Of a DNA stretch of 64,000 bases, positions 1 through 64,000 are shown piece by piece. Each line of letters opens with the position of its first letter. Within the stretch, counting starts at the first letter, position 1. A program made the position numbers and the translations under genes. The stretch is from NCBI GenBank assembly GCA_030456445.1, contig JAKDNM010000003.1, positions 4,981 through 68,980 on the forward strand, in the 5' to 3' direction. A model generated the notes under the pieces. The model saw only the letters and a list, made by a program, of their open reading frames with translations. It did not search any database and was not told where the DNA came from. This stretch comes from Hyphomicrobiales bacterium. GTDB lineage: Bacteria; Pseudomonadota; Alphaproteobacteria; Rhizobiales; Rhizobiaceae.

Positions 1-95
1 CGATCTTCGTCAGCCTGCCGATGAACTCGCTCGATAGGCTGGCTCTGCAAAGGCGGCTTAACGAGATCGGCCGCCACCTGCCCGAAACCGGTTGA
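1..95 (+). CDS. arsC: Arsenate reductase (LMW-PTP/thioredoxin type), C-terminal fragment cut by window edge
   Basis: Frame from base 3 reads IFVSLPMNSLDRLALQRRLNEIGRHLPETG*, the typical C-terminus of alphaproteobacterial ArsC; stop TGA 93-95; lies directly upstream of an AqpS-like channel. Confidence 0.7.
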   Translation, partial: IFVSLPMNSLDRLALQRRLNEIGRHLPETG

Positions 96-100
96 CCGAA

Positions 101-802
101 ATGGTGTTCGATCTGCCGCGCCGCATGGCGGCCGAAGCCCTCGGCACGGGCATTCTCGTGGCAGCCGTCGTCGGCTCCGGCATCATGGCCGACCGACTGA
201 CGGACGATGTCGCCCTGGCCTTGCTCGCCAACACATTGCCGACAGGCGCGGTCCTCGTGGTGCTGATTTCGATCCTCGAACCGATCTCCGGAGCGCACTT
301 CAACCCGGCGGTCACCCTTGTCTTCGCGCTCCGTCGCGAGATGGCAGTGAACGCCGCCCTTGCCTACGTCGCGATGCAGGTGTTCGGCGGCATTGGCGGA
401 GTGTTCCTCGCGCACGCGATGTTCGAGCTGCCGCTCCTGCAAGTCTCGCAGACCATCAGGACGGGATCGGGACAGTGGATCGCCGAGGTGGTGGCCGCCT
501 TCGGTCTCGTCTTCACGATCCTTGCGGGCCTGCGCTTCCGGCCGGACGCCGTTCCTTGGCTGGTCGGGCTCTTCATCACCGCCGCCTATTGGTTCACGGC
601 ATCGACGTCATTCGCCAACCCGGCCGTGGCGGTCGCCCGCGCTTTCACCGACACCTTCGCGGGCATTCGCCCGATCGACGTGCCGGCCTTCATTGCCGCC
701 CAGCTTGCCGGTGCGAGCCTCGCGCTGGCCGTGGCGGGATGGCTCACCGCGGAGCAGAAGCCTGTCGGCAACCCAAGCCGTGAGCCGGAAGCAGCCGCAT
801 AA
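101..802 (+). CDS. aqpS: MIP/aquaporin family channel, AqpS-like (arsenite efflux context)
   Basis: Two NPA boxes (SGAHFNPAVT, SFANPAVA), six hydrophobic segments, between arsC-like sequences; ATG 101 chosen over TTG 92. Confidence 0.85.
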   Translation: MVFDLPRRMAAEALGTGILVAAVVGSGIMADRLTDDVALALLANTLPTGAVLVVLISILEPISGAHFNPAVTLVFALRREMAVNAALAYVAMQVFGGIGGVFLAHAMFELPLLQVSQTIRTGSGQWIAEVVAAFGLVFTILAGLRFRPDAVPWLVGLFITAAYWFTASTSFANPAVAVARAFTDTFAGIRPIDVPAFIAAQLAGASLALAVAGWLTAEQKPVGNPSREPEAAA

Positions 803-863
803 CGATCACGATCGACATAACCCCGACAGCAGCACGTCCCGCGACACGCCGGCCATGATCCGT
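799..863 (+). pseudogene. Decayed 5' remnant of glutaredoxin-type arsenate reductase (ArsC)
   Basis: Reads (ATA)-T-I-T-I, 1-nt frameshift, then HNPDSSTSRDTPAMIR versus the family N-terminus MTITIYHNPxCGTSRNTLAMIR; start codon lost, catalytic Cys changed to Ser, similarity ends at 863. Confidence 0.75.
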
Positions 864-970
864 CCGCCAGCGCAACTCCGCCGCCAAAGCGGAGAGGTCT
901 CCCCGCACGCAGCCGATGCTCCCTTGCCGGAACACACACCCGGTGTCCACATTCTGCTGGACCGAAGTGA

Positions 971-1002
971 TCCTCAATAGTATTAATAAATACCAATTAG
1001 AA
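971..1002. promoter_or_regulatory. Tandem operator pair (TACYnATnRGTA family)
   Basis: TCCTCAATAGTA 971-982 and TACCAATTAGAA 991-1002, 20 bp apart, in an AT-rich patch before the first island gene. Confidence 0.6.
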
Positions 1003-1025
1003 TTGATGCGCCGATCGATGGAGGC

Positions 1026-2690
1026 ATGATGAGGATTTTCGAGGCGGTGGCCGAGGCGCTCGCCGCGGAGCAGATACCGACGATCTTCGGCGTGATGGGC
1101 GACGGCAATATGTCCCTGTGGTCGACCATTGTAGCCCGCAATTCGGCACAGATGATTTCCGCGCGTAACGAAGCCGGCGCGGTCGCGATGGCGGACGGCT
1201 TCTTTCGCGCGACGGGAGATGTTGGCGTCGCGACAGTCACCTGCGGGCCCGGTCTGACGCAGATCGGCACGTCTTTGATGGCGGCGGCGCGCAACCGCTC
1301 CGCTATCGTCGTCATCTGCGGCGAGATTCCCCCAGGGGCGGTAAACAAGCTGCAATCGATGGATCAGCGGCGCTTCGTCGAGGCGTGTTGCGCGCGCTAT
1401 GTATCCATCACCGGGTCGCCCGATCTCGCTCGTGAACTTGTCCAGGCCTTCTATCTGGCCCGGCTGGAATCCTGTCCTGTCGTCCTCAACCTTCCCAACG
1501 ACATTCAGGAGCGTGTCCTTGAAGGCGACTGGCGCTACCTGCCGGCCGCGGATTTCCTGCCCGAACAGACACCTGCCGCATGTGAGAAGGATATAGAGGC
1601 ACTGGCGGACGCGCTCTCCAGTGCCCGCCGGCCCCTCCTCATTGCGGGCAAGGGCGCGCGTCTTTCCGGGGCGGCGGGCGAGGTGGTTTCCCTGGCGCAA
1701 CGCGTCGGCGCTCTCCTGGGGACATCCCTCCAGGCGAAGGGTATGTTCTCCGATGAAGACTGGTCGCTTGGAATCGTCGGCGGCTACTCCTGTGCCGCGA
1801 CGGAGGAATTGTGCCGCCAGGCCGATCTCGTCATCGGTATCGGGGCAGAGATCGGTCACTATACGAGTTGGGGCGGGACGTTGTTTCCGCAAGCGACGGT
1901 GATGCGGATAGATGTGGCTGCGCCGTCGACGGACATACAGGCTGCCGCCGGTCGGCATGTGCGAGCAGATGCCTGCACGACGCTTGCGCGAGTCAACCGG
2001 GAGTTGGAGCACAGACAGGTGCGTGCCGAGGGTTTCCGTAGTGCCCTGACGCGCGGGACGATGGCGCTCATGCCCGAGCCGTTGCCGGAGGCGGCGGACG
2101 GCATCGATCCGCGCACGCTGGCAAGGGCATTGGGCCCGCTCATGTCCGAGAACGCCATGCTTACCTGCGGGGTCGGGCATTTCCAGGGTTTCGTCGCCAC
2201 CTATACCCGTCTCCGGCCGGGAACCCAGGTTGAATTCTCCAGCCAGTTCGGCGCTGTCGGGCAGACGCTCCCGATCGCCATCGGCATTGGTGCCGCGCAT
2301 CCGGGGCGCCCCCATCTGGTGATCGAAGGCGACGGCAGCCTCATGATGAACATGCAGGAACTCGACACCGCCGCGCGTTGCCGACAGCCGATGGTTCTCC
2401 TGGTCTGGAACGATCGCGGCTATGGCGCAGAGGCACAGCGCCTTCCGCTCAAGGGCTTTTCGCCCGCTCCCGCGCAATGGGAGACACCGGATTTCGGCGC
2501 CTTGGCGCGCGCCGTAGGAGGAGATGGCGTGATGCTGCACCATCTCGATGATCTCGAGGATGCCGTGCGGCGGGGGTTTGCCGCCGGAGGACTGTTCGTC
2601 ATCGACGCTCGCGTTTCTCCCACGGAAACGAGCGACAGTTATCGCAAGCTCTATATGGGCCAGCCCAACTTCGCGCCGCTTACGGCCTGA
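1026..2690 (+). CDS. Thiamine pyrophosphate-dependent enzyme (acetolactate synthase/decarboxylase/lyase superfamily)
   Basis: ARNEAGAVAMADG catalytic Glu region, TCGPG motif, TPP motif EGDGSLMM...VWND; RBS GGAGG before ATG. Confidence 0.9.
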   Translation: MMRIFEAVAEALAAEQIPTIFGVMGDGNMSLWSTIVARNSAQMISARNEAGAVAMADGFFRATGDVGVATVTCGPGLTQIGTSLMAAARNRSAIVVICGEIPPGAVNKLQSMDQRRFVEACCARYVSITGSPDLARELVQAFYLARLESCPVVLNLPNDIQERVLEGDWRYLPAADFLPEQTPAACEKDIEALADALSSARRPLLIAGKGARLSGAAGEVVSLAQRVGALLGTSLQAKGMFSDEDWSLGIVGGYSCAATEELCRQADLVIGIGAEIGHYTSWGGTLFPQATVMRIDVAAPSTDIQAAAGRHVRADACTTLARVNRELEHRQVRAEGFRSALTRGTMALMPEPLPEAADGIDPRTLARALGPLMSENAMLTCGVGHFQGFVATYTRLRPGTQVEFSSQFGAVGQTLPIAIGIGAAHPGRPHLVIEGDGSLMMNMQELDTAARCRQPMVLLVWNDRGYGAEAQRLPLKGFSPAPAQWETPDFGALARAVGGDGVMLHHLDDLEDAVRRGFAAGGLFVIDARVSPTETSDSYRKLYMGQPNFAPLTA

Positions 2691-2723
2691 CCGCGCTTAC
2701 GCTCGCTCGAAAGCGGCTATTGA

Positions 2724-2755
2724 TTCCGATTGGTAGTTTGAGATACTGAATGGAA
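2724..2755. promoter_or_regulatory. Tandem operator pair (TACYnATnRGTA family)
   Basis: TTCCGATTGGTA 2724-2735 and TACTGAATGGAA 2744-2755, 20 bp apart. Confidence 0.65.
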
Positions 2756-2807
2756 TATATTGCACATCCCGCTGGATGCGCTTCATTCTGGTGAGACCAT
2801 CGCTACA

Positions 2808-4985
2808 ATGCCTTCAGTTTCCGCAACCGAACGGACGAATTCCCCCGCGACTTATGGCGAGGCCGGGCTCGCACGACTACTTTCGCCGGCCTCGATCGCG
2901 ATCATCGGAGCTTCGGACCGCTCACGCTGGTCGACGACGATCGTACAGAATCTCGATAGCTGCGGTTACCGGGGCAGGCTCTCCCTAATCAACCCGCGCG
3001 GTGGGATGGTGCATGGCCGCCAAGCGCTATCGTCCTGCGCCGAGGTCGAAGGCGGCATCGACATGGGCGTCGTACTGGTGCCCGGCGAAGCCGTGCCCGG
3101 CGTCGTGGCCGATCTCGCCGATGCCGGCGCGCGTTCGGCCATGATCCTCACATCGGGCTTCGCCGAAACCGGCGAAGATGGCGCCCGACGGCAGATGCAA
3201 GTGCTTGAATTGGCCCGCTCGCGTAATCTCAGGCTTCTTGGCCCCAACAGTCTCGGTTACCTCAACTTCGCAGACAGGGTCTGGGCCTGGGCGACGCCGA
3301 TCAAGGCTCCTTCTCGCAGCGAGGGTGTCGGGATCCTGTCGCAGAGCGGAGCAACCGCCCTATTCATGGCCAATCTCGCTTATGAGCAGGATATCGGCTT
3401 GAGCCATGTGATCGCCACCGGCAATGAGGCCGACACCGGTATCACCGACTTTCTTGATCATCTGATCGACATGCCGTCCGTGCGCTCGCTCGCTCTTTTC
3501 ATCGAGACTGTCCGCGACCCAGAAGGTTTCATCCGTGCGGCGGAAAAGGCGTTGCGCATGGCCAAGCCGATTGTCGTCCTGAAAGTCGGCGCCAGCGAGG
3601 TGACGGCGCGTTCGGCCGAGGCCCATACCGGCGCACTGGTCGGCGACGATCGCGTCTTCGACGGCATCTGCCGCCAGTACGGCATTATCCGCGTCGGTGC
3701 GATCGAAGAATTGCTGGCCACCGCCGACATTGCCGCTCGAACGGGCGTATTGCGTCCAGGCGGCATTGCCGTGCTGTCGAACTCCGGCGGTATCTGCGAA
3801 ATAGCTGCCGACCGGGCGGAAGAACACGGCATAGCATTGCCGGAATTGTCGGAAGCGGCCGAAGCGACGCTTCGCGAGCTCATTCCGGGCTATGGTACGC
3901 CGCATAATCCGCTTGACCTGACCGGCGGCATAGATCCGGCTAATTGCGAACGGATCGTGCGTGTGCTGGGCCAGGAGGGAGTTTATTCCGCGATCCTTTG
4001 TCCCTATTATCCGGTGCCGGCGCGAGAGGACCAGATCAGCGAAAGGCTGACGGCGCTGCACCATGGGATCGCGCGCGGCATGGCCGGCAATGATGTGCCC
4101 GGGTTGCTGGTCAGTTACACGAGCACTCATGTGACCGACCTGACAAGGGAGATCGTGGCGCGGGATGCGCTTCCCTACCACGCCTGCGGCCTGGATCGCG
4201 CCGTCGCCGCCCTGGCCGGCATAATGCGCTGGTCGGAACGTCAGCGAAACCCGCCCTCTATTCCGTCGGCCGCTGCGGCCATACATCCCTCGCGGGAAGG
4301 AGCAAGGCCAGGGACGGAGCACGAGGCATTGTCATTCCTGGCGTCCTTCGGGGTTCCGGTAGTCCCGGCGCGTCTCGTGACCACGGCCGCCGATGCTGCC
4401 GCGGCAGCCTTGGAGATGGACGGTGCGGTCGCGGTCAAGATTGCGTCGCCGGATATCGCCCATAAAAGCGACATCGGCGGCGTGATCCTCAACGTCGAGG
4501 GCCGTGCGGCGGTGGAGCAGGCATTCCTTCGTGTGGTGGAAGCGGCCCGCCGACACAAGCCTGGTGCCCGCATCGATGGCGCGGTCGTCTCGCCGATGCG
4601 CCAGGGCGGCCTGGAGCTTTTTGTCGGCTGCACGCGCGATCCGCAATGGGGACCCGTCCTGGCGGTTGGCCTTGGCGGCATATGGGTGGAAATCCTCAAG
4701 GATGTCTCGCTGCGGCTGCTGCCCGTCGATGGGAGGGAGGTCAGGCGGATGCTGAACGAGTTGCGTGGAGCCGGGCTGCTTGCCGGGCAGCGGGGCGTTC
4801 CAGGCGCGGATCAGGACGCCGTCGCGGAAGCGATCGTGCGCATAGGAGATGCGGCCGCGGCATGCGGCTCCGATCTACGTGCGCTCGATGTCAATCCGCT
4901 ATGGGTTCGGGGCAGCCGGGTGGAGGCGCTGGATGCGCTGTTCGACTGGCAGCCGGAGAAGGTCGAATCCGGCGCTGAGCGCTAA
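2808..4985 (+). CDS. ADP-forming acyl-CoA synthetase (acetate-CoA ligase family, CoA-binding + ATP-grasp)
   Basis: IIGAS CoA-binding start, LLGPNSLG, SQSG, phospho-His AHTGAL, NPLDLTG, C-terminal ATP-grasp HKSDIGGV; ATG 2808 preferred to TTG 2760. Confidence 0.9.
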   Translation: MPSVSATERTNSPATYGEAGLARLLSPASIAIIGASDRSRWSTTIVQNLDSCGYRGRLSLINPRGGMVHGRQALSSCAEVEGGIDMGVVLVPGEAVPGVVADLADAGARSAMILTSGFAETGEDGARRQMQVLELARSRNLRLLGPNSLGYLNFADRVWAWATPIKAPSRSEGVGILSQSGATALFMANLAYEQDIGLSHVIATGNEADTGITDFLDHLIDMPSVRSLALFIETVRDPEGFIRAAEKALRMAKPIVVLKVGASEVTARSAEAHTGALVGDDRVFDGICRQYGIIRVGAIEELLATADIAARTGVLRPGGIAVLSNSGGICEIAADRAEEHGIALPELSEAAEATLRELIPGYGTPHNPLDLTGGIDPANCERIVRVLGQEGVYSAILCPYYPVPAREDQISERLTALHHGIARGMAGNDVPGLLVSYTSTHVTDLTREIVARDALPYHACGLDRAVAALAGIMRWSERQRNPPSIPSAAAAIHPSREGARPGTEHEALSFLASFGVPVVPARLVTTAADAAAAALEMDGAVAVKIASPDIAHKSDIGGVILNVEGRAAVEQAFLRVVEAARRHKPGARIDGAVVSPMRQGGLELFVGCTRDPQWGPVLAVGLGGIWVEILKDVSLRLLPVDGREVRRMLNELRGAGLLAGQRGVPGADQDAVAEAIVRIGDAAAACGSDLRALDVNPLWVRGSRVEALDALFDWQPEKVESGAER

Positions 4986-5019
4986 AATCCCCGCGCGAGA
5001 ATCGGTTCGAGGAGAAATC

Positions 5020-6171
5020 ATGTCATTGAACGGTAAGGGCGCTGTCACCGGTATCGGAGAGACGCAATATATGCGGGGCTCGCCGAAGAGCGCGTTCAGG
5101 CTCCAGATCGAGGCTTCGCTCAAGGCGATCGAGGACGCCGGTCTGACGCCGAAGGACATAGACGGCATTATCCCGATTGGCATTACCGGTGCGCCGGCGG
5201 AAGCTTTCGCCACCAATTTCGGCATAGAGGATTTGCGCTTTTCGGCTGTGGCGCCCCTCGGCGGAGCGAGCGGGATAGCCTCCGTCCAGGCGGCGGTCGC
5301 GGCGATCGCGGCCGGCATTTGCAACCACGTCCTTATCCCGTCCGGCCGCAACGTCACCTCGGGTGCGCGCGCTGGCGTGCGCATTCACCAGATGCCGCAG
5401 TTTCATCTGGTGACCGAGTTCGAATATCCGCTTGGGGCCATCGCGCCCGCGCAGCTCTATGCGCCGATGGCGCGGCGCCATATGGAACTCTACGGAACCA
5501 GCAGCCGGCAGTTCGCCGAGGTTGCAGTCGCGATGCGCGAGCATGCCGTGATGCACGGCAACGCGGTCATGAAAAAGCCGATCACCATAGAAGACCATCA
5601 GAATTCGCGGATGATCGCCGATCCGTTCCGGCTGCTCGATTGCAGCCTGGAAAGCGACGGCGGAGCGGCGCTGGTGATAAGCGCGGCCGAGCGCGTGCGC
5701 GACATGCGCCAGCCCGGCGTCGTCATAGCCGGGATAGCCGAAGGGCACCCCGACTCGCCAAGCTCGATCACGCAGCGGCCGGACATGACCAGGCTCGGCA
5801 TTGCCAAGGCCGCGCCGCGTGCATTCGCGATGGCGGGCGTATCGCCCGCGGAAATCCAGGTGGCCGAGATCTACGACTGCTTTACCTACATCGTGATCTG
5901 CCAGCTCGAGGACATGGGCTTCTGCAAGAAGGGCGAGGGCGGCGCCTTCGTCGAAAACGGGAGGCTCCGGCTCGGCGGCGGGCTTCCCACAAACACGCAT
6001 GGAGGTCTCCTGTCGCAGGCTCACATGCTCGGCATGAATCACGTCGTCGAACTGGTGCGCCAACTCCGCGGACAGGGAGGCGCGACGCAAGTCGAGGGCG
6101 CCGAGATCGGCCTGGCCACCGGCTATGGCGACCTGGGCGACGGCGCAATGGTCATCATGCGGCGCGCATAG
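5020..6171 (+). CDS. Thiolase-fold protein lacking catalytic Cys (Ltp2/SCP-x-like, probable aldolase)
   Basis: GIGET start, PLGGASG where thiolases have Cys, YDCFT, NTHGGLLS; RBS GGAG before ATG 5020; followed by DUF35 gene. Confidence 0.85.
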   Translation: MSLNGKGAVTGIGETQYMRGSPKSAFRLQIEASLKAIEDAGLTPKDIDGIIPIGITGAPAEAFATNFGIEDLRFSAVAPLGGASGIASVQAAVAAIAAGICNHVLIPSGRNVTSGARAGVRIHQMPQFHLVTEFEYPLGAIAPAQLYAPMARRHMELYGTSSRQFAEVAVAMREHAVMHGNAVMKKPITIEDHQNSRMIADPFRLLDCSLESDGGAALVISAAERVRDMRQPGVVIAGIAEGHPDSPSSITQRPDMTRLGIAKAAPRAFAMAGVSPAEIQVAEIYDCFTYIVICQLEDMGFCKKGEGGAFVENGRLRLGGGLPTNTHGGLLSQAHMLGMNHVVELVRQLRGQGGATQVEGAEIGLATGYGDLGDGAMVIMRRA

Positions 6172-6180
6172 GAGGACGAC

Positions 6181-6588
6181 ATGGCCACGACCGACAAGCC
6201 CCTTCCGCACGAAACAGAAGACAGCCAGCCATATTGGGCCAAGGCGAAGGGCGGTGTGCTGGCGATCCAGCGCTGCGCCGATTGCGGCAGGCTACGCCAT
6301 TATCCTCGTCTCGTCTGCGACAATTGCCATTCGCTAGAGGCCGATTGGATCGATGCCAGCGGGCGCGCCGTGCTGCATTCCTGGACTGTCGCGCACCATG
6401 CCTTCCATCCGGGCTTTGCAGGCGATGTTCCTTACGTCCTCGCCACGGTGGAACTGGAGGAAGGTCCGCGCGCGCTTGGCATTCTCGATTGCCCGGCGGA
6501 CGCCGGACTGAAGCCCGGGATGGCGGTCACGGCCCGGTTCGAGCAACGCGCCGACGGTGCGAGCGAGCTTCATTTCGCTCCGGCCTGA
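6181..6588 (+). CDS. Zn-ribbon/OB-fold DUF35 protein
   Basis: CADCG...CDNCHS zinc ribbon, PYVLATVELEEG OB-fold, adjacent to thiolase-like gene. Confidence 0.9.
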   Translation: MATTDKPLPHETEDSQPYWAKAKGGVLAIQRCADCGRLRHYPRLVCDNCHSLEADWIDASGRAVLHSWTVAHHAFHPGFAGDVPYVLATVELEEGPRALGILDCPADAGLKPGMAVTARFEQRADGASELHFAPA

Positions 6589-6594
6589 CAGGCT

Positions 6595-6660
6595 ATCATA
6601 TTGTTTTACGCAATTCCGGATGGAAAACCGGTTCCCGTTCTTCCTGGAATTGCTCTAAAC
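6595..6660 (-). repeat. Rhizobiales intergenic palindromic repeat (RIME-like)
   Basis: Reverse complement GTTTAGAGCAATTCCAGGAAGAACGGGAACCGGTTTTCCATCCGGAATTGCGTAAAACAATATGAT closely matches 54503-54584. Confidence 0.8.
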
Positions 6661-6686
6661 GAATCCCACGAGGGAGTACGACAGCG

Positions 6687-7820
6687 ATGCTGACAAAAAT
6701 ATGCGAAAAGCTCGGCTGCGACGTGCCGATCTTCGCCTTCTCGCACTGCCGCGACGTGGTCGTGGAGGTGTCGAAGGCCGGAGGTTTTGGCGTGCTCGGC
6801 GCAGCCACTTTCGGCCCGGAGCAACTCGAGGCGGAATTGCGCTGGATCGACGATCACGTCGAGGGTCGACCCTACGGCGTCGATGTCATCATCCCGACGA
6901 AATACGATACGGAAGCGGAAGCCGAAACGGGCAAGACCGATCTTCATGACCTGATCCCGCCGGAACATAAGGCGTTCATGGAGCGCATACTGACGGATGC
7001 CGGGGTGCCGGAGCTTCCTGACGACGAGCGCCGGCGCGTGCATCGCGAGATCATGGAAGGCCGGGGCGCCATGACGCCTGATGGCGCCCGTCGCCTGGTG
7101 CGAACGGCGCTTGACCATCCGCAGGTGAAGCTTGTGGTGAGCGCGCTTGGCGCCCCGCCGCCCGACATCGTGGAGGAATTGCGCGCAAGAAGCGTCATGC
7201 TCGGCGCGCTCTGCGGCAAGCCCGCCCACGCCGTCCGGCAGAAGAAGGCCGGCGTCGAGTTGATCATAGCGCAGGGGACCGAGGCCGGCGGCCATACGGG
7301 CGATATCTCGACATTGGTGCTGGTGCCCCAGATCATCGATGCGATCGACAACACGATACCGGTGCTGGCGGCTGGAGGCATCTCGCGCGGCAGCCAGGTC
7401 GCGGCCGCCATCGCCATGGGCGCGGAAGGCGTGTGGTGCGGGTCGATCTGGCTCGGCACGCAGGAAAGCGAGCTCAACACCTTCGAAAAGGAAGCCTTGT
7501 TCAAGGCACGCACCGAGGACGCCGTGCGCCGTCGAGCGCGCACGGGTAAGCCCGTACGCATGCTCAGGAGCAGGCTTTCCGAGGCCTGGGAAGAGGAGGG
7601 CGCGCCGCCTTACCTGCTGCCGCCGCTGCAAGGCATTCTCTACAACGAGGCACATGCGCGCGTCGTGCGCGCCCAGCGCGGCGACCTATTTTCCTTCCCC
7701 GTTGGCCAGGTGGTGGGAACGATGACGAGCGAGACGACGGTCAAGCAGGTCATGTACCAGATGCAGGTGGAATATATCGAAGCGCTGGAGCGGGTCTCGG
7801 CGCTGATACCTTCGGATTGA
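6687..7820 (+). CDS. Nitronate monooxygenase / FabK-like FMN oxidoreductase
   Basis: MLTKICEKLGCDVPIFAFSH start, IAQGTEAGGHTG, VLAAGGI; RBS GGGAG before ATG 6687. Confidence 0.85.
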   Translation: MLTKICEKLGCDVPIFAFSHCRDVVVEVSKAGGFGVLGAATFGPEQLEAELRWIDDHVEGRPYGVDVIIPTKYDTEAEAETGKTDLHDLIPPEHKAFMERILTDAGVPELPDDERRRVHREIMEGRGAMTPDGARRLVRTALDHPQVKLVVSALGAPPPDIVEELRARSVMLGALCGKPAHAVRQKKAGVELIIAQGTEAGGHTGDISTLVLVPQIIDAIDNTIPVLAAGGISRGSQVAAAIAMGAEGVWCGSIWLGTQESELNTFEKEALFKARTEDAVRRRARTGKPVRMLRSRLSEAWEEEGAPPYLLPPLQGILYNEAHARVVRAQRGDLFSFPVGQVVGTMTSETTVKQVMYQMQVEYIEALERVSALIPSD

Positions 7821-7829
7821 GAGGGCGGC

Positions 7830-8594
7830 ATGAGCGACGAGGTACTGGTCGAACGCGCAGACGGCATCATCATCATCACCATCAATCGTCCGGAAGCACG
7901 CAACGCCGTCAACCGCGCCGTGTCGTACGGCGTATGCGCGGCGGTGGACGAACTCGATGCCGACGACAATCTGAGGGTAGGCATCCTGACCGGCGCGGGC
8001 GGCACGTTCTGCGCGGGAATGGACCTGAAGGCCTATCTGAAAGGGGAGGTGACCCGGGTCGAAGGGCGAGGCATTCTCGGGATCGCTCAGACTCCACCGA
8101 AGAAGCCCCTCATTGCGGCGGTAGAAGGCTACGCGCTCGCAGGCGGCTTCGAAGCCGTCCTCGCCTGTGATCTCGTCGTGGCGGCGAGCAACGCGAAATT
8201 CGGTATCCCGGAAGTCAAACGAGGCCTGGCCGCCGCCGCTGGCGGACTCATGCGCCTTCCACGCGCCGTACCCCCCCGCGTTGCCATGGAGATGGCGCTC
8301 ACCGGAGAAATGGTAGACGCCGAACGGCTCCATGCGCTCGGCCTGGTCAACCGGCTGACGACGCCGGGCGGCGCGCTCGACGAGGCTCGCCGGCTGGCAC
8401 GCAGCATCTGCGCCAATGCTCCGTTGGCTGTTGCCGCAAGCAAGCGTGTCATCGTGGAGCAGGTGGACTGGCCGCTAGCAGAACTGTTCGATCGCCAGCA
8501 ACCCATCACCGGCCATCTCCTTTCTTCGGATGATGCGCGGGAGGGAGCCACCGCATTCGCAGAAAAACGCCAGCCCGTGTGGAAAGGTAGCTAG
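7830..8594 (+). CDS. Enoyl-CoA hydratase/isomerase (crotonase)
   Basis: ITINRPEARNA, FCAGMDL, GYALAGGFE, FGIPEVKRG (both catalytic Glu present). Confidence 0.95.
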   Translation: MSDEVLVERADGIIIITINRPEARNAVNRAVSYGVCAAVDELDADDNLRVGILTGAGGTFCAGMDLKAYLKGEVTRVEGRGILGIAQTPPKKPLIAAVEGYALAGGFEAVLACDLVVAASNAKFGIPEVKRGLAAAAGGLMRLPRAVPPRVAMEMALTGEMVDAERLHALGLVNRLTTPGGALDEARRLARSICANAPLAVAASKRVIVEQVDWPLAELFDRQQPITGHLLSSDDAREGATAFAEKRQPVWKGS

Positions 8595-8656
8595 AACCGA
8601 TTGATACCTTGCCGAATGCCTTTTTATCACACAGAATAAACTTGTACTTGTCAGTA
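8595..8656. promoter_or_regulatory. Operator sites (TACYnATnRGTA family)
   Basis: AACCGATTGATA 8595-8606 and TACTTGTCAGTA 8645-8656 upstream of dctP1. Confidence 0.6.
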
Positions 8657-8744
8657 TAAGCGCCTGCCGAGGCGACCCGGCGGCGCGGCGATAATCCAGT
8701 CAGGGTCGGTCGGCCCTTGGGGCCTGGTTTCACGGGAGGTTGGA

Positions 8745-9794
8745 ATGGAACGGCTTTTGAAGCGGCTTGGCGGGGCGATGCTCGGCTTGGCGATAGCCTC
8801 GTTCACGGGCTTTGCAGGCGTTTCCGCGGCATCGGCGGAAACCGTGTTGAAATATTCTCCGTGGTTGCCGCCGCAGCATGCGGTCCATGTCGGCTTGCTC
8901 CGCCCGTGGGGCGAGGAGGTCGAGCGGGTGACGGACGGCCGCGTCAAGCTTGAATTCCTGCCCAAGGCGGTCGGCAAGCCGGCGGAGCAGTTCGATGTCG
9001 TGCGCGACGGGCTTGCCGATATGGGCGTCATCCTGCCCGGCTATACGCCCGGCAGGTTTCCGTTGCTCGAAATCGGCGAACTGCCCCTTCTTTCCAGCGA
9101 CGCCGCCGTGATCGCGCCGGCATTCTATCGCATCTACACGAAGTACCTTGAGCCGCTTCAGCCGCTCAAAGGCACCCACGTCATTACCATCTTCTCGACT
9201 ACGCCCAACCAGATCGTCACCAAGGGCTCGATCGTCAGGAAGGTGGCCGACTTGAACGGTTTGAAGCTCCGTGCGCCGACCGTGACCAGCATTCCGATCA
9301 TCAATGCGCTGGGGGCCGTTCCCGTGCAGAAGCCGGTGTCGGAGATGTACGAACTCGCCTCGAGCGGGATCGTCGACGGCACGTTCTTCGCGGCGACCGC
9401 CGTGGTCGACTGGAAACTCGGCAAGCTTCTTCCCTACATGACCAAGGTGCCCGGCGGCATCGGCCAGCCTGTCATGGCATTCCTGATCAATGAGGCGAAA
9501 TGGGATTCCATTTCCGAGGCCGATCGGAAGGCGATCACGGCCATTTCCGGCGAGGCCCTGGCGGCGAAGGCGGGGGAAAATTATGCTGCCTCCGAGAACG
9601 AAGCCTACGGCAAGCTGAAGGCCGACGGCGTGACCATTGAAGACGCGAACCCCGAACTGACCTCGCAACTCGAGAAGACGCTCGCTCCTATTGACGAAAA
9701 ATGGGTCGAGACAGCCAAGCAGGACGGTCTCGACAATGCCGAGACCATCCTGGGTGAGTTCCGCGCGGAGCTCAAGAAGGCTTCGGCCAACTGA
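8745..9794 (+). CDS. dctP: TRAP transporter substrate-binding protein (DctP family), stand-alone copy
   Basis: Signal peptide, LKYSPWLPP, DGLADM, GLKLRAP, SGIVDG; near paralog of 19923-20975. Confidence 0.9.
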   Translation: MERLLKRLGGAMLGLAIASFTGFAGVSAASAETVLKYSPWLPPQHAVHVGLLRPWGEEVERVTDGRVKLEFLPKAVGKPAEQFDVVRDGLADMGVILPGYTPGRFPLLEIGELPLLSSDAAVIAPAFYRIYTKYLEPLQPLKGTHVITIFSTTPNQIVTKGSIVRKVADLNGLKLRAPTVTSIPIINALGAVPVQKPVSEMYELASSGIVDGTFFAATAVVDWKLGKLLPYMTKVPGGIGQPVMAFLINEAKWDSISEADRKAITAISGEALAAKAGENYAASENEAYGKLKADGVTIEDANPELTSQLEKTLAPIDEKWVETAKQDGLDNAETILGEFRAELKKASAN

Positions 9795-9813
9795 GTATGC
9801 AATTGCCGACCCC

Positions 9814-9859
9814 GAGCATCGGACCGGAGATGGATTCCGTTTTCGGTCCGATGCCGCTC
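9814..9859 (+). repeat. Hairpin variant of the RIME-like repeat family
   Basis: 11-bp stem GCATCGGACCG (9816-9826)/CGGTCCGATGC (9844-9854), same GAGCA...CCG-TTTT...TGC layout as 6595 and 54503. Confidence 0.55.
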
Positions 9860-10001
9860 AGAGACCGTTTGAGAATGCGTGAGGCCGGGCTGCAAACGGG
9901 GTTCGGCTGCGCGCCGATGCTCACGTACTTAAAGTACGCTCCGCTTCGGTGCTCGCCAAACACCGTTTTCGCCTCGGCCTGACGAATTTCAAACGGTCTC
10001 T
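9860..10001. mobile_element. 142-bp MITE/REP-like palindromic element
   Basis: Perfect 13-bp terminal inverted repeats AGAGACCGTTTGA (9860-9872)/TCAAACGGTCTCT (9989-10001), imperfect palindromy throughout, central CGTAC-TTAAA-GTACG hairpin, no coding capacity. Confidence 0.7.
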
Positions 10002-10104
10002 CGGGGCGCGAGGTTGGCGGTTGTGCGTAACGACGCACGCATGATGCTCGGGTAGCGCCATAGCCATGGACAACAATGTTGCTTAACGTCCCAAGATGGT
10101 TGCG

Positions 10105-10136
10105 TACCCATAAGAATGGCGATATACCGATTGGTA
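10105..10136. promoter_or_regulatory. Tandem operator pair (TACYnATnRGTA family)
   Basis: TACCCATAAGAA 10105-10116 and TACCGATTGGTA 10125-10136, 20 bp apart. Confidence 0.7.
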
Positions 10137-10184
10137 TGAGTAAACGGAAACCACCGTTTCCGCGAGATATCCGAGACCACCGCG

Positions 10185-11771
10185 ATGAACCCGCCCTTCA
10201 GCAGAACGTTGCCCGATCTTCTTCGCGAGAAGGCCGAAGGCACCCCTGATGCGGTTGCCGCCGTCAGTGGCGACAGGCGAGCCACCTATCGCGAACTCGC
10301 GCACCGCGCCCAGGCGGTTGCGGCGGAGATAAGACGGCGTGGCGTACGGCGTGGCGATCGGGTCGGCTTGATCCTGGGCAACGGCATCGAATGGCTCGAA
10401 ATCGCCTTCGGCGCCATGACGGCGGGAGCGGTGGCGGTTCCTTTCAGTACCTGGTCGACGAGGAAGGAACTCGAATTCCTCATACCGGATTCGAAGGTGA
10501 AGCTGCTGTTTGCCGTAACCTCCTTCGGCGACCGTAATTTCAGCGCCGATCTGGAGGCGCTCGATGTTGCCGATCTACCCGTCATCGTGCTGGGCGATGG
10601 CGAAGGTGGCCGATTCGAGAATTACGACGGTTTCGTCAGCGATCCGGACGCCGTTTGCGCGTTGCCTCCGGGCGAAGGACCGAGTGCCTGCGACGACGCC
10701 TATGTCCTTTACACGTCCGGCTCCACAAGCGCGCCCAAAGGCGTGAGGCTTAAACATTACGGCGTGGTGGAGAACGGCTACAATATTGGTGAGCGCCAGG
10801 GACTTGGGATGTCCGACCGGGTTCTGCTCTCTGCTCCGCTCTTCTGGTCGTACGGAGGAGCGAATGCCTTGCCCGCCGCCTTCTCCCACGGCGCGCGGCT
10901 CGTGCTGATGGAAAAGTTCGACCCGGCACGCGCTTTGGAGGTGATCGAGCGGGAGAAATGCACCTCGATCTACACCCTGCCGGCCATTACAAACGCTCTT
11001 CTGCGGGAGCCCGGCTTCAACAAGCAACGAATGGCCAGTCTCCGTACGGGGCTAACGATCGGTGCGCCCAAGGATTTTCTCGCTGCCGCGGAATCGCTCG
11101 GCATTTCCGAATTGTGCAACATCTACGGGGCAACCGAGACCTATGGCAATTGCGCCGTCGCTTGGCATCACTGGCCGATCGAGACGCGGGCAAAATGCCA
11201 GGGCCAACCCTTGCCCGGCCAGGAATTTCGCATCCGTGACGAGGGCACGGGGGAGATCGTCGGCCGGGACAAAGCGGGTTTCGTCGAGGTTCGCGGCTAT
11301 GTGACGCCCGGATATACGGGGGCGAGTTCGGCACTGAACACGGACGCATTCACCGATGACGGGTATTACCGCACCGGCGATATCGGAATGATCGACGAGA
11401 ATGGAGCTTTCGTATTCGTCGGCAGAAGCGTGGAGATGATCAAGCGAGCGGGCATCAATGTTTCGCCCGCGGAGATCGAGGACGTACTTCTTGAGCATGG
11501 GAGCATCGAGGCGGCTGCCGTCGTTGGCGTCCCCGACCATGATCGCGGCGAAGCGATCGTGGCGTTCGTTGTGACCGTCAAGGCAAGCGGGCTCGCCCGG
11601 GAAGACATCATCGCGCATTGCCGGGCCGCACTTTCGAAATACAAGATTCCTGACTTTGTCGAGATTCGCGGCGCATTGCCTCTGACGCCGACAGGCAAGC
11701 TCGCGCGCAAGGAGCTCAAGCAGGAAGCCCTGGAAGCGGTAGGCGCTTCATCTCCGGACAATGCGCAATGA
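10185..11771 (+). CDS. AMP-forming acyl-CoA synthetase (class I adenylate-forming)
   Basis: YTSGSTSAPKG, YGATE, YRTGD, PTGKLARK motifs. Confidence 0.95.
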   Translation: MNPPFSRTLPDLLREKAEGTPDAVAAVSGDRRATYRELAHRAQAVAAEIRRRGVRRGDRVGLILGNGIEWLEIAFGAMTAGAVAVPFSTWSTRKELEFLIPDSKVKLLFAVTSFGDRNFSADLEALDVADLPVIVLGDGEGGRFENYDGFVSDPDAVCALPPGEGPSACDDAYVLYTSGSTSAPKGVRLKHYGVVENGYNIGERQGLGMSDRVLLSAPLFWSYGGANALPAAFSHGARLVLMEKFDPARALEVIEREKCTSIYTLPAITNALLREPGFNKQRMASLRTGLTIGAPKDFLAAAESLGISELCNIYGATETYGNCAVAWHHWPIETRAKCQGQPLPGQEFRIRDEGTGEIVGRDKAGFVEVRGYVTPGYTGASSALNTDAFTDDGYYRTGDIGMIDENGAFVFVGRSVEMIKRAGINVSPAEIEDVLLEHGSIEAAAVVGVPDHDRGEAIVAFVVTVKASGLAREDIIAHCRAALSKYKIPDFVEIRGALPLTPTGKLARKELKQEALEAVGASSPDNAQ

Positions 11772-12634
11772 AGGAGGCATGGCACCGCTGGGGGGAAGCT
11801 GACGAGGTCGGCGCTCTCAATGCGATCGGCCCCGCCGAAGTGGTGGCTGCGGCCAGGCTCGTAAGCGAAGGCAGGGTCCTGTCTCTCGCGCAACCCGTCT
11901 CGCCCGGCATGATGATTCCGGAGCACAGGCCCGGGATGATGCATTTCATGGGCCGTGACGGTGGCGATTATGCCGCCGGCGGGCGGCGGCCCGGCGGTTT
12001 CCAGTTCTCGGAAGATACCATAGTCATGCCCATGCATGGGGGCACGCATCTCGATGCGCTCTGCCACTGCTGGTACGACGACGCGCTTTATAACGGCTTC
12101 TCCGCAACCGAAGTGCGCAGTGACGGTGCCCGGCGTTGTGGCGTGGACAAAATGCCGCCGATCGTGACGCGAGGCGTCCTGATCGACTTCGTTGCGCTGA
12201 CGGGGGCACCGCTCGCGGACGGCCATGTGATCGGTGCCGACCTGCTTGGTCAGGCGATATCGGCTGCCGGCGTTTCCCCACGCAAGGGCGACGCGGTGCT
12301 CCTGCGCACCGGCTGGCAGGAAAGACAGGTGCCGGGACAGGCCGACTTCAATGCCGAGCCGGGCCTTGATGTGGAGGCCGCTCTTCAACTGGCGCAAGCA
12401 GAGGTCGCCCTGATCGGCGCGGATAATTTCGCCGTCGAAGTCCTGCCCTTCCCCGAAGGCCAGGTCTTTCCTGTGCATCAGCGCCTCATCCGCGACTACG
12501 GCATTCCCCTTCTGGAAGGCCTTATGCTGGAGGAACTCGGGCGTGTGAAGCCTGGTCCGTTCCTGTTCCTCACTGCGCCTCTCAGCATCGTCGGCGGCAC
12601 GGCAAGCCCCGTAAATCCCGTGGCGGTCCTGTGA
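11768..12634 (+). CDS. Cyclase family metal hydrolase (kynurenine formamidase-like)
   Basis: HGGTHLDALCH (HxGTHxD) motif, LLRTGW, GADN; ATGA overlap with ligase stop. Confidence 0.9.
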   Translation: MKEAWHRWGEADEVGALNAIGPAEVVAAARLVSEGRVLSLAQPVSPGMMIPEHRPGMMHFMGRDGGDYAAGGRRPGGFQFSEDTIVMPMHGGTHLDALCHCWYDDALYNGFSATEVRSDGARRCGVDKMPPIVTRGVLIDFVALTGAPLADGHVIGADLLGQAISAAGVSPRKGDAVLLRTGWQERQVPGQADFNAEPGLDVEAALQLAQAEVALIGADNFAVEVLPFPEGQVFPVHQRLIRDYGIPLLEGLMLEELGRVKPGPFLFLTAPLSIVGGTASPVNPVAVL

Positions 12635-12664
12635 TGACCGGCGATATCAGACGGAGTCCGGCTC

Positions 12665-13837
12665 GTGGCTGATCTCGGTAGTTTCCTGACCGGGGTCCGC
12701 GTCCTCGATCTATCGCAATATATCCCCGGCCCGATGGCCTCGCTCTTCCTGTCCGACATGGGGGCCGAAGTCATCAAGATCGAGCCGCCGCAGGGCGACG
12801 AGATGCGCAAGCTGGGCCCGCGTGACGCGCAAGGACGTCCAGTCTTCTACCGCTCCATGAATGCGGGGAAGACAGTGCGGCGAATGAACCTGAAGGATGA
12901 CGCGGAGCGGCAGGAGTTCCTTTCGCTGGTCGCCTCGGCCGATATCGTGCTGGAGGGTTTCCGTCCGGGGGTAATGCGGCGCCTCGGCATCGACTATCCG
13001 GTGCTCAGGAAGGCAAACCCGGCCATCATCCTCTGCTCCATCAGCGGTTACGGAAAAAACGCCACGCTGAGCCCGATGGCGGGCCACGACGCGAACTACC
13101 TGGCTCTGATGGGAATGCTCGACCGTAACGGCATCGATCAGCCCGCCTTCTTCGATCCGCCCGTCTCCGATGTGGCCGGGTCGCTCTTTGCCGCAACGGT
13201 AATGCTTGGAGCGCTGCACGGCCGCGACCGCACCGGCGAGGGCTGCGAGATCGATCTCGCCCTAGCCGATACGATCATGCCGTTGCAGATGATGCAAGTC
13301 GCCGATTATGGCGCCAATGGCACGGTGCCGCGCCGCGGGACGACCTATCTGAACGGTGCTGCGGCCTATTACCAGGTCTATCGCACGCGCGATGACTGTT
13401 TCGTGGTGCTGGGTGCCGTCGAGCCGAAATTCTGGAAAACCTTCTGCGAAACAGCCGGGCGCGAGGACTGGATCGCTCGCCATGATGACGAATTTCCCCA
13501 GCACGCCCTGATGGCGGAGGTCGCGGCGTGGTTCCGCGACATGACACGCTCGCAGGCGATGGAGCGTTTCCGGCAGGCGGATTGCTGCATTACGGTCGTG
13601 AACGACCTCGGCACCGCGCTCGATCAGCAGCATCTGTGCGAGCGGCAACTCGTTCGCACCGGCCCTTCGGGCGAAATCCAGGCGCTGTTTCCGGCCTGGA
13701 TCGATGGTACCCCGCCGAAAAGCCGCCCCCCGCCTCTCGACTACGAATCCATGCATCGCGGGCGCGCGATACGTGAGCCTGCGGGCAATTCCACTGAAAC
13801 CAAGCAATACGAACAAGGAGGTAAGTCATGGGCCTGA
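12665..13837 (+). CDS. CaiB/BaiF family protein, 2-methylacyl-CoA racemase-like
   Basis: VRVLDLSQYIPGP, EGFRPGVMRRLG, GHDANY (racemase-type His), PVSDVAG (catalytic Asp); GTG start with GGAG RBS. Confidence 0.85.
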   Translation: MADLGSFLTGVRVLDLSQYIPGPMASLFLSDMGAEVIKIEPPQGDEMRKLGPRDAQGRPVFYRSMNAGKTVRRMNLKDDAERQEFLSLVASADIVLEGFRPGVMRRLGIDYPVLRKANPAIILCSISGYGKNATLSPMAGHDANYLALMGMLDRNGIDQPAFFDPPVSDVAGSLFAATVMLGALHGRDRTGEGCEIDLALADTIMPLQMMQVADYGANGTVPRRGTTYLNGAAAYYQVYRTRDDCFVVLGAVEPKFWKTFCETAGREDWIARHDDEFPQHALMAEVAAWFRDMTRSQAMERFRQADCCITVVNDLGTALDQQHLCERQLVRTGPSGEIQALFPAWIDGTPPKSRPPPLDYESMHRGRAIREPAGNSTETKQYEQGGKSWA

Positions 13838-14985
13838 ACCGCAAGACGGCGGTGATCGGCAGCGCCATCCTTGCACCTATAGCCGGCGACGGACAGTCGC
13901 TGGAAGAGGTGCTTTACGAGGTGTCGCAACGAGCGCTGAAAGACGCGGGGCTGTCGATGGACGACATCGACGGCATCGTCGTAGGCTCCAACGACCAGTT
14001 CGATGGCCGCGCCATATCGATCATGGCTGCATCGGGTTCGGTGGGCGGTGTCGACCGGGACATTCTTTCCACACCATCGGCCGGTGAGCACGCCTTCGTC
14101 ATGGGTGTCCTGCGCATCGCCTCGGGCCAGTACGAGACCCATCTGATCGTTTCATGGAGCCCGCTCGAAGTCTCTTCCCTGTCGGAAGCGCAGCGACTCG
14201 GTGCCGACCCTTATTTCCATCGCCGTTTGCCGCTCGATGAGGCCTCTGCCTATGCCCTTCAAGCCGCGGCACTTGGCGCAGCAGCGCCCGTCGCGCATCA
14301 ACTCGCCATGCCGATCGTCGAGCGTTCGCGCGAAAGCGGCGCTGTCGCGGGACATGATCCATCCGCATTGCCCGAGGACGAATCTGCAGGCAATGCGCGC
14401 TGGCCACTGCGCGACGGCATGATCGCAAAGGCGACCAGCGGCGCCGTCGCGCTCGTCATCGCTTCGGAAGACTATGTCCGCGAACACGCCGTCGATAATC
14501 CAGCCTGGGTACGCGGGATGGGATGGGCGACGGAAGCCGCCTTCCTCGGTGATCGCGACCTTTCGACGGCGCCTGCACTGGAGGAGGCCGCGCGGCGCGC
14601 CTACGAAGAAGCCGGCATCGGCGATCCGGGCAGCGCGTTCGATCTCGTCGAAATCACCGGCGTGACGCCTTACCAGGAGTTAATCGCCTATGACGCGCTC
14701 GGCCTCTCGCGACGTGATGCGTGGAAAGAGGACGTCGAGAAGGGGCGCTTTACAAGGACCGGCCAACTGCCAGTCAACCCGTCGGGGGGTGCTGTCGCGC
14801 TCAATCCGGTCTTCTGCACTGGGCTCATGCGCATCGCCGAGGCGGCACGCCAGATCCGCGGAACCGCGGGCAAGCATCAGATCGAGAACGCGAAACTTGC
14901 GCTCGCTCACGCCGCCAGCGGCATGGCTATGATGTACCAGACGGTCCTCATCTTCGGAAACCAGCAGGAAGGAGGCCGGTCATGA
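13828..14985 (+). CDS. Thiolase-fold protein, Ltp4-like (no catalytic Cys)
   Basis: GSNDQFDGRAIS, DPY, NPAWV, VNPSGG, LAHAASG resemble actinobacterial Ltp4 as remembered. Confidence 0.8.
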   Translation: MGLNRKTAVIGSAILAPIAGDGQSLEEVLYEVSQRALKDAGLSMDDIDGIVVGSNDQFDGRAISIMAASGSVGGVDRDILSTPSAGEHAFVMGVLRIASGQYETHLIVSWSPLEVSSLSEAQRLGADPYFHRRLPLDEASAYALQAAALGAAAPVAHQLAMPIVERSRESGAVAGHDPSALPEDESAGNARWPLRDGMIAKATSGAVALVIASEDYVREHAVDNPAWVRGMGWATEAAFLGDRDLSTAPALEEAARRAYEEAGIGDPGSAFDLVEITGVTPYQELIAYDALGLSRRDAWKEDVEKGRFTRTGQLPVNPSGGAVALNPVFCTGLMRIAEAARQIRGTAGKHQIENAKLALAHAASGMAMMYQTVLIFGNQQEGGRS

Positions 14986-16160
14986 ACGCTCCCCGCGTCG
15001 GAATCATCGGCATCGGCCAGTCGGCGTTCAAATCGCGCCGGGACGATGCGAGTTATCCTGACCTCGTCAGGGAAGCGGTCAATATCGCCCTGGCGCAATC
15101 GTCGCTGGACCTGGATGCGATCGAGGCGATCGTCTACTCGCTTTCGCCCGACGCCATGGTCGGCATCGGTAATGCCGAGCGTCTCGGTGTCGATGCGGTG
15201 GGCGGGCGCAACAAGCGCTTCCTGCGCATAAACACCGGCGGTTCGACGGGCATCTCAAGCGTTGCGGCGGCCTATTACCATGTCGCTGCCGGCGCCTGCG
15301 ACGTCGTCATGACGGCCGGCGCTGACAAGGTCGGCGAGTGCGGCGATTCACAGACCGTTTTGAACAAGATCTGGGACCCGATCTACGAGCGTCCGCTACC
15401 GCAGGGGACGATCACCATGCTTGCCATGTCGGGCATTCGCTATGCCAACAAATACGGCATGAGCGAAGAGGACATGGCACGCGTCGTCGTCAAGAACCGC
15501 AAGCACGCCTCCCTCAATACGAACGCCCATTTGCGCAAGGAAACCACGGTCGAGGAGGTTATGGCCTCGCGCTATATTTCCTGGCCTATCAAGCTGATGG
15601 ACTGCTGCCCGCAGTCAAGCGGCGGCGGGGCGATGGTCCTGGCTTCCGAGCGCTTCATCAAGGAGAACCGGCTTGATGCCGTGTGGATCACGGGCGTGGG
15701 CCACTGCTCCGAGACCTATTATATCGGCGACCGCATGGGGACCGGCTATACCGCCGACCATGGCGATGCCTACGCGCTGGGCAACTCCTTCAAGCGCGCG
15801 TTCAAGATGGCGGGCATCACGGACCCGCGCAAGCAGGTCGACGTCGCGGAACTCTACGCGCCCTTCAGCAATACCGAATTCCACGCGATCGAAGCGGCGG
15901 GCCTCGCTGGCCACGGCGAAGCCGTCCAGGGTGTCAAAGAAGGGCGCTTCGGTATCGGTGGCGACATTCCGGTCAATCCATCGGGCGGAACATTGTGCAC
16001 CAATGCCATCGCGGTCACGGCCATGATCCGCGTTGCCGAAGTTGCGCTGCAGGTCTCGGGCAGGGCCGGAGGCCACCAGGTCAAGGATGCGAAGCTGGGC
16101 ATCGCCAGCGGTAATGGAGGCGATCACCAGTTCTTCGGAACGATGGTCGTCGAAGCTTGA
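14982..16160 (+). CDS. Thiolase-fold protein, Ltp3-like (no catalytic Cys)
   Basis: GIGQS, LVREAV, INTGGSTG in place of Cys loop, ELYAPFS, VNPSGG; RBS GGAGG, ATGA overlap. Confidence 0.8.
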   Translation: MNAPRVGIIGIGQSAFKSRRDDASYPDLVREAVNIALAQSSLDLDAIEAIVYSLSPDAMVGIGNAERLGVDAVGGRNKRFLRINTGGSTGISSVAAAYYHVAAGACDVVMTAGADKVGECGDSQTVLNKIWDPIYERPLPQGTITMLAMSGIRYANKYGMSEEDMARVVVKNRKHASLNTNAHLRKETTVEEVMASRYISWPIKLMDCCPQSSGGGAMVLASERFIKENRLDAVWITGVGHCSETYYIGDRMGTGYTADHGDAYALGNSFKRAFKMAGITDPRKQVDVAELYAPFSNTEFHAIEAAGLAGHGEAVQGVKEGRFGIGGDIPVNPSGGTLCTNAIAVTAMIRVAEVALQVSGRAGGHQVKDAKLGIASGNGGDHQFFGTMVVEA

Positions 16161-16173
16161 GAGGATAGGAAAA

Positions 16174-16626
16174 ATGGAACTTCTGAAACGCCAGGAAAAG
16201 TGGGACATCACGTACACGCACGCATTGGGTGAGGTGGCGAGTTGGTTCTTCGTGCAGATTCGCGACAATGCGAAGATCTACGGTCGTCGCTGCGCCAAGA
16301 CGGGCCGCGTGCTGGTTCCGCCGAGAGCCTTTTCGGACCAGACGCTTGAGCCGACGACCGAATGGGTCGAGGTCGGGCCGGGCGGCAGGATCGAGACATT
16401 CACGATGGTCTACGAGCCTTTCCAGCACCTTCCGGAACCGCCCTACGCTTTCGGTTTCGTGCAGTTGGACGGTGCGGATACGGCGATCGGCGGCTTCTTC
16501 AAGGGCGTGGATCTCTCCGACCCCGCCAAGGCTGCCGAGAAGCTCGCGATCGGCACGAGGGTGAAGACCGTGTTTGCCGACAAGCGGGTCGGCGACCTGA
16601 TCGACTTCTGGTTCGAACTGGCCTGA
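16174..16626 (+). CDS. DUF35 OB-fold protein with degenerate Zn ribbon
   Basis: DITYT...GRVLVPP...QLDGADT...GTRV; only one Cys in the ribbon region. Confidence 0.85.
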   Translation: MELLKRQEKWDITYTHALGEVASWFFVQIRDNAKIYGRRCAKTGRVLVPPRAFSDQTLEPTTEWVEVGPGGRIETFTMVYEPFQHLPEPPYAFGFVQLDGADTAIGGFFKGVDLSDPAKAAEKLAIGTRVKTVFADKRVGDLIDFWFELA

Positions 16627-16636
16627 CCGGATCGCT

Positions 16637-16662
16637 CGCGGCGGCGGTTATGCGCCGCCGCG
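16637..16662 (+). terminator. GC-rich stem-loop (terminator or mRNA-stabilising hairpin)
   Basis: Perfect 10-bp stem CGCGGCGGCG/CGCCGCCGCG, loop GTTATG, no U-tract. Confidence 0.4.
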
Positions 16663-16713
16663 TGGTCCTTGCGTCACCCGCTTCGGCTGGAGCGGATCAC
16701 ACATATACGGAGA

Positions 16714-17889
16714 ATGAGCCTTCCAATGATCCCGCGTACGATCTTTTCCGAGGAACACGAGATTTTCCGGCAGTCGGTACAGCGGTTCATCGCCGACGAG
16801 ATCACGCCGTTCCATGGTGAATGGGAAAAGGCTGGTATCGTGCCGCGTGAGGCATGGCTCAAGGCTGGACGCGAGGGCTTCCTGTGCATGACCATGCCGG
16901 AGGAATATGGCGGCGCCGGCGGCGATTTCCTCCTGAGCGCGATCATGGTGGAGGAGATGGCGCGCGCCGGCGCGACCGGCCCCACTTTCTATCTGCATTC
17001 CGACATCGTCGCTCCCTATATCCTTCATCACGGGACGGAGGAGCAGAAGCTTAAATGGCTTCCGAAAATGGCCACCGGGGAAGTGGTGACCGCAATCGGC
17101 ATGAGCGAGCCGTCCGGGGGGAGTGACCTTCAAAATATCAAGACCACGGCTCGGCGCGAAGGCGACGAGTATGTGATCAACGGGCAGAAGGTATTCATCA
17201 CCTCGGGGCATGCGGCGGATCTGCTGGTCCTGGCGTGCAAGACGGACCCTGACGCCGGCTCCAAGGGAGTGAGCCTCGTCCTTGTCGAGACCGATCGTCC
17301 CGGCTTCCAGCGAGGGCGGATGCTGGAGAAGATCGGCTGCAAGGCCCAGGACACGGCGGAACTCTTCTTCTCCGACCTTCGCGTGCCCGTCACGAACCTC
17401 CTCGGGGAGGAAAATCGCGGCTTTTATGTGCTGATGAAGGAACTGGCTCAGGAGAGGCTGATACAGGCGATCCGCGCGATCGGGTCTTCTGAAGCGGCCC
17501 TGGAATGGACGATTGCCTACGCGCAAGACCGCAAGATGTTCGGTCATACGCTTGCCGATTTCCAGAACACGCAATTCAAGCTGGCAGAGATGCGCGCGGA
17601 CCTGACGATGCAGCGGGTTTTCATCGACCGTTGTCTGGATCTCCATGTGCGGGGCGAGCTGGATTCGGTCGATGCAGCCATGGCGAAGCTCGTCTCCACC
17701 GAATTGCAGGGCAAGGTGATGGATCAGTGCCTGCAACTGTTCGGCGGCTGGGGCTACATGTGGGAATATCCGATAGCGCGGGCATTCGTGGATGCCCGCA
17801 TGGGACGGATCGGCGGCGGCAGCGTCGAGGTGATGAAGCAGATCATCGCGCGCAGCATGCTTGGCTCCTCCGCGAAGAAGAAGGGCTGA
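16714..17889 (+). CDS. Acyl-CoA dehydrogenase (LCAD-type catalytic Glu position)
   Basis: AIGMSEPSGGSD, NGQKVFITSG, LAQERL, QLFGGWGY, RIGGGS; start 16714 or 16726. Confidence 0.95.
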   Translation: MSLPMIPRTIFSEEHEIFRQSVQRFIADEITPFHGEWEKAGIVPREAWLKAGREGFLCMTMPEEYGGAGGDFLLSAIMVEEMARAGATGPTFYLHSDIVAPYILHHGTEEQKLKWLPKMATGEVVTAIGMSEPSGGSDLQNIKTTARREGDEYVINGQKVFITSGHAADLLVLACKTDPDAGSKGVSLVLVETDRPGFQRGRMLEKIGCKAQDTAELFFSDLRVPVTNLLGEENRGFYVLMKELAQERLIQAIRAIGSSEAALEWTIAYAQDRKMFGHTLADFQNTQFKLAEMRADLTMQRVFIDRCLDLHVRGELDSVDAAMAKLVSTELQGKVMDQCLQLFGGWGYMWEYPIARAFVDARMGRIGGGSVEVMKQIIARSMLGSSAKKKG

Positions 17890-17945
17890 AATGGTCGTGC
17901 GCACTGGTTCAATTCCGACCAGTGCTATAAGCCGGTAGCATTGGA

Positions 17946-17957
17946 TACCAATCGGCT
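17946..17957. promoter_or_regulatory. Operator site before tetR (possible autoregulation)
   Basis: TACCAATCGGCT, 2 mismatches to TACYnATnRGTA. Confidence 0.5.
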
Positions 17958-17970
17958 TGAGGACATACTT

Positions 17971-18600
17971 ATGACACTCGACAATGACGAACACCGGATG
18001 GGCATCCGCGATGAGGTCGCGGCGCTCAAGAGGGCCCGGACCATCGCGGCTGCAGTGGAGCTGTTTTACGAAAACGGCTACGAGAATACGACGCTCGATG
18101 CGGTCGCCGAAAGGCTGGGGGTGACCAAGCCGTTCATTTACGCGCATTTCCACTCGAAATCACAATTGCTCGCGGAGATATGCTCGCGTGGCATCGCCGC
18201 CTCGCTGGAGGCGATGGACAGCGTGATCCCAATGCAGGCGTCTCCGACTGAAAAGCTGCGAGTGCTGGGGCAGCGCTTCGTGACGGCCGTGCTCGAAAGC
18301 CAGATGCACATCGCCATCTTCTCCCGCGAAGAAAAGAATCTTGCGCCTGACGATTTCGTTCGAATCAACGACATGCGCCGGGATTTCGACAAGAAACTCA
18401 CAGCGCTTCTGCGCGAGGGCAGGGATAATGGCGAATTCTCGCTCAACGACGCGCATGTCGCCGCGCTCTCGATCGGCGGGATGGTGAGTTGGGCCTATGT
18501 CTGGTTCCGCCCGGCAGGCCGCTTGAAGGTGGAGCAGGTCGCCGGGGAAATGTCCCGCCTGATCCTGCATATGGTGAATGCGAAAGCGGCAAAGTCCTGA
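17971..18600 (+). CDS. TetR/AcrR family transcriptional regulator
   Basis: AAVELFYENGYENTTLDAVAERLGVTKPFIYAHF HTH; RBS GAGGA before ATG 17971. Confidence 0.95.
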   Translation: MTLDNDEHRMGIRDEVAALKRARTIAAAVELFYENGYENTTLDAVAERLGVTKPFIYAHFHSKSQLLAEICSRGIAASLEAMDSVIPMQASPTEKLRVLGQRFVTAVLESQMHIAIFSREEKNLAPDDFVRINDMRRDFDKKLTALLREGRDNGEFSLNDAHVAALSIGGMVSWAYVWFRPAGRLKVEQVAGEMSRLILHMVNAKAAKS

Positions 18601-18633
18601 AGGGATCCGCCGCGGGCTGAACAGGAAGACAAG

Positions 18634-19815
18634 ATGGCAGAGCCGTTGGCGACCGAAAGGTGCGGGCCACTCGAAGGGATAAGGGTCCTGGATCTGTCGA
18701 CCGTCGTTCTCGGCCCGATGACGGGACAATATCTTGGCGACATGGGCGCCGACGTCATCAAGGTCGAAGCCCCCGACGGCGACATCACACGTTCCATCGG
18801 GCCGCGCCGCTCCGAACGGATGGGCGCCCTGTTTCTTGCCAACAACCGCAACAAGCGAAGCATCGTACTCGACTTGAAGGTGGCCGCCGACCGGCAGGCG
18901 CTCGACCGCCTTGTCGAGAAGAGCGACGTGGTGCTGCATTCGATCCGCAGTTCCGCGGCCGAAAGGCTCGGCCTGTCTCACGAACGGCTTTCTTCCCTGA
19001 ACCCGACATTGATCTATTGCCATTTGCTGGGCTTTTCGGATCGCGGGCCCTATGCCGGAAACCCGGCCTATGACGACATCGTCCAGTCTCTATCGGGACT
19101 TGCTATGCTGCAGAAGATTGCGGCGGGCGAACCGCGTTACGTGCCCTCGATCATCGCCGACAAGATAACGGCGGTGCACGCCGCCTACGCGATCGCGCTT
19201 GGCCTTTTCCACCGTGCCAGGACGGGCCGGGGCCAGAAGGTTTCCGTGCCGATGCTGGAAACCATGGTGGCGTTTAACTCGGCGGAGCATCTGGGAGGCT
19301 GCATCTTCGAGCCAGCCGAGGGTGCGATGGGCTACGAGCCCATCCGTCACGGCATGCGTCGCCCTTTTCAGACCCGTGACGGGTTCATCTGCTTCCTGCC
19401 TTACAACGATGCGAACTGGCGTCGCTTCCTCATGATCGCTGAACGGACGGATCTGCTCGCCGATCAGCGGTTCTCGACCCAGGTCGGGCGGCAGGCGAAC
19501 CTCGCGCTGATCTGGAAGGAAGTAGCCGAAATATTGCGGCTGCGCAGCACGGCGGAATGGATGGGCCTCCTGGAAGGTTCCGACATTCCTCACGCCGTCG
19601 TGAATGATCTCGAGGATTTGCTGGACGATCCGCATCTGGAAGCAACGGGTTTCTGGGAGATGCGGACCCATCCGACGGAAGGCTTGATGCGGCTGCCCGC
19701 CAACCCGCTGCAATTTTCCGATTCGCCCGCGTCGATCCGCCGGCTTCCGCCGAGGCTCGGAGAGCATGGTGCGGAAATCCTGGAAGAGTTCGGGCTTGCG
19801 CGTCCCGCCGCGTGA
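18634..19815 (+). CDS. CaiB/BaiF family III CoA-transferase
   Basis: IRVLDLS, NRNKRS, AYDD, IADKITA catalytic Asp. Confidence 0.9.
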   Translation: MAEPLATERCGPLEGIRVLDLSTVVLGPMTGQYLGDMGADVIKVEAPDGDITRSIGPRRSERMGALFLANNRNKRSIVLDLKVAADRQALDRLVEKSDVVLHSIRSSAAERLGLSHERLSSLNPTLIYCHLLGFSDRGPYAGNPAYDDIVQSLSGLAMLQKIAAGEPRYVPSIIADKITAVHAAYAIALGLFHRARTGRGQKVSVPMLETMVAFNSAEHLGGCIFEPAEGAMGYEPIRHGMRRPFQTRDGFICFLPYNDANWRRFLMIAERTDLLADQRFSTQVGRQANLALIWKEVAEILRLRSTAEWMGLLEGSDIPHAVVNDLEDLLDDPHLEATGFWEMRTHPTEGLMRLPANPLQFSDSPASIRRLPPRLGEHGAEILEEFGLARPAA

Positions 19816-19835
19816 ATGACGCGGATGCGATTTCT

Positions 19836-19888
19836 TACTGATAAGAAGCAGTTGCTACTATAGGATAGTTGTTGTATACGCATGAGTA
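19836..19888. promoter_or_regulatory. Operator sites (TACYnATnRGTA family)
   Basis: TACTGATAAGAA 19836-19847 and TACGCATGAGTA 19877-19888, weak third copy at 19856. Confidence 0.65.
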
Positions 19889-19922
19889 TATTCTTGCGTC
19901 GACAGGAAGGGGAGGAGCTCAG

Positions 19923-20975
19923 ATGAATGCGATTTTTAGAAGCTATGCCAAGGCTGTCGCCGCCGCGGCCATGACGGGCATCGTTCTCGGTACGACGATG
20001 CCGGGCGCCTTGGCCCAGACTATCCTGAAATATTCGCCCTGGTTGCCGCCGGGCTATGTCCTGAACGGCCCGGTCTTGAAGCCCTGGATGGCCGAGATCG
20101 AGAAAGTGACCGAGGGCCGCGTCAAGGTCGAATGGCTGCCCAAGGCCGTTGGCTCCGCCGCCGCCCAGTTCGACGTCATTCGCGACGGCCTCGCTGATAT
20201 GAGCATAATCCTGCCCGGCTATACGCCGGGACGCTTTCCTCTGATGGAAATCGGCGAACTGCCACTGCTCGCCGACGATCCGGCGGTGCTCTCGCCCGTT
20301 TTCGAGCGGATCTACGAGAAGCATCTGGAGAAGCTGGAGCCGTTCAAAGGCACCCGTCTGCTCACGATATGGGCCAGCACACCGACGCAGATCGTGACCA
20401 GCAAGGGGATCGTTCAGGATGTGAGCGAACTGGCGGGCCTCAAAATGCGCGCGCCGAGCAATACGGCGGTGGAGGAGATGGAAAAGCTCGGCATAGTGCC
20501 CGTGCAGAAGCCGGTCTCGGAGATGTACGAGCTTGCCTCGTCGGGCATCGTCGACGGCACCTTCTTTCCGCTCAGCCCGATCGTCGACTGGAAGGTCGAC
20601 AAGATTCTCAAATACGTGACCAAGGTCCCGGGCGGGATGGGCCAGTCCGTCCTGGCCATTCTCGTCAATCAGGCGAAATGGGATTCCATCGACGAGAAGG
20701 ACCGACAGGCCATCATGGCCATTTCGGGCGAGAAGCTGTCGCGGCAGGTGGGCGAGGAATATGCCAAGGGCGAGATCGCGGCGCGTGAGACGCTTCTTGC
20801 CGAAGGCGTGAAGATCGAGGACGCGTCTCCTCAACTGCGCCAGCAGATCAAGGACGCGCTGGCGCCCGTAGATCAGGCCTGGATCGAAAAGGCGAAGTCG
20901 AAAGGCCTTGACGACGCGGCGGCCGTTCTCGACGACTTCCGCGCGCAGCTCGATGCCGGATCGGACGGAAAATAG
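19923..20975 (+). CDS. dctP: TRAP transporter substrate-binding protein
   Basis: Signal peptide, LKYSPWLPP, GLKMRAP; RBS GGAGG; followed by dctQ and dctM. Confidence 0.95.
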   Translation: MNAIFRSYAKAVAAAAMTGIVLGTTMPGALAQTILKYSPWLPPGYVLNGPVLKPWMAEIEKVTEGRVKVEWLPKAVGSAAAQFDVIRDGLADMSIILPGYTPGRFPLMEIGELPLLADDPAVLSPVFERIYEKHLEKLEPFKGTRLLTIWASTPTQIVTSKGIVQDVSELAGLKMRAPSNTAVEEMEKLGIVPVQKPVSEMYELASSGIVDGTFFPLSPIVDWKVDKILKYVTKVPGGMGQSVLAILVNQAKWDSIDEKDRQAIMAISGEKLSRQVGEEYAKGEIAARETLLAEGVKIEDASPQLRQQIKDALAPVDQAWIEKAKSKGLDDAAAVLDDFRAQLDAGSDGK

Positions 20976-21002
20976 GCTGCTGGCCGGCCGAAGCGGAGGA
21001 CA

Positions 21003-21506
21003 GTGAGCATGCTCGACCGTATCGAGAGCGCCATCAGCGCGATCGCAGGAATTATTCTTCTTGGCCTCGCCCTTCTCACGCTCGGCGATGTGCTTGGCCG
21101 CAACTTTCTCAATCATCCGCTTCCCGGAGCTACCGAGCTGACCGAATTGGGGTTGGTCGGTATAACTTTCCTGCTTTACCCCCAGGTCGCGCTCCGCCGG
21201 CATCATATCGTGATCGACCTTCTGGACGACTTTACGGCCGGATGGTTCAAGGTTCTCCAGAACGTGCTGGCGGGTCTTCTCGGCGGGCTCTTCTTCGCCG
21301 CGTTGGCATGGCGGATGACGGTGCAAGGGCAACGGATTGCCTCTTACGGCGATGTCACGCCCTATCTGCAGTTGCCGCTTTCGCCCGCCTATTATTTCAT
21401 GGCTTTCCTGTCGGCCCTCACCGCCTTGGCCTTCTTCCTCACCATTTTCATCGCCCCGCGCGAAGAAGCGGGTGAAGGGCACGCTCCGACCATGGGTCTA
21501 GAATAA
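21003..21506 (+). CDS. dctQ: TRAP transporter small permease
   Basis: DVLGRNFLNHPLPGATELT, HIVIDLL, 4 TM segments. Confidence 0.9.
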   Translation: MSMLDRIESAISAIAGIILLGLALLTLGDVLGRNFLNHPLPGATELTELGLVGITFLLYPQVALRRHHIVIDLLDDFTAGWFKVLQNVLAGLLGGLFFAALAWRMTVQGQRIASYGDVTPYLQLPLSPAYYFMAFLSALTALAFFLTIFIAPREEAGEGHAPTMGLE

Positions 21507-21507
21507 G

Positions 21508-22797
21508 ATGCTCGTCGCTTCTGTCGGTTTTTTGTGCGCCTTTGCGCTGATCTTCCTGCGTGTGCCGGTGGCGATTGCGCTGGCGGTCGTCGGCTTCGGC
21601 GGATTCGCCATCGTCAACGGTTTCACGCCTGCATTGAGCATGATCACGCTAGTGACCAGCGGATCCACCATGTCCTACCCGCTGGCGGTCATCCCCCTGT
21701 TCATTCTCATGGGCAATTTCGTGGCAGGCGGAGGCATATCCGCACAGCTTTATCGCGCAGCACAGGCATTCATCGGCCATTGGCGCGGCGGCCTTGCGCT
21801 GGCAACCATCGTCTCCTGCGGCGGCTTTGCCGCGGTATGCGGATCGAGCGTCGCGACCGCGGTCACGATGGGTAAGGTATGCATCCCGTCCATGCGGCGG
21901 TACGGCTATTCCGAAAGCCTGAGCACAGCGACCGTGGCGGCCGGCGGTACCTTGGGCATTCTCATTCCGCCCAGCGTCATCATGGTGGTCTACGGCGTCC
22001 AGACGCAAACCCATATAGGCAAGCTTTTTGCCGCCGGCCTGCTTCCCGGGCTCATCGGCATCATCGGCTATTCGCTGGCGATCCGCTGGACGGTATTCCG
22101 GAAGCCTCAATCCGCTCCGGCCGCCGAGCGTTCGACGCGGGCGGAGAAGATGAGCGCGTTGATGAATGTCTGGCCGGTCGCCGCATTGTTCGTGCTCGTT
22201 CTTGGCGGGATCTATACAGGCTACTTCACCGCCACCGAGGCGGGCGGCATCGGCGCGATCGGCGCGCTGGCATTCGCGCTCTTCCGCGGTCTTAGCCTGA
22301 CTGCCCTGCTGGATATCCTCAAGGATTCCGTCCAGACGACCGCAGTCTTGTTCGCCCTCATCCTGGGCGCGACGATCTTTGGCGAATTCATCAATCTGAC
22401 GGGAGCCGATCGTGCCGTGCTGGCCCTTGTCAGCAATTCCAGTTTCCCGCCCTGGCTCGTGGTCCTCATCATCATGCTGATCTATGTGCTGCTCGGCTGC
22501 GTGCTGGACAGCCTGGCGATGATATTGCTGACGCTGCCGATGTTCTTTCCGATCATTATCGGTCTCGGGTACGATCCGGTCTGGTTCGGTATCTTCGTCG
22601 TCATGCTGGTCGAACTCGGCCTGATCACGCCGCCGATCGGAATGAACCTGTTCGTCCTGAGTTCCGTCGCGCCGGACATCAGGCTGAAGACGATTATCAG
22701 CGGCATCCTTCCTTTCATCGTGTCGGACATTTGCCGCATCCTCCTGGTGGCCTTTTTCCCTATTATCGCGCTCGTGCTCCCAAACCTCTTTTTCTAG
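21508..22797 (+). CDS. dctM: TRAP transporter large permease
   Basis: IPLFILMG, GGTLGILIPPS, ITPPIGMNLFV. Confidence 0.95.
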   Translation: MLVASVGFLCAFALIFLRVPVAIALAVVGFGGFAIVNGFTPALSMITLVTSGSTMSYPLAVIPLFILMGNFVAGGGISAQLYRAAQAFIGHWRGGLALATIVSCGGFAAVCGSSVATAVTMGKVCIPSMRRYGYSESLSTATVAAGGTLGILIPPSVIMVVYGVQTQTHIGKLFAAGLLPGLIGIIGYSLAIRWTVFRKPQSAPAAERSTRAEKMSALMNVWPVAALFVLVLGGIYTGYFTATEAGGIGAIGALAFALFRGLSLTALLDILKDSVQTTAVLFALILGATIFGEFINLTGADRAVLALVSNSSFPPWLVVLIIMLIYVLLGCVLDSLAMILLTLPMFFPIIIGLGYDPVWFGIFVVMLVELGLITPPIGMNLFVLSSVAPDIRLKTIISGILPFIVSDICRILLVAFFPIIALVLPNLFF

Positions 22798-22860
22798 AGC
22801 CTGGGACTGGAAGCCTCCGCAAGTGCCAGGTGCGCTTGTAAATTCCGTGCGGCTGTGTGA

Positions 22861-22892
22861 TACTGATGAGTAATTTTAAATTCCTATCAGTT
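22861..22892. promoter_or_regulatory. Tandem operator pair (TACYnATnRGTA family)
   Basis: TACTGATGAGTA 22861-22872 and TTCCTATCAGTT 22881-22892, 20 bp apart. Confidence 0.7.
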
Positions 22893-22929
22893 ATGTAACG
22901 CAAGGTAGAACAGAGGCTGGAGGAAAGAG

Positions 22930-22962
22930 ATGAGACCAAGTGCGGAAGGTCGGAAATGGTGA
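22930..22962 (+). other. Possible 10-codon leader ORF (MRPSAEGRKW) coupled to the FMO start
   Basis: GGAGG at 22919-22923, ATG 22930, TGA 22960-22962 overlapping GTG 22959 of the FMO frame. Confidence 0.35.
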
Positions 22963-24323
22963 AGCGGTATGCCGTCATCGGCGCTGGCGCCGGCGGACTA
23001 TGCGCAGCAAAGAACCTGCTGTCCCAAGGCATCGAGCCTGCCATCTTCGAGATCGGCAGCCGCATCGGCGGTCTGTGGGTCTACAATAATGACAGCGGAC
23101 GCAGCCCCGCCTATCGCAGCCTGCACATCAATTCGGAAGCCAAGGTCAGCTCGTATATCGATTTTCCGTTTCTGCCTGACACGCCGCTTTATCCGGATAC
23201 GGCGCAGATGGAACGTTATTTCCTCGACTACGCCGAACATTTCGACCTCATCGACCGCATTCGCTTCAACAGCGAAGTCAAGTCGATTGAGCCGGTCGGC
23301 GAGCGATACCGCGTCACAACCGCAAGCGGGCAGGAGGAAGAGTTCGACGGCGTCGTCGTCGCCTCCGGACACCAAAGCATTCCGCGGCATCCGCCGCAGA
23401 TAGAGGGGTTCACGGGGGAGTATCTTCACTCCCACGGCTACAGGGAGCCGGAACCGTTTGCCGGAAAGAGGGTGCTCGTCATAGGTCCCGGCAATAGCGG
23501 CGTCGATGTCGCCGCCGACATATGCACCGTAACGGAGAAGACGTTCCTCGCGGCGCGCTCGCCTGTGTTGATCATGCCCCGATTGATGTTTGGGGTCCCA
23601 CAATCCCGCGTTCTCGTGAAGCTCGAAAAACCCTGGGTTCCCTGGAGCTTGCGGATATGGATGCGCATCATGCTCACGCGCGTCTTTCACGGACGGATGG
23701 AGCAATGGGGTTTTCGGACGCCGCACACGCGCACGCACCCCATCAGCCATCCGACGCTGATTTCCCATATCGCGTGGGAACGCATCAAGGTGAAGCCGGG
23801 GATCGAGCGCGCGGAAGGCAACGCCGTCTTCTTCACCGACGGCTCGCAGGAAACGGTTGACAGCATCATCGCCGCGACGGGCTACCTCACGGATCTGCCT
23901 TTCCTGCCGCAGGGAACCTCCCCTCTCGATGGCACGCGCCTCAGCCTCTACAACCGCGTCGTCCATCCGTCGTTGCCCAACGTTTTCTTCATCGGCTTCT
24001 TCGACGCATCGGGAGGAAGCAACATCCGCATGATGGACGATCAGGCCGAATATCTGTCGACCATTGCATCGGGCAAGATCACACTGCCGCCACATGATGA
24101 GATGCTGCGGGCCATCCAGGCGGATCATGATTTCCAGGAACGCCAGTTTCCCGACCGCCCGCGCTACGGGCTTGAGCTCGATCCTTTCCGGTACCGCAAA
24201 GCGCTCGCCCGCGATTATGCCCGCAGCGGCGTGGCCAGGCCTCGCGCGATACCTGCAACAACGCGCGCCTCTCGCCAGTCTGCACCAGAGTCAGAGGAAA
24301 AGCGCTTCGCGACACCGCAATGA
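22956..24323 (+). CDS. Class B flavin-containing monooxygenase (FMO type)
   Basis: VIGAGAGG FAD motif, FTGEYLHSHGY FMO fingerprint, VIGPGNSG NADPH motif, IIAATGY. Confidence 0.92.
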   Translation: MVKRYAVIGAGAGGLCAAKNLLSQGIEPAIFEIGSRIGGLWVYNNDSGRSPAYRSLHINSEAKVSSYIDFPFLPDTPLYPDTAQMERYFLDYAEHFDLIDRIRFNSEVKSIEPVGERYRVTTASGQEEEFDGVVVASGHQSIPRHPPQIEGFTGEYLHSHGYREPEPFAGKRVLVIGPGNSGVDVAADICTVTEKTFLAARSPVLIMPRLMFGVPQSRVLVKLEKPWVPWSLRIWMRIMLTRVFHGRMEQWGFRTPHTRTHPISHPTLISHIAWERIKVKPGIERAEGNAVFFTDGSQETVDSIIAATGYLTDLPFLPQGTSPLDGTRLSLYNRVVHPSLPNVFFIGFFDASGGSNIRMMDDQAEYLSTIASGKITLPPHDEMLRAIQADHDFQERQFPDRPRYGLELDPFRYRKALARDYARSGVARPRAIPATTRASRQSAPESEEKRFATPQ

Positions 24324-24370
24324 ACCGGCCCGGGTGATATCCGGCCCGGTCGCCTGGCTGGGAGGCAAGC

Positions 24371-25432
24371 ATGAGAGCGATCGTCATTCGTGAACCGGGC
24401 CCGCCGGAGCAGTCGCTGCTTCTGGAGACGGTTCCCGATCCTGTGCCGGGACCAGGGCAGGTGGTGATCCGTGTCGAAGCCTGCGGAGTCTGTGCACATG
24501 ACGTGGCCAAGCGAAGCGGCATTCTGCGCCGCGGAATTGAGATGCCGCTCATTCCGGGCCATGAGGTTGCCGGCACGATCGCCGGCATCGGCGAGGATGT
24601 TCGCGGCTACCAGATCGGCCAGCGCGTGGCGACGACGCAACGCAGCCACATCTGCCTCGAATGCCGTTACTGCCGCGCAGGGCGCGAACCGTTGTGCGAC
24701 GAGGCCGTGTTCATGGGCGACCGGGGGCTCAACGGCGGCTATGCCGAATATGTCGCCACGGACGCAAGCACCATCGCCGCAATACCCGACGGAGTGTCGT
24801 TCGCCCAGGCTGCCATTGCGGCCTGTGCGATCGGCACGGTCTATCACGCAGCCTTTCCGGTCGGTCGTATCCGGCCGGGCGAGACTGTTTTGGTCACCGG
24901 CGCGTCGGGCGGGCTCGGGATCCACGCGCTCCAGATGGGTCGCCTGGGCGGCGCCCGCGTGATTGCCGCCACCTCTTCGCCGGGCGCCGCGGACATGCTG
25001 CGTAGCCAGGGCGCGGACGTGGTGATTGCGACGGAACGCGGCGGGGATTTCTCCGCCGCCATCCTGGCGGAGACGTCCGGCGCTGGCGCCGACATCGTCA
25101 TCGACACGGTGGGTACGCCTGTTTTCAACGCGGTCCGGAAATCGCTGGCCAAGGCCGGGCGCTGGGTCATGGTCGGCCAGGTCACCGGAACTTTCGTGCA
25201 GTTCAATCCCGCGCAACTCTTTTTGCGCGACATTTCAATGCTGAGCGCTACGAGCACGACGCGAAGCGAACTGCAACGCTGTCTCTCGCTTATCGCGCGC
25301 GATCTGATCCGGCCCGTCGTCTCCGACATCCTTCCGCTGGAGGCCGCATGCAAGGCTCATGCGCTGATGGAGGAAGGAGCGCTAGCCGGCCGCATCGTGC
25401 TGGCTCCGCATGCATCCGGTGTGGCCGCTTAG
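24371..25432 (+). CDS. Zn-dependent alcohol dehydrogenase (MDR family)
   Basis: CGVCAHD, GHEVAG, CLECRYCRAGREPLC structural Zn, VLVTGASGGLG. Confidence 0.92.
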   Translation: MRAIVIREPGPPEQSLLLETVPDPVPGPGQVVIRVEACGVCAHDVAKRSGILRRGIEMPLIPGHEVAGTIAGIGEDVRGYQIGQRVATTQRSHICLECRYCRAGREPLCDEAVFMGDRGLNGGYAEYVATDASTIAAIPDGVSFAQAAIAACAIGTVYHAAFPVGRIRPGETVLVTGASGGLGIHALQMGRLGGARVIAATSSPGAADMLRSQGADVVIATERGGDFSAAILAETSGAGADIVIDTVGTPVFNAVRKSLAKAGRWVMVGQVTGTFVQFNPAQLFLRDISMLSATSTTRSELQRCLSLIARDLIRPVVSDILPLEAACKAHALMEEGALAGRIVLAPHASGVAA

Positions 25433-25443
25433 AGCCAATGAGA

Positions 25444-25509
25444 TCGCATATGTGAAAATTCATTCGCAAATGTGAGTATCTCAGCCAAACAATCTCTTAC
25501 TTATGAGTA
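25444..25509. promoter_or_regulatory. Composite control region: two TCGCAwATGTGA boxes plus one TACYnATnRGTA site
   Basis: TCGCATATGTGA 25444-25455, TCGCAAATGTGA 25464-25475 (20-bp period), TACTTATGAGTA 25498-25509. Confidence 0.55.
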
Positions 25510-25667
25510 GTAAAACCTTGCCAGTGGTTTGAATATGTGTAACGTAGTAGCCAACATGAGCGAGACGGCTGCGGCAGGACGAACGGCGCGACCCTTTTCG
25601 CGTCCTTCCGGAGATCGATCCGGATTTCGAAATGAGAAAGTCGCCGTCGCAAGGGAGGAGAAGCGGC

Positions 25668-26048
25668 ATGGCCGCAGATGCCTACGAACAGGGACTGGTC
25701 GTCCGAAAGGAAGTCGTCGGGCGGGAGTATGTCGAAAAGTCCATCCGTGAGGCCGACGATTTCACGCGCCCCCTTCAGGAACTCGTCACGTCCTATTGTT
25801 GGGGGTCGGTATGGACCCGGAAGGAATTGCCGCGAGCGACGCGCAGCCTCCTCAACATCGCGATGTTGGCCGCAATGAACCGTCCGCACGAGCTTCGGCT
25901 TCATCTGCGTGGCGCGTTGCGCAACGGGTGCTCCGCGGTGGAGATTCGCGAGGTGCTTCTGCAGGTGGCGGTCTATGCCGGCGTTCCCGCGTCAGTCGAC
26001 GGATTCCGGATAGCCAAGGAAGTGCTGGAGGAGGCCGGGAAAGGCTGA
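25668..26048 (+). CDS. Carboxymuconolactone decarboxylase family protein
   Basis: GLVVRKEVVG, YCWGSVW, HLRGALRNG, VYAGVPA; RBS GGAGGAG. Confidence 0.9.
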   Translation: MAADAYEQGLVVRKEVVGREYVEKSIREADDFTRPLQELVTSYCWGSVWTRKELPRATRSLLNIAMLAAMNRPHELRLHLRGALRNGCSAVEIREVLLQVAVYAGVPASVDGFRIAKEVLEEAGKG

Positions 26049-26093
26049 ATCGGGAACTAACCGGTTCCGACAGACTGTTTTGGGAGGAGCAGC

Positions 26094-27572
26094 GTGCACA
26101 AATACCCGCATTACATCGATGGCGCAGTGCGCGAACCGCAGGGCGGCGACTATTACGAATCCTTCAACCCGTTCACGGCCAGGCCCTGGGCGCTGGTCGC
26201 GAAGGGAGGAGCGGACGATGTGGAGGTGGCGGTGCAGGCCGCCCATCGCGCGTTCCGCTCGCCCGAATGGCGCAATCTGACCGCAACGGCCCGTGGCCAT
26301 CTCCTGCGTAAATTCGGCGACCTGGTGGCGGTCAACGCCGAGCATCTCGGTCACATCGAAACCACAGACAACGGCAAGCTGCTTGCCGAGATGCTCGGCC
26401 AGGTCCGCTATATTCCGCAGTGGTTCCACTATTTCGGCGGGCTCGCCGACAAGCTCGAAGGCGCCGTAATCCCGATCGACAAGCCGAACATGTTCACCTT
26501 CACCCGCCCTGAGCCCCTTGGCGTGGTGGCTGCGATCACGCCGTGGAATTCGCCGCTTCTCCTGGCGGTGTGGAAGATCGCCCCGGCACTCGCCGCCGGC
26601 AACACCATCGTCTGGAAACCCTCCGAATTCGCGTCGGTCTCCGCTCTGGAATTCGTCAAGCTGTTCGAGCAGGCGGGATTCCCGCCCGGCGTCGTCAATG
26701 TCGTGACAGGAGACGGGGCGGATGTCGGCGAGCCTCTGGTCACGCATCCGCTGGTAGCCAAGGTAGCGTTTACCGGCGGTGAGCGAGGCGGCCAGCGGGT
26801 CTACGAACTGGCGGCGCGCGGGCTGAAGCCGGTGACGCTCGAACTCGGCGGCAAGTCGCCGAACATCGTGTTCGACGATGCCAATATCGACAACGCCGTC
26901 AAAGGAGTCATCTCCGGCATCTTCGCGGCGTCGGGCCAGACCTGCATCGCCGGCAGCCGCTTGCTTGTGCAGAAGTCCATCCACGACGAATTCGTGAAGA
27001 AGGTCGTCGACTTTGCTGCCACAGCGCGCATCGGCAATCCGATCGAACTGGACACGCAGGTGGGGCCTGTGACCACGGAGCCTCAATACCGCAAGGTGCT
27101 GAGCTTCATCGAAGGCGCCAAGGAGGAAGGTGCGACCTGCAGGCTCGGGGGCGTTGCGTCGAGCCGGCCCGAATGCGGCGACGGCTGGTTTGTCGAGCCG
27201 ACCATATTTTCCGATGTGCGCCCGGACATGCAGATCGCACGTCAGGAAGTTTTCGGGCCCGTTCTCGCCGTACTTCCCTTCGAGGACGACGAAGAGGCGG
27301 TGGCCATCGCCAACGACACGCCCTACGGGCTCGCTTCCGGCGTATGGACGGAGAACATGGGCCGTGCGCTCACCATGTCGCAGAGGCTCGAGGCAGGAAC
27401 CGTGTGGGTCAATACCTATCGTGCGGTCAGCTTCATGGCGCCCTTCGGTGGATACAAGAGGTCGGGCCTGGGACGCGAGAACGGCATGGGGATGATCCAC
27501 GAATACCTGCAGACCAAGGCGGTGTGGATCGACATGGGCAACGAGGTGCCGAACCCGTTCGTCCTGAGATAG
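26094..27572 (+). CDS. NAD(P)-dependent aldehyde dehydrogenase
   Basis: ITPWNSP, KPSE, FTGG, LELGGKSP, GQTCIAG, EVFGP; GTG start after GGAGGAG. Confidence 0.95.
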   Translation: MHKYPHYIDGAVREPQGGDYYESFNPFTARPWALVAKGGADDVEVAVQAAHRAFRSPEWRNLTATARGHLLRKFGDLVAVNAEHLGHIETTDNGKLLAEMLGQVRYIPQWFHYFGGLADKLEGAVIPIDKPNMFTFTRPEPLGVVAAITPWNSPLLLAVWKIAPALAAGNTIVWKPSEFASVSALEFVKLFEQAGFPPGVVNVVTGDGADVGEPLVTHPLVAKVAFTGGERGGQRVYELAARGLKPVTLELGGKSPNIVFDDANIDNAVKGVISGIFAASGQTCIAGSRLLVQKSIHDEFVKKVVDFAATARIGNPIELDTQVGPVTTEPQYRKVLSFIEGAKEEGATCRLGGVASSRPECGDGWFVEPTIFSDVRPDMQIARQEVFGPVLAVLPFEDDEEAVAIANDTPYGLASGVWTENMGRALTMSQRLEAGTVWVNTYRAVSFMAPFGGYKRSGLGRENGMGMIHEYLQTKAVWIDMGNEVPNPFVLR

Positions 27573-27642
27573 CCGAGTGCCGCCGCGATCCGTCGCAGCT
27601 TCGAGAACGGATGCCAATCGAGCCAACCGAAAGAGAGATCGC

Positions 27643-28533
27643 ATGCCGCAGGTGGGATTTATCGGCGTCGGAAGTATCGGCTACTGGATGGCCAATCGCC
27701 TCCAGGAGGCGGGCAATGCCCTTGTCGTCCACGACATCGACGTGGACAGGGCGCGCCGGCTCCTCAATTCCGAAGGGCAGCTTGTCTCCAGCGCGAAGGC
27801 TGTGGCCGACAGCGTGGAAATCGTCTTCCTCAGCCTGCCCACGCCGGGCGCCCTGAAGGAAGTCGTGTCCGGCCCCGAGGGGCTTGCGGCCGCCGTCGGC
27901 GCCAAACTGATCGTAGACCTGTCGACGGTAGGACCGGCAGCCGCCGCGGAAGCCGCCGCCATGCTGGCAAGTCGCGGCGTGGATTATCTCGACGCGCCGG
28001 TGAGCGGCGGCGTTCCCGGCGCGAAAAAGGGGACGGTTGCCGTCATGGCGGCCGGAACGGACGCCGCGTACGAGGCGGCGTTGCCTTTTCTCGAGACGAT
28101 AGGGCGGCCGATCCGCGTGGGCGACGCGCCGGGGAGAGGCCAGGCGCTCAAGCTCCTGAACAACTATCTTTCCGCCACAGCCATGGCTGCCACGGCCGAG
28201 GCCATGGTGGCGGGTGTACGGGCCGGCCTCGATCCGGCCGTGATGCTGGAAGTGTTCAACGCAAGCAGCGGCCGCAACACCGCGACCAGCGACAAGTTTC
28301 CGCGCTCCGTTCTCGATCGCAGTTTCGACTACGGCTTCCGCACCGCGCTGTTCCACAAGGATGTGCACCTCTGCAAGACCTTCGCCGACGGGTTCCAGGC
28401 GCCCTTTCCAGTGATGGAGGCGGTGGACCGCGTCTGGGAGCATGCGGCGGCGGAACTGGGGGACGAGGATTTCACACGCATCGTCGAGTTGCTCGAACGG
28501 CCGCTCGACGTGGTCGTCGGCTCGGCCCGATAG
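27643..28533 (+). CDS. 3-hydroxyisobutyrate dehydrogenase family NAD(P)-dependent oxidoreductase
   Basis: VGFIGVGSIG, YLDAPVSGG, KLLNN, FHKD. Confidence 0.9.
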   Translation: MPQVGFIGVGSIGYWMANRLQEAGNALVVHDIDVDRARRLLNSEGQLVSSAKAVADSVEIVFLSLPTPGALKEVVSGPEGLAAAVGAKLIVDLSTVGPAAAAEAAAMLASRGVDYLDAPVSGGVPGAKKGTVAVMAAGTDAAYEAALPFLETIGRPIRVGDAPGRGQALKLLNNYLSATAMAATAEAMVAGVRAGLDPAVMLEVFNASSGRNTATSDKFPRSVLDRSFDYGFRTALFHKDVHLCKTFADGFQAPFPVMEAVDRVWEHAAAELGDEDFTRIVELLERPLDVVVGSAR

Positions 28534-28552
28534 AGAGCAGGCAGGAACGGCA

Positions 28553-31500
28553 ATGCCCATGACAGGGACCCGTTACAGGATCGGCGTCGACACGGGCGGT
28601 ACCTTCACCGACCTCATTGCGATTGGCGACGATGGAAGGCTGCTGCGCAGGAAATCCCTGTCCACCCCAAAGGACTTCTCGGCCGGAATCGTAGAGACCA
28701 TATCGGCTCTGCTCGACGAGAACGGCATTGCCGGCGCTGAAATCGAGACCGTCGTGCACGGTACGACGGTTGCGACCAATGCCCTGCTCGAGGCGAGCGG
28801 CCCTCAGGTCGGACTGCTGACGACCAAGGGGTTTGCCGACGTTCTCGAGATCGGCCGCGGACGCTGGGGCGACGATGTTCACGACCTGAACTGGATCAAG
28901 CCCACGCCGCTTGTGGCGCGCCAGCACCGCCTCGAACTCGACGAGCGTATCGATGCGAAGGGCGCGGTGCTGAAGTCGGTCGACCCGGACGAGATACGCG
29001 CTGCGCTGAAGATGCTGCGGCAGGCAGGCATCCAGACCGTCGCGGTTTGCCTCATTAATTCCTATGCGAATCCGGAGCACGAAAAAATCGTCAGCGAGGT
29101 CGCGCGCCGCGAATTTCCCGGCATGACGGTTTGCGCCTCCACGGAGGTGCTCGGCGATATCCGCGAATTCGAACGAACCAGCACGGCGGTCGTCAACGCC
29201 TACCTCATCCCGGTCGTGGAAGACTATCTTCTGCGTCTGCAGAAGAAGCTGGCCGAGCTCGGCTATGGCGGGCCGGTCATGGTGATGCAATCGAATGGCG
29301 GCGTCACCTCGGCTTCCGTCGCCCGGCGTCAGCCGGTCAACATCGTCGAATCCGGGCCGGCTGCGGGCGTGCTGGCCTGTTGTTATCTCTCTGCACAGAC
29401 CGGTGAAAAGAACCTGATCGCCTTCGATATGGGCGGAACGACGGCCAAGGCCTCTCTGATCGAGAATGGCCAACCCTTCGAGGCGGCGGAATACCATGTC
29501 GGCGGCGGCATGAACTTTTCCGGCGGCTCGGGCGGCGGCCAGGTCATACGCGTGCCTTCCATCGAAATCGCCGAAGTGGGCGCGGGCGGCGGCAGCATCG
29601 CGAGCCTCGATGCTGGCGGAGCGCTTCGCGTCGGCCCCCGTAGTGCCGGGGCATTGCCCGGACCGGCTTGCTATGGCCTTGGCGGAAACGAGCCGACCGT
29701 GACCGACGCTTTCGCCGTCCTCGGCTATCTCAACCCTTCCGCGATTGCCGGCGGGGCCAGGCGGATCGATCTCGACCTGGCGAGGACGGCGATCGGCAAC
29801 CGGATCGCCGATCCCGCGGGACTCAGCCTCGAGGACGCGGCATACGGCATTTATTCCGTCGCCACCTCGACAATGATACGCGCTGTGCGTGCCGTCACGG
29901 TCGAGCGCGGCCGTGACGCGCGGGACTACACGCTCGTCGCCTTTGGCGGGGCAGGTCCGTTGCATGCGGCCGAGCTGGCGCGCGCCATGGGTCTGGCACG
30001 CGTGCTGGTGCCCAGTTCACCCGGTCTCTTCAGCGCGCTTGGCCTTTTGATGGCCGATGTCCAGCGCAGCTATATGCGAACCGTCGTTCGTATGGTTGCC
30101 GATATCGGAGCCGCCGAGGCCGCCGCGCTATCGGCCGTTTGGGACGCGCTCGAGGCGGAGGCACGCACCGATCTGCGCAAGGAAGGCTTCTCCGACGACG
30201 CAATCGAACTCGAGCGCAGCGTCGCCATGCAGTTTCTCGGACAGTCGGACGAATTGGTCGTGCCGGCGCCCTCGGGTGTGCTCGACGCAGCCGGGTTTGC
30301 GCAACTCGCCGACGCCTTTTCGCAACAGCATCTCCAGACCTACGGCTACAGCGAAGACATGGCGCGCGCGCAGATCATGGGGCTCAGGATCAAGAGCCGC
30401 GGCGTAAGGCCAAAGGGCTCCTACGCCGAGATCGGACGCCAGTCCAGCCGCGTGACCGGTGGCCAGGCTTCCCGCCGCGCCTATTTCGGGCCGGCCTTTG
30501 GTTGGCATGACGCGCCGATCCGCGATCGGGCATCCATATCGGGCCAGGGCATGCAGGGTCCGGCGATCATCGAAGAACTCGACACGACCATCGTCGTGCC
30601 CCCGGATTGCCGCGCATCCGTCGACGATCATGGCAATCTCGTGGTGTCGATCGGCGAAGCCGCCGAGATCGTCATTGCCGACGATGGAGCGGAGGCGATC
30701 AATCCAATGACGTTGGAGCTTGTGAAGAACCGGTTGAGCTCCGTCACCGACGAGATGGCGGTCACGCTGGCTCGAACGGCACGCTCGCTCATCATGAAGG
30801 ATTCGCACGATTTCTCGGTGGCGCTCTGCAATGCGCGTGGCGAACTCGTCACGGGCGGTGTCGGCATCGCGGTCCATCTCGGCGCGATCCCCAACGCCAT
30901 GCAGGCGGTCATGGACCTCTTCGGCGACGATTTCGAAGAAGGCGATATCGTCTTCACCAACGACCCCTATTCGGGCGGCATGCATCTGCCGGATATTTTC
31001 GTCTTCAAGCCGATCTTTTCATTGGGGGAACTCATCGGCTTTGCCGCTGCGGTCGCACACATGGCCGACATTGGCGGGAGGGTGCCCGGGGGGAACGCCG
31101 CGGATTCCACCGAGATATTCCAGGAAGGCATCCGCATTCCGCCGATGAAGCTCTATTCCGCGGGCGTCCTCGACAGGCGCTGGCTCGACCTGCTGCGCGC
31201 GAATGTCCGCCAGCCCGATATGGTGCTGGGCGACCTGCACGCGGAGATCGCCTCTTGCAACACGGCCGAGAGGGAACTGAAGGCGATCTCGGCACGCTAC
31301 GGCAACGCCAATCTCGGCCGCTATATGGACGAGCTTATCGCCTATGGCGAACGCATGTCGCGCGCCGCGCTCAAGGGCATCGCCAAGGGCCGCTACACCT
31401 TCACGGATCATCTCGATGATGACGGATCCGGCGGTGAACCGGTGCGGATCCAAGTGGCCATCGAGATTGATGACGACCGCATCAACGTCGATTTCACAGG

Positions 31501-32458
31501 CTCCTCTCCGCAGGTGCGCAGCGCGATAAACGCGCCGCTGTCGATCGCCAAATCGTCGGTCGCTTTCGTGGTCAAGGCGGTGATCGGGGCGGAGATACCC
31601 AACAATGCCGGTTTCCTGCGGCTCCTGAACGTGACGGCGCCCGAGGGTACGGTTGTCAATATGGCCTTCCCCGCGGCCTGTGCGGCGAGGGCCGTGACCG
31701 CTTATCGCATGACCGATGCGCTGTTTGGCGCCCTTGCCGATATCCTGCCCGAAAAAGTGCCCGCGGCCGGTGATGGCGGACCGGCAGTGATCAGCGTCGG
31801 CGGCGAGGATGCGGATGGAACGGGCTTCGTCTTCATGGAGCTCATATCGGGTGCATTCGGCGCCAGACCGTCCGCGGACGGCCTGGAAGGCGTTGCTTCG
31901 CCAATCGTGAACGCGAAAAACACGAGCTGCGAACTGATCGAGGCGAATTTTCCCCTGCGGGTGGAGCATTACGGCTTCGTGCCGGACACGGGCGGCGCGG
32001 GATGCTTTCGCGGCGGCAACGCCGTGCGGCGTGACGTCCGATTCCTTGGCAAGCGCGCCGTTCTGCAAATCCGTTCCGACCGTTCGAGAGTGTCTCCATG
32101 GGGATTGCGTGGCGGCGAAGGGGGATCGACTTCGCATAACACGCTGTACGACCGCGCCGGAAAGGCATCGCCCATGCCCTCCAAGATCGTGCGGGATATT
32201 CACGAAGGCGACATGTGGAGCCATGTCACGGCAGCCGGAGGCGGTTGGGGCGAGCCGCATACCCGCAGCCACCGCCTGATCGAGGCCGAAATCCTTTCAG
32301 GCAAGCTGACCGAAGCGGGTGCGCGACGGAAATACGGCTACGAACCACAGTGCGACGAGCAGCAGCCTTTGGCTGCACGGCAAGCCAAGGGCAGCAAAAC
32401 CCGGCGGCTGGAAGGCGACGATCGCAACATCGTCCCTCCAACGGATCTGGAGACCTGA
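28553..32458 (+). CDS. Single-chain hydantoinase/5-oxoprolinase (A+B domains fused), ATP-dependent lactamase-like
   Basis: GVDTGGTFTD, HGTTVATNALL, DMGGTTAK, FGGAGPLH (A); NDPYSGGMHLPD, AHMADIGG, AGGGWG (B); ~1300 aa. Confidence 0.92.
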   Translation: MPMTGTRYRIGVDTGGTFTDLIAIGDDGRLLRRKSLSTPKDFSAGIVETISALLDENGIAGAEIETVVHGTTVATNALLEASGPQVGLLTTKGFADVLEIGRGRWGDDVHDLNWIKPTPLVARQHRLELDERIDAKGAVLKSVDPDEIRAALKMLRQAGIQTVAVCLINSYANPEHEKIVSEVARREFPGMTVCASTEVLGDIREFERTSTAVVNAYLIPVVEDYLLRLQKKLAELGYGGPVMVMQSNGGVTSASVARRQPVNIVESGPAAGVLACCYLSAQTGEKNLIAFDMGGTTAKASLIENGQPFEAAEYHVGGGMNFSGGSGGGQVIRVPSIEIAEVGAGGGSIASLDAGGALRVGPRSAGALPGPACYGLGGNEPTVTDAFAVLGYLNPSAIAGGARRIDLDLARTAIGNRIADPAGLSLEDAAYGIYSVATSTMIRAVRAVTVERGRDARDYTLVAFGGAGPLHAAELARAMGLARVLVPSSPGLFSALGLLMADVQRSYMRTVVRMVADIGAAEAAALSAVWDALEAEARTDLRKEGFSDDAIELERSVAMQFLGQSDELVVPAPSGVLDAAGFAQLADAFSQQHLQTYGYSEDMARAQIMGLRIKSRGVRPKGSYAEIGRQSSRVTGGQASRRAYFGPAFGWHDAPIRDRASISGQGMQGPAIIEELDTTIVVPPDCRASVDDHGNLVVSIGEAAEIVIADDGAEAINPMTLELVKNRLSSVTDEMAVTLARTARSLIMKDSHDFSVALCNARGELVTGGVGIAVHLGAIPNAMQAVMDLFGDDFEEGDIVFTNDPYSGGMHLPDIFVFKPIFSLGELIGFAAAVAHMADIGGRVPGGNAADSTEIFQEGIRIPPMKLYSAGVLDRRWLDLLRANVRQPDMVLGDLHAEIASCNTAERELKAISARYGNANLGRYMDELIAYGERMSRAALKGIAKGRYTFTDHLDDDGSGGEPVRIQVAIEIDDDRINVDFTGSSPQVRSAINAPLSIAKSSVAFVVKAVIGAEIPNNAGFLRLLNVTAPEGTVVNMAFPAACAARAVTAYRMTDALFGALADILPEKVPAAGDGGPAVISVGGEDADGTGFVFMELISGAFGARPSADGLEGVASPIVNAKNTSCELIEANFPLRVEHYGFVPDTGGAGCFRGGNAVRRDVRFLGKRAVLQIRSDRSRVSPWGLRGGEGGSTSHNTLYDRAGKASPMPSKIVRDIHEGDMWSHVTAAGGGWGEPHTRSHRLIEAEILSGKLTEAGARRKYGYEPQCDEQQPLAARQAKGSKTRRLEGDDRNIVPPTDLET

Positions 32459-32461
32459 GAA

Positions 32462-33403
32462 TTGGGCCCGACGGTCGAACATCTCCTTCAAACCCTGTCG
32501 ACCGGCATCCTTGTAGGGTGCCTTTACGGCCTGCTATGCGTTGGCCTTGCCTTCATCTTCGGCATCATGCGTGTCATCAACTTCGCTCAAGGCGATTTCA
32601 TGATGCTGGGCATGTATATCGCCGTAGGAGTGACACTGTCGTTCCTCGGGTTTCTTGGCGCATCCGCACCTTTCGTCGCTGCCCTCATCGCCGGCATCGT
32701 GATGTTCCTGCTGGGATATCTGCTTCACCTGCTGCTCATTTCGCGCACCACGGGCATGCGCATGAGCACAGAACTCGACAGTCACCAGTCACAACTGATC
32801 CTTACGCTCGGCGTCGCCCTCTTCCTTCAGAACGGAATGTTGTTCCTCGTCGGATCGGCTCCGCTCGCGCAGATCAGCAGCCTGTCCTATTCCGCCTGGC
32901 AGATTCCGCTGCTCTATGACGACGTCAGCGCGGTCTTCATCAACAAGGCCCGTTTCCTGGACGCGCTCGCCGCCGTTCTCATTTCGGTCTGCCTGTTCGC
33001 GCTCATGCGCTATACGCGCATGGGCAAGTCGCTGCGGGCGGCCGCGGAAGACCCGGAAGCCGCCCTCTATATGGGCATCGACGTCGACAAGGCGCATCGG
33101 ATCGCATTCGGCCTCGGGGCCGCGATTGCCGGCATCGCGGGCGGTCTTATCGTCCTTTATTATCCGGCTCAGCCCTATGTCGGTCTCGATTTCATCATCA
33201 TAATGTATGCCGGAGTGGTCCTCGGCGGGATGGGAAGCGTCGAGGGCGCGTTCTGGGGTGGCATGACAATCGGCCTGGTGCAGCAGCTTGCCACCCTGGT
33301 CATACCGTTACAGTTGCAGAACGCGGCCATCTTCGTCGTCTTCGTCCTGATCCTGCTCGTGCGCCCCAACGGCCTGTTCGGCCGAAGCGTGGAGCGTGCC
33401 TGA
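32462..33403 (+). CDS. Branched-chain amino acid-type ABC permease (LivH-like)
   Basis: GIMRVINFAQGDF, TRMGKSLRA, VVLGGMGS; TTG start. Confidence 0.9.
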   Translation: MGPTVEHLLQTLSTGILVGCLYGLLCVGLAFIFGIMRVINFAQGDFMMLGMYIAVGVTLSFLGFLGASAPFVAALIAGIVMFLLGYLLHLLLISRTTGMRMSTELDSHQSQLILTLGVALFLQNGMLFLVGSAPLAQISSLSYSAWQIPLLYDDVSAVFINKARFLDALAAVLISVCLFALMRYTRMGKSLRAAAEDPEAALYMGIDVDKAHRIAFGLGAAIAGIAGGLIVLYYPAQPYVGLDFIIIMYAGVVLGGMGSVEGAFWGGMTIGLVQQLATLVIPLQLQNAAIFVVFVLILLVRPNGLFGRSVERA

Positions 33404-35181
33404 TGGAAAAGAAGCGCGCTGCCCTTTACCGTTCGCTGCTGATCATATTCGCGCTCGTTGCGCTGTGCCTGCTGCTGAGTTTCGCTACCAACAACAACTA
33501 TTACCGCCTGATGCTGGCCGTCATCCCGATCTGGGCGGTCCTGGGGATCTCCTGGAACGTGTTTTCGGGATATAGCGGCCTGATCTCATTCGGCCATGCG
33601 GCATTCTTCGGCGTCGGCGCCTACACGGTGACGCTCGGCCTGGTGAATTTCGGGCTTACGCCGTGGATTGGCGTACCACTCGGAGCGATCGTCGGCGCGC
33701 TTACGGCCGGCCTGATCGGCATCCCGACATTCAGGCTGCGCGGCGTCTATTTCGCGCTCGCAATGCTCGCCTATCCGTTATCGATGGTCTACGTCTTCGA
33801 TTGGCTAGGGTTGCAGGAAATCACTCTGCCGATGATGCGGGAGAATGGTCCCGCCTACATGCAGTTTACCGACAATCGCTGGTATCAGGTCGTCTCCCTC
33901 TCGCTGTTCATCGTCGCGATCCTGACATGCCTCTTCATCGAGCGCTCCCGCTTCGGCCGCAGTCTTCTGGCGATCAAGCAGAACGAACTGGCGGCGGAGG
34001 CCTGCGGTGTCGACACGTTCAAGTGGAAACTCTACGCAATCCTGATAAGCGGTGCGATGGCCGGTGCTGCCGGCGGTCTGTTCGCGGTGATCCAACTCGT
34101 GGTCACGCCCGCATCCGTCTTCGGGCTCGTCATCTCCGCCCAGGCGATGATACTGACCTTGTTCGGGGGGGCCGGGATCATCTGGGGGCCGGTGATCGGC
34201 GCGGCGGTCCTGCTTCCCTTGTCGGAAACGCTGCATGCCGAACTCGGCCATCTTGTCCCCGGCATTACGGGAATGGTCTACGGCGCGGCGATCATCCTCG
34301 TCATGGTGCTCGCCCCGGAAGGCATCTACTGGCGGATCAACGATTTACTGAAGCGGCGAAAGGTCTCCGAAACCGGCGACGCGCCCGCTCCCGTTGCGGT
34401 GTCGTCGCGTGCGCCGGCTATGCACGAAACGCGCCGCGCGCGTTCCGGTGAAGTTCTTCTGGGCGTCGACAACATCTCGAAATTCTACGGCGGACTCGGT
34501 GCGGTCAAGGAGGTCGGCTTCGAGATCCATACCGGTGAGATCGTCGGCGTCATCGGCCCCAACGGTGCCGGAAAAACGACGCTGTTCAATATCCTGAACG
34601 GGCTCATTCAGCCGAGCAGCGGCAGGGTTGTATTCAATGGAATCGACATCACGTCGCTCAAGCCGAACCGGCGCTGCGCTGCGGGGATCGGGCGGACGTT
34701 CCAGGTCGTCAGGTCATTTCCGCGCATGACGGTCGAGGAAAATGTTCTCATTGGCGCCTATGTCCGCGCAGAGAATGAAGGCGATGCGTGGCGCCGCGCC
34801 GCGGAGGCTTTAGGCACGGTCGGGCTGACAGGTCGGGCGCACGCCCTCGCCGGATCCATAAGCACCAAGGAATTGAGGTTGATGGAACTCGCCCGCGCGC
34901 TGGCGGGGGATCCCCGATTGCTTCTGCTCGACGAGCCGCTTGCAGGCCTTGGCGCAGACGAGGCGAGCGAACTGACCGACATATTGAAGCGGCTTGCGAG
35001 CGGCGGCCTGACGATCGCCATCATCGAGCACACGATGCAGGCAATGGTCGATCTTGCCGACCGGATGATCGTGCTCGACCACGGGGTCCTCCTGACCGAA
35101 GGCGCACCCGAGCAGGTCACGCGCGACCCTCATGTCATAGAGGCATATCTCGGCCGCAAATGGGCTGCCAAACATGCTTAA
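33403..35181 (+). CDS. Liv-type ABC permease-ATPase fusion (LivM-LivG-like)
   Basis: GYSGLISFGHAAFFG permease, then GPNGAGKTT Walker A and LLLLDEP Walker B. Confidence 0.9.
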   Translation: MEKKRAALYRSLLIIFALVALCLLLSFATNNNYYRLMLAVIPIWAVLGISWNVFSGYSGLISFGHAAFFGVGAYTVTLGLVNFGLTPWIGVPLGAIVGALTAGLIGIPTFRLRGVYFALAMLAYPLSMVYVFDWLGLQEITLPMMRENGPAYMQFTDNRWYQVVSLSLFIVAILTCLFIERSRFGRSLLAIKQNELAAEACGVDTFKWKLYAILISGAMAGAAGGLFAVIQLVVTPASVFGLVISAQAMILTLFGGAGIIWGPVIGAAVLLPLSETLHAELGHLVPGITGMVYGAAIILVMVLAPEGIYWRINDLLKRRKVSETGDAPAPVAVSSRAPAMHETRRARSGEVLLGVDNISKFYGGLGAVKEVGFEIHTGEIVGVIGPNGAGKTTLFNILNGLIQPSSGRVVFNGIDITSLKPNRRCAAGIGRTFQVVRSFPRMTVEENVLIGAYVRAENEGDAWRRAAEALGTVGLTGRAHALAGSISTKELRLMELARALAGDPRLLLLDEPLAGLGADEASELTDILKRLASGGLTIAIIEHTMQAMVDLADRMIVLDHGVLLTEGAPEQVTRDPHVIEAYLGRKWAAKHA

Positions 35182-35881
35182 GGTCGATCATCTCTCCGTC
35201 GCCTATGGCGGCCTGACGGCCCTGTCCGACATCTGCCTGGAAGTCCGGGCAGGCGAACTCGTCTCGGTGGTCGGTCCCAACGGTGCCGGGAAATCGACAC
35301 TGTTCAAAGCGATCTCCGGTGTTGTGCGGGCCGGCTCGGGTTCGGTCACTTTCGAGGGTGAAGACATCCTGCAGACGCGGCCGTTCCAACGGGCGCATGC
35401 CGGCATCGCCCACGTCCCCGAGGGCCGGCATGTCTTCCCCGCCATGAGCGTGCAGGAAAACCTGGAGATGGGCGCCTATGCCCTTGCGGATGCAAGGAAG
35501 CGCGAGGAGCTCTTCGAGCGGATATTCGCACTGTTTCCGATCCTTGCCGAACGCCGCCGACAGTATGCCGGGACCCTTTCGGGCGGCGAACAGCAAATGC
35601 TCGCCATCGGACGCGGGCTGGCCTCGGCGCCGAAGCTGATGATGTTCGACGAGCCGTCCATGGGGCTGGCGCCCGCCGTCGCCGACACGATCTTCGAGCG
35701 CATCGCCCAACTCCACAAGGAGGACGGCATGACGATCCTGCTCGTGGAGCAGCGGGTCGCCGAGGCGATGGAGAATTGCGACCGCGGTTATGTCCTGCAG
35801 ACCGGTCGCATCGTGATGAGCGGGACTTATGAGGAATTGTCGTCCGACGACAATGTTCGCCGAGCCTACCTCGGCATGTAA
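35174..35881 (+). CDS. Liv-type ABC ATPase (LivF-like)
   Basis: GPNGAGKST, LSGGEQQM, MFDEPSMG. Confidence 0.92.
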   Translation: MLKVDHLSVAYGGLTALSDICLEVRAGELVSVVGPNGAGKSTLFKAISGVVRAGSGSVTFEGEDILQTRPFQRAHAGIAHVPEGRHVFPAMSVQENLEMGAYALADARKREELFERIFALFPILAERRRQYAGTLSGGEQQMLAIGRGLASAPKLMMFDEPSMGLAPAVADTIFERIAQLHKEDGMTILLVEQRVAEAMENCDRGYVLQTGRIVMSGTYEELSSDDNVRRAYLGM

Positions 35882-35898
35882 CCAAGGGAGGAATACGC

Positions 35899-37125
35899 AT
35901 GAACCGGAAAACAGGGTTGCTGGCAGCAGTCTTCGGCACCGCAATGCTCATCTCGATGGCGGGAGCGTCAGCTCAGGATGCCAAAGAGATCGAGATCGCG
36001 GCCGTCATGCCATTGAGCGGGCCGTGGGCGCGCCTCGGCGAAGAATCGAAAATTGGCGCCGAACTCGCAGTTAAGCAGATCAACGAGAATGGAGGCATCA
36101 AGGCGCTCGGCGGCGCCAAGCTGAAACTCGTCGTCGTCGACGGCGGCGATTCTCCCGACAAGTTCAAGAACGCCACGCAACGTCTCGTCTCCGAGCATCC
36201 GGATCTCGCCGGCGGCATGGGAGCCTACGTGTCCTCGTTCACGCTGGCCGTTACCGAGGTGACTGAGCGGGCCGGTATTCCGTGGCTGACGCTGTCCTAT
36301 TCGCCCAAAATTACGGATCGCGGCTTCAAGCACGTATTCGCGACTTCGCCGACCGCGGTCAAGCAGGCAGACGACGGCATGCCGGCCATCATCGATATGG
36401 CCAAGCAGGCGACCGGCAAGGCGCCGACGACAGTCGGCATCGTCATGGACAACACCCCTTCGCCGGTGGGCTTCACGAAGAACATGCATGGAGACGGTCT
36501 GAAGAAATACGGTCTCGACCTCGTGGTCGACGAGCAGTTCACGCCGCCGCTTTCCGATTGCGGACCGCTGATGCAGAAGGTACGCGCCGCTCGCCCGGAT
36601 TTTCTCCTCCTGCTTCTGACCGCCACGCCCGACATCAAGCTTTGCCTGGAGAAGCTGACCGAAATCGGCCTTCCGCGCACGCGGCTGCCGATCGTCAACA
36701 ATGGCGGCGTACTGGGTTCGCCAGACCTGCTTAAGGTGATGGGCAAGGACCTGCTCGAAGGATCGATCTTCATCACGGCCAACTGGGGCGCCAAGGGCCA
36801 GGAGGATTTCATCAAGAAATTCGAAGACGAGACCGGCGAGAAATGGGTCACGCAGGACAGCATCTCCAATTACGGACACGTGATGCTGCTGGCCGCCGCG
36901 ATGGAGATGGCCAAGTCGGCCGATCCGGAGAAGGTCAACGAGGCTCTGCATTCCATGGACATCTCCGATGGCGCCGCCACGTTTTTTCCGGGTGGCCATG
37001 TCAAGTTCGCGGAGAACGGTTTGCGCGAGGAGGCGCCTCTCGTGATCGTGCAATGGCAGAACGGTGTGCCCGTCACTGTCTGGCCCAAGGAATCAGCGCA
37101 GGCCGAGCCTGTCTGGCCGCAGTAA
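35899..37125 (+). CDS. Liv-type ABC substrate-binding protein
   Basis: Signal peptide, VMPLSG, INENGGIKALGG. Confidence 0.9.
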   Translation: MNRKTGLLAAVFGTAMLISMAGASAQDAKEIEIAAVMPLSGPWARLGEESKIGAELAVKQINENGGIKALGGAKLKLVVVDGGDSPDKFKNATQRLVSEHPDLAGGMGAYVSSFTLAVTEVTERAGIPWLTLSYSPKITDRGFKHVFATSPTAVKQADDGMPAIIDMAKQATGKAPTTVGIVMDNTPSPVGFTKNMHGDGLKKYGLDLVVDEQFTPPLSDCGPLMQKVRAARPDFLLLLLTATPDIKLCLEKLTEIGLPRTRLPIVNNGGVLGSPDLLKVMGKDLLEGSIFITANWGAKGQEDFIKKFEDETGEKWVTQDSISNYGHVMLLAAAMEMAKSADPEKVNEALHSMDISDGAATFFPGGHVKFAENGLREEAPLVIVQWQNGVPVTVWPKESAQAEPVWPQ

Positions 37126-37131
37126 GGATTG

Positions 37132-37168
37132 GACGGCAGGTGGTGGAACTCCTCCACCGCCTGCCGTC
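37132..37168 (+). terminator. Stem-loop after the ABC operon
   Basis: GACGGCAGGTGGTGGA/TCCACCGCCTGCCGTC 16-bp stem with one G-U pair, loop ACTCC. Confidence 0.55.
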
Positions 37169-37277
37169 ACAACCGGGAACATATGGATTGCGGCCGTGAA
37201 CAGCTTGATATCCCCGCCTTTTTTTGATCTTCACTCCCGGAATTGTTCCGAATTAGGCAAATGGTGCGAAACACCCC

Positions 37278-38072
37278 ATGTCCTCGCATGATCCCGTCAA
37301 GACTGCGGCACGCACGTTGGACCTCTTCGAGATCTTCGCGCGCGAAAGGCGACCTCTATCGCTTACCGAGATCGCGCACTACCTGAATTCGCCCGTATCG
37401 AGCTGCCATGCACTTGTGCGCACATTCCAACTCCGCGGCTATGTTTATGTGCTGGACGCACGAAAGCGTGTTTACCCTACGAAACGTCTCGCCACGATGG
37501 CAGAATCCATACTCAAGCATGATCCCGTGCTGGAGCGCGTCTCGCCGATGTTGCACGATCTGCGGGATCTGACCCGTGAAACAGTTCTGCTCGGCAAACG
37601 GCAATCGGATTGGGTCGTCTATCTTGATGTGGTCGAAGGTGGTCAAACGATCCGCTACATGGCCACGCCGGGAGATACGAAGCCTCTCCATTCGAGTGCA
37701 ATTGGCAAGTCGCTGCTTGGCAGCCTGGATTCCCCTGAACTGAACCGGCTGCTGGCGCGGCTGGATATGCCGCGGGTGACACCGCGCACGATTACCGAGC
37801 GCGAAGCACTGAGGGAAGCCATCGCTTCGGGTCGCCAGAAAGGTTATTTCGTCACGCGCGGCGAGAATGTGACCGATGTGATGGCCATAGCAGCCGCCCG
37901 GTCGATAGGCGGAGAATTTTACGGCCTTGCGCTTGCAGGGCCGATGGCCCGGATGGAAGCCAGGTTTGAGCAATGCGTCGATGCCCTGACAAGCGCTGCC
38001 CGCAGGTTGGAAGGGCTTGACAGCGCAGTCCGCGGTCTAACAGCGCGTTCCAGCGGGTCGATTCCGTTATGA
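37278..38072 (+). CDS. IclR family regulator 1
   Basis: N-terminal HTH RTLDLFEIF, PLHSSAIGK, TRGEN. Confidence 0.92.
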   Translation: MSSHDPVKTAARTLDLFEIFARERRPLSLTEIAHYLNSPVSSCHALVRTFQLRGYVYVLDARKRVYPTKRLATMAESILKHDPVLERVSPMLHDLRDLTRETVLLGKRQSDWVVYLDVVEGGQTIRYMATPGDTKPLHSSAIGKSLLGSLDSPELNRLLARLDMPRVTPRTITEREALREAIASGRQKGYFVTRGENVTDVMAIAAARSIGGEFYGLALAGPMARMEARFEQCVDALTSAARRLEGLDSAVRGLTARSSGSIPL

Positions 38073-38073
38073 T

Positions 38074-38092
38074 GCGTCAGCCCGTCTGACGC
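38074..38092 (+). terminator. Short stem-loop after iclR1
   Basis: GCGTCAG/CTGACGC stem with 5-nt loop. Confidence 0.35.
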
Positions 38093-38122
38093 CGCGGCGT
38101 CGACTCGGAAGAGCCTTAAGGC

Positions 38123-38151
38123 TTGACGCTAATGTTTCGATATGTGAGAAT
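38123..38151 (+). promoter_or_regulatory. Sigma70-like promoter of the mutase module with overlapping TTCGATATGTGA box
   Basis: TTGACG 38123-38128, 17-bp spacer, TG-n-GAGAAT 38143-38151. Confidence 0.5.
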
Positions 38152-38177
38152 AAGTTTCAGTATATTGAAAGATAGAC

Positions 38178-38915
38178 ATGGCAAACGCACGATCCGCCTC
38201 CCGCGCGCTCAGCATGTTCGAAACGTTCGGTGCCGAAGGGCGGCCGCTGCTGCTGACCGAGCTCGCGCCGTTGATCGACGTGCCGCTCTCGAGCTGTCAC
38301 GGGCTTGTCAGGACGCTGCTCGACCGGGGTTATCTCTACGCCTTGAGCCGCCGGCGCGGCTTCTATCCGACGCGCAAGCTCTACACGCTGGCCCAGACAA
38401 TCGCCGCCAAGGACAGCTATCTGCAGCGTCTGGCGCCCTTTTTGGAGAGGCTGCGCGACGATAGCGGCGAGACCGTCATCGTCGGCACGTTGCAGGGCGA
38501 GGCGGTGCTCTATCTCGAGGTGCTGGAGGGGCCGAAGACGATCCGCTACTCGGCGCGACCCGGCGATTTCAAACCCCTGCATTCGAGCGCGATCGGCAAG
38601 GCCCTGCTTTCGGCCGGCGGCGAGGCGCTGTGGAAGAAGCTGGCCGCCCGGCCACTGTCTGATGTGACGGTCAACACCATCACCGATCCGGCGCATCTGC
38701 GCGACAATCTGGAGGAGGGCGCGCGGCGCGGCTACTTCGTCACGCGCGGCGAGAACGTGTCCGACGTGACGGCGATCGCTACGGCGCTGGAGGTCGAGGG
38801 GATGACGCTGGGCATCGCGATCGCCGGCCCGAGCTATCGCATGGCCGAGACGATCGAGGCGCAAACCGGCAGGCTGCTGCAGGCCCGCTCCGAGATCGAG
38901 GAGAGGCTCGGTTGA
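38178..38915 (+). CDS. IclR family regulator 2
   Basis: RALSMFETF HTH, PLHSSAIGK, TRGEN; paralog of iclR1. Confidence 0.92.
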   Translation: MANARSASRALSMFETFGAEGRPLLLTELAPLIDVPLSSCHGLVRTLLDRGYLYALSRRRGFYPTRKLYTLAQTIAAKDSYLQRLAPFLERLRDDSGETVIVGTLQGEAVLYLEVLEGPKTIRYSARPGDFKPLHSSAIGKALLSAGGEALWKKLAARPLSDVTVNTITDPAHLRDNLEEGARRGYFVTRGENVSDVTAIATALEVEGMTLGIAIAGPSYRMAETIEAQTGRLLQARSEIEERLG

Positions 38916-39691
38916 CGATCGCCATGGAACATCTGCGGATATCGTCTTTGGAAGGCCGCCTCGACGTGGTGATCGACCGGCCGCATGCGCGCAATGCGCT
39001 GAGCATCGGCACGCTGGAGGAGGTCGCCGCGGTTTTCACCGAGTATGCCGCGGACGAAAGCGTCAAGGTCGCCGTGATTTCCGGCGCCGGCGACAAGGCC
39101 TTCGCGGCGGGAGGCGACATCAAGGAACTGAGCACGCGTCGCTCCGCCGAGGACGCGGCGGCGCTCTTCGATCTGGGCAGCAGGGCGACGGAAGCGGTCC
39201 GCCGGTTTCCCGTGCCCGTCGTGGCGGCGCTCAACGGCGTGGCGCTCGGAGGTGCTGCGGAACTTGCCGTCTCCTGCGACTTCCGTCTCGCCGCGCGCCA
39301 TGCCGCGATCGGCTTCGTCCAGGCGCAACTGGCGCTGACGACGGGGTTCGGCGGCATCGCCAGCCTGCAGGACCTGATCGGGGTCCGCCGCGCGCTGCGG
39401 ATGCTCCTCGACGGCACGATCCTGCCCGCCGAGGAGGGGCGCGAGGCGGGGCTCGTGGATGCGGTGGCCGGCGAGGGCGAGGCGCTCGAGGATCTGGTCG
39501 CGCGCTTCATCGAGCCGATGCTGAAACGGCCGGTCGCGCTGCTGCGCGACATGAAGGCGGTTGCGCTGGCTGGCGAGGACGCGGCGGGCCGGGCGGCTGT
39601 GGCGAAGGTCGAACGCGAGCGCTTCGTCCGCGCCTGGGTCAGCGAGGAACATTGGGCGGCGGCCGAGAAGGTGCTGTCGCGCGGCAGATGA
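38912..39691 (+). CDS. Enoyl-CoA hydratase/isomerase family protein
   Basis: IDRPHARNAL, FAAGGDI, NGVALGGAAE; second catalytic Glu replaced (GFVQAQL). Confidence 0.9.
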   Translation: MTIAMEHLRISSLEGRLDVVIDRPHARNALSIGTLEEVAAVFTEYAADESVKVAVISGAGDKAFAAGGDIKELSTRRSAEDAAALFDLGSRATEAVRRFPVPVVAALNGVALGGAAELAVSCDFRLAARHAAIGFVQAQLALTTGFGGIASLQDLIGVRRALRMLLDGTILPAEEGREAGLVDAVAGEGEALEDLVARFIEPMLKRPVALLRDMKAVALAGEDAAGRAAVAKVERERFVRAWVSEEHWAAAEKVLSRGR

Positions 39692-39701
39692 GGACACATC
39701 G

Positions 39702-41339
39702 ATGGTAGCGGTCAGGAAGGTCGAGGAGAAGGCAAAAGCCGTACAGCCGGAGCCGGCAGGCATTGCGACAACGACGCCGTCCGGCATCAAGGCGCCGCGG
39801 GTCGCGACGCCCGACATGGTGGGCGCGGCCATAGCCGAATTGCCCGGCCAATATCCCTTCACGCGCGGCATCTTCCCGGACGGGTTCCGCGGCCGCACCT
39901 GGACGATGCGGCAATATTCGGGCTTCGGCACGGCCGAGGAATCGAACGAGCGTTACGCATTTCTGCTGCGCCAGGGCCAGACGGGCCTTTCGGTCGCTCT
40001 CGACCTGCCGACGCAATGCGGCTACGATCCGACCGATCCGATGGCGCGCTCGGAAATCGGCAAGGTCGGCGTCTCGCTGTCGAATCTGTCGGAAATGGAG
40101 ATCCTGTTCGACGGCATCGACCTGTCGAAGATCTCGACCTCCTTCACCATCAACGGCACGGCCGCGCTGATCTATGCGATGTATGTGGCCTGCGCGGAAC
40201 GGCGTGGCCTGGACCCTTCCGTGCTGACCGGGACGATCCAGAACGACATCCTGAAGGAATATGTCGCGCGCGGCACGTGGATCTTCCCGGTGCGGCCTTC
40301 GATGCGGCTGACGGCCGATTCCATCCTCTACGCCAACCGCGCGACGCCACGCTTCAACCCGATCTCGATCGCCGGCGCGCATATGCGCGATGCGGGCTGC
40401 AACGCGGTCGAGGAGATGGCCTATACGCTCGCCAACGGGCTTGCCTATGTGGACGAGCTCATTCGGCGCGGCGGCGATGCGGAGAAATTCGCTAAACGTC
40501 TGTCTTTCTTCTTCTACGTGCATATGGATTTGTTCGAGGAGGTGGCGAAGTTCCGCGCCGGCCGTCGCATCTGGGCCCGGCTGATGAAGGAGCGCTATGG
40601 CGTGACCGACCCGAAAGCGCAGATGTTCCGCTTCGGCGTGGTCTGCGGCGGGTCTTCGCTGGTCGCGCCGCAGCCGCAGAACAACATCGTGCGTGTCGCT
40701 GTCGAGACGATGGCGGCGGTGCTTTCGGGCGCCCAATCGATATTTACCTGCGCATATGACGAGGCGTTCCAGATACCGACCGAGCATTCGGCCGAAATCG
40801 CGTTGCGCACACAGCAGATCATCGCGCTGGAGAGCGGCATCGCGCGCAGCGTCGATGCACTCGGAGGCTCGCACTATGTCGAGTGGCTGACCGACGAGAC
40901 TGAGAAGCGCATCCTCGAGAAGATGGAGGAGCTCGACAGCCATGGCGGCGCGGTGGCCGCCATCGAGGAAGGCTGGCTGCAGATGCGCATCGCCCAGCGC
41001 GCCCATGAGCGCAAGCGCGACATCGACTCCGGCGCCTTTCCGATCGTCGGTCTCAATGTCCATACCGACGACGACGCCGACAAGGGCCCGAGCGAGGTCT
41101 TTCGCGTCGACCCGCAGGCGAGCCGGCGCGTCCTCGAGAAATTCCAGAAGACGATGGATTCCCGTGACAACCGCGCGGTGGAGCGCTCGCTGGAACGGCT
41201 AGGCAAGGCTGCCGCCGACGATGGCGAGAACCTGATGCCGTATCTCGTCGAATGCTGCCACGCCTACGCGACGATCGGAGAGATGGTCGCGTGCCTGAAA
41301 GAGAACTGGGGCGAATTCCAGGAGCCGATCCGCCTATGA
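39702..41339 (+). CDS. B12-dependent acyl-CoA mutase, large (substrate-binding) subunit, non-canonical specificity residues
   Basis: PGQYPFTRG, WTMRQYSGFG, DLPTQCGYD, GTIQNDILKEY, YDEA; lacks fused B12 domain. Confidence 0.92.
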   Translation: MVAVRKVEEKAKAVQPEPAGIATTTPSGIKAPRVATPDMVGAAIAELPGQYPFTRGIFPDGFRGRTWTMRQYSGFGTAEESNERYAFLLRQGQTGLSVALDLPTQCGYDPTDPMARSEIGKVGVSLSNLSEMEILFDGIDLSKISTSFTINGTAALIYAMYVACAERRGLDPSVLTGTIQNDILKEYVARGTWIFPVRPSMRLTADSILYANRATPRFNPISIAGAHMRDAGCNAVEEMAYTLANGLAYVDELIRRGGDAEKFAKRLSFFFYVHMDLFEEVAKFRAGRRIWARLMKERYGVTDPKAQMFRFGVVCGGSSLVAPQPQNNIVRVAVETMAAVLSGAQSIFTCAYDEAFQIPTEHSAEIALRTQQIIALESGIARSVDALGGSHYVEWLTDETEKRILEKMEELDSHGGAVAAIEEGWLQMRIAQRAHERKRDIDSGAFPIVGLNVHTDDDADKGPSEVFRVDPQASRRVLEKFQKTMDSRDNRAVERSLERLGKAAADDGENLMPYLVECCHAYATIGEMVACLKENWGEFQEPIRL

Positions 41340-41767
41340 TGATCGAAACAGCAACCGAGCCGCGCGCGGCTTCGCCCCTTCGCGGCAAGCGCATCCTGGT
41401 GGCGAAGCCCGGCCTCGACGGCCACGACGCCGGCGCCAAGGTGGTGGCGCTCGCCATGCGCGACGCCGGCGCGGAGGTGATCTATACCGGTCTGCGCAAA
41501 AGCCCCGCCTATATCGCGCGTGTCGCGATCGACGAGGATGTCGACGCGGTCGGCCTCTCGATCTTGTCGGGCAGCCACAAGGAACTCGTCGCCGAAACGA
41601 TCGCGGCCCTCAAGGAAGAGGACGCGGGCGACATCGCTCTCTTCGTCGGCGGCACGATACCGGCCGAGGACATCGATGCGCTCATCGAAATGGGCGTCAG
41701 GACGGTGTTCACCGCCGACATGAAGCTCGACGACGTGGTCGACGCGGTGGCGAAGGCGCTCGCATGA
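41336..41767 (+). CDS. Cobalamin-binding small subunit of acyl-CoA mutase
   Basis: KPGLDGHDAG (DxHxxG), GLSILSGSH, VGGTIP. Confidence 0.95.
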   Translation: MMIETATEPRAASPLRGKRILVAKPGLDGHDAGAKVVALAMRDAGAEVIYTGLRKSPAYIARVAIDEDVDAVGLSILSGSHKELVAETIAALKEEDAGDIALFVGGTIPAEDIDALIEMGVRTVFTADMKLDDVVDAVAKALA

Positions 41768-42885
41768 CAGGTCCGCTCGCCGGCATCCGCGTCATCGAGA
41801 TCGGCCACATGCTGATGGGGCCGTATTGCGGCATGCTGCTTGCCGATCTCGGCGCGGAAGTCATCAAGGTCGAGCCGCCCGACGGCGACATCGCAAGGCG
41901 CGTCAGCCCACATATGGTGGGCGAGCACAACGCCTATTTCGCAAGCCTCAACCGCAACAAGAAGAGCGTCGTCATCGACCTGGCGAGCGAGATGGGAAGG
42001 ACGGAACTTGGCCGGCTCATCTCTAGCGCTCGCGCCTTGCTGACCAATTTGCGGCCGTCGGCCATCCGCAAGCTCGGCCTCACCTATGATGATCTGAAAA
42101 GCTGGAACCCCAAGCTCGTCTGCGTGGCGCTGACCGGCTACGGGTTGGAGAGCCCCTACAGCGAGCGCCCGGCCTACGACTACGTGATCCAGGCGCTGAC
42201 CGGCGTCATGAACCTGACGGGCGATCCGGACGGGCCGCCGACCAAGACCGGCTATTCCGCCGTCGACAATTCCGCCGGCATCATGGGCGCCGTGGGTTTG
42301 CTCGCCAAGCTTGTCGAGGGCAAGGGCGGGCAGGTCGACATCGCCATGTACGACGTCATGCTCTCGCAACTGAACTACCTCGCAGGCGCATGGCTGAATG
42401 CCGGCGAGACCGCGCGGCGCATCGAGCGTTCGTCGCATCCCTATATCGTGCCGGCGCAGATATTCCCGACGCGCGACGGCTGGGTGACGCTCTTCATCAC
42501 GCACGACGATTTCTGGCGCCGCTTCGCCGGAGAGGTGGGCGAAGGGCACTGGCTCACCGATCCGCGCTTCGCCACCATGGCCGGCCGCCGCTCCAATCGT
42601 GCGCTGGTGCTGGGTGAGATCGAAGCGGCGCTCGCAAACCATGGCACGGATGAACTCGTGGCGCGGCTGACGCCTCTCGGCGTAGTCGTCGCGGGGGTGG
42701 AGACGATGGAGCAGGCGCTTGCGAGCGAGCATGTGCGGGCGCGCGGCATGGTGGCGGAGATCGCGGGCGAGGTGCCGCTGCGCGTGGTCGGCAATCCGAT
42801 CAAGATCTCCGGCATGGAGGAAGGGTTCGCCCCGCCGCCGGCGCTTGGCCAGCACGGCGCGCTGGTGAAGGAAGGCGGCGGATGA
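41764..42885 (+). CDS. CaiB/BaiF family III CoA-transferase
   Basis: IRVIEIG, NRNKKS, AYDY, AVDNSAG catalytic Asp. Confidence 0.9.
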   Translation: MTGPLAGIRVIEIGHMLMGPYCGMLLADLGAEVIKVEPPDGDIARRVSPHMVGEHNAYFASLNRNKKSVVIDLASEMGRTELGRLISSARALLTNLRPSAIRKLGLTYDDLKSWNPKLVCVALTGYGLESPYSERPAYDYVIQALTGVMNLTGDPDGPPTKTGYSAVDNSAGIMGAVGLLAKLVEGKGGQVDIAMYDVMLSQLNYLAGAWLNAGETARRIERSSHPYIVPAQIFPTRDGWVTLFITHDDFWRRFAGEVGEGHWLTDPRFATMAGRRSNRALVLGEIEAALANHGTDELVARLTPLGVVVAGVETMEQALASEHVRARGMVAEIAGEVPLRVVGNPIKISGMEEGFAPPPALGQHGALVKEGGG

Positions 42886-43778
42886 ACGCGCGGGCGCAGA
42901 TGACGCTCGACAGGCGCGCGCTCGGACGGGCTCTGTCGCGCGCGGCCAATGCCAGCGTGGAGGAGATATTGGCGGCCGACGCGGGCGAGGCTGCGACACG
43001 CGCGCGCCGCATCGGCGTGACCGGGCCGCCCGGCGCCGGCAAGAGCACCCTAATCGCCGCGCTCGCCCGTTATCGTCTGGAGCACGCCGGGCGTGTCGCT
43101 ATCATCGCCGTCGATCCGTCGAGCTCGAAAACGCATGGTTCGGTGCTTGGGGACCGCATCCGCATGGACCGCCTCGTCGACGATCCGCGGGTCTACATCC
43201 GCTCGCTGGCGAGCCGTGGCGCCAGTGACGGGCTGGCGGAGAACCTGCCCGAGATCCTGGCCGTGCTCGATGATTTCGGCTTCGACGAGATCATCCTCGA
43301 GACGGTCGGCGTCGGCCAGTCGGAATTCGCCGTGCGCGACCTTGTCGATATCGAGCTTCTGGTGATGGCGCCGGGCGCGGGCGATCAGATCCAGGCCATG
43401 AAGGCGGGCATCATCGAGACGGCCGACATCTATGTGGTCAACAAGGCCGACCAGCCCGGCGCGGCGCGCGCCGAAACCGAATTGCGCGCAATCCTGACGA
43501 TGACAGCCGGCTCCGCGCCCGTGCCGCCGATCATCAGGGTTCAGGCGGACACCGGTGAGAAGATGGATGAACTCGATGCAGCGATCGAGGATTGCGTGCG
43601 CCGCCGCAAGGAGGGGGACGCCGATGCGGTGAGGCGCGGGCGCCATCGCGTCAAGGGTCTCATCGTGCGCCGCCTGAACGAAGTTCTCTTGGATATGCCT
43701 GTCGCCTTGGAGGGCCGGCCGATCCGGGAAGTCTACGACGCGGTCATGGACACGCTGTCGCAACGCACGGGGCCGTGA
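42882..43778 (+). CDS. meaB: MeaB/ArgK-type G3E GTPase, mutase chaperone
   Basis: GPPGAGKST, VDPSS, GDRIRM, ETVGVGQSE, VNKAD. Confidence 0.92.
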   Translation: MNARAQMTLDRRALGRALSRAANASVEEILAADAGEAATRARRIGVTGPPGAGKSTLIAALARYRLEHAGRVAIIAVDPSSSKTHGSVLGDRIRMDRLVDDPRVYIRSLASRGASDGLAENLPEILAVLDDFGFDEIILETVGVGQSEFAVRDLVDIELLVMAPGAGDQIQAMKAGIIETADIYVVNKADQPGAARAETELRAILTMTAGSAPVPPIIRVQADTGEKMDELDAAIEDCVRRRKEGDADAVRRGRHRVKGLIVRRLNEVLLDMPVALEGRPIREVYDAVMDTLSQRTGP

Positions 43779-43797
43779 GGCTCCGCGTCAACGGGCG

Positions 43798-43890
43798 CTT
43801 TGTCGCCAGTTCCAAGATTGTCCTCTCGCCGCGGATCGCCTCAAGCGCAACCTTAGAGCCGGGCGGGAGTCCATCTGTCCGGCCACCGCA
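43798..43890 (-). mobile_element. IS3-family remnant (terminal IR plus OrfA fragment)
   Basis: Minus strand 43854-43798 encodes KVALEAIRGERTILELATK (IS3 OrfA N-terminal helix); 43890-43865 TGCGGTGGCCGGACAGATGGACTCCC begins with TG like an IS3 left end. Confidence 0.7.
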
Positions 43891-44024
43891 CACTCTACTC
43901 CGTTCCAAATATCCAAGAGGTGGTCAGCACACGGGTCCGGCCTTTGGCCGGCCCAAGGACAGGCTCCGCTGATCGGATTGGGGGTCGAACTTCATAGGCA
44001 ATTATCCTTCCCGGAGGGTAGGGT

Positions 44025-45164
44025 TCAGCGCTTCGCAAGCAGCCCCTTCGCGGCCTTGATGTCAAGCGCAGCCGGCCGCTCGCAACGCGTCCGCATAGGC
44101 ACGAACCTTCCTGTCTCGCCCGATTTCAGTATGCCGGTCATCACCTCGACCGCGTGCAGGGCCAATTCCATGGAGCAGCGGTGCGGCCGGCCTTCGGCGA
44201 TGGCGAGCGCCATGTCGGCCAATCCCGCCGCGCGGTAATCGGCGAGCGGTCCGTCCGGCGAATCCTGGTTGGGCACGGCGAAGGGATGGTCCCAGCGCGG
44301 CAGTTTCCTCACCGGCTTGTCCCGGTTGGAAATCGCCACTTCTCCGCCGAAGAAATTCGGATCGGGAACGTAGAGCGTTCCTTCCTCGCCGTAGAGCTCC
44401 ATCGGGGCGTGGTTGTGCAGCCACACGTCCCAGCTCGCATTCAAGGTGACGACCGCGCCGCTTTGGAATTCAAGCAGTGCGTGGATCGTCGTCGGCGTCT
44501 CCACCGTGATGGTCTGGCCCGCGCGCGGCTTGGAGGTGATGGTGCGCTCGCGCGCCGGAATGGCGGTCAGCGCCGCCACGCGCTTCACTGGCCCGATCAA
44601 CTGGACGAGGTTGGAGATGTAATACGGGCCGAGATCGAGGATCGGGCCGCCGCCGGGCTTGAAGAAGAAATCGGGGTTCGGATGCCAGCCTTCCATGCCG
44701 TGGCTCATGACATGGCAGGTGCCGCTGGTGATTTTTCCGACCTTGCCTTCGTCTAGGAGGCTGCGCGCCAATTGGTGCGCGCCGCCGAGGAAAGTGTCGG
44801 GCGCGGAGCCGATGCGCAACCCGCGCCTTTCCGCTCGCCGCTTCAGGTCTAGCCCTTCGCGCACGGAAAGCACGAAGGGCTTTTCCGAATAGACATGCTT
44901 GCCGGCATCGAGGATCGCCTTCGAGACGCTGTAGTGCGCCGCCGGTATGGTCAAATTGACGATGATATCGATTGCCGGATCGGTGAGGATCTGGTCCGCC
45001 GTCTTCGCACGCAGCGAAAATTCCTTCGCGCGCGCCCGCGCCGCCTTCATGTCGATGTCGGCGCAGGCGCGCATTTCGATGCCGCGAAAGAGCGGCGCAT
45101 GCCGCATATAGGCGGCCGAGATAGTGCCGCTGCCGATGATTCCAATGCCCAGCTTCTTTGCCAC
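44025..45164 (-). CDS. Gfo/Idh/MocA family oxidoreductase
   Basis: LGIGIIGSGTIS, HVYSEKP, GGPILDLGPYY; GTG start 45164. Confidence 0.92.
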   Translation of the reverse strand: MAKKLGIGIIGSGTISAAYMRHAPLFRGIEMRACADIDMKAARARAKEFSLRAKTADQILTDPAIDIIVNLTIPAAHYSVSKAILDAGKHVYSEKPFVLSVREGLDLKRRAERRGLRIGSAPDTFLGGAHQLARSLLDEGKVGKITSGTCHVMSHGMEGWHPNPDFFFKPGGGPILDLGPYYISNLVQLIGPVKRVAALTAIPARERTITSKPRAGQTITVETPTTIHALLEFQSGAVVTLNASWDVWLHNHAPMELYGEEGTLYVPDPNFFGGEVAISNRDKPVRKLPRWDHPFAVPNQDSPDGPLADYRAAGLADMALAIAEGRPHRCSMELALHAVEVMTGILKSGETGRFVPMRTRCERPAALDIKAAKGLLAKR

Positions 45165-45172
45165 GCCCGTAC

Positions 45173-45937
45173 TCAGAGCCTGTTTGCCGTTTCGATGGAG
45201 CGGCGGGCGAAACGCCCGATATCGCTCGGATTGTCGTGCTCCATGACGAAAATTTTCGCCGGCGTCTTCTCGCGAAGCGCCTTCATCATCGCCTTCCAGT
45301 CGATGGTGCCGTGGCCGACATCGGCCCAGCCGTCTTCCTTGGTATTCTCGCCCGCAGGCGCGAGGTCCTTGACGTGGACGGCGGCGATGCGCTTGCCGTA
45401 GCGGTCGATCCATCCGAGCGGATCGGCCCCGCTGCGCAAGACCCACGCCACATCGATTTCCCAGCCGATCGCGGGCGCCGCTTCGAGGATCGCCGTCATG
45501 GGTACGGAACCGTCCGGCAGTTTCCCGAACGCGTAATCGTGCCCGAATTCGTAGTCGTGATTGTGCCAGCCGAACTCGAAGCCGGCCTTCTTCGCCGCTT
45601 CGCCGATCTTCGCCAGCCGCCCGCCGAAGGCGCGCCAGCCGGCAATGTCCTTCGGGCGTTGGGCCGGCATCAGGAAGGGGCAGATGATGTTTGCCACGCC
45701 AAGTGTCCCGGCGATCTCGGCGGCCCGGGCAAAATCGCCTTCCAGCATGTCGATGCCGAAATGGCCGGTCGGCATGGAAAGCCCGTTCGCCTCCATCTTC
45801 TTGCGGAAGGAACGCGGATCGCCATAGACGCCGTCGAAGCCTTCGACCTCGCTGTAGCCGGCCTCCGAAACCATCTCGAGGATGCCGTCCCAGGGCTGGA
45901 AGTCGCGTGCGCTGTATAGCTGGAAGGACCAGTTCAT
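45173..45937 (-). CDS. Sugar phosphate isomerase/epimerase (AP endonuclease 2 TIM barrel)
   Basis: SFQLYSAR, WHNHDYEF, EIDVAW, HVKD, MEHD. Confidence 0.9.
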   Translation of the reverse strand: MNWSFQLYSARDFQPWDGILEMVSEAGYSEVEGFDGVYGDPRSFRKKMEANGLSMPTGHFGIDMLEGDFARAAEIAGTLGVANIICPFLMPAQRPKDIAGWRAFGGRLAKIGEAAKKAGFEFGWHNHDYEFGHDYAFGKLPDGSVPMTAILEAAPAIGWEIDVAWVLRSGADPLGWIDRYGKRIAAVHVKDLAPAGENTKEDGWADVGHGTIDWKAMMKALREKTPAKIFVMEHDNPSDIGRFARRSIETANRL

Positions 45938-45977
45938 CGCGTTTCCCGAGTTCGGCCGAGAGGAAGAAGCGGGAGTG

Positions 45978-47390
45978 TTACCCGTGCCCGCCCCAGGGGC
46001 CGTGCTGTTCGCCTTTCATGTCGATCCGCTCGAAGCCGTGGGCGCCGAAGAAATCGCGTTGGCCCTGGATGAGGTTGGCGGTGCCGCGGCCCTGCCGATA
46101 GCCGTCGAAATAGGCAAGTGCGGAGGAGAGCGCCGGCACCGGCAGCCCGGCCTCGGCCGCCCACGCGACGGTCCGGCGCAGCGACGGGTGTGCCTCGGTC
46201 ATCATCTTGACGAAACTCGGCGCGACCAGGAGGTTGGTGACTGGCCCGGCCTTGTAGGCTTCCGCGATCGTGTCGAGGAACTGCGAGCGGATGATGCAGC
46301 CGGCCCGCCAGATTTTGGCGATGGTCGGCATGGGCAGTTTCCATTTGAATTCCCGCGAGGCGGCTTCCATCACCGCGAAGCCCTGCGCGTAGGCGGCGAT
46401 CTTGCCTGCGAAGAGCGCGAGTTCGAGATCATCGGCCGGTAGCGGTTTCTGCTCGGGCAGGGTGATCTTGCGGCGGTAGAGTTTTTCGGCGGCTTCACGC
46501 TCGTCCTTCATCGCCGACAGGCTGCGCGCCGCGACCGCCGCCTCGATGGCGGTTGCCGGCACGCCCATCTGCTGCGCCTCGATGACCGACCAGCGGCCGG
46601 TTCCCTTCTGCCCGGCGCGGTCGAGGATGAGGTCGACCATCGGCTTGCCGGTCTTGGGGTCGGCGGTGTCCAGCACCGAAGCCGTGATCTCGATCAGGTA
46701 GGAATTGAGCCGTCCCTCGTTCCATTTGGCGAAAACGGAACCGATGTCCTTCGGCTTCATCTTCAGCCCGTCGCGGAAGATGCCGTAAATCTCCGCGATC
46801 ATCTGCATGTCGGCATATTCAATGCCGTTATGGATGGTCTTGACGAAATGGCCGGCGCCGCCCGCACCGAGCCAGGCGCAGCAGGGCTCCCCGTCGAACT
46901 TCGCGGCAATGGCGTTCAAAACGCCCTTGACGCGGCCATAGGCCTTCTTGTCGCCGCCCGGCATGATCGACGGGCCGTGCCGCGCACCTTCCTCGCCGCC
47001 GGAGACGCCCATGCCGATGAAGGAAAGGCCCGAGCCTTCAAGCTGGCTAAAGCGGCGCACCGTGTCGTGGAAATTGGCGTTGCCGGCATCGATGATGATG
47101 TCGCCTTCAGACAGGAACGGCCGCAGCTTGGCAATCTCCTCGTCCACCGCCTGGCCGGCTGAGACCATCAGAATGATGGGGCGCGGCGGCCGGATGGCCT
47201 TCACCAGCCCTTCGAGCCGGGTGCACGGCACGACGCGTTCGCGCAACCCGCCGGCCGATTCGAAGAAGGCGCCTGTCTTGGAGGTGGTGCGGTTATAGAC
47301 GGCGATCGCGTAGCCCTTCTCGGCGATATTGAGAGCGAGGTTCGAGCCCATCACCCCAAGGCCGATCAGGCCGATTTCCGCTTGCGCCAT
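45978..47390 (-). CDS. gndA: NADP-dependent 6-phosphogluconate dehydrogenase
   Basis: IGLIGLGVMG, VSGGEEGA, VKTIHNGIEY, QKGTG, QRDFFGAH. Confidence 0.97.
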   Translation of the reverse strand: MAQAEIGLIGLGVMGSNLALNIAEKGYAIAVYNRTTSKTGAFFESAGGLRERVVPCTRLEGLVKAIRPPRPIILMVSAGQAVDEEIAKLRPFLSEGDIIIDAGNANFHDTVRRFSQLEGSGLSFIGMGVSGGEEGARHGPSIMPGGDKKAYGRVKGVLNAIAAKFDGEPCCAWLGAGGAGHFVKTIHNGIEYADMQMIAEIYGIFRDGLKMKPKDIGSVFAKWNEGRLNSYLIEITASVLDTADPKTGKPMVDLILDRAGQKGTGRWSVIEAQQMGVPATAIEAAVAARSLSAMKDEREAAEKLYRRKITLPEQKPLPADDLELALFAGKIAAYAQGFAVMEAASREFKWKLPMPTIAKIWRAGCIIRSQFLDTIAEAYKAGPVTNLLVAPSFVKMMTEAHPSLRRTVAWAAEAGLPVPALSSALAYFDGYRQGRGTANLIQGQRDFFGAHGFERIDMKGEQHGPWGGHG

Positions 47391-47570
47391 ATTTCCATCC
47401 CAAATCATTGTCTCGGTACCGCCGCCACCCGCGACGGTACCTGGATGCAACGATGATGGGCACCGTCAAGCCCCGCCGTCAACCGGCGCAATCGCAAGGC
47501 AGGCATGCAATGAGGGCGGGTAAAGTCGCCGCCTACACCTTAATAGGAGGCTGCTCCGCTAAGCTGGAGC

Positions 47571-47780
47571 ACCCCTCATCCGACCTCCCCTCCGCTTCGC
47601 TTCGGCTCGGCCACCTTCTCCCACAGGGGGAGAAGGGGAATTCGGCATTACCGGTCCCGCAAATCATCGATGTTGAAAATTGGCGAAAGGAGCAATGCAA
47701 CTCCTCCTCGCCCCTTGTGGGAGAGGATAGGGAGCCCCGGTGAGGCGGAGCCGAACCGTCGGGCGAACTTGGTGAGGGGT
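47571..47780. repeat. Inverted pair of Rhizobiales REP-like units
   Basis: CCCCTCATCC...CCTTCTCCCACAGGGGGAGAAGG (47571-47639) and inverted CTCGCCCCTTGTGGGAGAGG...GGTGAGGGGT (47701-47780) around a 60-bp spacer. Confidence 0.7.
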
Positions 47781-47812
47781 GGGGGTGGCTACCCTATGCG
47801 GCGACCTCTCCT

Positions 47813-48613
47813 CTACCCGTTCGCCTTCGCGACCGCGCGCTTTGCCATCACCACGACAAGCGCGGCGCGGTAGTCGGAGGAGGCGTGGATGTCCGCCATC
47901 AGGTTCTTCGCGGGGACGGTTACGCCTTCCAGCGCGGAGGCGTCGAACTTCTTCGACAAAGCCGCCTCGATCTCCTTGGAGCGGAAGACGCCGTCTTCGC
48001 CGGCGCCCGTCACCGCGACGCGCACATCGTCCTTGCCCTTGGCGACGAAGACGCCCGTCATCGCGTAGCGCGAAGCGGGGTTGCGGAACTTCTCGTAGCC
48101 GGCCTTGGCGGGCGCCGTGAATTTCACCGCCGTGACGATCTCGTCGTCTTTCAGCGCCGTCTCGAAAAGGCCGGTGAAGAATTTCGCCGCAGCGATCTCG
48201 CGCTTGTTGGTGACCACCGTCGCGTCGAGCGCGATAAGCGCCGCCGGGTAGTCCGCCGCCGGGTCGTTGTTGGCGATCGAGCCGCCGATCGTGCCTTTGT
48301 GGCGGACGGCCGGGTCGCCGATATGGGCGGCGAGATCGGAGAACGCCGCGCAGACGGCCTTGAGTTTTTCATTCGAGGCCACTTCGCCATGGGTGGTACC
48401 GGCGCCGATGGTGACGTTCTTGCCGGACACCTTGATGCCCTTCATGTCGGCGATGTGGCAGAGATCGACCAGGTCGCTTGGCGCGGCGAGCCTCGTCTTC
48501 ATGGCCGGCAGGAGCGTCATGCCCCCGGAGAGGAATTTTGCGTCCTCGCCCTTCTTGACCAGCTTGACGGCATCGGCGACGGAAGAGGCGCGGTGGTACG
48601 TGACGGAATACAT
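47813..48613 (-). CDS. coxM: CoxM-like FAD-binding subunit (form II)
   Basis: [37 protein letters not shown]. Confidence 0.92.
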
Positions 48614-48642
48614 GGGTCGGTCTCCCTTTGGGATACGGTCTT

Positions 48643-48707
48643 GGGCAATCGGCATTCGGCAGACGGTAGATTCTTTCCTACTGCCGACTGCCTACTCCCG
48701 ATTGCCC
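48643..48707. repeat. Inverted heptamer-repeat hairpin (GGCAGTC/GGCAATC units)
   Basis: GGGCAATCGGCATTCGGCAGACGGTAG ... CTACTGCCGACTGCCTACTCCCGATTGCCC. Confidence 0.65.
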
Positions 48708-48709
48708 CC

Positions 48710-51064
48710 TCAATGCCTTGTCATCGCCTTCAACGACGCCCACACCTTCAGCGGCGTCGCGGGCATGGTCAAATCGTTATCGCCGATGGCGTCGGTGATG
48801 GCGTTCATGACCGCCGGCGGCGAGCCGATCGCGCCGGCCTCGCCGCAGCCCTTCATGCCGAGCGGATTGCCGGGGCAGGGCGTGTTGGAGGTCGACACCT
48901 TGAAGGACGGCAAATCGTCGGCGCGCGGCATGGTGTAGTCCATGTAGCTGGCGGTGACGAGCTGGCCGGAATCCGCGTCGTAGCGGCAGCCTTCGAGCAG
49001 CGCCTGGCCGATGCCCTGCGCGACGCCGCCATGGACCTGGCCCTCGACGATCATCGGGTTGATGATGTTGCCGAAATCGTCGGCGGCGACGAACTGGACG
49101 ATCTCGGTCACGCCCGTATCGGGATCGATTTCGACCTCGCAGATGTAGCAGCCGGCGGGGAAGGTGAAGTTCGACGGATCGTAGAACGCCGTCTCCTTCA
49201 GGCCGGGCTCCATGCCGTCGGGCAAATTGTGCGCGGTGTAGGAGGCAAGCGCCACCTGAAACCAGGGCAGGCTCTTGTCGGTGCCGGCGACCTTCAGTTC
49301 GCCGTTCTCGATGACGATGTCGGCCTCGTCGGCTTCCATCAGATGCGCGGCGATCTTCTTGGCCTTGGCCTCGACCTTGTCGAGTGCCTTGGAGATGGCG
49401 CTCATGCCGACCGCGCCGGAGCGCGAGCCGTAGGTGCCCATGCCCATCTGCACCTTGTCGGTGTCGCCATGGACGATGGAAACGCTGTCGATCGGCACGC
49501 CGAGGCGCTGGTTGACCAGTTGCGCGAACGTCGTCTCGTGGCCCTGGCCGTGGCTGTGCGAGCCGGTCAAGACCTCGATCGTGCCGACGGCGTTGACGCG
49601 GACCTCGGCCGATTCCCAAAGCCCGACGCCGGCGCCGAGCGAGCCGACCGCCTTCGACGGCGCGATGCCGCAGGCCTCGATGTAGCAGGAAAAGCCGATG
49701 CCCCTCAGCTTGCCGCGCTTCTTCGCCGCCTCGCGGCGCTTCGGGAAGCCGGCATAATCGGCCTCCTTCATCGCGGCATTGAGCGATGCGCCGAAATCGC
49801 CGGTGTCGTAGTTCATGATGACCGGCGTCTGGTGCGGGAACTGCGTGATGAAGTTGATGCGGCGGAACTCGGCCGGGCTCATGCCGAGTTCGCGCGCCGC
49901 CGTTTCCATCGTGCGCTCGATCAGATAGCACGCCTCGGGCCGGCCTGCGCCGCGATAGGCGTCCACCGGCGCGGTGTTGGTGTAGACGGTGCGTACATTG
50001 GCATGGATCGCCGGGATGTCGTACTGGCCCGACAGAAGCGTCGCGTAGAGATAGGTGGGCACCGAGGAGGAGAAGAGCGACATGTAGGCGCCGAGATTGG
50101 CGATCGTGTCGACCTTGAGCCCGATCACCTTGTTGTTCTTGTCGAGCGCCAGTTGCACTTCCGAGACATGGTCGCGGCCATGCGCGTCGGTGAGGAAGCT
50201 TTCGGTGCGGTCGGCCACCCATTTCACCGGCACGCCGGTGCGCTTGGACGCCCACAGGCAGACGATCTCTTCGGGATAGATGTAGATCTTGGAGCCGAAG
50301 CCGCCGCCGACATCCGGCGCGATGACTCTCAGCTTGTTTTCCGGCGCGACATTGTAGAACGCGCTCATGACGAGGCGGGCGACATGCGGGTTCTGGCTGG
50401 TGGTCCAGCAGGTGTAGTGGTCCTCGGCCTTGTTGTAATGGCCAAGCGCCGCGCGCGGCTCCATCGCGTTGGGGATGAGCCGGTTGTTGACGATATGCAC
50501 CTTCGTAACGTGGGCGGCCTTGGCGATCGCCTCGTCCGTCGCCTTGGCGTCGCCGATCTCCCAGTCGAAGATCAAATTGTTTTCAGCCTCGGGGTGAAGC
50601 TGCGGGGCGCCCTTCTTCAGCGCCTGCACCGCGTCGGTGACGGCCTTCTTCTCCTTGTAGACGACCTCGACGGCCTCGGCGGCGTCGCGCGCCTGTCCCT
50701 TGGTCTCGGCCACGACAATCGCCACCGCGTCGCCGACATAGCGCACTCGGTCGACCGCCAGCGGCGACCACGCGCCCATCTTCATCGGCGAGCCGTCCTT
50801 GGAGTGGATCATCCAGCCGCAGATCAGATTGCCGATGCCGTCGCCCTTGAGCTGCTTGCCGGTAAGCACTCCGATGACGCCGGGCATCGCTTCCGCCGCC
50901 TTCACGTCGATCTTCTTTATGTCCGCATGCGCGTAGGGGCTGCGCACGAACGCCGCATGCTTCATGCCCGGAACGACCATGTCGTCGACATAGCGGCCGG
51001 CGCCGGTGATGAAACGCCTGTCTTCCTTGCGCGCAACGCGTGCGCCAATGCCTTCAACGCCCAT
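48710..51064 (-). CDS. coxL: CoxL-like molybdopterin subunit, form II
   Basis: [19 protein letters not shown], active-site AYRGAGR, GQGHET, KGCGEAG. Confidence 0.93.
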
Positions 51065-51085
51065 CTGAATTCTCCTCCGTGGTGA

Positions 51086-51190
51086 GGCAGTCGGCAATTG
51101 GCAGTCGGCAGTCGAAAAATCTTCGCGCCGAACCCGCTTCCCGATCTCCTCGCGTCAATCCGATTGCCGACCGCCTAATGCCGATTGCCG
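51086..51190. repeat. Inverted heptamer-repeat hairpin (GGCAGTC/GGCAATC units)
   Basis: GGCAGTCGGCAATTGGCAGTCGGCAGTCG ... CGATTGCCGACCGCCTAATGCCGATTGCCG. Confidence 0.65.
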
Positions 51191-51191
51191 G

Positions 51192-51692
51192 TCACGCCGC
51201 CTTCTTCGCCTTGCCCTTGGATCCCTTCGCCATCGTCTTCGATGCCGCCAGCACCGATTTGACGATGTTGTGGTAGCCCGTGCAGCGGCAGATATTGCCT
51301 TCCAGCTCGTGGCGTACCGTCGTCTCGTCGAGCCCTTCGGGGTGGCGCGTGATCATGTCCACCGTGGTCATGATCATGCCCGGCGTGCAGAAGCCGCACT
51401 GCAGCCCGTGATTCTCCTTGAAGGCCACCTGGACCGGGTGCAAATCCGCGCCGTTCGCCAAGCCCTCGATGGTGGTCACCTCCGAGCCGGAGGCCTGCAC
51501 GGCCAGCATGGTGCAGGACTTCACCGCCTTGCCGTCGACATGCACCACGCATGCGCCGCACTGCGAGGTGTCGCAGCCGACATGCGTACCGGTGAGTTCG
51601 AGGTTCTCGCGCAGGAAATGTACCAGGAGCGTCCGGTCCTCGACCGTGCCCGATACTTTCCGGCCATTCACTACCAGCGATACGTCCGACAT
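51192..51692 (-). CDS. coxS: CoxS-like 2x[2Fe-2S] subunit
   Basis: [26 protein letters not shown]. Confidence 0.95.
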
Positions 51693-51872
51693 ATGTCCTC
51701 CCTAAATTTCGGGCCCAAAATTTCAGGCCTGAATTTCAAGATGCGCCGATCCCGGATCGAGACGCATCCGCATATTGGCGATTGCCGCGCCCGGCCGAAA
51801 CTATCACGACAATGCAGTCCGGCTTGAACACGTCATATTGTACTTTCGGCCGAATAAGGCTTCCGACGCAAG

Positions 51873-53135
51873 TTGCCAAATGTCGAATTGCCGACGATGA
51901 TGGAAAATATCCGGTCTGGGAGGGCCGGTCATCAGGGAGATGGTCACGTGGTGACCGAGCGTACCCAATATGATTGCGGCATCGTCGCCCTCACGGCGCC
52001 CGGCATCGGCGCCGACGGTTTCGCGCGAATGGTCGCCGGGGAGGCCGAAAAGCACGGCGCGGGCTTCGCCTTCATTTTCCATTCGCCGTCTCTCTTCACT
52101 TCAAAGGCCATCGAGGCGGCGATGCGCAAGCACGCGCCGCAACTGGCGCATGCCGGCTGCACGACGGCGGGCGAGATCACGCCCGAAGGCATCGGCGACG
52201 GAGAGGCGCTGGCGCTGATCCTGCCGGCGGCGCATTTCACCGTGCGGTCGGCGCTGATCGAGGACATTTCGACGTCCGGCATGCACATTGTCGCCGACGA
52301 GGTCGAACGGCTCATCCGCGAGCTTGACGATTGCGGCGACGGCGGGCCGGGCCGCCACCGCTTCGCCATGTGCCTGATCGACGGCATGTCGTTTGCCGAG
52401 GAGGCGGTGACCGCCGCCATCCATTGGGCGCTGGACGACATCCCGCTGGTCGGCGGTTCGGCCGGTGACGATCTGAGATGGCAAAAGCCGGTGCTCTTCC
52501 ATAACGGCACGGTCCGTTCCGGCAGCGCCGTCATTCTTCTCGTCGCGACCGACGTCCCCTTCAATATCTTCAAGACCGACAATTTCATCCCGACCGACGC
52601 GAAATTCGTCGTCACCGCGTCCGATGCCGACCGGCGCATCGTATCGGAGTTCAACGCGCGGCCGGCGGCGGTCGAATATGCCGAGGCGCTCGGCAAGGAT
52701 ATCGGCTCGCTGTCGCAGATGAGCTTCGCTTCCTCGCCTGTCGTCGTTCGCGTCGGCGGCGAATATTTCTGCCGCGCCATCCGCGGCGCCGGCGAGGACG
52801 GGTCGCTGGCCTTCGCCTGCGCCATCGACGACGGCGTCGTGCTGACGCTTGCCGAGGCGCGCGGCATGGTGGAATCGACGCGCACCGCGCTCGACGATCT
52901 CGACCGGCGGCTGGGCGGCATCGACATGGTGCTGGGCTTCGACTGCTGCTACCGCCGCGTCGACGCCGCCAACCGCCAGATCATGCGTCCGATGGCCGAG
53001 CTTTACCGCAAATACAATGTCGTCGGCTTCGGCACCTATGGCGAGCAGTACCAGTCCATGCATCTGAACCAGACGCTGACCGGCATCGCCTTCGGGAAGC
53101 GGCCTGCGGCCGCGCGCGCCGAGGCCGCCGAATAG
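51873..53135 (+). CDS. FIST N/C domain sensor, NosP-like
   Basis: GCTTAGEI, GGSAGDD, FACAIDDG, FDCCYRR, GFGTYGEQYQSMHLNQTLTG; true start probably a GTG near 51948-51951. Confidence 0.85.
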   Translation: MPNVELPTMMENIRSGRAGHQGDGHVVTERTQYDCGIVALTAPGIGADGFARMVAGEAEKHGAGFAFIFHSPSLFTSKAIEAAMRKHAPQLAHAGCTTAGEITPEGIGDGEALALILPAAHFTVRSALIEDISTSGMHIVADEVERLIRELDDCGDGGPGRHRFAMCLIDGMSFAEEAVTAAIHWALDDIPLVGGSAGDDLRWQKPVLFHNGTVRSGSAVILLVATDVPFNIFKTDNFIPTDAKFVVTASDADRRIVSEFNARPAAVEYAEALGKDIGSLSQMSFASSPVVVRVGGEYFCRAIRGAGEDGSLAFACAIDDGVVLTLAEARGMVESTRTALDDLDRRLGGIDMVLGFDCCYRRVDAANRQIMRPMAELYRKYNVVGFGTYGEQYQSMHLNQTLTGIAFGKRPAAARAEAAE

Positions 53136-53143
53136 GCCCTGAC

Positions 53144-54484
53144 ATGGCTCTCAACGAGATTGCCGATATCGAGCGCCTCAGGCGTATCAACCAGGCGCTG
53201 ATCGGCCGCGTCGAGCGCTCGATGGACCAGCAAGCCAATGCGTTTTCGCTGTTCCAGACCGCGATCAACCTCGAAAGCCGTATCCGCGAGCGCACCGACG
53301 AGTTGCGTTCGACGCTGCGCCGGCTGGAACAGTCCAACCACGAACTGGCGCTGGCCAAGGAGGCCGCCGAACAGGCCAATCTGTCGAAGACGCGCTTCCT
53401 TGCCGCCGCCAGCCACGACGTGCTGCAACCGCTCAATGCGGCGCATCTTTCGATCTCCGCGCTGACCGACCTGCAGATATCGGAGGACGGGCGACGGCTT
53501 GCCGGGCAGGTCTCGCGCGCGCTGGAGACGATGGAGGATGTGTTGCGCACGCTGCTCGACATCTCCAAGCTGGATGCCGGCGTGGTGAAGCCGGAAATCT
53601 CCGATGTCGAGTTGCAGACGCTTTTCCGCTCGCTGATGTCGGACTTTGCGCCGCTTGCCGCCAAGAAGGGCCTGGAATTGCGTTTCCGCGCCACCGATGC
53701 GGTCATCCGCACCGACCGCATGCTCTACCGGCGCGTCTTGCAGAACATCATTTCCAACGCGCTCCGCTATACGGTGAAGGGCGGCGTGATCGTCGGCGTG
53801 CGGCGCAAGGCCGGCCGGATCGTGGTCGCCATTGCCGATACCGGCATCGGTATCCCGCAGGAACAGTACGAAGCGGTCTACGAGGAGTTCCAGCGCGGCC
53901 GCAATGCCGGCGAGGCGGAGCGGTCGAGCGGCGGGCTGGGTCTCGGCCTTGCCATCGTCCGGCGGCTGATCTCGGCGCTCAGCCACGACATCTCCTTCAC
54001 GTCCAGGCTCGGCAAGGGCACGGTCTTCCAAGTGGCGGCCATGCCGGCCGAGGCGCGCTCGATCCGCGCCGCGCCGCCGATACGCGCGCTTGAAACGCCC
54101 CGATTCTACGGGCTCTACGGTGCCCGCGTTCTGCTCGTGGAAAACGACGCGGCAGTGCTGGAAGCGATGGCTGCGCTGCTCGATCGCTGGCATTGCTCGA
54201 TCCGCATGGCCTCGTCCACCCGTGAAGCGCTCCAATGTCTGGGCGATACGGACTGGGTGCCGGATCTCGTCATCGCCGACCAGCATCTGGACGATGGCGA
54301 TCTCGGCTCGACCACCATCGGCGAGGCCAGGCAATATCTGGGCCGCGCCTTGCCGGCCCTGATCATAACCGCCGACCCCTCCGACGCGCTGTCGATCACC
54401 GCGCGCCGGTCCGGCATCGAACTGATGCACAAGCCGGTCAAACCCGCCGAACTCCGCGCGCTGATGGCGCACCTGCTTGCTTGA
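53144..54484 (+). CDS. Soluble hybrid histidine kinase/receiver (NahK/ErcS'-like, no PAS or TM)
   Basis: FLAAASHDVLQPL H-box, NIISNA, DTGIGI, GLGLGL, receiver LLVEND...IADQHL...HKPV. Confidence 0.92.
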   Translation: MALNEIADIERLRRINQALIGRVERSMDQQANAFSLFQTAINLESRIRERTDELRSTLRRLEQSNHELALAKEAAEQANLSKTRFLAAASHDVLQPLNAAHLSISALTDLQISEDGRRLAGQVSRALETMEDVLRTLLDISKLDAGVVKPEISDVELQTLFRSLMSDFAPLAAKKGLELRFRATDAVIRTDRMLYRRVLQNIISNALRYTVKGGVIVGVRRKAGRIVVAIADTGIGIPQEQYEAVYEEFQRGRNAGEAERSSGGLGLGLAIVRRLISALSHDISFTSRLGKGTVFQVAAMPAEARSIRAAPPIRALETPRFYGLYGARVLLVENDAAVLEAMAALLDRWHCSIRMASSTREALQCLGDTDWVPDLVIADQHLDDGDLGSTTIGEARQYLGRALPALIITADPSDALSITARRSGIELMHKPVKPAELRALMAHLLA

Positions 54485-54502
54485 TTGGGACGTGACGTGT
54501 CG

Positions 54503-54584
54503 GTTTGGAGCAATTTCAGGAAAAGTGGAAACCGGTTTTCCGTCCGCAATTGCGTGAAAAAAATTTGCGTGAAAACAATACGAT
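54503..54584 (+). repeat. Rhizobiales intergenic palindromic repeat (RIME-like)
   Basis: GTTTGGAGCAATTTCAGGAAAAGTGGAAACCGGTTTTCCGTCCGCAATTGCGTGAAAA with internal TGCGTGAAAA duplication; matches 6595-6660 inverted; between convergent genes. Confidence 0.8.
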
Positions 54585-54626
54585 AGGGCAGAGCGAGGGC
54601 TTTATGCCAACCTGAACCCGGCACCC

Positions 54627-55742
54627 TCACCTCGGCGCGTTGCCGGCATTGTGCTTTTCCGGGAAGAGATCGGCCAATCCTTCGACCGAGGCTTTGCAGA
54701 CCCCGCGTTCGGTGATCAGTCCGGTGACGAGCCTCGCCGGCGTGACGTCGAAGGCCGGGTTGGCGGCCGGCGTCGTTTCCGGCGATATCCTGACGCGCGT
54801 CGTGCGCCCGTCCTCGCCGCGCCCCTGCACGAAGGACACCTCGTCGGCGGAGCGCTCCTCGATCGGGATTTCCTTCAAGCCGTCGCGCACCGTCCAGTCG
54901 ATGGTCGGAGAGGGCAGGCCGACATAGAAGGGCACGTGGTTGTCGTGGGCGGCGAGCGCCTTCAGATAGGTGCCGATCTTGTTACAGACATCGCCGTTCG
55001 CCGTGGTGCGGTCGGTGCCGACGATGACCATGTCGACCATGCCGCGCTGCATCAGGTGCCCGCCGGCATTGTCGACGATCAGCGTGTGCGGCACGCCGTG
55101 ACAGCCGAGTTCCCACGCGGTGAGATGCGCGCCTTGATTGCGCGGCCGCGTCTCGTCGACATAGACATGGACCGGCACGCCCTCCTCGGTGGCCAGATAG
55201 ATCGGCGCCGTCGCCGTGCCGTAATCGACGGTCGCGACCCATCCGGCATTGCAGTGGGTGAGGATATTGACCGGTTCGCCCGGTTTCTTGCGCGAGGCGA
55301 TCTCGCGGATGAGCGCCAGCCCGTTGCGGCCGATGGCGCGGTTGATCTCGACATCCTCGTCGGCGATTTCGGCGGCGCGCCGGTAGGCGGCGTCGGCGCG
55401 TTCCGAAACCGGCAGCGGCTTCAGTGTCCCGCGCATGTCGTCCAGCGCCCAGCGCAGATTGATGGCGGTGGGCCGCGTGGCGTACAGCGTCTCCCATGCC
55501 GCGTCGAGCGCTTCGTCGGAGGGGTCGCGGCGCATTTCCAGCGCCATGCCGTAGGCCGCCGTCGCTCCGATCAGCGGCGCGCCGCGCACCCACATGTCGC
55601 GGATGGCGACCGCGGCGGCATCCAGCGTGTGCAGTGTCTCGACGCGGAATTCATGCGGCAGCCAGCGCTGGTCGATGATGTCGACGCCGTGCCCGTCCTC
55701 GTTCATCCAGATCGAGCGATAATGGTGTTCTCCGACTCTCAT
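54627..55742 (-). CDS. mtnA: S-methyl-5-thioribose-1-phosphate isomerase
   Basis: [36 protein letters not shown]. Confidence 0.95.
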
Positions 55743-57007
55743 GCGTGGCTTGCCTTCTCGATCCGTACCGCGAGCGCGTTGACCTCTTCGATCGAATGAA
55801 TATGCCGGCGGTTTACCGCAAGGTGCCGGCCAAGCTCGATCGCGCCCGTCTCGCATCTGGCGCGCAGGCCCGTATCCTCAATGGTCTCGAAATCGGCGTT
55901 GTGTGCGAGACCGAGCACGCGCCGGTGCATTTCCACCCCGGCGAAGCCAAGCGTATCGGCCCAGAGGTCGGCGAGGAAATGATCGAGCGCCTGCTCGGCG
56001 CCGAGCCAGTCGCCCTGATCCTCAAACAACGCGCGCTGGTAGAGGATGCCGTTGCGCTCCTCGCGCCAGAGCCGGGCAAACTCCTCGCGGAAGACCGCCC
56101 ATGCTTCGATGATGGTGGCGAAGAGCCATTGCCGCATCGCTTCGCGGCTGCCCTGCGCTTCGTGGCCGCGCTGGGAAAAGTACGCCATCCAGAGATTGGA
56201 GAAATACATGCCCGTGTCGAGCGCCATCGGCCCGTAGAAGGCGAATTCCGGGTCGATCACCTTCGTCTCGCTGTCGGTGACCATGATCGAGCCGGAATGC
56301 AGATCGCCATGCACCATGGTCTGCGCGTTGGCGCAGAAGAGGTGCTTCATGTGCTGGGCGGCGACCTTCAAATCGCGGTCGGCCCGCAGCCGCGCCACGA
56401 TGCCATCCAGTTCCGGCGAAGTGTGCCGGTTACGCGGCGCGTCGAAATAGGGATCGGAGAAGACGAGGCCTTCGGTGATGTCGCAAAGTTCGATATTGCC
56501 GGCGAAGAGCGCGAGGTCGGCCTTGCGTTCGGGCGCTTCCATGGCGAGGTCGGAGCCGCGGAAGAGCGTGCGCGCCATGAACAGGCCCATATGCCGGGCA
56601 AGATCCGGCAATTGCCTGCCCTCGATCAGGGCGCGCCTGAGGATCACATGCGGCGACAGAAAATCCATGACGATCAGCGCCTGCGTCTCGTCGAAATGAT
56701 GGATCGCCGGCACCATGCCCGGATCGCGCGCATTCTGGCGGGTGAGCGCGTGATATTCGAAGAAGGAGCGCTTGAGCGGCAGCGGCCATGAATCGCCTAC
56801 AAGCCGCACATAAGGCAGCGCCTGCTTGACCACGACCGAGCCGCGATCGCCCTCGACGATGAAGACGAGGTTCAGATTGCCGTCGCCGACCTCGCGCACC
56901 TTCCAACTCTTGCCGTCAGGCCCGACACGCTCCTTGAGCGCGGCAATGCCCGCCAGCCGCGCGGGCAATGTCTCGACCGTCAGCGGTTCGAACACAAGCT
57001 TGTCCAT
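55739..57007 (-). CDS. mtnK: S-methyl-5-thioribose kinase
   Basis: [38 protein letters not shown]. Confidence 0.95.
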
Positions 57008-57027
57008 TCGACCTCCCGCCAGTTTAT

Positions 57028-59079
57028 CTATCGCAACGCCGCCGCGATATTCCCGCCGTCCACCGTGGTCACATCCGCCGTCGTGCGCTCCGCCAGCGCC
57101 TGATGCAAAAAAGCCTGGGCGACATGCCCGGCCTTCACCTCCTCGTGCAGAAGATTGCCGGCCATGTAGTCCTTTTCCGAGACGCCGCGCGCCTTCGACC
57201 GGCTGGCGATCATGGCGTCGTCAAGCAAGCCGGAGCGGATGCGGTCGGCGTTGACGGCGTTGGAGCGGACGCCGATCGCGCCATATTCCAGCGCGTATTG
57301 CCTAGACAGGAACAATGTCGCTGCCTTGGGCAGGCCGTAGGCGCCGAAATTGGCGCCCGGATTGACTGCCTGTTTCGACGTGTTGAAGAGAAGCACGCCA
57401 CCCGTGCCCTGCTCCTTGAAGATGCGGACCGCGTTCTGCGCCACGCTTTGATGCGAGAAGAAATTCAGCTCGAAACTCTTGCGCAACAGCGCGTCATCGA
57501 TGTCCCCGATCTTGCCTTCGAAGGCTGCACCGGCATTCGAGACGACGAGATCGACACCGCCGAAATTCTTCACCGCCGCGTCGAAGGCGGCGCGGACGGA
57601 TTTCGGATCGGTCACGTCGCAGGCGACGCCGATGGAACCGTTGCCGGCAGCCTTGGCGGCGGCTTCGGCCCTGCCGCCGTCGAGATCGGCCACGACGACA
57701 TGCGCTCCGGTGTCGGCAAAGAGTTTCGCGGCCGCCGCACCGATTGCGCCGCCGCCGCCGGTGACGAGCAGCACCTGCCCGGTGAGCGGCTTGGGCTTGT
57801 TTCCAGCAAGCTTCGCCTGCTCCAGCGACCAGTATTCCAGCTCGAACAGGTCGGACATGGGCAACGGATGGAAAGTACCGGCCGCTTCCGCGCCCCAGAC
57901 CGCCTCGATCCACATCTCGCCGATATCGGACGCGATGCGCGCGTCCTTCAACGTGCGGCCGAAGCCGAACATGCCGAGCCCCGGCACCAGCGCCAGCCTC
58001 GGCATCGGATCGAGCATGGTGCGGGCGACGTCGTCGCGGGCGTTATTGGTGGCAAAGTAGTCGATGTAGTCGGCGACGTATTTCGCCACGCGCGCCTTCA
58101 CCTTCGCCGCATAACCGGCGGCGTCGCCGCCTTCGGGCGCATCGAGGACCAGCGGCCCGGTCTTGATGCGGATCGACAGGTCGGGCGTGCTGACGCCCGA
58201 TGCCGCCAGCCGCTCGAGGTCGGCATTGGACAGGAACTCCACGATCTTCGGCGAGGTGCGGAAATCGGTGACGAAGCGGTCGAAACCGCCCTCGCCGCGT
58301 GGGAAGGCGACAGCGCCGCGCAGCATCGGCGCGATTTCTTCCGGCCGCGCCAGTTTCGCCGGCAGGGCGGCCTTCTTGCCTGGCCTGGCCTTGGAAGCGA
58401 TATATTGTTCCGCTACCGTAACGTAGTGGATCATGCGGTCGTAGGCCTGCCGCGCATCGTCGCCGAAGGTGAAGATGCCATGCTTGTCGAGGATCAGCCC
58501 TTCGACGCCCGTATCCTGCTCGTAGATATCGGCGGCGGCCCTGGCGAGGTCGAAGCCCGGCTTGATATAGGGCACGAAGCCCATCTTCGGCCCGAAGACC
58601 TCGCGGCAGAGCGGTTCGCTGTCTTCCTGGTCGACGATGCCGAGGATGGCGGTCGAATGCGTATGGTCGACGAATTTGTGCGGCAGGAAGGCGTGAAGCA
58701 GCGTCTCGACCGAAGGGTTCGGGGAGGACGGGTCGATCAAATTGGCGCGTTGCAGCGCCACCATGTCCTCGTCGGAGAGTTTTTCCAGCGCGCGCGCCTT
58801 CAAAAGCGGCTTCAGCTTGACGGCGGGCAGGCCGGCAGGCTCGATGACACCCATGTCCCAGCCGCTGCCCTTGACGCAGAGCACGTCCCATTCGTCGCCG
58901 ATGAGATCCGCCATCCGAAGCTTGACCGATGTATTGCCGCCGCCATGCAGGACCAGCCTCGACTCGCCGCCCAGCAGCCTGGTCGTATAGACACGCAGCG
59001 CCAGGTCACGCCCGATGCCCTTTGCCGCATAAGCCGCAACGAGCGCCTCGGCCTCTTCGTCCTTCCACAGATTGAGCAT
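57028..59079 (-). CDS. Bifunctional class II aldolase / short-chain dehydrogenase
   Basis: HGGGNTSVK, KGSGWD, PSVETLLH, DHTHS, HG metal motifs; SDR TGGGGAIG, SNAG, YGLPK. Confidence 0.9.
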   Translation of the reverse strand: MLNLWKDEEAEALVAAYAAKGIGRDLALRVYTTRLLGGESRLVLHGGGNTSVKLRMADLIGDEWDVLCVKGSGWDMGVIEPAGLPAVKLKPLLKARALEKLSDEDMVALQRANLIDPSSPNPSVETLLHAFLPHKFVDHTHSTAILGIVDQEDSEPLCREVFGPKMGFVPYIKPGFDLARAAADIYEQDTGVEGLILDKHGIFTFGDDARQAYDRMIHYVTVAEQYIASKARPGKKAALPAKLARPEEIAPMLRGAVAFPRGEGGFDRFVTDFRTSPKIVEFLSNADLERLAASGVSTPDLSIRIKTGPLVLDAPEGGDAAGYAAKVKARVAKYVADYIDYFATNNARDDVARTMLDPMPRLALVPGLGMFGFGRTLKDARIASDIGEMWIEAVWGAEAAGTFHPLPMSDLFELEYWSLEQAKLAGNKPKPLTGQVLLVTGGGGAIGAAAAKLFADTGAHVVVADLDGGRAEAAAKAAGNGSIGVACDVTDPKSVRAAFDAAVKNFGGVDLVVSNAGAAFEGKIGDIDDALLRKSFELNFFSHQSVAQNAVRIFKEQGTGGVLLFNTSKQAVNPGANFGAYGLPKAATLFLSRQYALEYGAIGVRSNAVNADRIRSGLLDDAMIASRSKARGVSEKDYMAGNLLHEEVKAGHVAQAFLHQALAERTTADVTTVDGGNIAAALR

Positions 59080-59179
59080 TCCAGCCTTTCCCCCGCCGGC
59101 GTGCGGCGGCATCTCTTCTTCCTGATCGGAATAGGGGGCTCGGGCCTTTCATTCAAGCCGGATGTGTTTGGCGGCGAAC

Positions 59180-59716
59180 CTACCTTATCAACGCAGCGAT
59201 CTCGCGGAAGTGGGAATCGGCCGCCGTGCCCAGCCATTCGAACAGGGCCATTTCGGTGGTCACGATCTCGGCGCCATGGCGGCGCATGCGCTCGATAGCG
59301 GCCTCCTTGCTTTCCGCCCGGCGCGAGCCGATCGCGTCGCGAACCACGTAAACGGCATGGCCGGCGTCGATCAGGCCGAGCACCGTCTGCAGCACGCAGA
59401 CATGCGCCTCGCAGCCGGCAACGAGGATATCGGGGCGATCCTTCGGCAGAAGCTCGAAGAAGCCGTCGGCGCGGGCGGCGTCGAACTCCATCTTGGCAAG
59501 CGTCGGCAGGCCTTCGACGGCGAGTTCCGGCACGGTCGGGCCAAGCCCCTTCGGGTTCTGCTCTGTGACGACCGCCGGCACGCCGAGTCTTTTCGCGGCC
59601 TCGATCAGCCTTCCGGCATTGACAAGCACGCCGCTCGCGCCGTCGATCGCCGGCATCAGCCTCTGCTGGAAGTCGATCACCAGAAGCGTGGTGCGGTCGC
59701 GGTCGATCGTCCTCAT
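59180..59716 (-). CDS. Isochorismatase family hydrolase (YcaC-like)
   Basis: LVIDFQ, TEQNPKGLG, GCEAHVCVLQT. Confidence 0.9.
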   Translation of the reverse strand: MRTIDRDRTTLLVIDFQQRLMPAIDGASGVLVNAGRLIEAAKRLGVPAVVTEQNPKGLGPTVPELAVEGLPTLAKMEFDAARADGFFELLPKDRPDILVAGCEAHVCVLQTVLGLIDAGHAVYVVRDAIGSRRAESKEAAIERMRRHGAEIVTTEMALFEWLGTAADSHFREIAALIR

Positions 59717-60354
59717 CGTGCATCTCCCTTGGCGAGCAACGCCGCCCGCCGCGCAATCGCTTCTACCATCAATTCGCGCGCCGAGGCGCCGAACATGCGA
59801 ATGCGGCCGGTATGGGCGAGGAGAAGCAGGCCGGTCGCATGGGCGAAGAGGTCGGCGACCGTGAGGTTGGCGGCCGTCTCGTCGCAGCCCAGCGCGCGCG
59901 CGGCCTCGCCGATCGGCGAAAGGGCGGCCTGAAGCGCGGCGTTCAGCGCCTTGTCGCGCTCGCGGCCGACGCCTTTCGGGCGCATGCCGCCGCGAAACAG
60001 ATAGAAGCCGAGATCGAGATCGCGCGGGTTCTCGGCATAGAAGTCGAAAAAGGCAAGGGCCGCCGCCGAAAGCTTCGCCCCCGGTTCTTTCGGCTTCGAC
60101 GCAGCGGCTCCGATCGCTTCGGCGAGCCGTGCAACCGAGGCGGAAAGCACTTCGGCATAGAGCGCCTCCTTCGAATCGAAATGGAAATAAAGCGCGGCCG
60201 GCGTGTAGCCGGCCGCCGCCGCGATACCCCGCAAGGACGCCGTCTCCAGCCCATCCGCCTCGAAGATCTGCCGCGCAGCATCGAGGATGCGCTCGCGCTT
60301 GGCTTCGGTGGCGGCCTGTCTTCGAGGCACTGTCGGGCTTGCGGCCAATACCAT
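59713..60354 (-). CDS. TetR/AcrR family regulator
   Basis: ILDAARQIF...SLRGIAAAAGYTPAALYFHF HTH; only the last 213 codons of the 688-aa track ORF are real. Confidence 0.9.
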   Translation of the reverse strand: MVLAASPTVPRRQAATEAKRERILDAARQIFEADGLETASLRGIAAAAGYTPAALYFHFDSKEALYAEVLSASVARLAEAIGAAASKPKEPGAKLSAAALAFFDFYAENPRDLDLGFYLFRGGMRPKGVGRERDKALNAALQAALSPIGEAARALGCDETAANLTVADLFAHATGLLLLAHTGRIRMFGASARELMVEAIARRAALLAKGDAR

Positions 60355-60400
60355 TCTAACGCCGTTAAAGTTTTCGCTTGACGTTTTTCTAACGCTGTTC
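60354..60400. promoter_or_regulatory. Divergent promoter with repeated operator
   Basis: TTCTAACGCCGTTA 60354-60367 and TTCTAACGCTGTTC 60387-60400 flank TTGACG 60378-60383. Confidence 0.55.
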
Positions 60401-60444
60401 GATTTTATCCGCAAGCCGTGAAACGGACAATCGGAGATCACGCC

Positions 60445-62001
60445 ATGCTGATGACCGCCGCCGACTATCGAGAGTCGCTTCGCGCCTATAAGCCGCGCGT
60501 CTTCGTCGAGGGCGAGCGCATCGAAAGCGTGGCGGATTCGGCCATCCTGAGGCCGGGTATCAACGCCATCGGCGTCACCTACGACCTCGCCCATGTCGCC
60601 GAGCACGCGGAGGTGATGACCGCGCGCCAGCATACGTCCGGCAAGATCGTGAACCGCATGGTGCATGTCGACCGGGATTCGGCGGATCTTCTGGCCAAGC
60701 TCGAAGCCGTGCGCCTTGCCTGCAAGATTTCGGGCTGCGCCCAGCGCTACCTCACCCATGATGCCTTCTGCGGCATCTTCCAGGCCACGCGCCTTGCCGA
60801 CGACGTGCATAAAACCGATTACCACCAGCGCTTCCTCGCCTATATGCACGACGTTCAGGATCGCGACCTGACCCTTGGCGTCGCCATGACCGACGCCAAG
60901 GGCGACCGCGCGAAACGGCCGGGCCAGCAGGCCAACCGCGACGCCTATGTCCACATCAAGGAGCGGCGGAAGGACGGCATCGTCATCTCCGGCGCCAAGG
61001 CGATCGTCACCGGCGCGCCCTACATGCACGAGTTCCTCGTCATGCCGTGCCGCACGCACACGAAGGAAGACGCCGATTTCGCCGTGTGCTGCGCCGTGCC
61101 GGTCGATGCGGAGGGCGTCACGATCGTCGCGCGCAAGGCCGGAAGGCCGGGCGAGCCGGCGGCGAAATTCTCCGGCAAATACGGCCAGTCCACCGGCGTG
61201 GTGCTGTTCGAGAACGTGTTCGTGCCGTGGGAGCGCGTCTTCATGGCCGGCGAGACCGAGGAGGCGGGGTATCTCACCACCTCCTACGCCACCCATCACC
61301 GGCAGACCTGCATCGGCGCGCGGGCCGGCTTCGGCGATCTCCTGATCGGCGCCGGCGCGCTGATGATCGAGGCAAATGGCCTCGATCCCGACAAGCACGG
61401 CCATATCCGCGAACAGATGGTGGAACTGATCAAGATCGTCGAGGGCTTTTACGCCTGCGGCATCGCCGCTTCCGTTCATGCCACGCGCGAGACGGCCGGC
61501 AATGTCATGCCGGATGTCGTCTTCTCCAATATCGGCAAGCTTCTGCTCGCCACCCAGATATACGACATGCATCGGCTCGCCCATACCGTCTCGGGCGGGC
61601 TGATCGTCACACTGCCGGGGCCGGCGGAAGATCACAATCCCGAGACCGCCGGCTCGCTCGCCGCCGTGCTCGGAGCACGCGCGGACATTCCCTATGCCAG
61701 CCGCATGGAGGCGGCGCGCTTCGTGGAAGATTTGACCGTCTCCGACCAGGCCGGCTGGTATTCGGTGATCTCGCTGCATGGCGGCGGCTCGCCGGAGGCG
61801 ATGAAACGCGAGATCTGGCGCAACTACCCCGTAATGGAGAAGGTCGAACTGGTCGAGGCGCTTCTGGAGCGCGGCGTACTCGACGATGGCAGGCGCGTGT
61901 CCAGACAGCCCGGCCGCTGCTGCGTTTCGGGATGCACCGTGCGCGACCTTCCGGGCGTGGAAGCCAAGCCGACGCTTGCGGTTTCCGAGGCCGCGGAATA
62001 G
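60445..62001 (+). CDS. 4-hydroxybutyryl-CoA dehydratase / HpaB-fold flavoprotein with atypical ligands
   Basis: MLMTAADYRESL, AMTDAKGDR, SGAKAIVTG, FENVFVPWERVF, HRQ, SLHGGGSP. Confidence 0.85.
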   Translation: MLMTAADYRESLRAYKPRVFVEGERIESVADSAILRPGINAIGVTYDLAHVAEHAEVMTARQHTSGKIVNRMVHVDRDSADLLAKLEAVRLACKISGCAQRYLTHDAFCGIFQATRLADDVHKTDYHQRFLAYMHDVQDRDLTLGVAMTDAKGDRAKRPGQQANRDAYVHIKERRKDGIVISGAKAIVTGAPYMHEFLVMPCRTHTKEDADFAVCCAVPVDAEGVTIVARKAGRPGEPAAKFSGKYGQSTGVVLFENVFVPWERVFMAGETEEAGYLTTSYATHHRQTCIGARAGFGDLLIGAGALMIEANGLDPDKHGHIREQMVELIKIVEGFYACGIAASVHATRETAGNVMPDVVFSNIGKLLLATQIYDMHRLAHTVSGGLIVTLPGPAEDHNPETAGSLAAVLGARADIPYASRMEAARFVEDLTVSDQAGWYSVISLHGGGSPEAMKREIWRNYPVMEKVELVEALLERGVLDDGRRVSRQPGRCCVSGCTVRDLPGVEAKPTLAVSEAAE

Positions 62002-62038
62002 ACCTCTCCCGGTTTGTCAGTCTGGGGCAGGAACGACT

Positions 62039-62710
62039 ATGGACGAGAGCGCGAGCAATCAAGGAACGACCACGGTCGACTGGTATTTCGATCTGGTATC
62101 GCCCTTCGCCTTCCTGCAGCTAAATTCGCTTGACCGCCTCCCGAAAGGGCTGAAGATCGTGCCGAAGCCGGTGCTTCTCGGCGCCATCCTCGGCCATTGG
62201 GGGCAGCTTGGCCCCGCCGAGATCGGTCCGAAGCGGCTCCACACCTACCGGCTGGCGCAGTGGATCGCCTCGGAGCGAGGCATCCGCTTCACCATGCCCG
62301 AGCGCCACCCGTTCAACCCGCTGAAGGCGTTGCGCATGCTCGCCGCGCTCGGCCCCGATTTGCAGACGGTGCGGCGCGCCTTCGATTTCGTCTTCGTGGA
62401 GGGCCGCGCGCCGGACACCGACGAGGCGATAGAGGATTTCGGCCGCTATCTCATGGTCTCCGGTGCCCCTATCGAGCTTGCCGGCGAGCAATCGGCTAAG
62501 GACAGGCTGAGGCAACTGACCGACGAGGCGATCGACCGGGGGGTGTTCGGCGTTCCGACCTTCCATGTCGACGGCGAATTGTTCTGGGGTGACGACGCCA
62601 CGGGCATGCTTGCCGCCTACCTGAACGACCGATCCTTTTTCAAGAAAGGCGAGATGGCCCGCATCGCCACGCTGCCGGTGGGCATCCAGCGGAACACGGG
62701 GCGTTCGTAG
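62039..62710 (+). CDS. 2-hydroxychromene-2-carboxylate isomerase / GST-kappa (DsbA family)
   Basis: WYFDLVSPFAFL, RGVFGVPTF, LFWGDD. Confidence 0.88.
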   Translation: MDESASNQGTTTVDWYFDLVSPFAFLQLNSLDRLPKGLKIVPKPVLLGAILGHWGQLGPAEIGPKRLHTYRLAQWIASERGIRFTMPERHPFNPLKALRMLAALGPDLQTVRRAFDFVFVEGRAPDTDEAIEDFGRYLMVSGAPIELAGEQSAKDRLRQLTDEAIDRGVFGVPTFHVDGELFWGDDATGMLAAYLNDRSFFKKGEMARIATLPVGIQRNTGRS

Positions 62711-62738
62711 AGGTCGCCTCTCAAACGGTCCGATGGCG

Positions 62739-63428
62739 TTATTCCGGCTTGCCGCCGCCGATGCCGAACTCCTCCGCGTCGCGGAAAAGTTCGCCATGGT
62801 CCAGCCGCGAAACCTCGATCACGGCCTGCGTGCGGCTATAGACGTGAAGCTTGCGCAATATCTCCGACACATGCGCCTTCACCGTCGTCTCGCCCACCTG
62901 CAACTCGTAGGCGATCTGCTTGTTGAGCAGCCCCTGCCTGAGCATGCCGAGCACCCGCATCTGCTGGGGCGTCAGCGTGGCCAAACGACGCGCAAGCTCG
63001 GCGCGATCTTCGCGCCCCGGATCGTCCGGCTGCTCGGCGAAATCGCGCGGCACGCAGACTTCGCCTTCCATCACCTCGCGGATGGCCCTGACAAGATCGT
63101 CCTTGCGGGCGGATTTCGGGATGAAGCCCGCCGCGCCGTAGGAAAGCGTTTCCGACACGACACGCGGGTCCTCATGGCCCGACACGACGACGACCGGCAG
63201 GCGCGGATAGCGCGTGCGGATGGTCAACAGCCCCTCGAAGCCCTGGACGCCGGGGATCGACAGATCGAGCAGCGCGAGATCGAAATCCTGTCCCTCTTCG
63301 AGCACATCGAGTGCTTCCTCGATCAGCCGCGCCTCGACCGTCTCGGCATCCGGATAGGCAAGCTGCAACGCGCTCTGGAGGGCTTCGCGGAACAGAGGGT
63401 GGTCGTCGACGATGAGGAAACGCAGCAT
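62739..63428 (-). CDS. NarL/LuxR family response regulator, ErbR/AgmR-like
   Basis: LIVDDHPLFREA, LLDLSIPG, GFIPKS, LTPQQ...NKQIAYEL...ETTVKAHVSEILRKL. Confidence 0.92.
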   Translation of the reverse strand: MLRFLIVDDHPLFREALQSALQLAYPDAETVEARLIEEALDVLEEGQDFDLALLDLSIPGVQGFEGLLTIRTRYPRLPVVVVSGHEDPRVVSETLSYGAAGFIPKSARKDDLVRAIREVMEGEVCVPRDFAEQPDDPGREDRAELARRLATLTPQQMRVLGMLRQGLLNKQIAYELQVGETTVKAHVSEILRKLHVYSRTQAVIEVSRLDHGELFRDAEEFGIGGGKPE

Positions 63429-63488
63429 GACCCCTCATACACCATTGTGGCGGGACCGTCTTTTGGCATCAAGTACACATTCGGCGGC

Positions 63489-64000
63489 TCAGCCGACGAA
63501 GGCGCGCTCCACCACGAAATCGGCGGGCTGGCTATGCGAGCCTTCGGTAAAGCCGGCCTTCTCCACCAGTGCCTTGACGTCGTGCAGCATGGCCATCGAG
63601 CCGCAGATCATGACGCGGTCGCCGGCGGGATCGAACGGCGCCGCGCCGATATCCGTAAAGAGCCGGCCTTCCTCGATCAGCGCCGTGATACGGCCCATGC
63701 GCGGGAACTTCCCCCTGGTCGTCGAAGCGTAATAGGTGAGCCGGCCATTGGTCAGTTCGCCGATCAGCGGGTCCTCGACGCTCTGCCGGTAGAGCCCGGC
63801 GCCATATTCGAGTTCGGCGACATCGCGGCAGGTATGGGTAAGCACGATCTGGCCGAATTTTTCGTAGGTCTCGGGATCGCGGATGAGGCTGGCGAAGGGC
63901 GCGATGCCGGTGCCGGTCGAGATCATGTAGAGGCGCTTGCCCGGCGTCAGCGCGTCGAGCACCAGCGTGCCCGTCGCTTTCTGGCGCAGAAGCACCGTAT
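63489..64000 (-). CDS. fpr: Ferredoxin-NADP+ reductase, 3' part (cut by window edge)
   Basis: KATGTLVLDAL, STGTGIAPF, MICGS, C-terminal VVERAFVG. Confidence 0.92.
   Translation of the reverse strand, partial: TVLLRQKATGTLVLDALTPGKRLYMISTGTGIAPFASLIRDPETYEKFGQIVLTHTCRDVAELEYGAGLYRQSVEDPLIGELTNGRLTYYASTTRGKFPRMGRITALIEEGRLFTDIGAAPFDPAGDRVMICGSMAMLHDVKALVEKAGFTEGSHSQPADFVVERAFVG

Follow-up and report, generated by a model that had tools for sequence, protein, structure and literature searches.

What kind of enzyme adopts the fold of 4-hydroxybutyryl-CoA dehydratase (AbfD, or 4HBD) without carrying that dehydratase's residue set, and ends in a conserved, cysteine-rich tail? The question is posed by a gene at positions 60445..62001 (plus strand) of the window, by which we mean the whole stretch of 64,000 nucleotides (64 kb) analysed here. 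Its product of 518 amino acids combines an HpaB_N and an HpaB_C domain (Pfam matches of 4.5e-84 and 2e-53) and represents what we refer to as the CCxxGC-tail clade. AbfD is a textbook radical enzyme, and a natural relative with a permuted site and a three-cysteine arm would test which features of the site are needed for what. JGI lists members of the clade as "4-hydroxybutyryl-CoA dehydratase", NCBI as "4-hydroxyphenylacetate 3-hydroxylase family protein", and literature searches on the clade found no paper. Since abfD (K14534) is used in metagenome studies as a key marker for the hydroxypropionate/hydroxybutyrate carbon-fixation cycle (PMC8139981), alphaproteobacterial members of the clade could count as false positives.

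Fold, placement and active-site residues

The product belongs to the AbfD branch of the HpaB/AbfD superfamily. Alignment and structure prediction against AbfD and HpaB, which the first-pass annotation had proposed as a check, returned the AbfD fold and a much weaker relation to HpaB. The best match in the PDB is 1u8v (E 7e-92), the best HpaB structure reaching 1e-34, and the closest solved structures are two 4HBDs, 1u8v and the Nitrosopumilus enzyme 6vjr. An AF2 model (pLDDT 92.8) superimposes on 1u8v in Foldseek with TM scores of 0.88/0.93 and an rmsd of 1.8 Å, and so has the three-domain fold of AbfD; the sequences are 32-39% identical (depending on the method) and have an MTDxKGDR loop in common. 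HpaB oxygenases such as Thermus HpaB (2yyg) share the superfamily, the Pfam domains and a TM score of ~0.81 with the query. They are separated from it by the low sequence similarity, by scores far below the cut-offs of the NCBIfam HpaB equivalogs (134 versus 480 bits for TIGR02309, 84 versus 885 bits for TIGR02310) and by the Cys/His pattern of the AbfD site, which is partly kept in the family. In a quick superfamily tree, whose deep nodes are weak, the query and the sequence P0122 form a clade of their own on a long stem (0.44, SH-aLRT 99), outside the CCHYC AbfD clade; 1u8v clusters with the CCHYC representatives, and the query also stands apart from the HpaB-like clade, that is, the rows with a tyrosine at the C299 column.

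AbfD holds its [4Fe-4S] cluster through C99, C103, C299 and H292, and its catalytic residues are T190, which partners flavin N5, and E257, Y296 and E455, which are reported to be important for dehydratase activity; the active site is located where subunits meet (bioRxiv 10.1101/2020.02.05.935528). The list of residues that the first-pass annotation had given for AbfD matches this account, and translation of 60445-62001 reproduces the cysteine, histidine and tail residues that it had located in the query. Residues were mapped by a HMMER alignment to 1u8v and, independently, by a MAFFT alignment, with the same result; alignment to 6vjr gave the same mapping. In the segment C93-K-I-S-G-C98-A-Q-R-Y102 (60721..60750, plus strand), C98 corresponds to C99 of AbfD and Y102 replaces the ligand C103, while in H284-H285-R-Q-T-C289-I-G-A292 (61294..61320, plus strand) H285 corresponds to H292, C289 takes the place of the catalytic Y296 and A292 that of the ligand C299. 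The remaining positions, E257, E455 and T190, align with T250, I442 and T189. Two of the four canonical ligand positions are thereby kept (C98 and H285), with Y102 and A292 at the other two in every family member examined, and T189 is the only one of the four catalytic residues to be retained, the rest being T250, C289 and I442. For E257 and E455, which AbfD needs for activity, no substitutes were identified in the family, where threonine and isoleucine occur throughout, and this counts against the explanation we favor below. Around the cluster ligands, the local contexts CxQR and HR are retained. Neither alignment restored the canonical ligands or the glutamates, and the earlier proposal that this is not a working 4-hydroxybutyryl-CoA dehydratase probably holds, given the replacement of two of four ligands and three of four catalytic residues and a position outside the AbfD clade.

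One residue was absent from the first-pass annotation. C93 is a family-specific invariant cysteine, and a cysteine at column 93 is also found in six other superfamily representatives that retain the canonical ligands, a weak hint that this position sits near the metal site. With C93 counted in, the composition of the AbfD site, three cysteines, one histidine and one tyrosine, is kept at what the alignments suggest are permuted positions.

How general is this pattern? Two homologue searches returned more than 5000 matches each, and we inspected about 315 family sequences (197 + 118), most of the named members being Alphaproteobacteria. C93, C98, Y102, H284, H285, C289 and A292 are fixed in both the 197 and the 118 sequences, R101 and R286 are likewise invariant, and T189 is nearly so; the residue pattern is beyond chance. 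The clade is discrete, widespread and strongly conserved, and it does not have the residue set of 4-hydroxybutyryl-CoA dehydratase. We considered and rejected a reading as a pseudoenzyme, as 225 of 518 positions, site residues included, are at least 98% conserved over the 197 sequences. Compared with AbfD, the family keeps the equivalents of C99, H292 and T190 and differs by C103Y, C299A, Y296C, E257T and E455I, by the additional invariant pair C93 and H284, by a tail of ~45 residues that carries QPGxCCxxGC and, in most members, ends in AAE, by its separate clade and by its hosts, which are aerobic Proteobacteria from soil and water. Aerobic hosts would be poorly served by an exposed Fe-S cluster, an observation that likewise counts against our favored explanation. 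Both usual database names of the family are probably wrong, as the sequence evidence contradicts the JGI name and lends the NCBI name no support.

The cysteine tail

The protein ends in the motif Q488-P-G-R-C492-C493-x-x-G496-C497-x-V-(P/R)-x-x-P503 (61906..61953, plus strand), of which the query's Q488-P-G-R-C492-C493-V-S-G-C497 is encoded at 61906-61935. The first-pass annotation had drawn attention to the three tail cysteines, and these are indeed conserved among homologues: in an alignment of 150 sequences, Q488, P489, C492, C493, G496 and C497 are 100% conserved between variable flanks, with means of 0.62 for the linker (residues 475-487) and 0.40 for residues 498-515. A spacer of variable length leads to a C-terminal A-A-E (61990..61998, plus strand), with which 97 of the 150 family members end. 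AF2 was run twice, with a mixed-depth alignment (A1) and with an alignment confined to the family (A2), in both cases without cofactors or oligomers; each time the tail had a pLDDT of 43-67 and stayed undocked, which predicts a flexible segment. That the tail is not placed near the core, in a model that contains neither cofactors nor oligomers, also counts against our favored explanation.

A search of PDB sequences with the 45-residue tail yielded nothing beyond a chance similarity to the insulin-like 3 A chain (E 0.2). Its match to the Pfam domain PF09791 (Oxidored-like, CCxSGCxxC) extends over 11 residues and stays below threshold (14.1 bits versus 24, E 0.039), and the tail is devoid of that domain's fourth cysteine. 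Neither the PDB nor the Pfam search linked the tail by homology to ArsD, to MerA or to an Fe-S domain. MerA and high-Mr thioredoxin reductase possess C-terminal cysteine arms, and ArsD has an As(III) site formed by C12-C13-C18 in the sequence CCSTGVC. The tail is reminiscent of these systems in that a putative flavoprotein carries a vicinal cysteine pair at a flexible end, and CCxxGC resembles CCSTGVC, but the folds are unrelated, no homology was detected and there is no metal-resistance context.

The TetR regulator and the gene neighborhoods

A divergent TetR-family regulator of 213 amino acids (59713..60354, minus strand; TetR_N 5.5e-15), with its ATG start codon at 60354, precedes the AbfD-like gene. 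The sequence TCTAACNNNGTT occurs twice in the 64 kb, both times in the region between these two genes, versus 0.05 copies expected by chance. The first operator copy, TCTAACGCCGTT (60355..60366), abuts the TetR start codon and is a half-degenerate version of the palindrome found across the family, TCTAAC-N3-GTTAGA. The second, TCTAACGCTGTT (60388..60399), lies just downstream of a -35-like TTGACG (60378-60383), which positions it between the -35 and -10 positions of the putative promoter of the AbfD-like gene. A TTGAC-(n)-TCTAAC-N3-GTT arrangement is present in nearly all of 60 related intergenic regions, and 62-66 of 80 related loci have a TetR orthologue (55-71% identity) in divergent orientation. 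The divergent TetR gene and repeated operator described in the first-pass annotation are thus both present and conserved, and because of the operator statistics and the conservation of the operator, control of the unit by TetR through a palindromic site over the promoter is supported at the level of DNA sequence. The AbfD-like gene itself begins with ATG-CTG-ATG (M-L-M) behind an upstream purine-rich, GGAG-type stretch, an arrangement common to most of the related loci. Its sequence was matched in metagenomic DNA runs only, with no match in RNA runs.

Downstream of the TetR gene, and overlapping its stop codon by 4 nt, is a gene that the first-pass annotation had not reported. It encodes an isochorismatase-family cysteine hydrolase of the ISOC/MAR1/YcaC type (178 amino acids, 59180..59716, minus strand; PF00857 1.7e-29; PDB matches 8rl0 2e-26, 2b34 4e-25 and 1yac 4e-9) and is a constant partner, found in 51-58 of the 80 related loci. 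A candidate Asp-Lys-Cys triad (VIDFQ, LAKMEF, HVCV) can be picked out by eye in the sequence alone, and the NCBIfam equivalogs are not reached (YcaC, 46 versus 310 bits). On the other side, 37 nt past the stop codon of the AbfD-like gene and across a gap without a terminator-like site, starts a gene for a DsbA-fold protein that resembles 2-hydroxychromene-2-carboxylate (HCCA) isomerases and GST kappa (62039..62710, plus strand; DSBA PF01323 1.3e-20; PDB matches 3fz5 2.6e-18, 2imd 3e-11 and GST kappa 1r4w 9.5e-5). The S-P-F of its DLVSPF segment lies at the probable position of this family's catalytic serine. The earlier statement that a GST-kappa gene follows is correct for this locus and does not extend to the clade: of the 80 related loci, just 13 have a homologue within 6 kb, and the gene is an accessory one. 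No conserved downstream partner of the AbfD-like gene was found, the commonest neighbor cluster being present in 14 of the 80 loci; judged by neighbor recurrence, only TetR, the ISOC-type hydrolase and sometimes the DsbA-fold gene recur.

A different setting surrounds a sister subclade that is 62-70% identical to the query and has the same invariant residues. In nine of ten fetched places (about six distinct arrangements), CoA-pathway genes adjoin the AbfD-like gene, encoding a CitE/RipC(Ccl)-like acyl-CoA lyase, a PrpD-family protein resembling IRG1/cis-aconitate decarboxylase, and family III CoA-transferases. In two places genes overlap by 4 nt and the AbfD-like gene follows after 3 or 16 nt, and one locus also encodes a RipB/Ich-like hydratase and an acyl-CoA dehydrogenase. 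These operons point to acyl-CoA chemistry on itaconate-type dicarboxylates. They recall the known itaconate set of Ict, Ich (RipB, MaoC fold) and Ccl (RipC, CitE-like) in the Ccl/CitE-like lyase, in CoA-transferases related to mesaconate and glutarate transferases, and in the RipB/Ich-like hydratase seen once, but the companion is mostly the AbfD-fold protein instead of a MaoC hydratase, and an IRG1/PrpD-like gene is added. Because all matches of the neighbors to itaconate-pathway models fall under the curated cut-offs, the assignment of a substrate is a guess. The query's own locus contains none of these genes: within its subclade a CoA-transferase is nearby in only 4 of the 80 related loci, and the 64-kb window holds three family III CoA-transferase genes, at least 17 kb from the AbfD-like gene, and no CitE/HpcH or PrpD homologue. 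That the CoA-pathway neighbors belong to the sister subclade and not to the query's own is a further observation counting against our favored explanation. Genes of a 4-hydroxybutyrate pathway were found neither among the conserved neighbors nor in the Pfam-annotated places of the sister subclade, and the family's contexts, TetR with the ISOC-type hydrolase or CitE, PrpD and CoA-transferase, set it apart from AbfD in this respect as well.

Candidate functions

Retention of the fold, of T189 and of residues invariant in the superfamily makes a distinct flavoenzyme, as the first-pass annotation had suggested, plausible. As the best joint explanation, to which we give somewhat less than an even chance, we propose a flavoprotein with a CoA thioester as its substrate, a permuted metal site and a flexible cysteine arm, encoded in a TetR-repressed unit. 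Such an enzyme would be no phenol hydroxylase, and its chemistry would be other than the ketyl-radical dehydration of 4-hydroxybutyryl-CoA. The likeliest class of substrate may be a short dicarboxylyl-CoA, unsaturated or hydroxylated, of the itaconate, mesaconate or glutaconate type, and the likeliest reaction a double-bond shift and/or hydration, comparable to the second activity of AbfD, vinylacetyl-CoA delta-isomerase, with H285 as the base and C289 or Y102 as a proton relay. The metal site would be permuted and not lost, C98 and H285 being kept, C93 standing in for C103 and C289 for C299, and Y102 may assume the role of Y296. As the site still offers three cysteines, one histidine and one tyrosine, these could suffice for an Fe-S cluster or another metal. 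We speculate that QPGxCCxxGC...AAE forms a flexible arm that caps or completes the metal site, possibly in a neighboring subunit of a tetramer, or alternatively serves as a redox-active thiol relay. TetR would keep both divergent units repressed as long as no pathway metabolite is bound to it, and the co-regulated ISOC-type cysteine hydrolase, in some genomes together with a GSH-dependent isomerase-like protein, may act on the same family of compounds. The gene contexts would then indicate a further acyl-CoA step in dicarboxylate metabolism, beside IRG1-like and citramalyl-CoA-lyase-like genes, with a bearing on itaconate turnover in soil and host-associated bacteria.

A bolder and more specific form of this proposal, which we consider unlikely as it stands, is a new class of AbfD-fold enzymes in which Cys103 and Tyr296 have been swapped, Cys299 has moved to position 93 and a mobile Cys3 arm with an AAE anchor has been acquired. 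The arm would reach its own or a neighboring active site, where it would confer oxygen tolerance on the cluster or shuttle electrons or sulfur, and the enzyme would isomerize or hydrate thioesters of the itaconyl-CoA type. Itaconyl-CoA is, in chemical terms, a carboxylated vinylacetyl-CoA. If this were true, Alphaproteobacteria would gain a formerly unrecognized step by which dicarboxylates of the itaconate family are catabolized or detoxified.

Could the cysteines instead serve a redox function that involves no Fe-S cluster? A flavin/thiol redox enzyme, in which the CCxxGC arm, together with C93/C98 or C289 of the core, constitutes a dithiol-disulfide or persulfide relay after the manner of MerA and high-Mr thioredoxin reductase, or a metal(loid) site like that of ArsD, has a minor chance of being correct. 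It would account for the vicinal pair on a flexible C-terminal tail and the conserved terminal AAE, and it is in keeping with the aerobic hosts, the recurrence of GST-type and DsbA-fold neighbors and the faint resemblance of the tail to the CCxSGC motif of PF09791. This last match is sub-threshold and misses the fourth cysteine, however, the protein does not have the fold of a pyridine-nucleotide-disulfide oxidoreductase, its neighborhood includes no metal-resistance genes, and the family invariably keeps H285 and the CxQR context that characterize the AbfD cluster site.

There is a slim chance that, in line with the first-pass annotation's idea of a metal site supplied by the tail, the tail cysteines are themselves the missing ligands, so that a [4Fe-4S] cluster would be held by C98 and H285 together with two or three cysteines of the tail, either of the same chain or of a neighboring subunit. 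Ligation of such a cluster by tandem cysteines is known in APS reductase. Exactly two canonical ligands have been lost and an invariant three-cysteine motif gained, and the AbfD active site is interfacial (bioRxiv 10.1101/2020.02.05.935528). Against this arrangement, C93 and C289 show the same invariance, and with them the core has three cysteines and a histidine, and the tail was undocked in both AF2 runs.

We find it improbable that the dehydratase reaction has been preserved unchanged with relocated cluster ligands, possibly in an oxygen-tolerant form whose cysteine tail shields the cluster. The two 4HBDs as nearest structures, the equivalents of T190, H292 and C99, the retained composition of three cysteines, histidine and tyrosine, the JGI name and the CoA-transferases beside the sister subclade all agree with it, but Thr and Ile replace E257 and E455 throughout the family and Cys replaces Y296, the clade falls outside that of AbfD, no 4-hydroxybutyrate pathway genes were seen nearby, and the neighbors in the sister subclade are enzymes of the C5/C6-dicarboxylate type. 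We likewise give very little credence to a group D two-component flavin monooxygenase, an HpaB-like aromatic hydroxylase with incidental or regulatory cysteines, since the Pfam domains, the NCBI names, the aerobic hosts and a downstream gene resembling the HCCA isomerase of aromatic pathways are outweighed by the far poorer match to HpaB structures than to AbfD (1e-34 versus 7e-92), the NCBIfam scores under the cut-offs, the separation from the HpaB-like clade, the lack of any further recurring neighbor, and hence of a recurring flavin reductase, by the measure of neighbor recurrence, and the location of the sister subclade in CoA-ester operons.

Core site of the AbfD-like protein

The AbfD-like gene (60445–62001, + strand) encodes 518 residues on translation. 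We chose its ATG-CTG-ATG start (M-L-M) over an upstream GTG at 60418 because most of 60 related loci share this start behind a purine-rich GGAG-type stretch. The protein carries the Pfam domains HpaB_N and HpaB_C and matches the 4-hydroxybutyryl-CoA dehydratases (AbfD) of Clostridium aminobutyricum (1u8v, E 7e-92) and Nitrosopumilus maritimus (6vjr, E 1e-83), with the best HpaB-type monooxygenase, 9lft, at E 1e-34. An AF2 model based on an alignment of 94 sequences (pLDDT 92.8, pTM 0.89) superimposes on 1u8v with an rmsd of 1.8 Å (TM 0.88/0.93).

In AbfD, C99, C103, C299 and H292 are the ligands, and T190, E257, Y296 and E455 have an important part in dehydratase activity (bioRxiv 10.1101/2020.02.05.935528), in agreement with the residues listed in the first-pass annotation. 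HMMER and MAFFT agree on the mapping: C99, H292 and T190 correspond to C98, H285 and T189, while C103 is replaced by Y102, Y296 by C289, C299 by A292, E257 by T250 and E455 by I442. The motifs that the annotation had read, C98-A-Q-R-Y102, H285-R-Q-T-C289-I-G-A292 and a tail with C492, C493 and C497, are all present in the translation, within the fuller spans C93-K-I-S-G-C98-A-Q-R-Y102, H284-H285-R-Q-T-C289-I-G-A292 and Q488-P-G-R-C492-C493-V-S-G-C497. Since neither alignment brings the canonical ligands back, its observation of rewired ligands stands.

What has become of the metal site? C93, overlooked in that annotation, is as invariant in the family as C98. The family's C93, C98, C289, H285 and Y102 and AbfD's C99, C103, C299, H292 and Y296 both amount to three cysteines, one histidine and one tyrosine, but with the positions permuted. 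Both AF2 models place C93 close to the end of helix 79–96, C98 in a loop and Y102 at the start of helix 102–122, with H285, C289 and A292 spaced at i, i+4 and i+7 within the long helix 271–310. The CxQR and HR contexts of AbfD are retained, and six unrelated representatives of the superfamily in which every canonical ligand is in place also have Cys at column 93. From these features we infer that the predicted metal site has been rebuilt, not lost.

A different departure is seen in three AbfD-like representatives (P0131, P0151 and P0167), not all from one lineage of the quick tree, which have Ser/Ser/Ala at the three Cys-ligand positions. All three retain E257 and Y296, and P0131 and P0167 also E455, making them candidate cluster-free, isomerase-only enzymes.

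Family signature and cysteine tail

A homologue search with the query gave more than 5000 matches, the best 120 of which are 76–95% identical to it; of the few among these that are named, most belong to Rhizobiales and Azospirillum and one to Rhodobacterales. A genome scan returned 581 loci, the best 80 of which include Bradyrhizobium, Bosea, Microvirga, Azospirillum, Paracoccus and Roseovarius, among others, as well as the gammaproteobacterium Porticoccus. Among sequencing runs, the query's sequence turns up in metagenomic DNA and in no RNA run. In a library of 50%-identity representatives, P0122 (66% identical) is the only other full-length sequence with the query's pattern; the next relatives are 38–39% identical, and most retain C99, C103 and C299. 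A quick tree with weak deep nodes places the query and P0122 on a long branch (0.44, SH-aLRT 99) outside the 1u8v clade.

Residue conservation was assessed in two sets, 197 unique sequences from the query's subclade and 118 found by searching with P0122. Nine cysteines (C93, C98, C202, C216, C289, C338, C492, C493 and C497) and six histidines (H74, H195, H284, H285, H397 and H445) are invariant or nearly so, and the replacements Y102, A292, T250 and I442 are fixed or nearly so. The pattern is fixed across the family rather than peculiar to one sequence. On the sequence evidence, we regard the clade as a genuine subfamily that is widespread and uncharacterised, with a cysteine arm and an active site permuted in an unusual way; a literature search found no paper on it.

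The tail cysteines might have proved a peculiarity of the query, but in an alignment of 150 sequences Q488, P489, C492, C493, G496 and C497 are 100% conserved, between a linker averaging 0.62 and 18 following positions averaging 0.40. Residues 478–518 have a pLDDT of 43–67 in both AF2 runs (one with a mixed, one with a family-only alignment), so the tail is predicted to be a flexible arm in the cofactor-free monomer. Searches of the tail gave only a chance match among PDB sequences and, in Pfam, an 11-residue sub-threshold match (E 0.039) to PF09791 Oxidored-like, a family with a CCxSGC motif.

Three readings of the arm may be considered. It could cap or complete the core site, and might do so in trans, which is conceivable because the AbfD active site sits at the subunit interface (bioRxiv 10.1101/2020.02.05.935528). 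By analogy, it may instead be a dithiol relay or a metal(loid) site. In MerA and TrxR the C-terminal arms are relays of the first kind, and ArsD provides an example of the second in its C12-C13-C18 site.

Beyond the motif, 97 of the 150 sequences finish in A-A-E (61990–61998 in the query), behind a spacer variable in both length and sequence; this C-terminus resembles a conserved anchor or a tag for recognition. Residue 500 (61942–61944) is Arg in the query (GCTVRDLP); the family consensus that follows the final tail cysteine is x-V-P, and 95% of the 150 sequences have Pro there. A different Cys-rich C-terminal tail (…RCCSAYGSENC…) occurs in P0192, an AbfD-type representative with all canonical ligands and the catalytic Glu and Tyr; being one isolated case, it may be a coincidence.

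Identity and proposed chemistry

The query shares the fold of AbfD and departs from it in ligands, catalytic residues and, in the quick tree, clade placement. Its Pfam domains are those of HpaB, yet these families also take in AbfD, and its NCBIfam equivalog scores for HpaB lie far under the cut-offs (134 vs 480 and 84 vs 885 bits). Apart from a TetR gene, a hydrolase gene and at some loci a DsbA-fold gene, no gene, and hence no reductase partner, recurs around the 80 loci compared. The protein should thus, on present sequence criteria, be filed neither as AbfD nor as HpaB, although it may function like the isomerase half of AbfD. Inspected members are named dehydratase (JGI) or hydroxylase (NCBI); abfD (K14534) serves as the key marker for an archaeal carbon-fixation cycle (PMC8139981).

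A hint of function comes from the sister subclade, whose members, 62–70% identical to the query and alike in their invariant residues, were located on contigs at 10 places. In nine of these (about six distinct arrangements) the AbfD-like gene lies among other CoA-pathway genes: an HpcH/CitE-type lyase (nearest relatives CitE, the itaconate-pathway lyase RipC/Ccl, the 'acyl-CoA lyase beta chain' 8khl and mitochondrial CLYBL), an MmgE/PrpD-family protein (nearest relatives IRG1/cis-aconitate decarboxylase and iminodisuccinate epimerase) and one or two family III CoA-transferases (nearest relatives succinate-glutarate and succinyl-CoA:mesaconate CoA-transferases). Two of these places show 4-nt gene overlaps followed by a gap of 3 or 16 nt to the AbfD-like gene, and at one locus a RipB/Ich-like hydratase and an acyl-CoA dehydrogenase are encoded as well. 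Because all neighbour matches fall below curated equivalog cut-offs, the pathway appears related, but not identical, to itaconate degradation.

In the sample examined, the TetR-type and CoA-pathway contexts are mutually exclusive, and a quick FastTree tree of uncertain root and weak deep nodes divides the CoA-pathway members among two or three lineages towards the outgroup. The query's own subclade lacks such a set of neighbours, with a CoA-transferase nearby at 4 of 80 loci, and the window's three CoA-transferase genes lie at least 17 kb away. By association in the paralogous sister subclade, we infer that short dicarboxylic acids, as CoA thioesters, are the family's substrates. Itaconyl-CoA is chemically a carboxylated vinylacetyl-CoA, and the second activity of AbfD is that of a vinylacetyl-CoA delta-isomerase; we therefore favor, as a hypothesis, a double-bond shift and/or hydration, with H285 as the putative base and a proton relay through C289 or Y102.

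At two sister-subclade loci (L081, 5092–5661; L082, 306–875), a 189-aa protein encoded upstream of the CitE-like gene has a hydrophobic N-terminus (a signal peptide by eye) and a long His/Gln/Arg-rich repeat (…HPQRHQQRQWHGQR…), with no Pfam match.

Regulatory locus and neighboring genes

A divergent TetR with a repeated operator had been proposed, and both elements are found. The TetR gene (59713–60354, − strand) is separated from the AbfD-like gene by a 90-nt intergenic region containing two putative operator copies, TCTAACGCCGTT (60355–60366) and TCTAACGCTGTT (60388–60399), the second preceded by a −35-like TTGACG hexamer. The 64 kb contain no other match to TCTAACNNNGTT than these two, against 0.05 expected. 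At related loci one or two copies of the element follow TTGAC immediately, often as the perfect palindrome TCTAAC-N3-GTTAGA. An isochorismatase-family hydrolase gene (59180–59716, − strand; nearest the ISOC/MAR1/YcaC group) has a start overlapping the TetR stop by 4 nt. Across 80 loci, TetR is present in 62–66 and the hydrolase in 51–58.

The GST-kappa gene reported to follow is there in the window: a DsbA-fold gene (62039–62710, + strand) matching HCCA isomerases and GST kappa begins after a 37-nt gap with no terminator-like site. It is not a constant partner, occurring in 13 of the 80 loci, mostly on the far side of the hydrolase, and no gene is conserved downstream of the AbfD-like gene in this set.

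In L020, a related locus from an alphaproteobacterial MAG, extra DNA (about 5800–6000) lengthens the distance from operator to start codon to 285 nt; it has two long inverted repeats, e.g. GATCGGGAAGTCCCCTT...AAGGGGACTTCCCGATC, and looks like a small inserted repeat element.

Further along the window are a LuxR-type response regulator (62739–63428, − strand; nearest ErdR, 210 bits, under the cut-off of 390) and, by eye from the translation, a ferredoxin-NADP reductase-like gene running off the window (63489–64000, − strand); neither is conserved beside the AbfD-like gene at other loci. One acyl-CoA cluster (10185–20975) encodes an AMP-binding ligase, a cyclase-family hydrolase, two CoA-transferases III, two thiolase-like proteins, an acyl-CoA dehydrogenase, a TetR and a TRAP DctP, and another (41764–43778) has the third CoA-transferase III immediately upstream of the gene for MeaB, the methylmalonyl-CoA mutase chaperone. 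At 55739–59112 (− strand), a gene for S-methyl-5-thioribose kinase (500 bits against TIGR01767, over the cut-off) adjoins one for a 694-aa bifunctional class II aldolase/short-chain dehydrogenase (NF006192, 1091 bits), a pair that suggests a variant disposal route for methylthioribose or a 5-deoxy-sugar.
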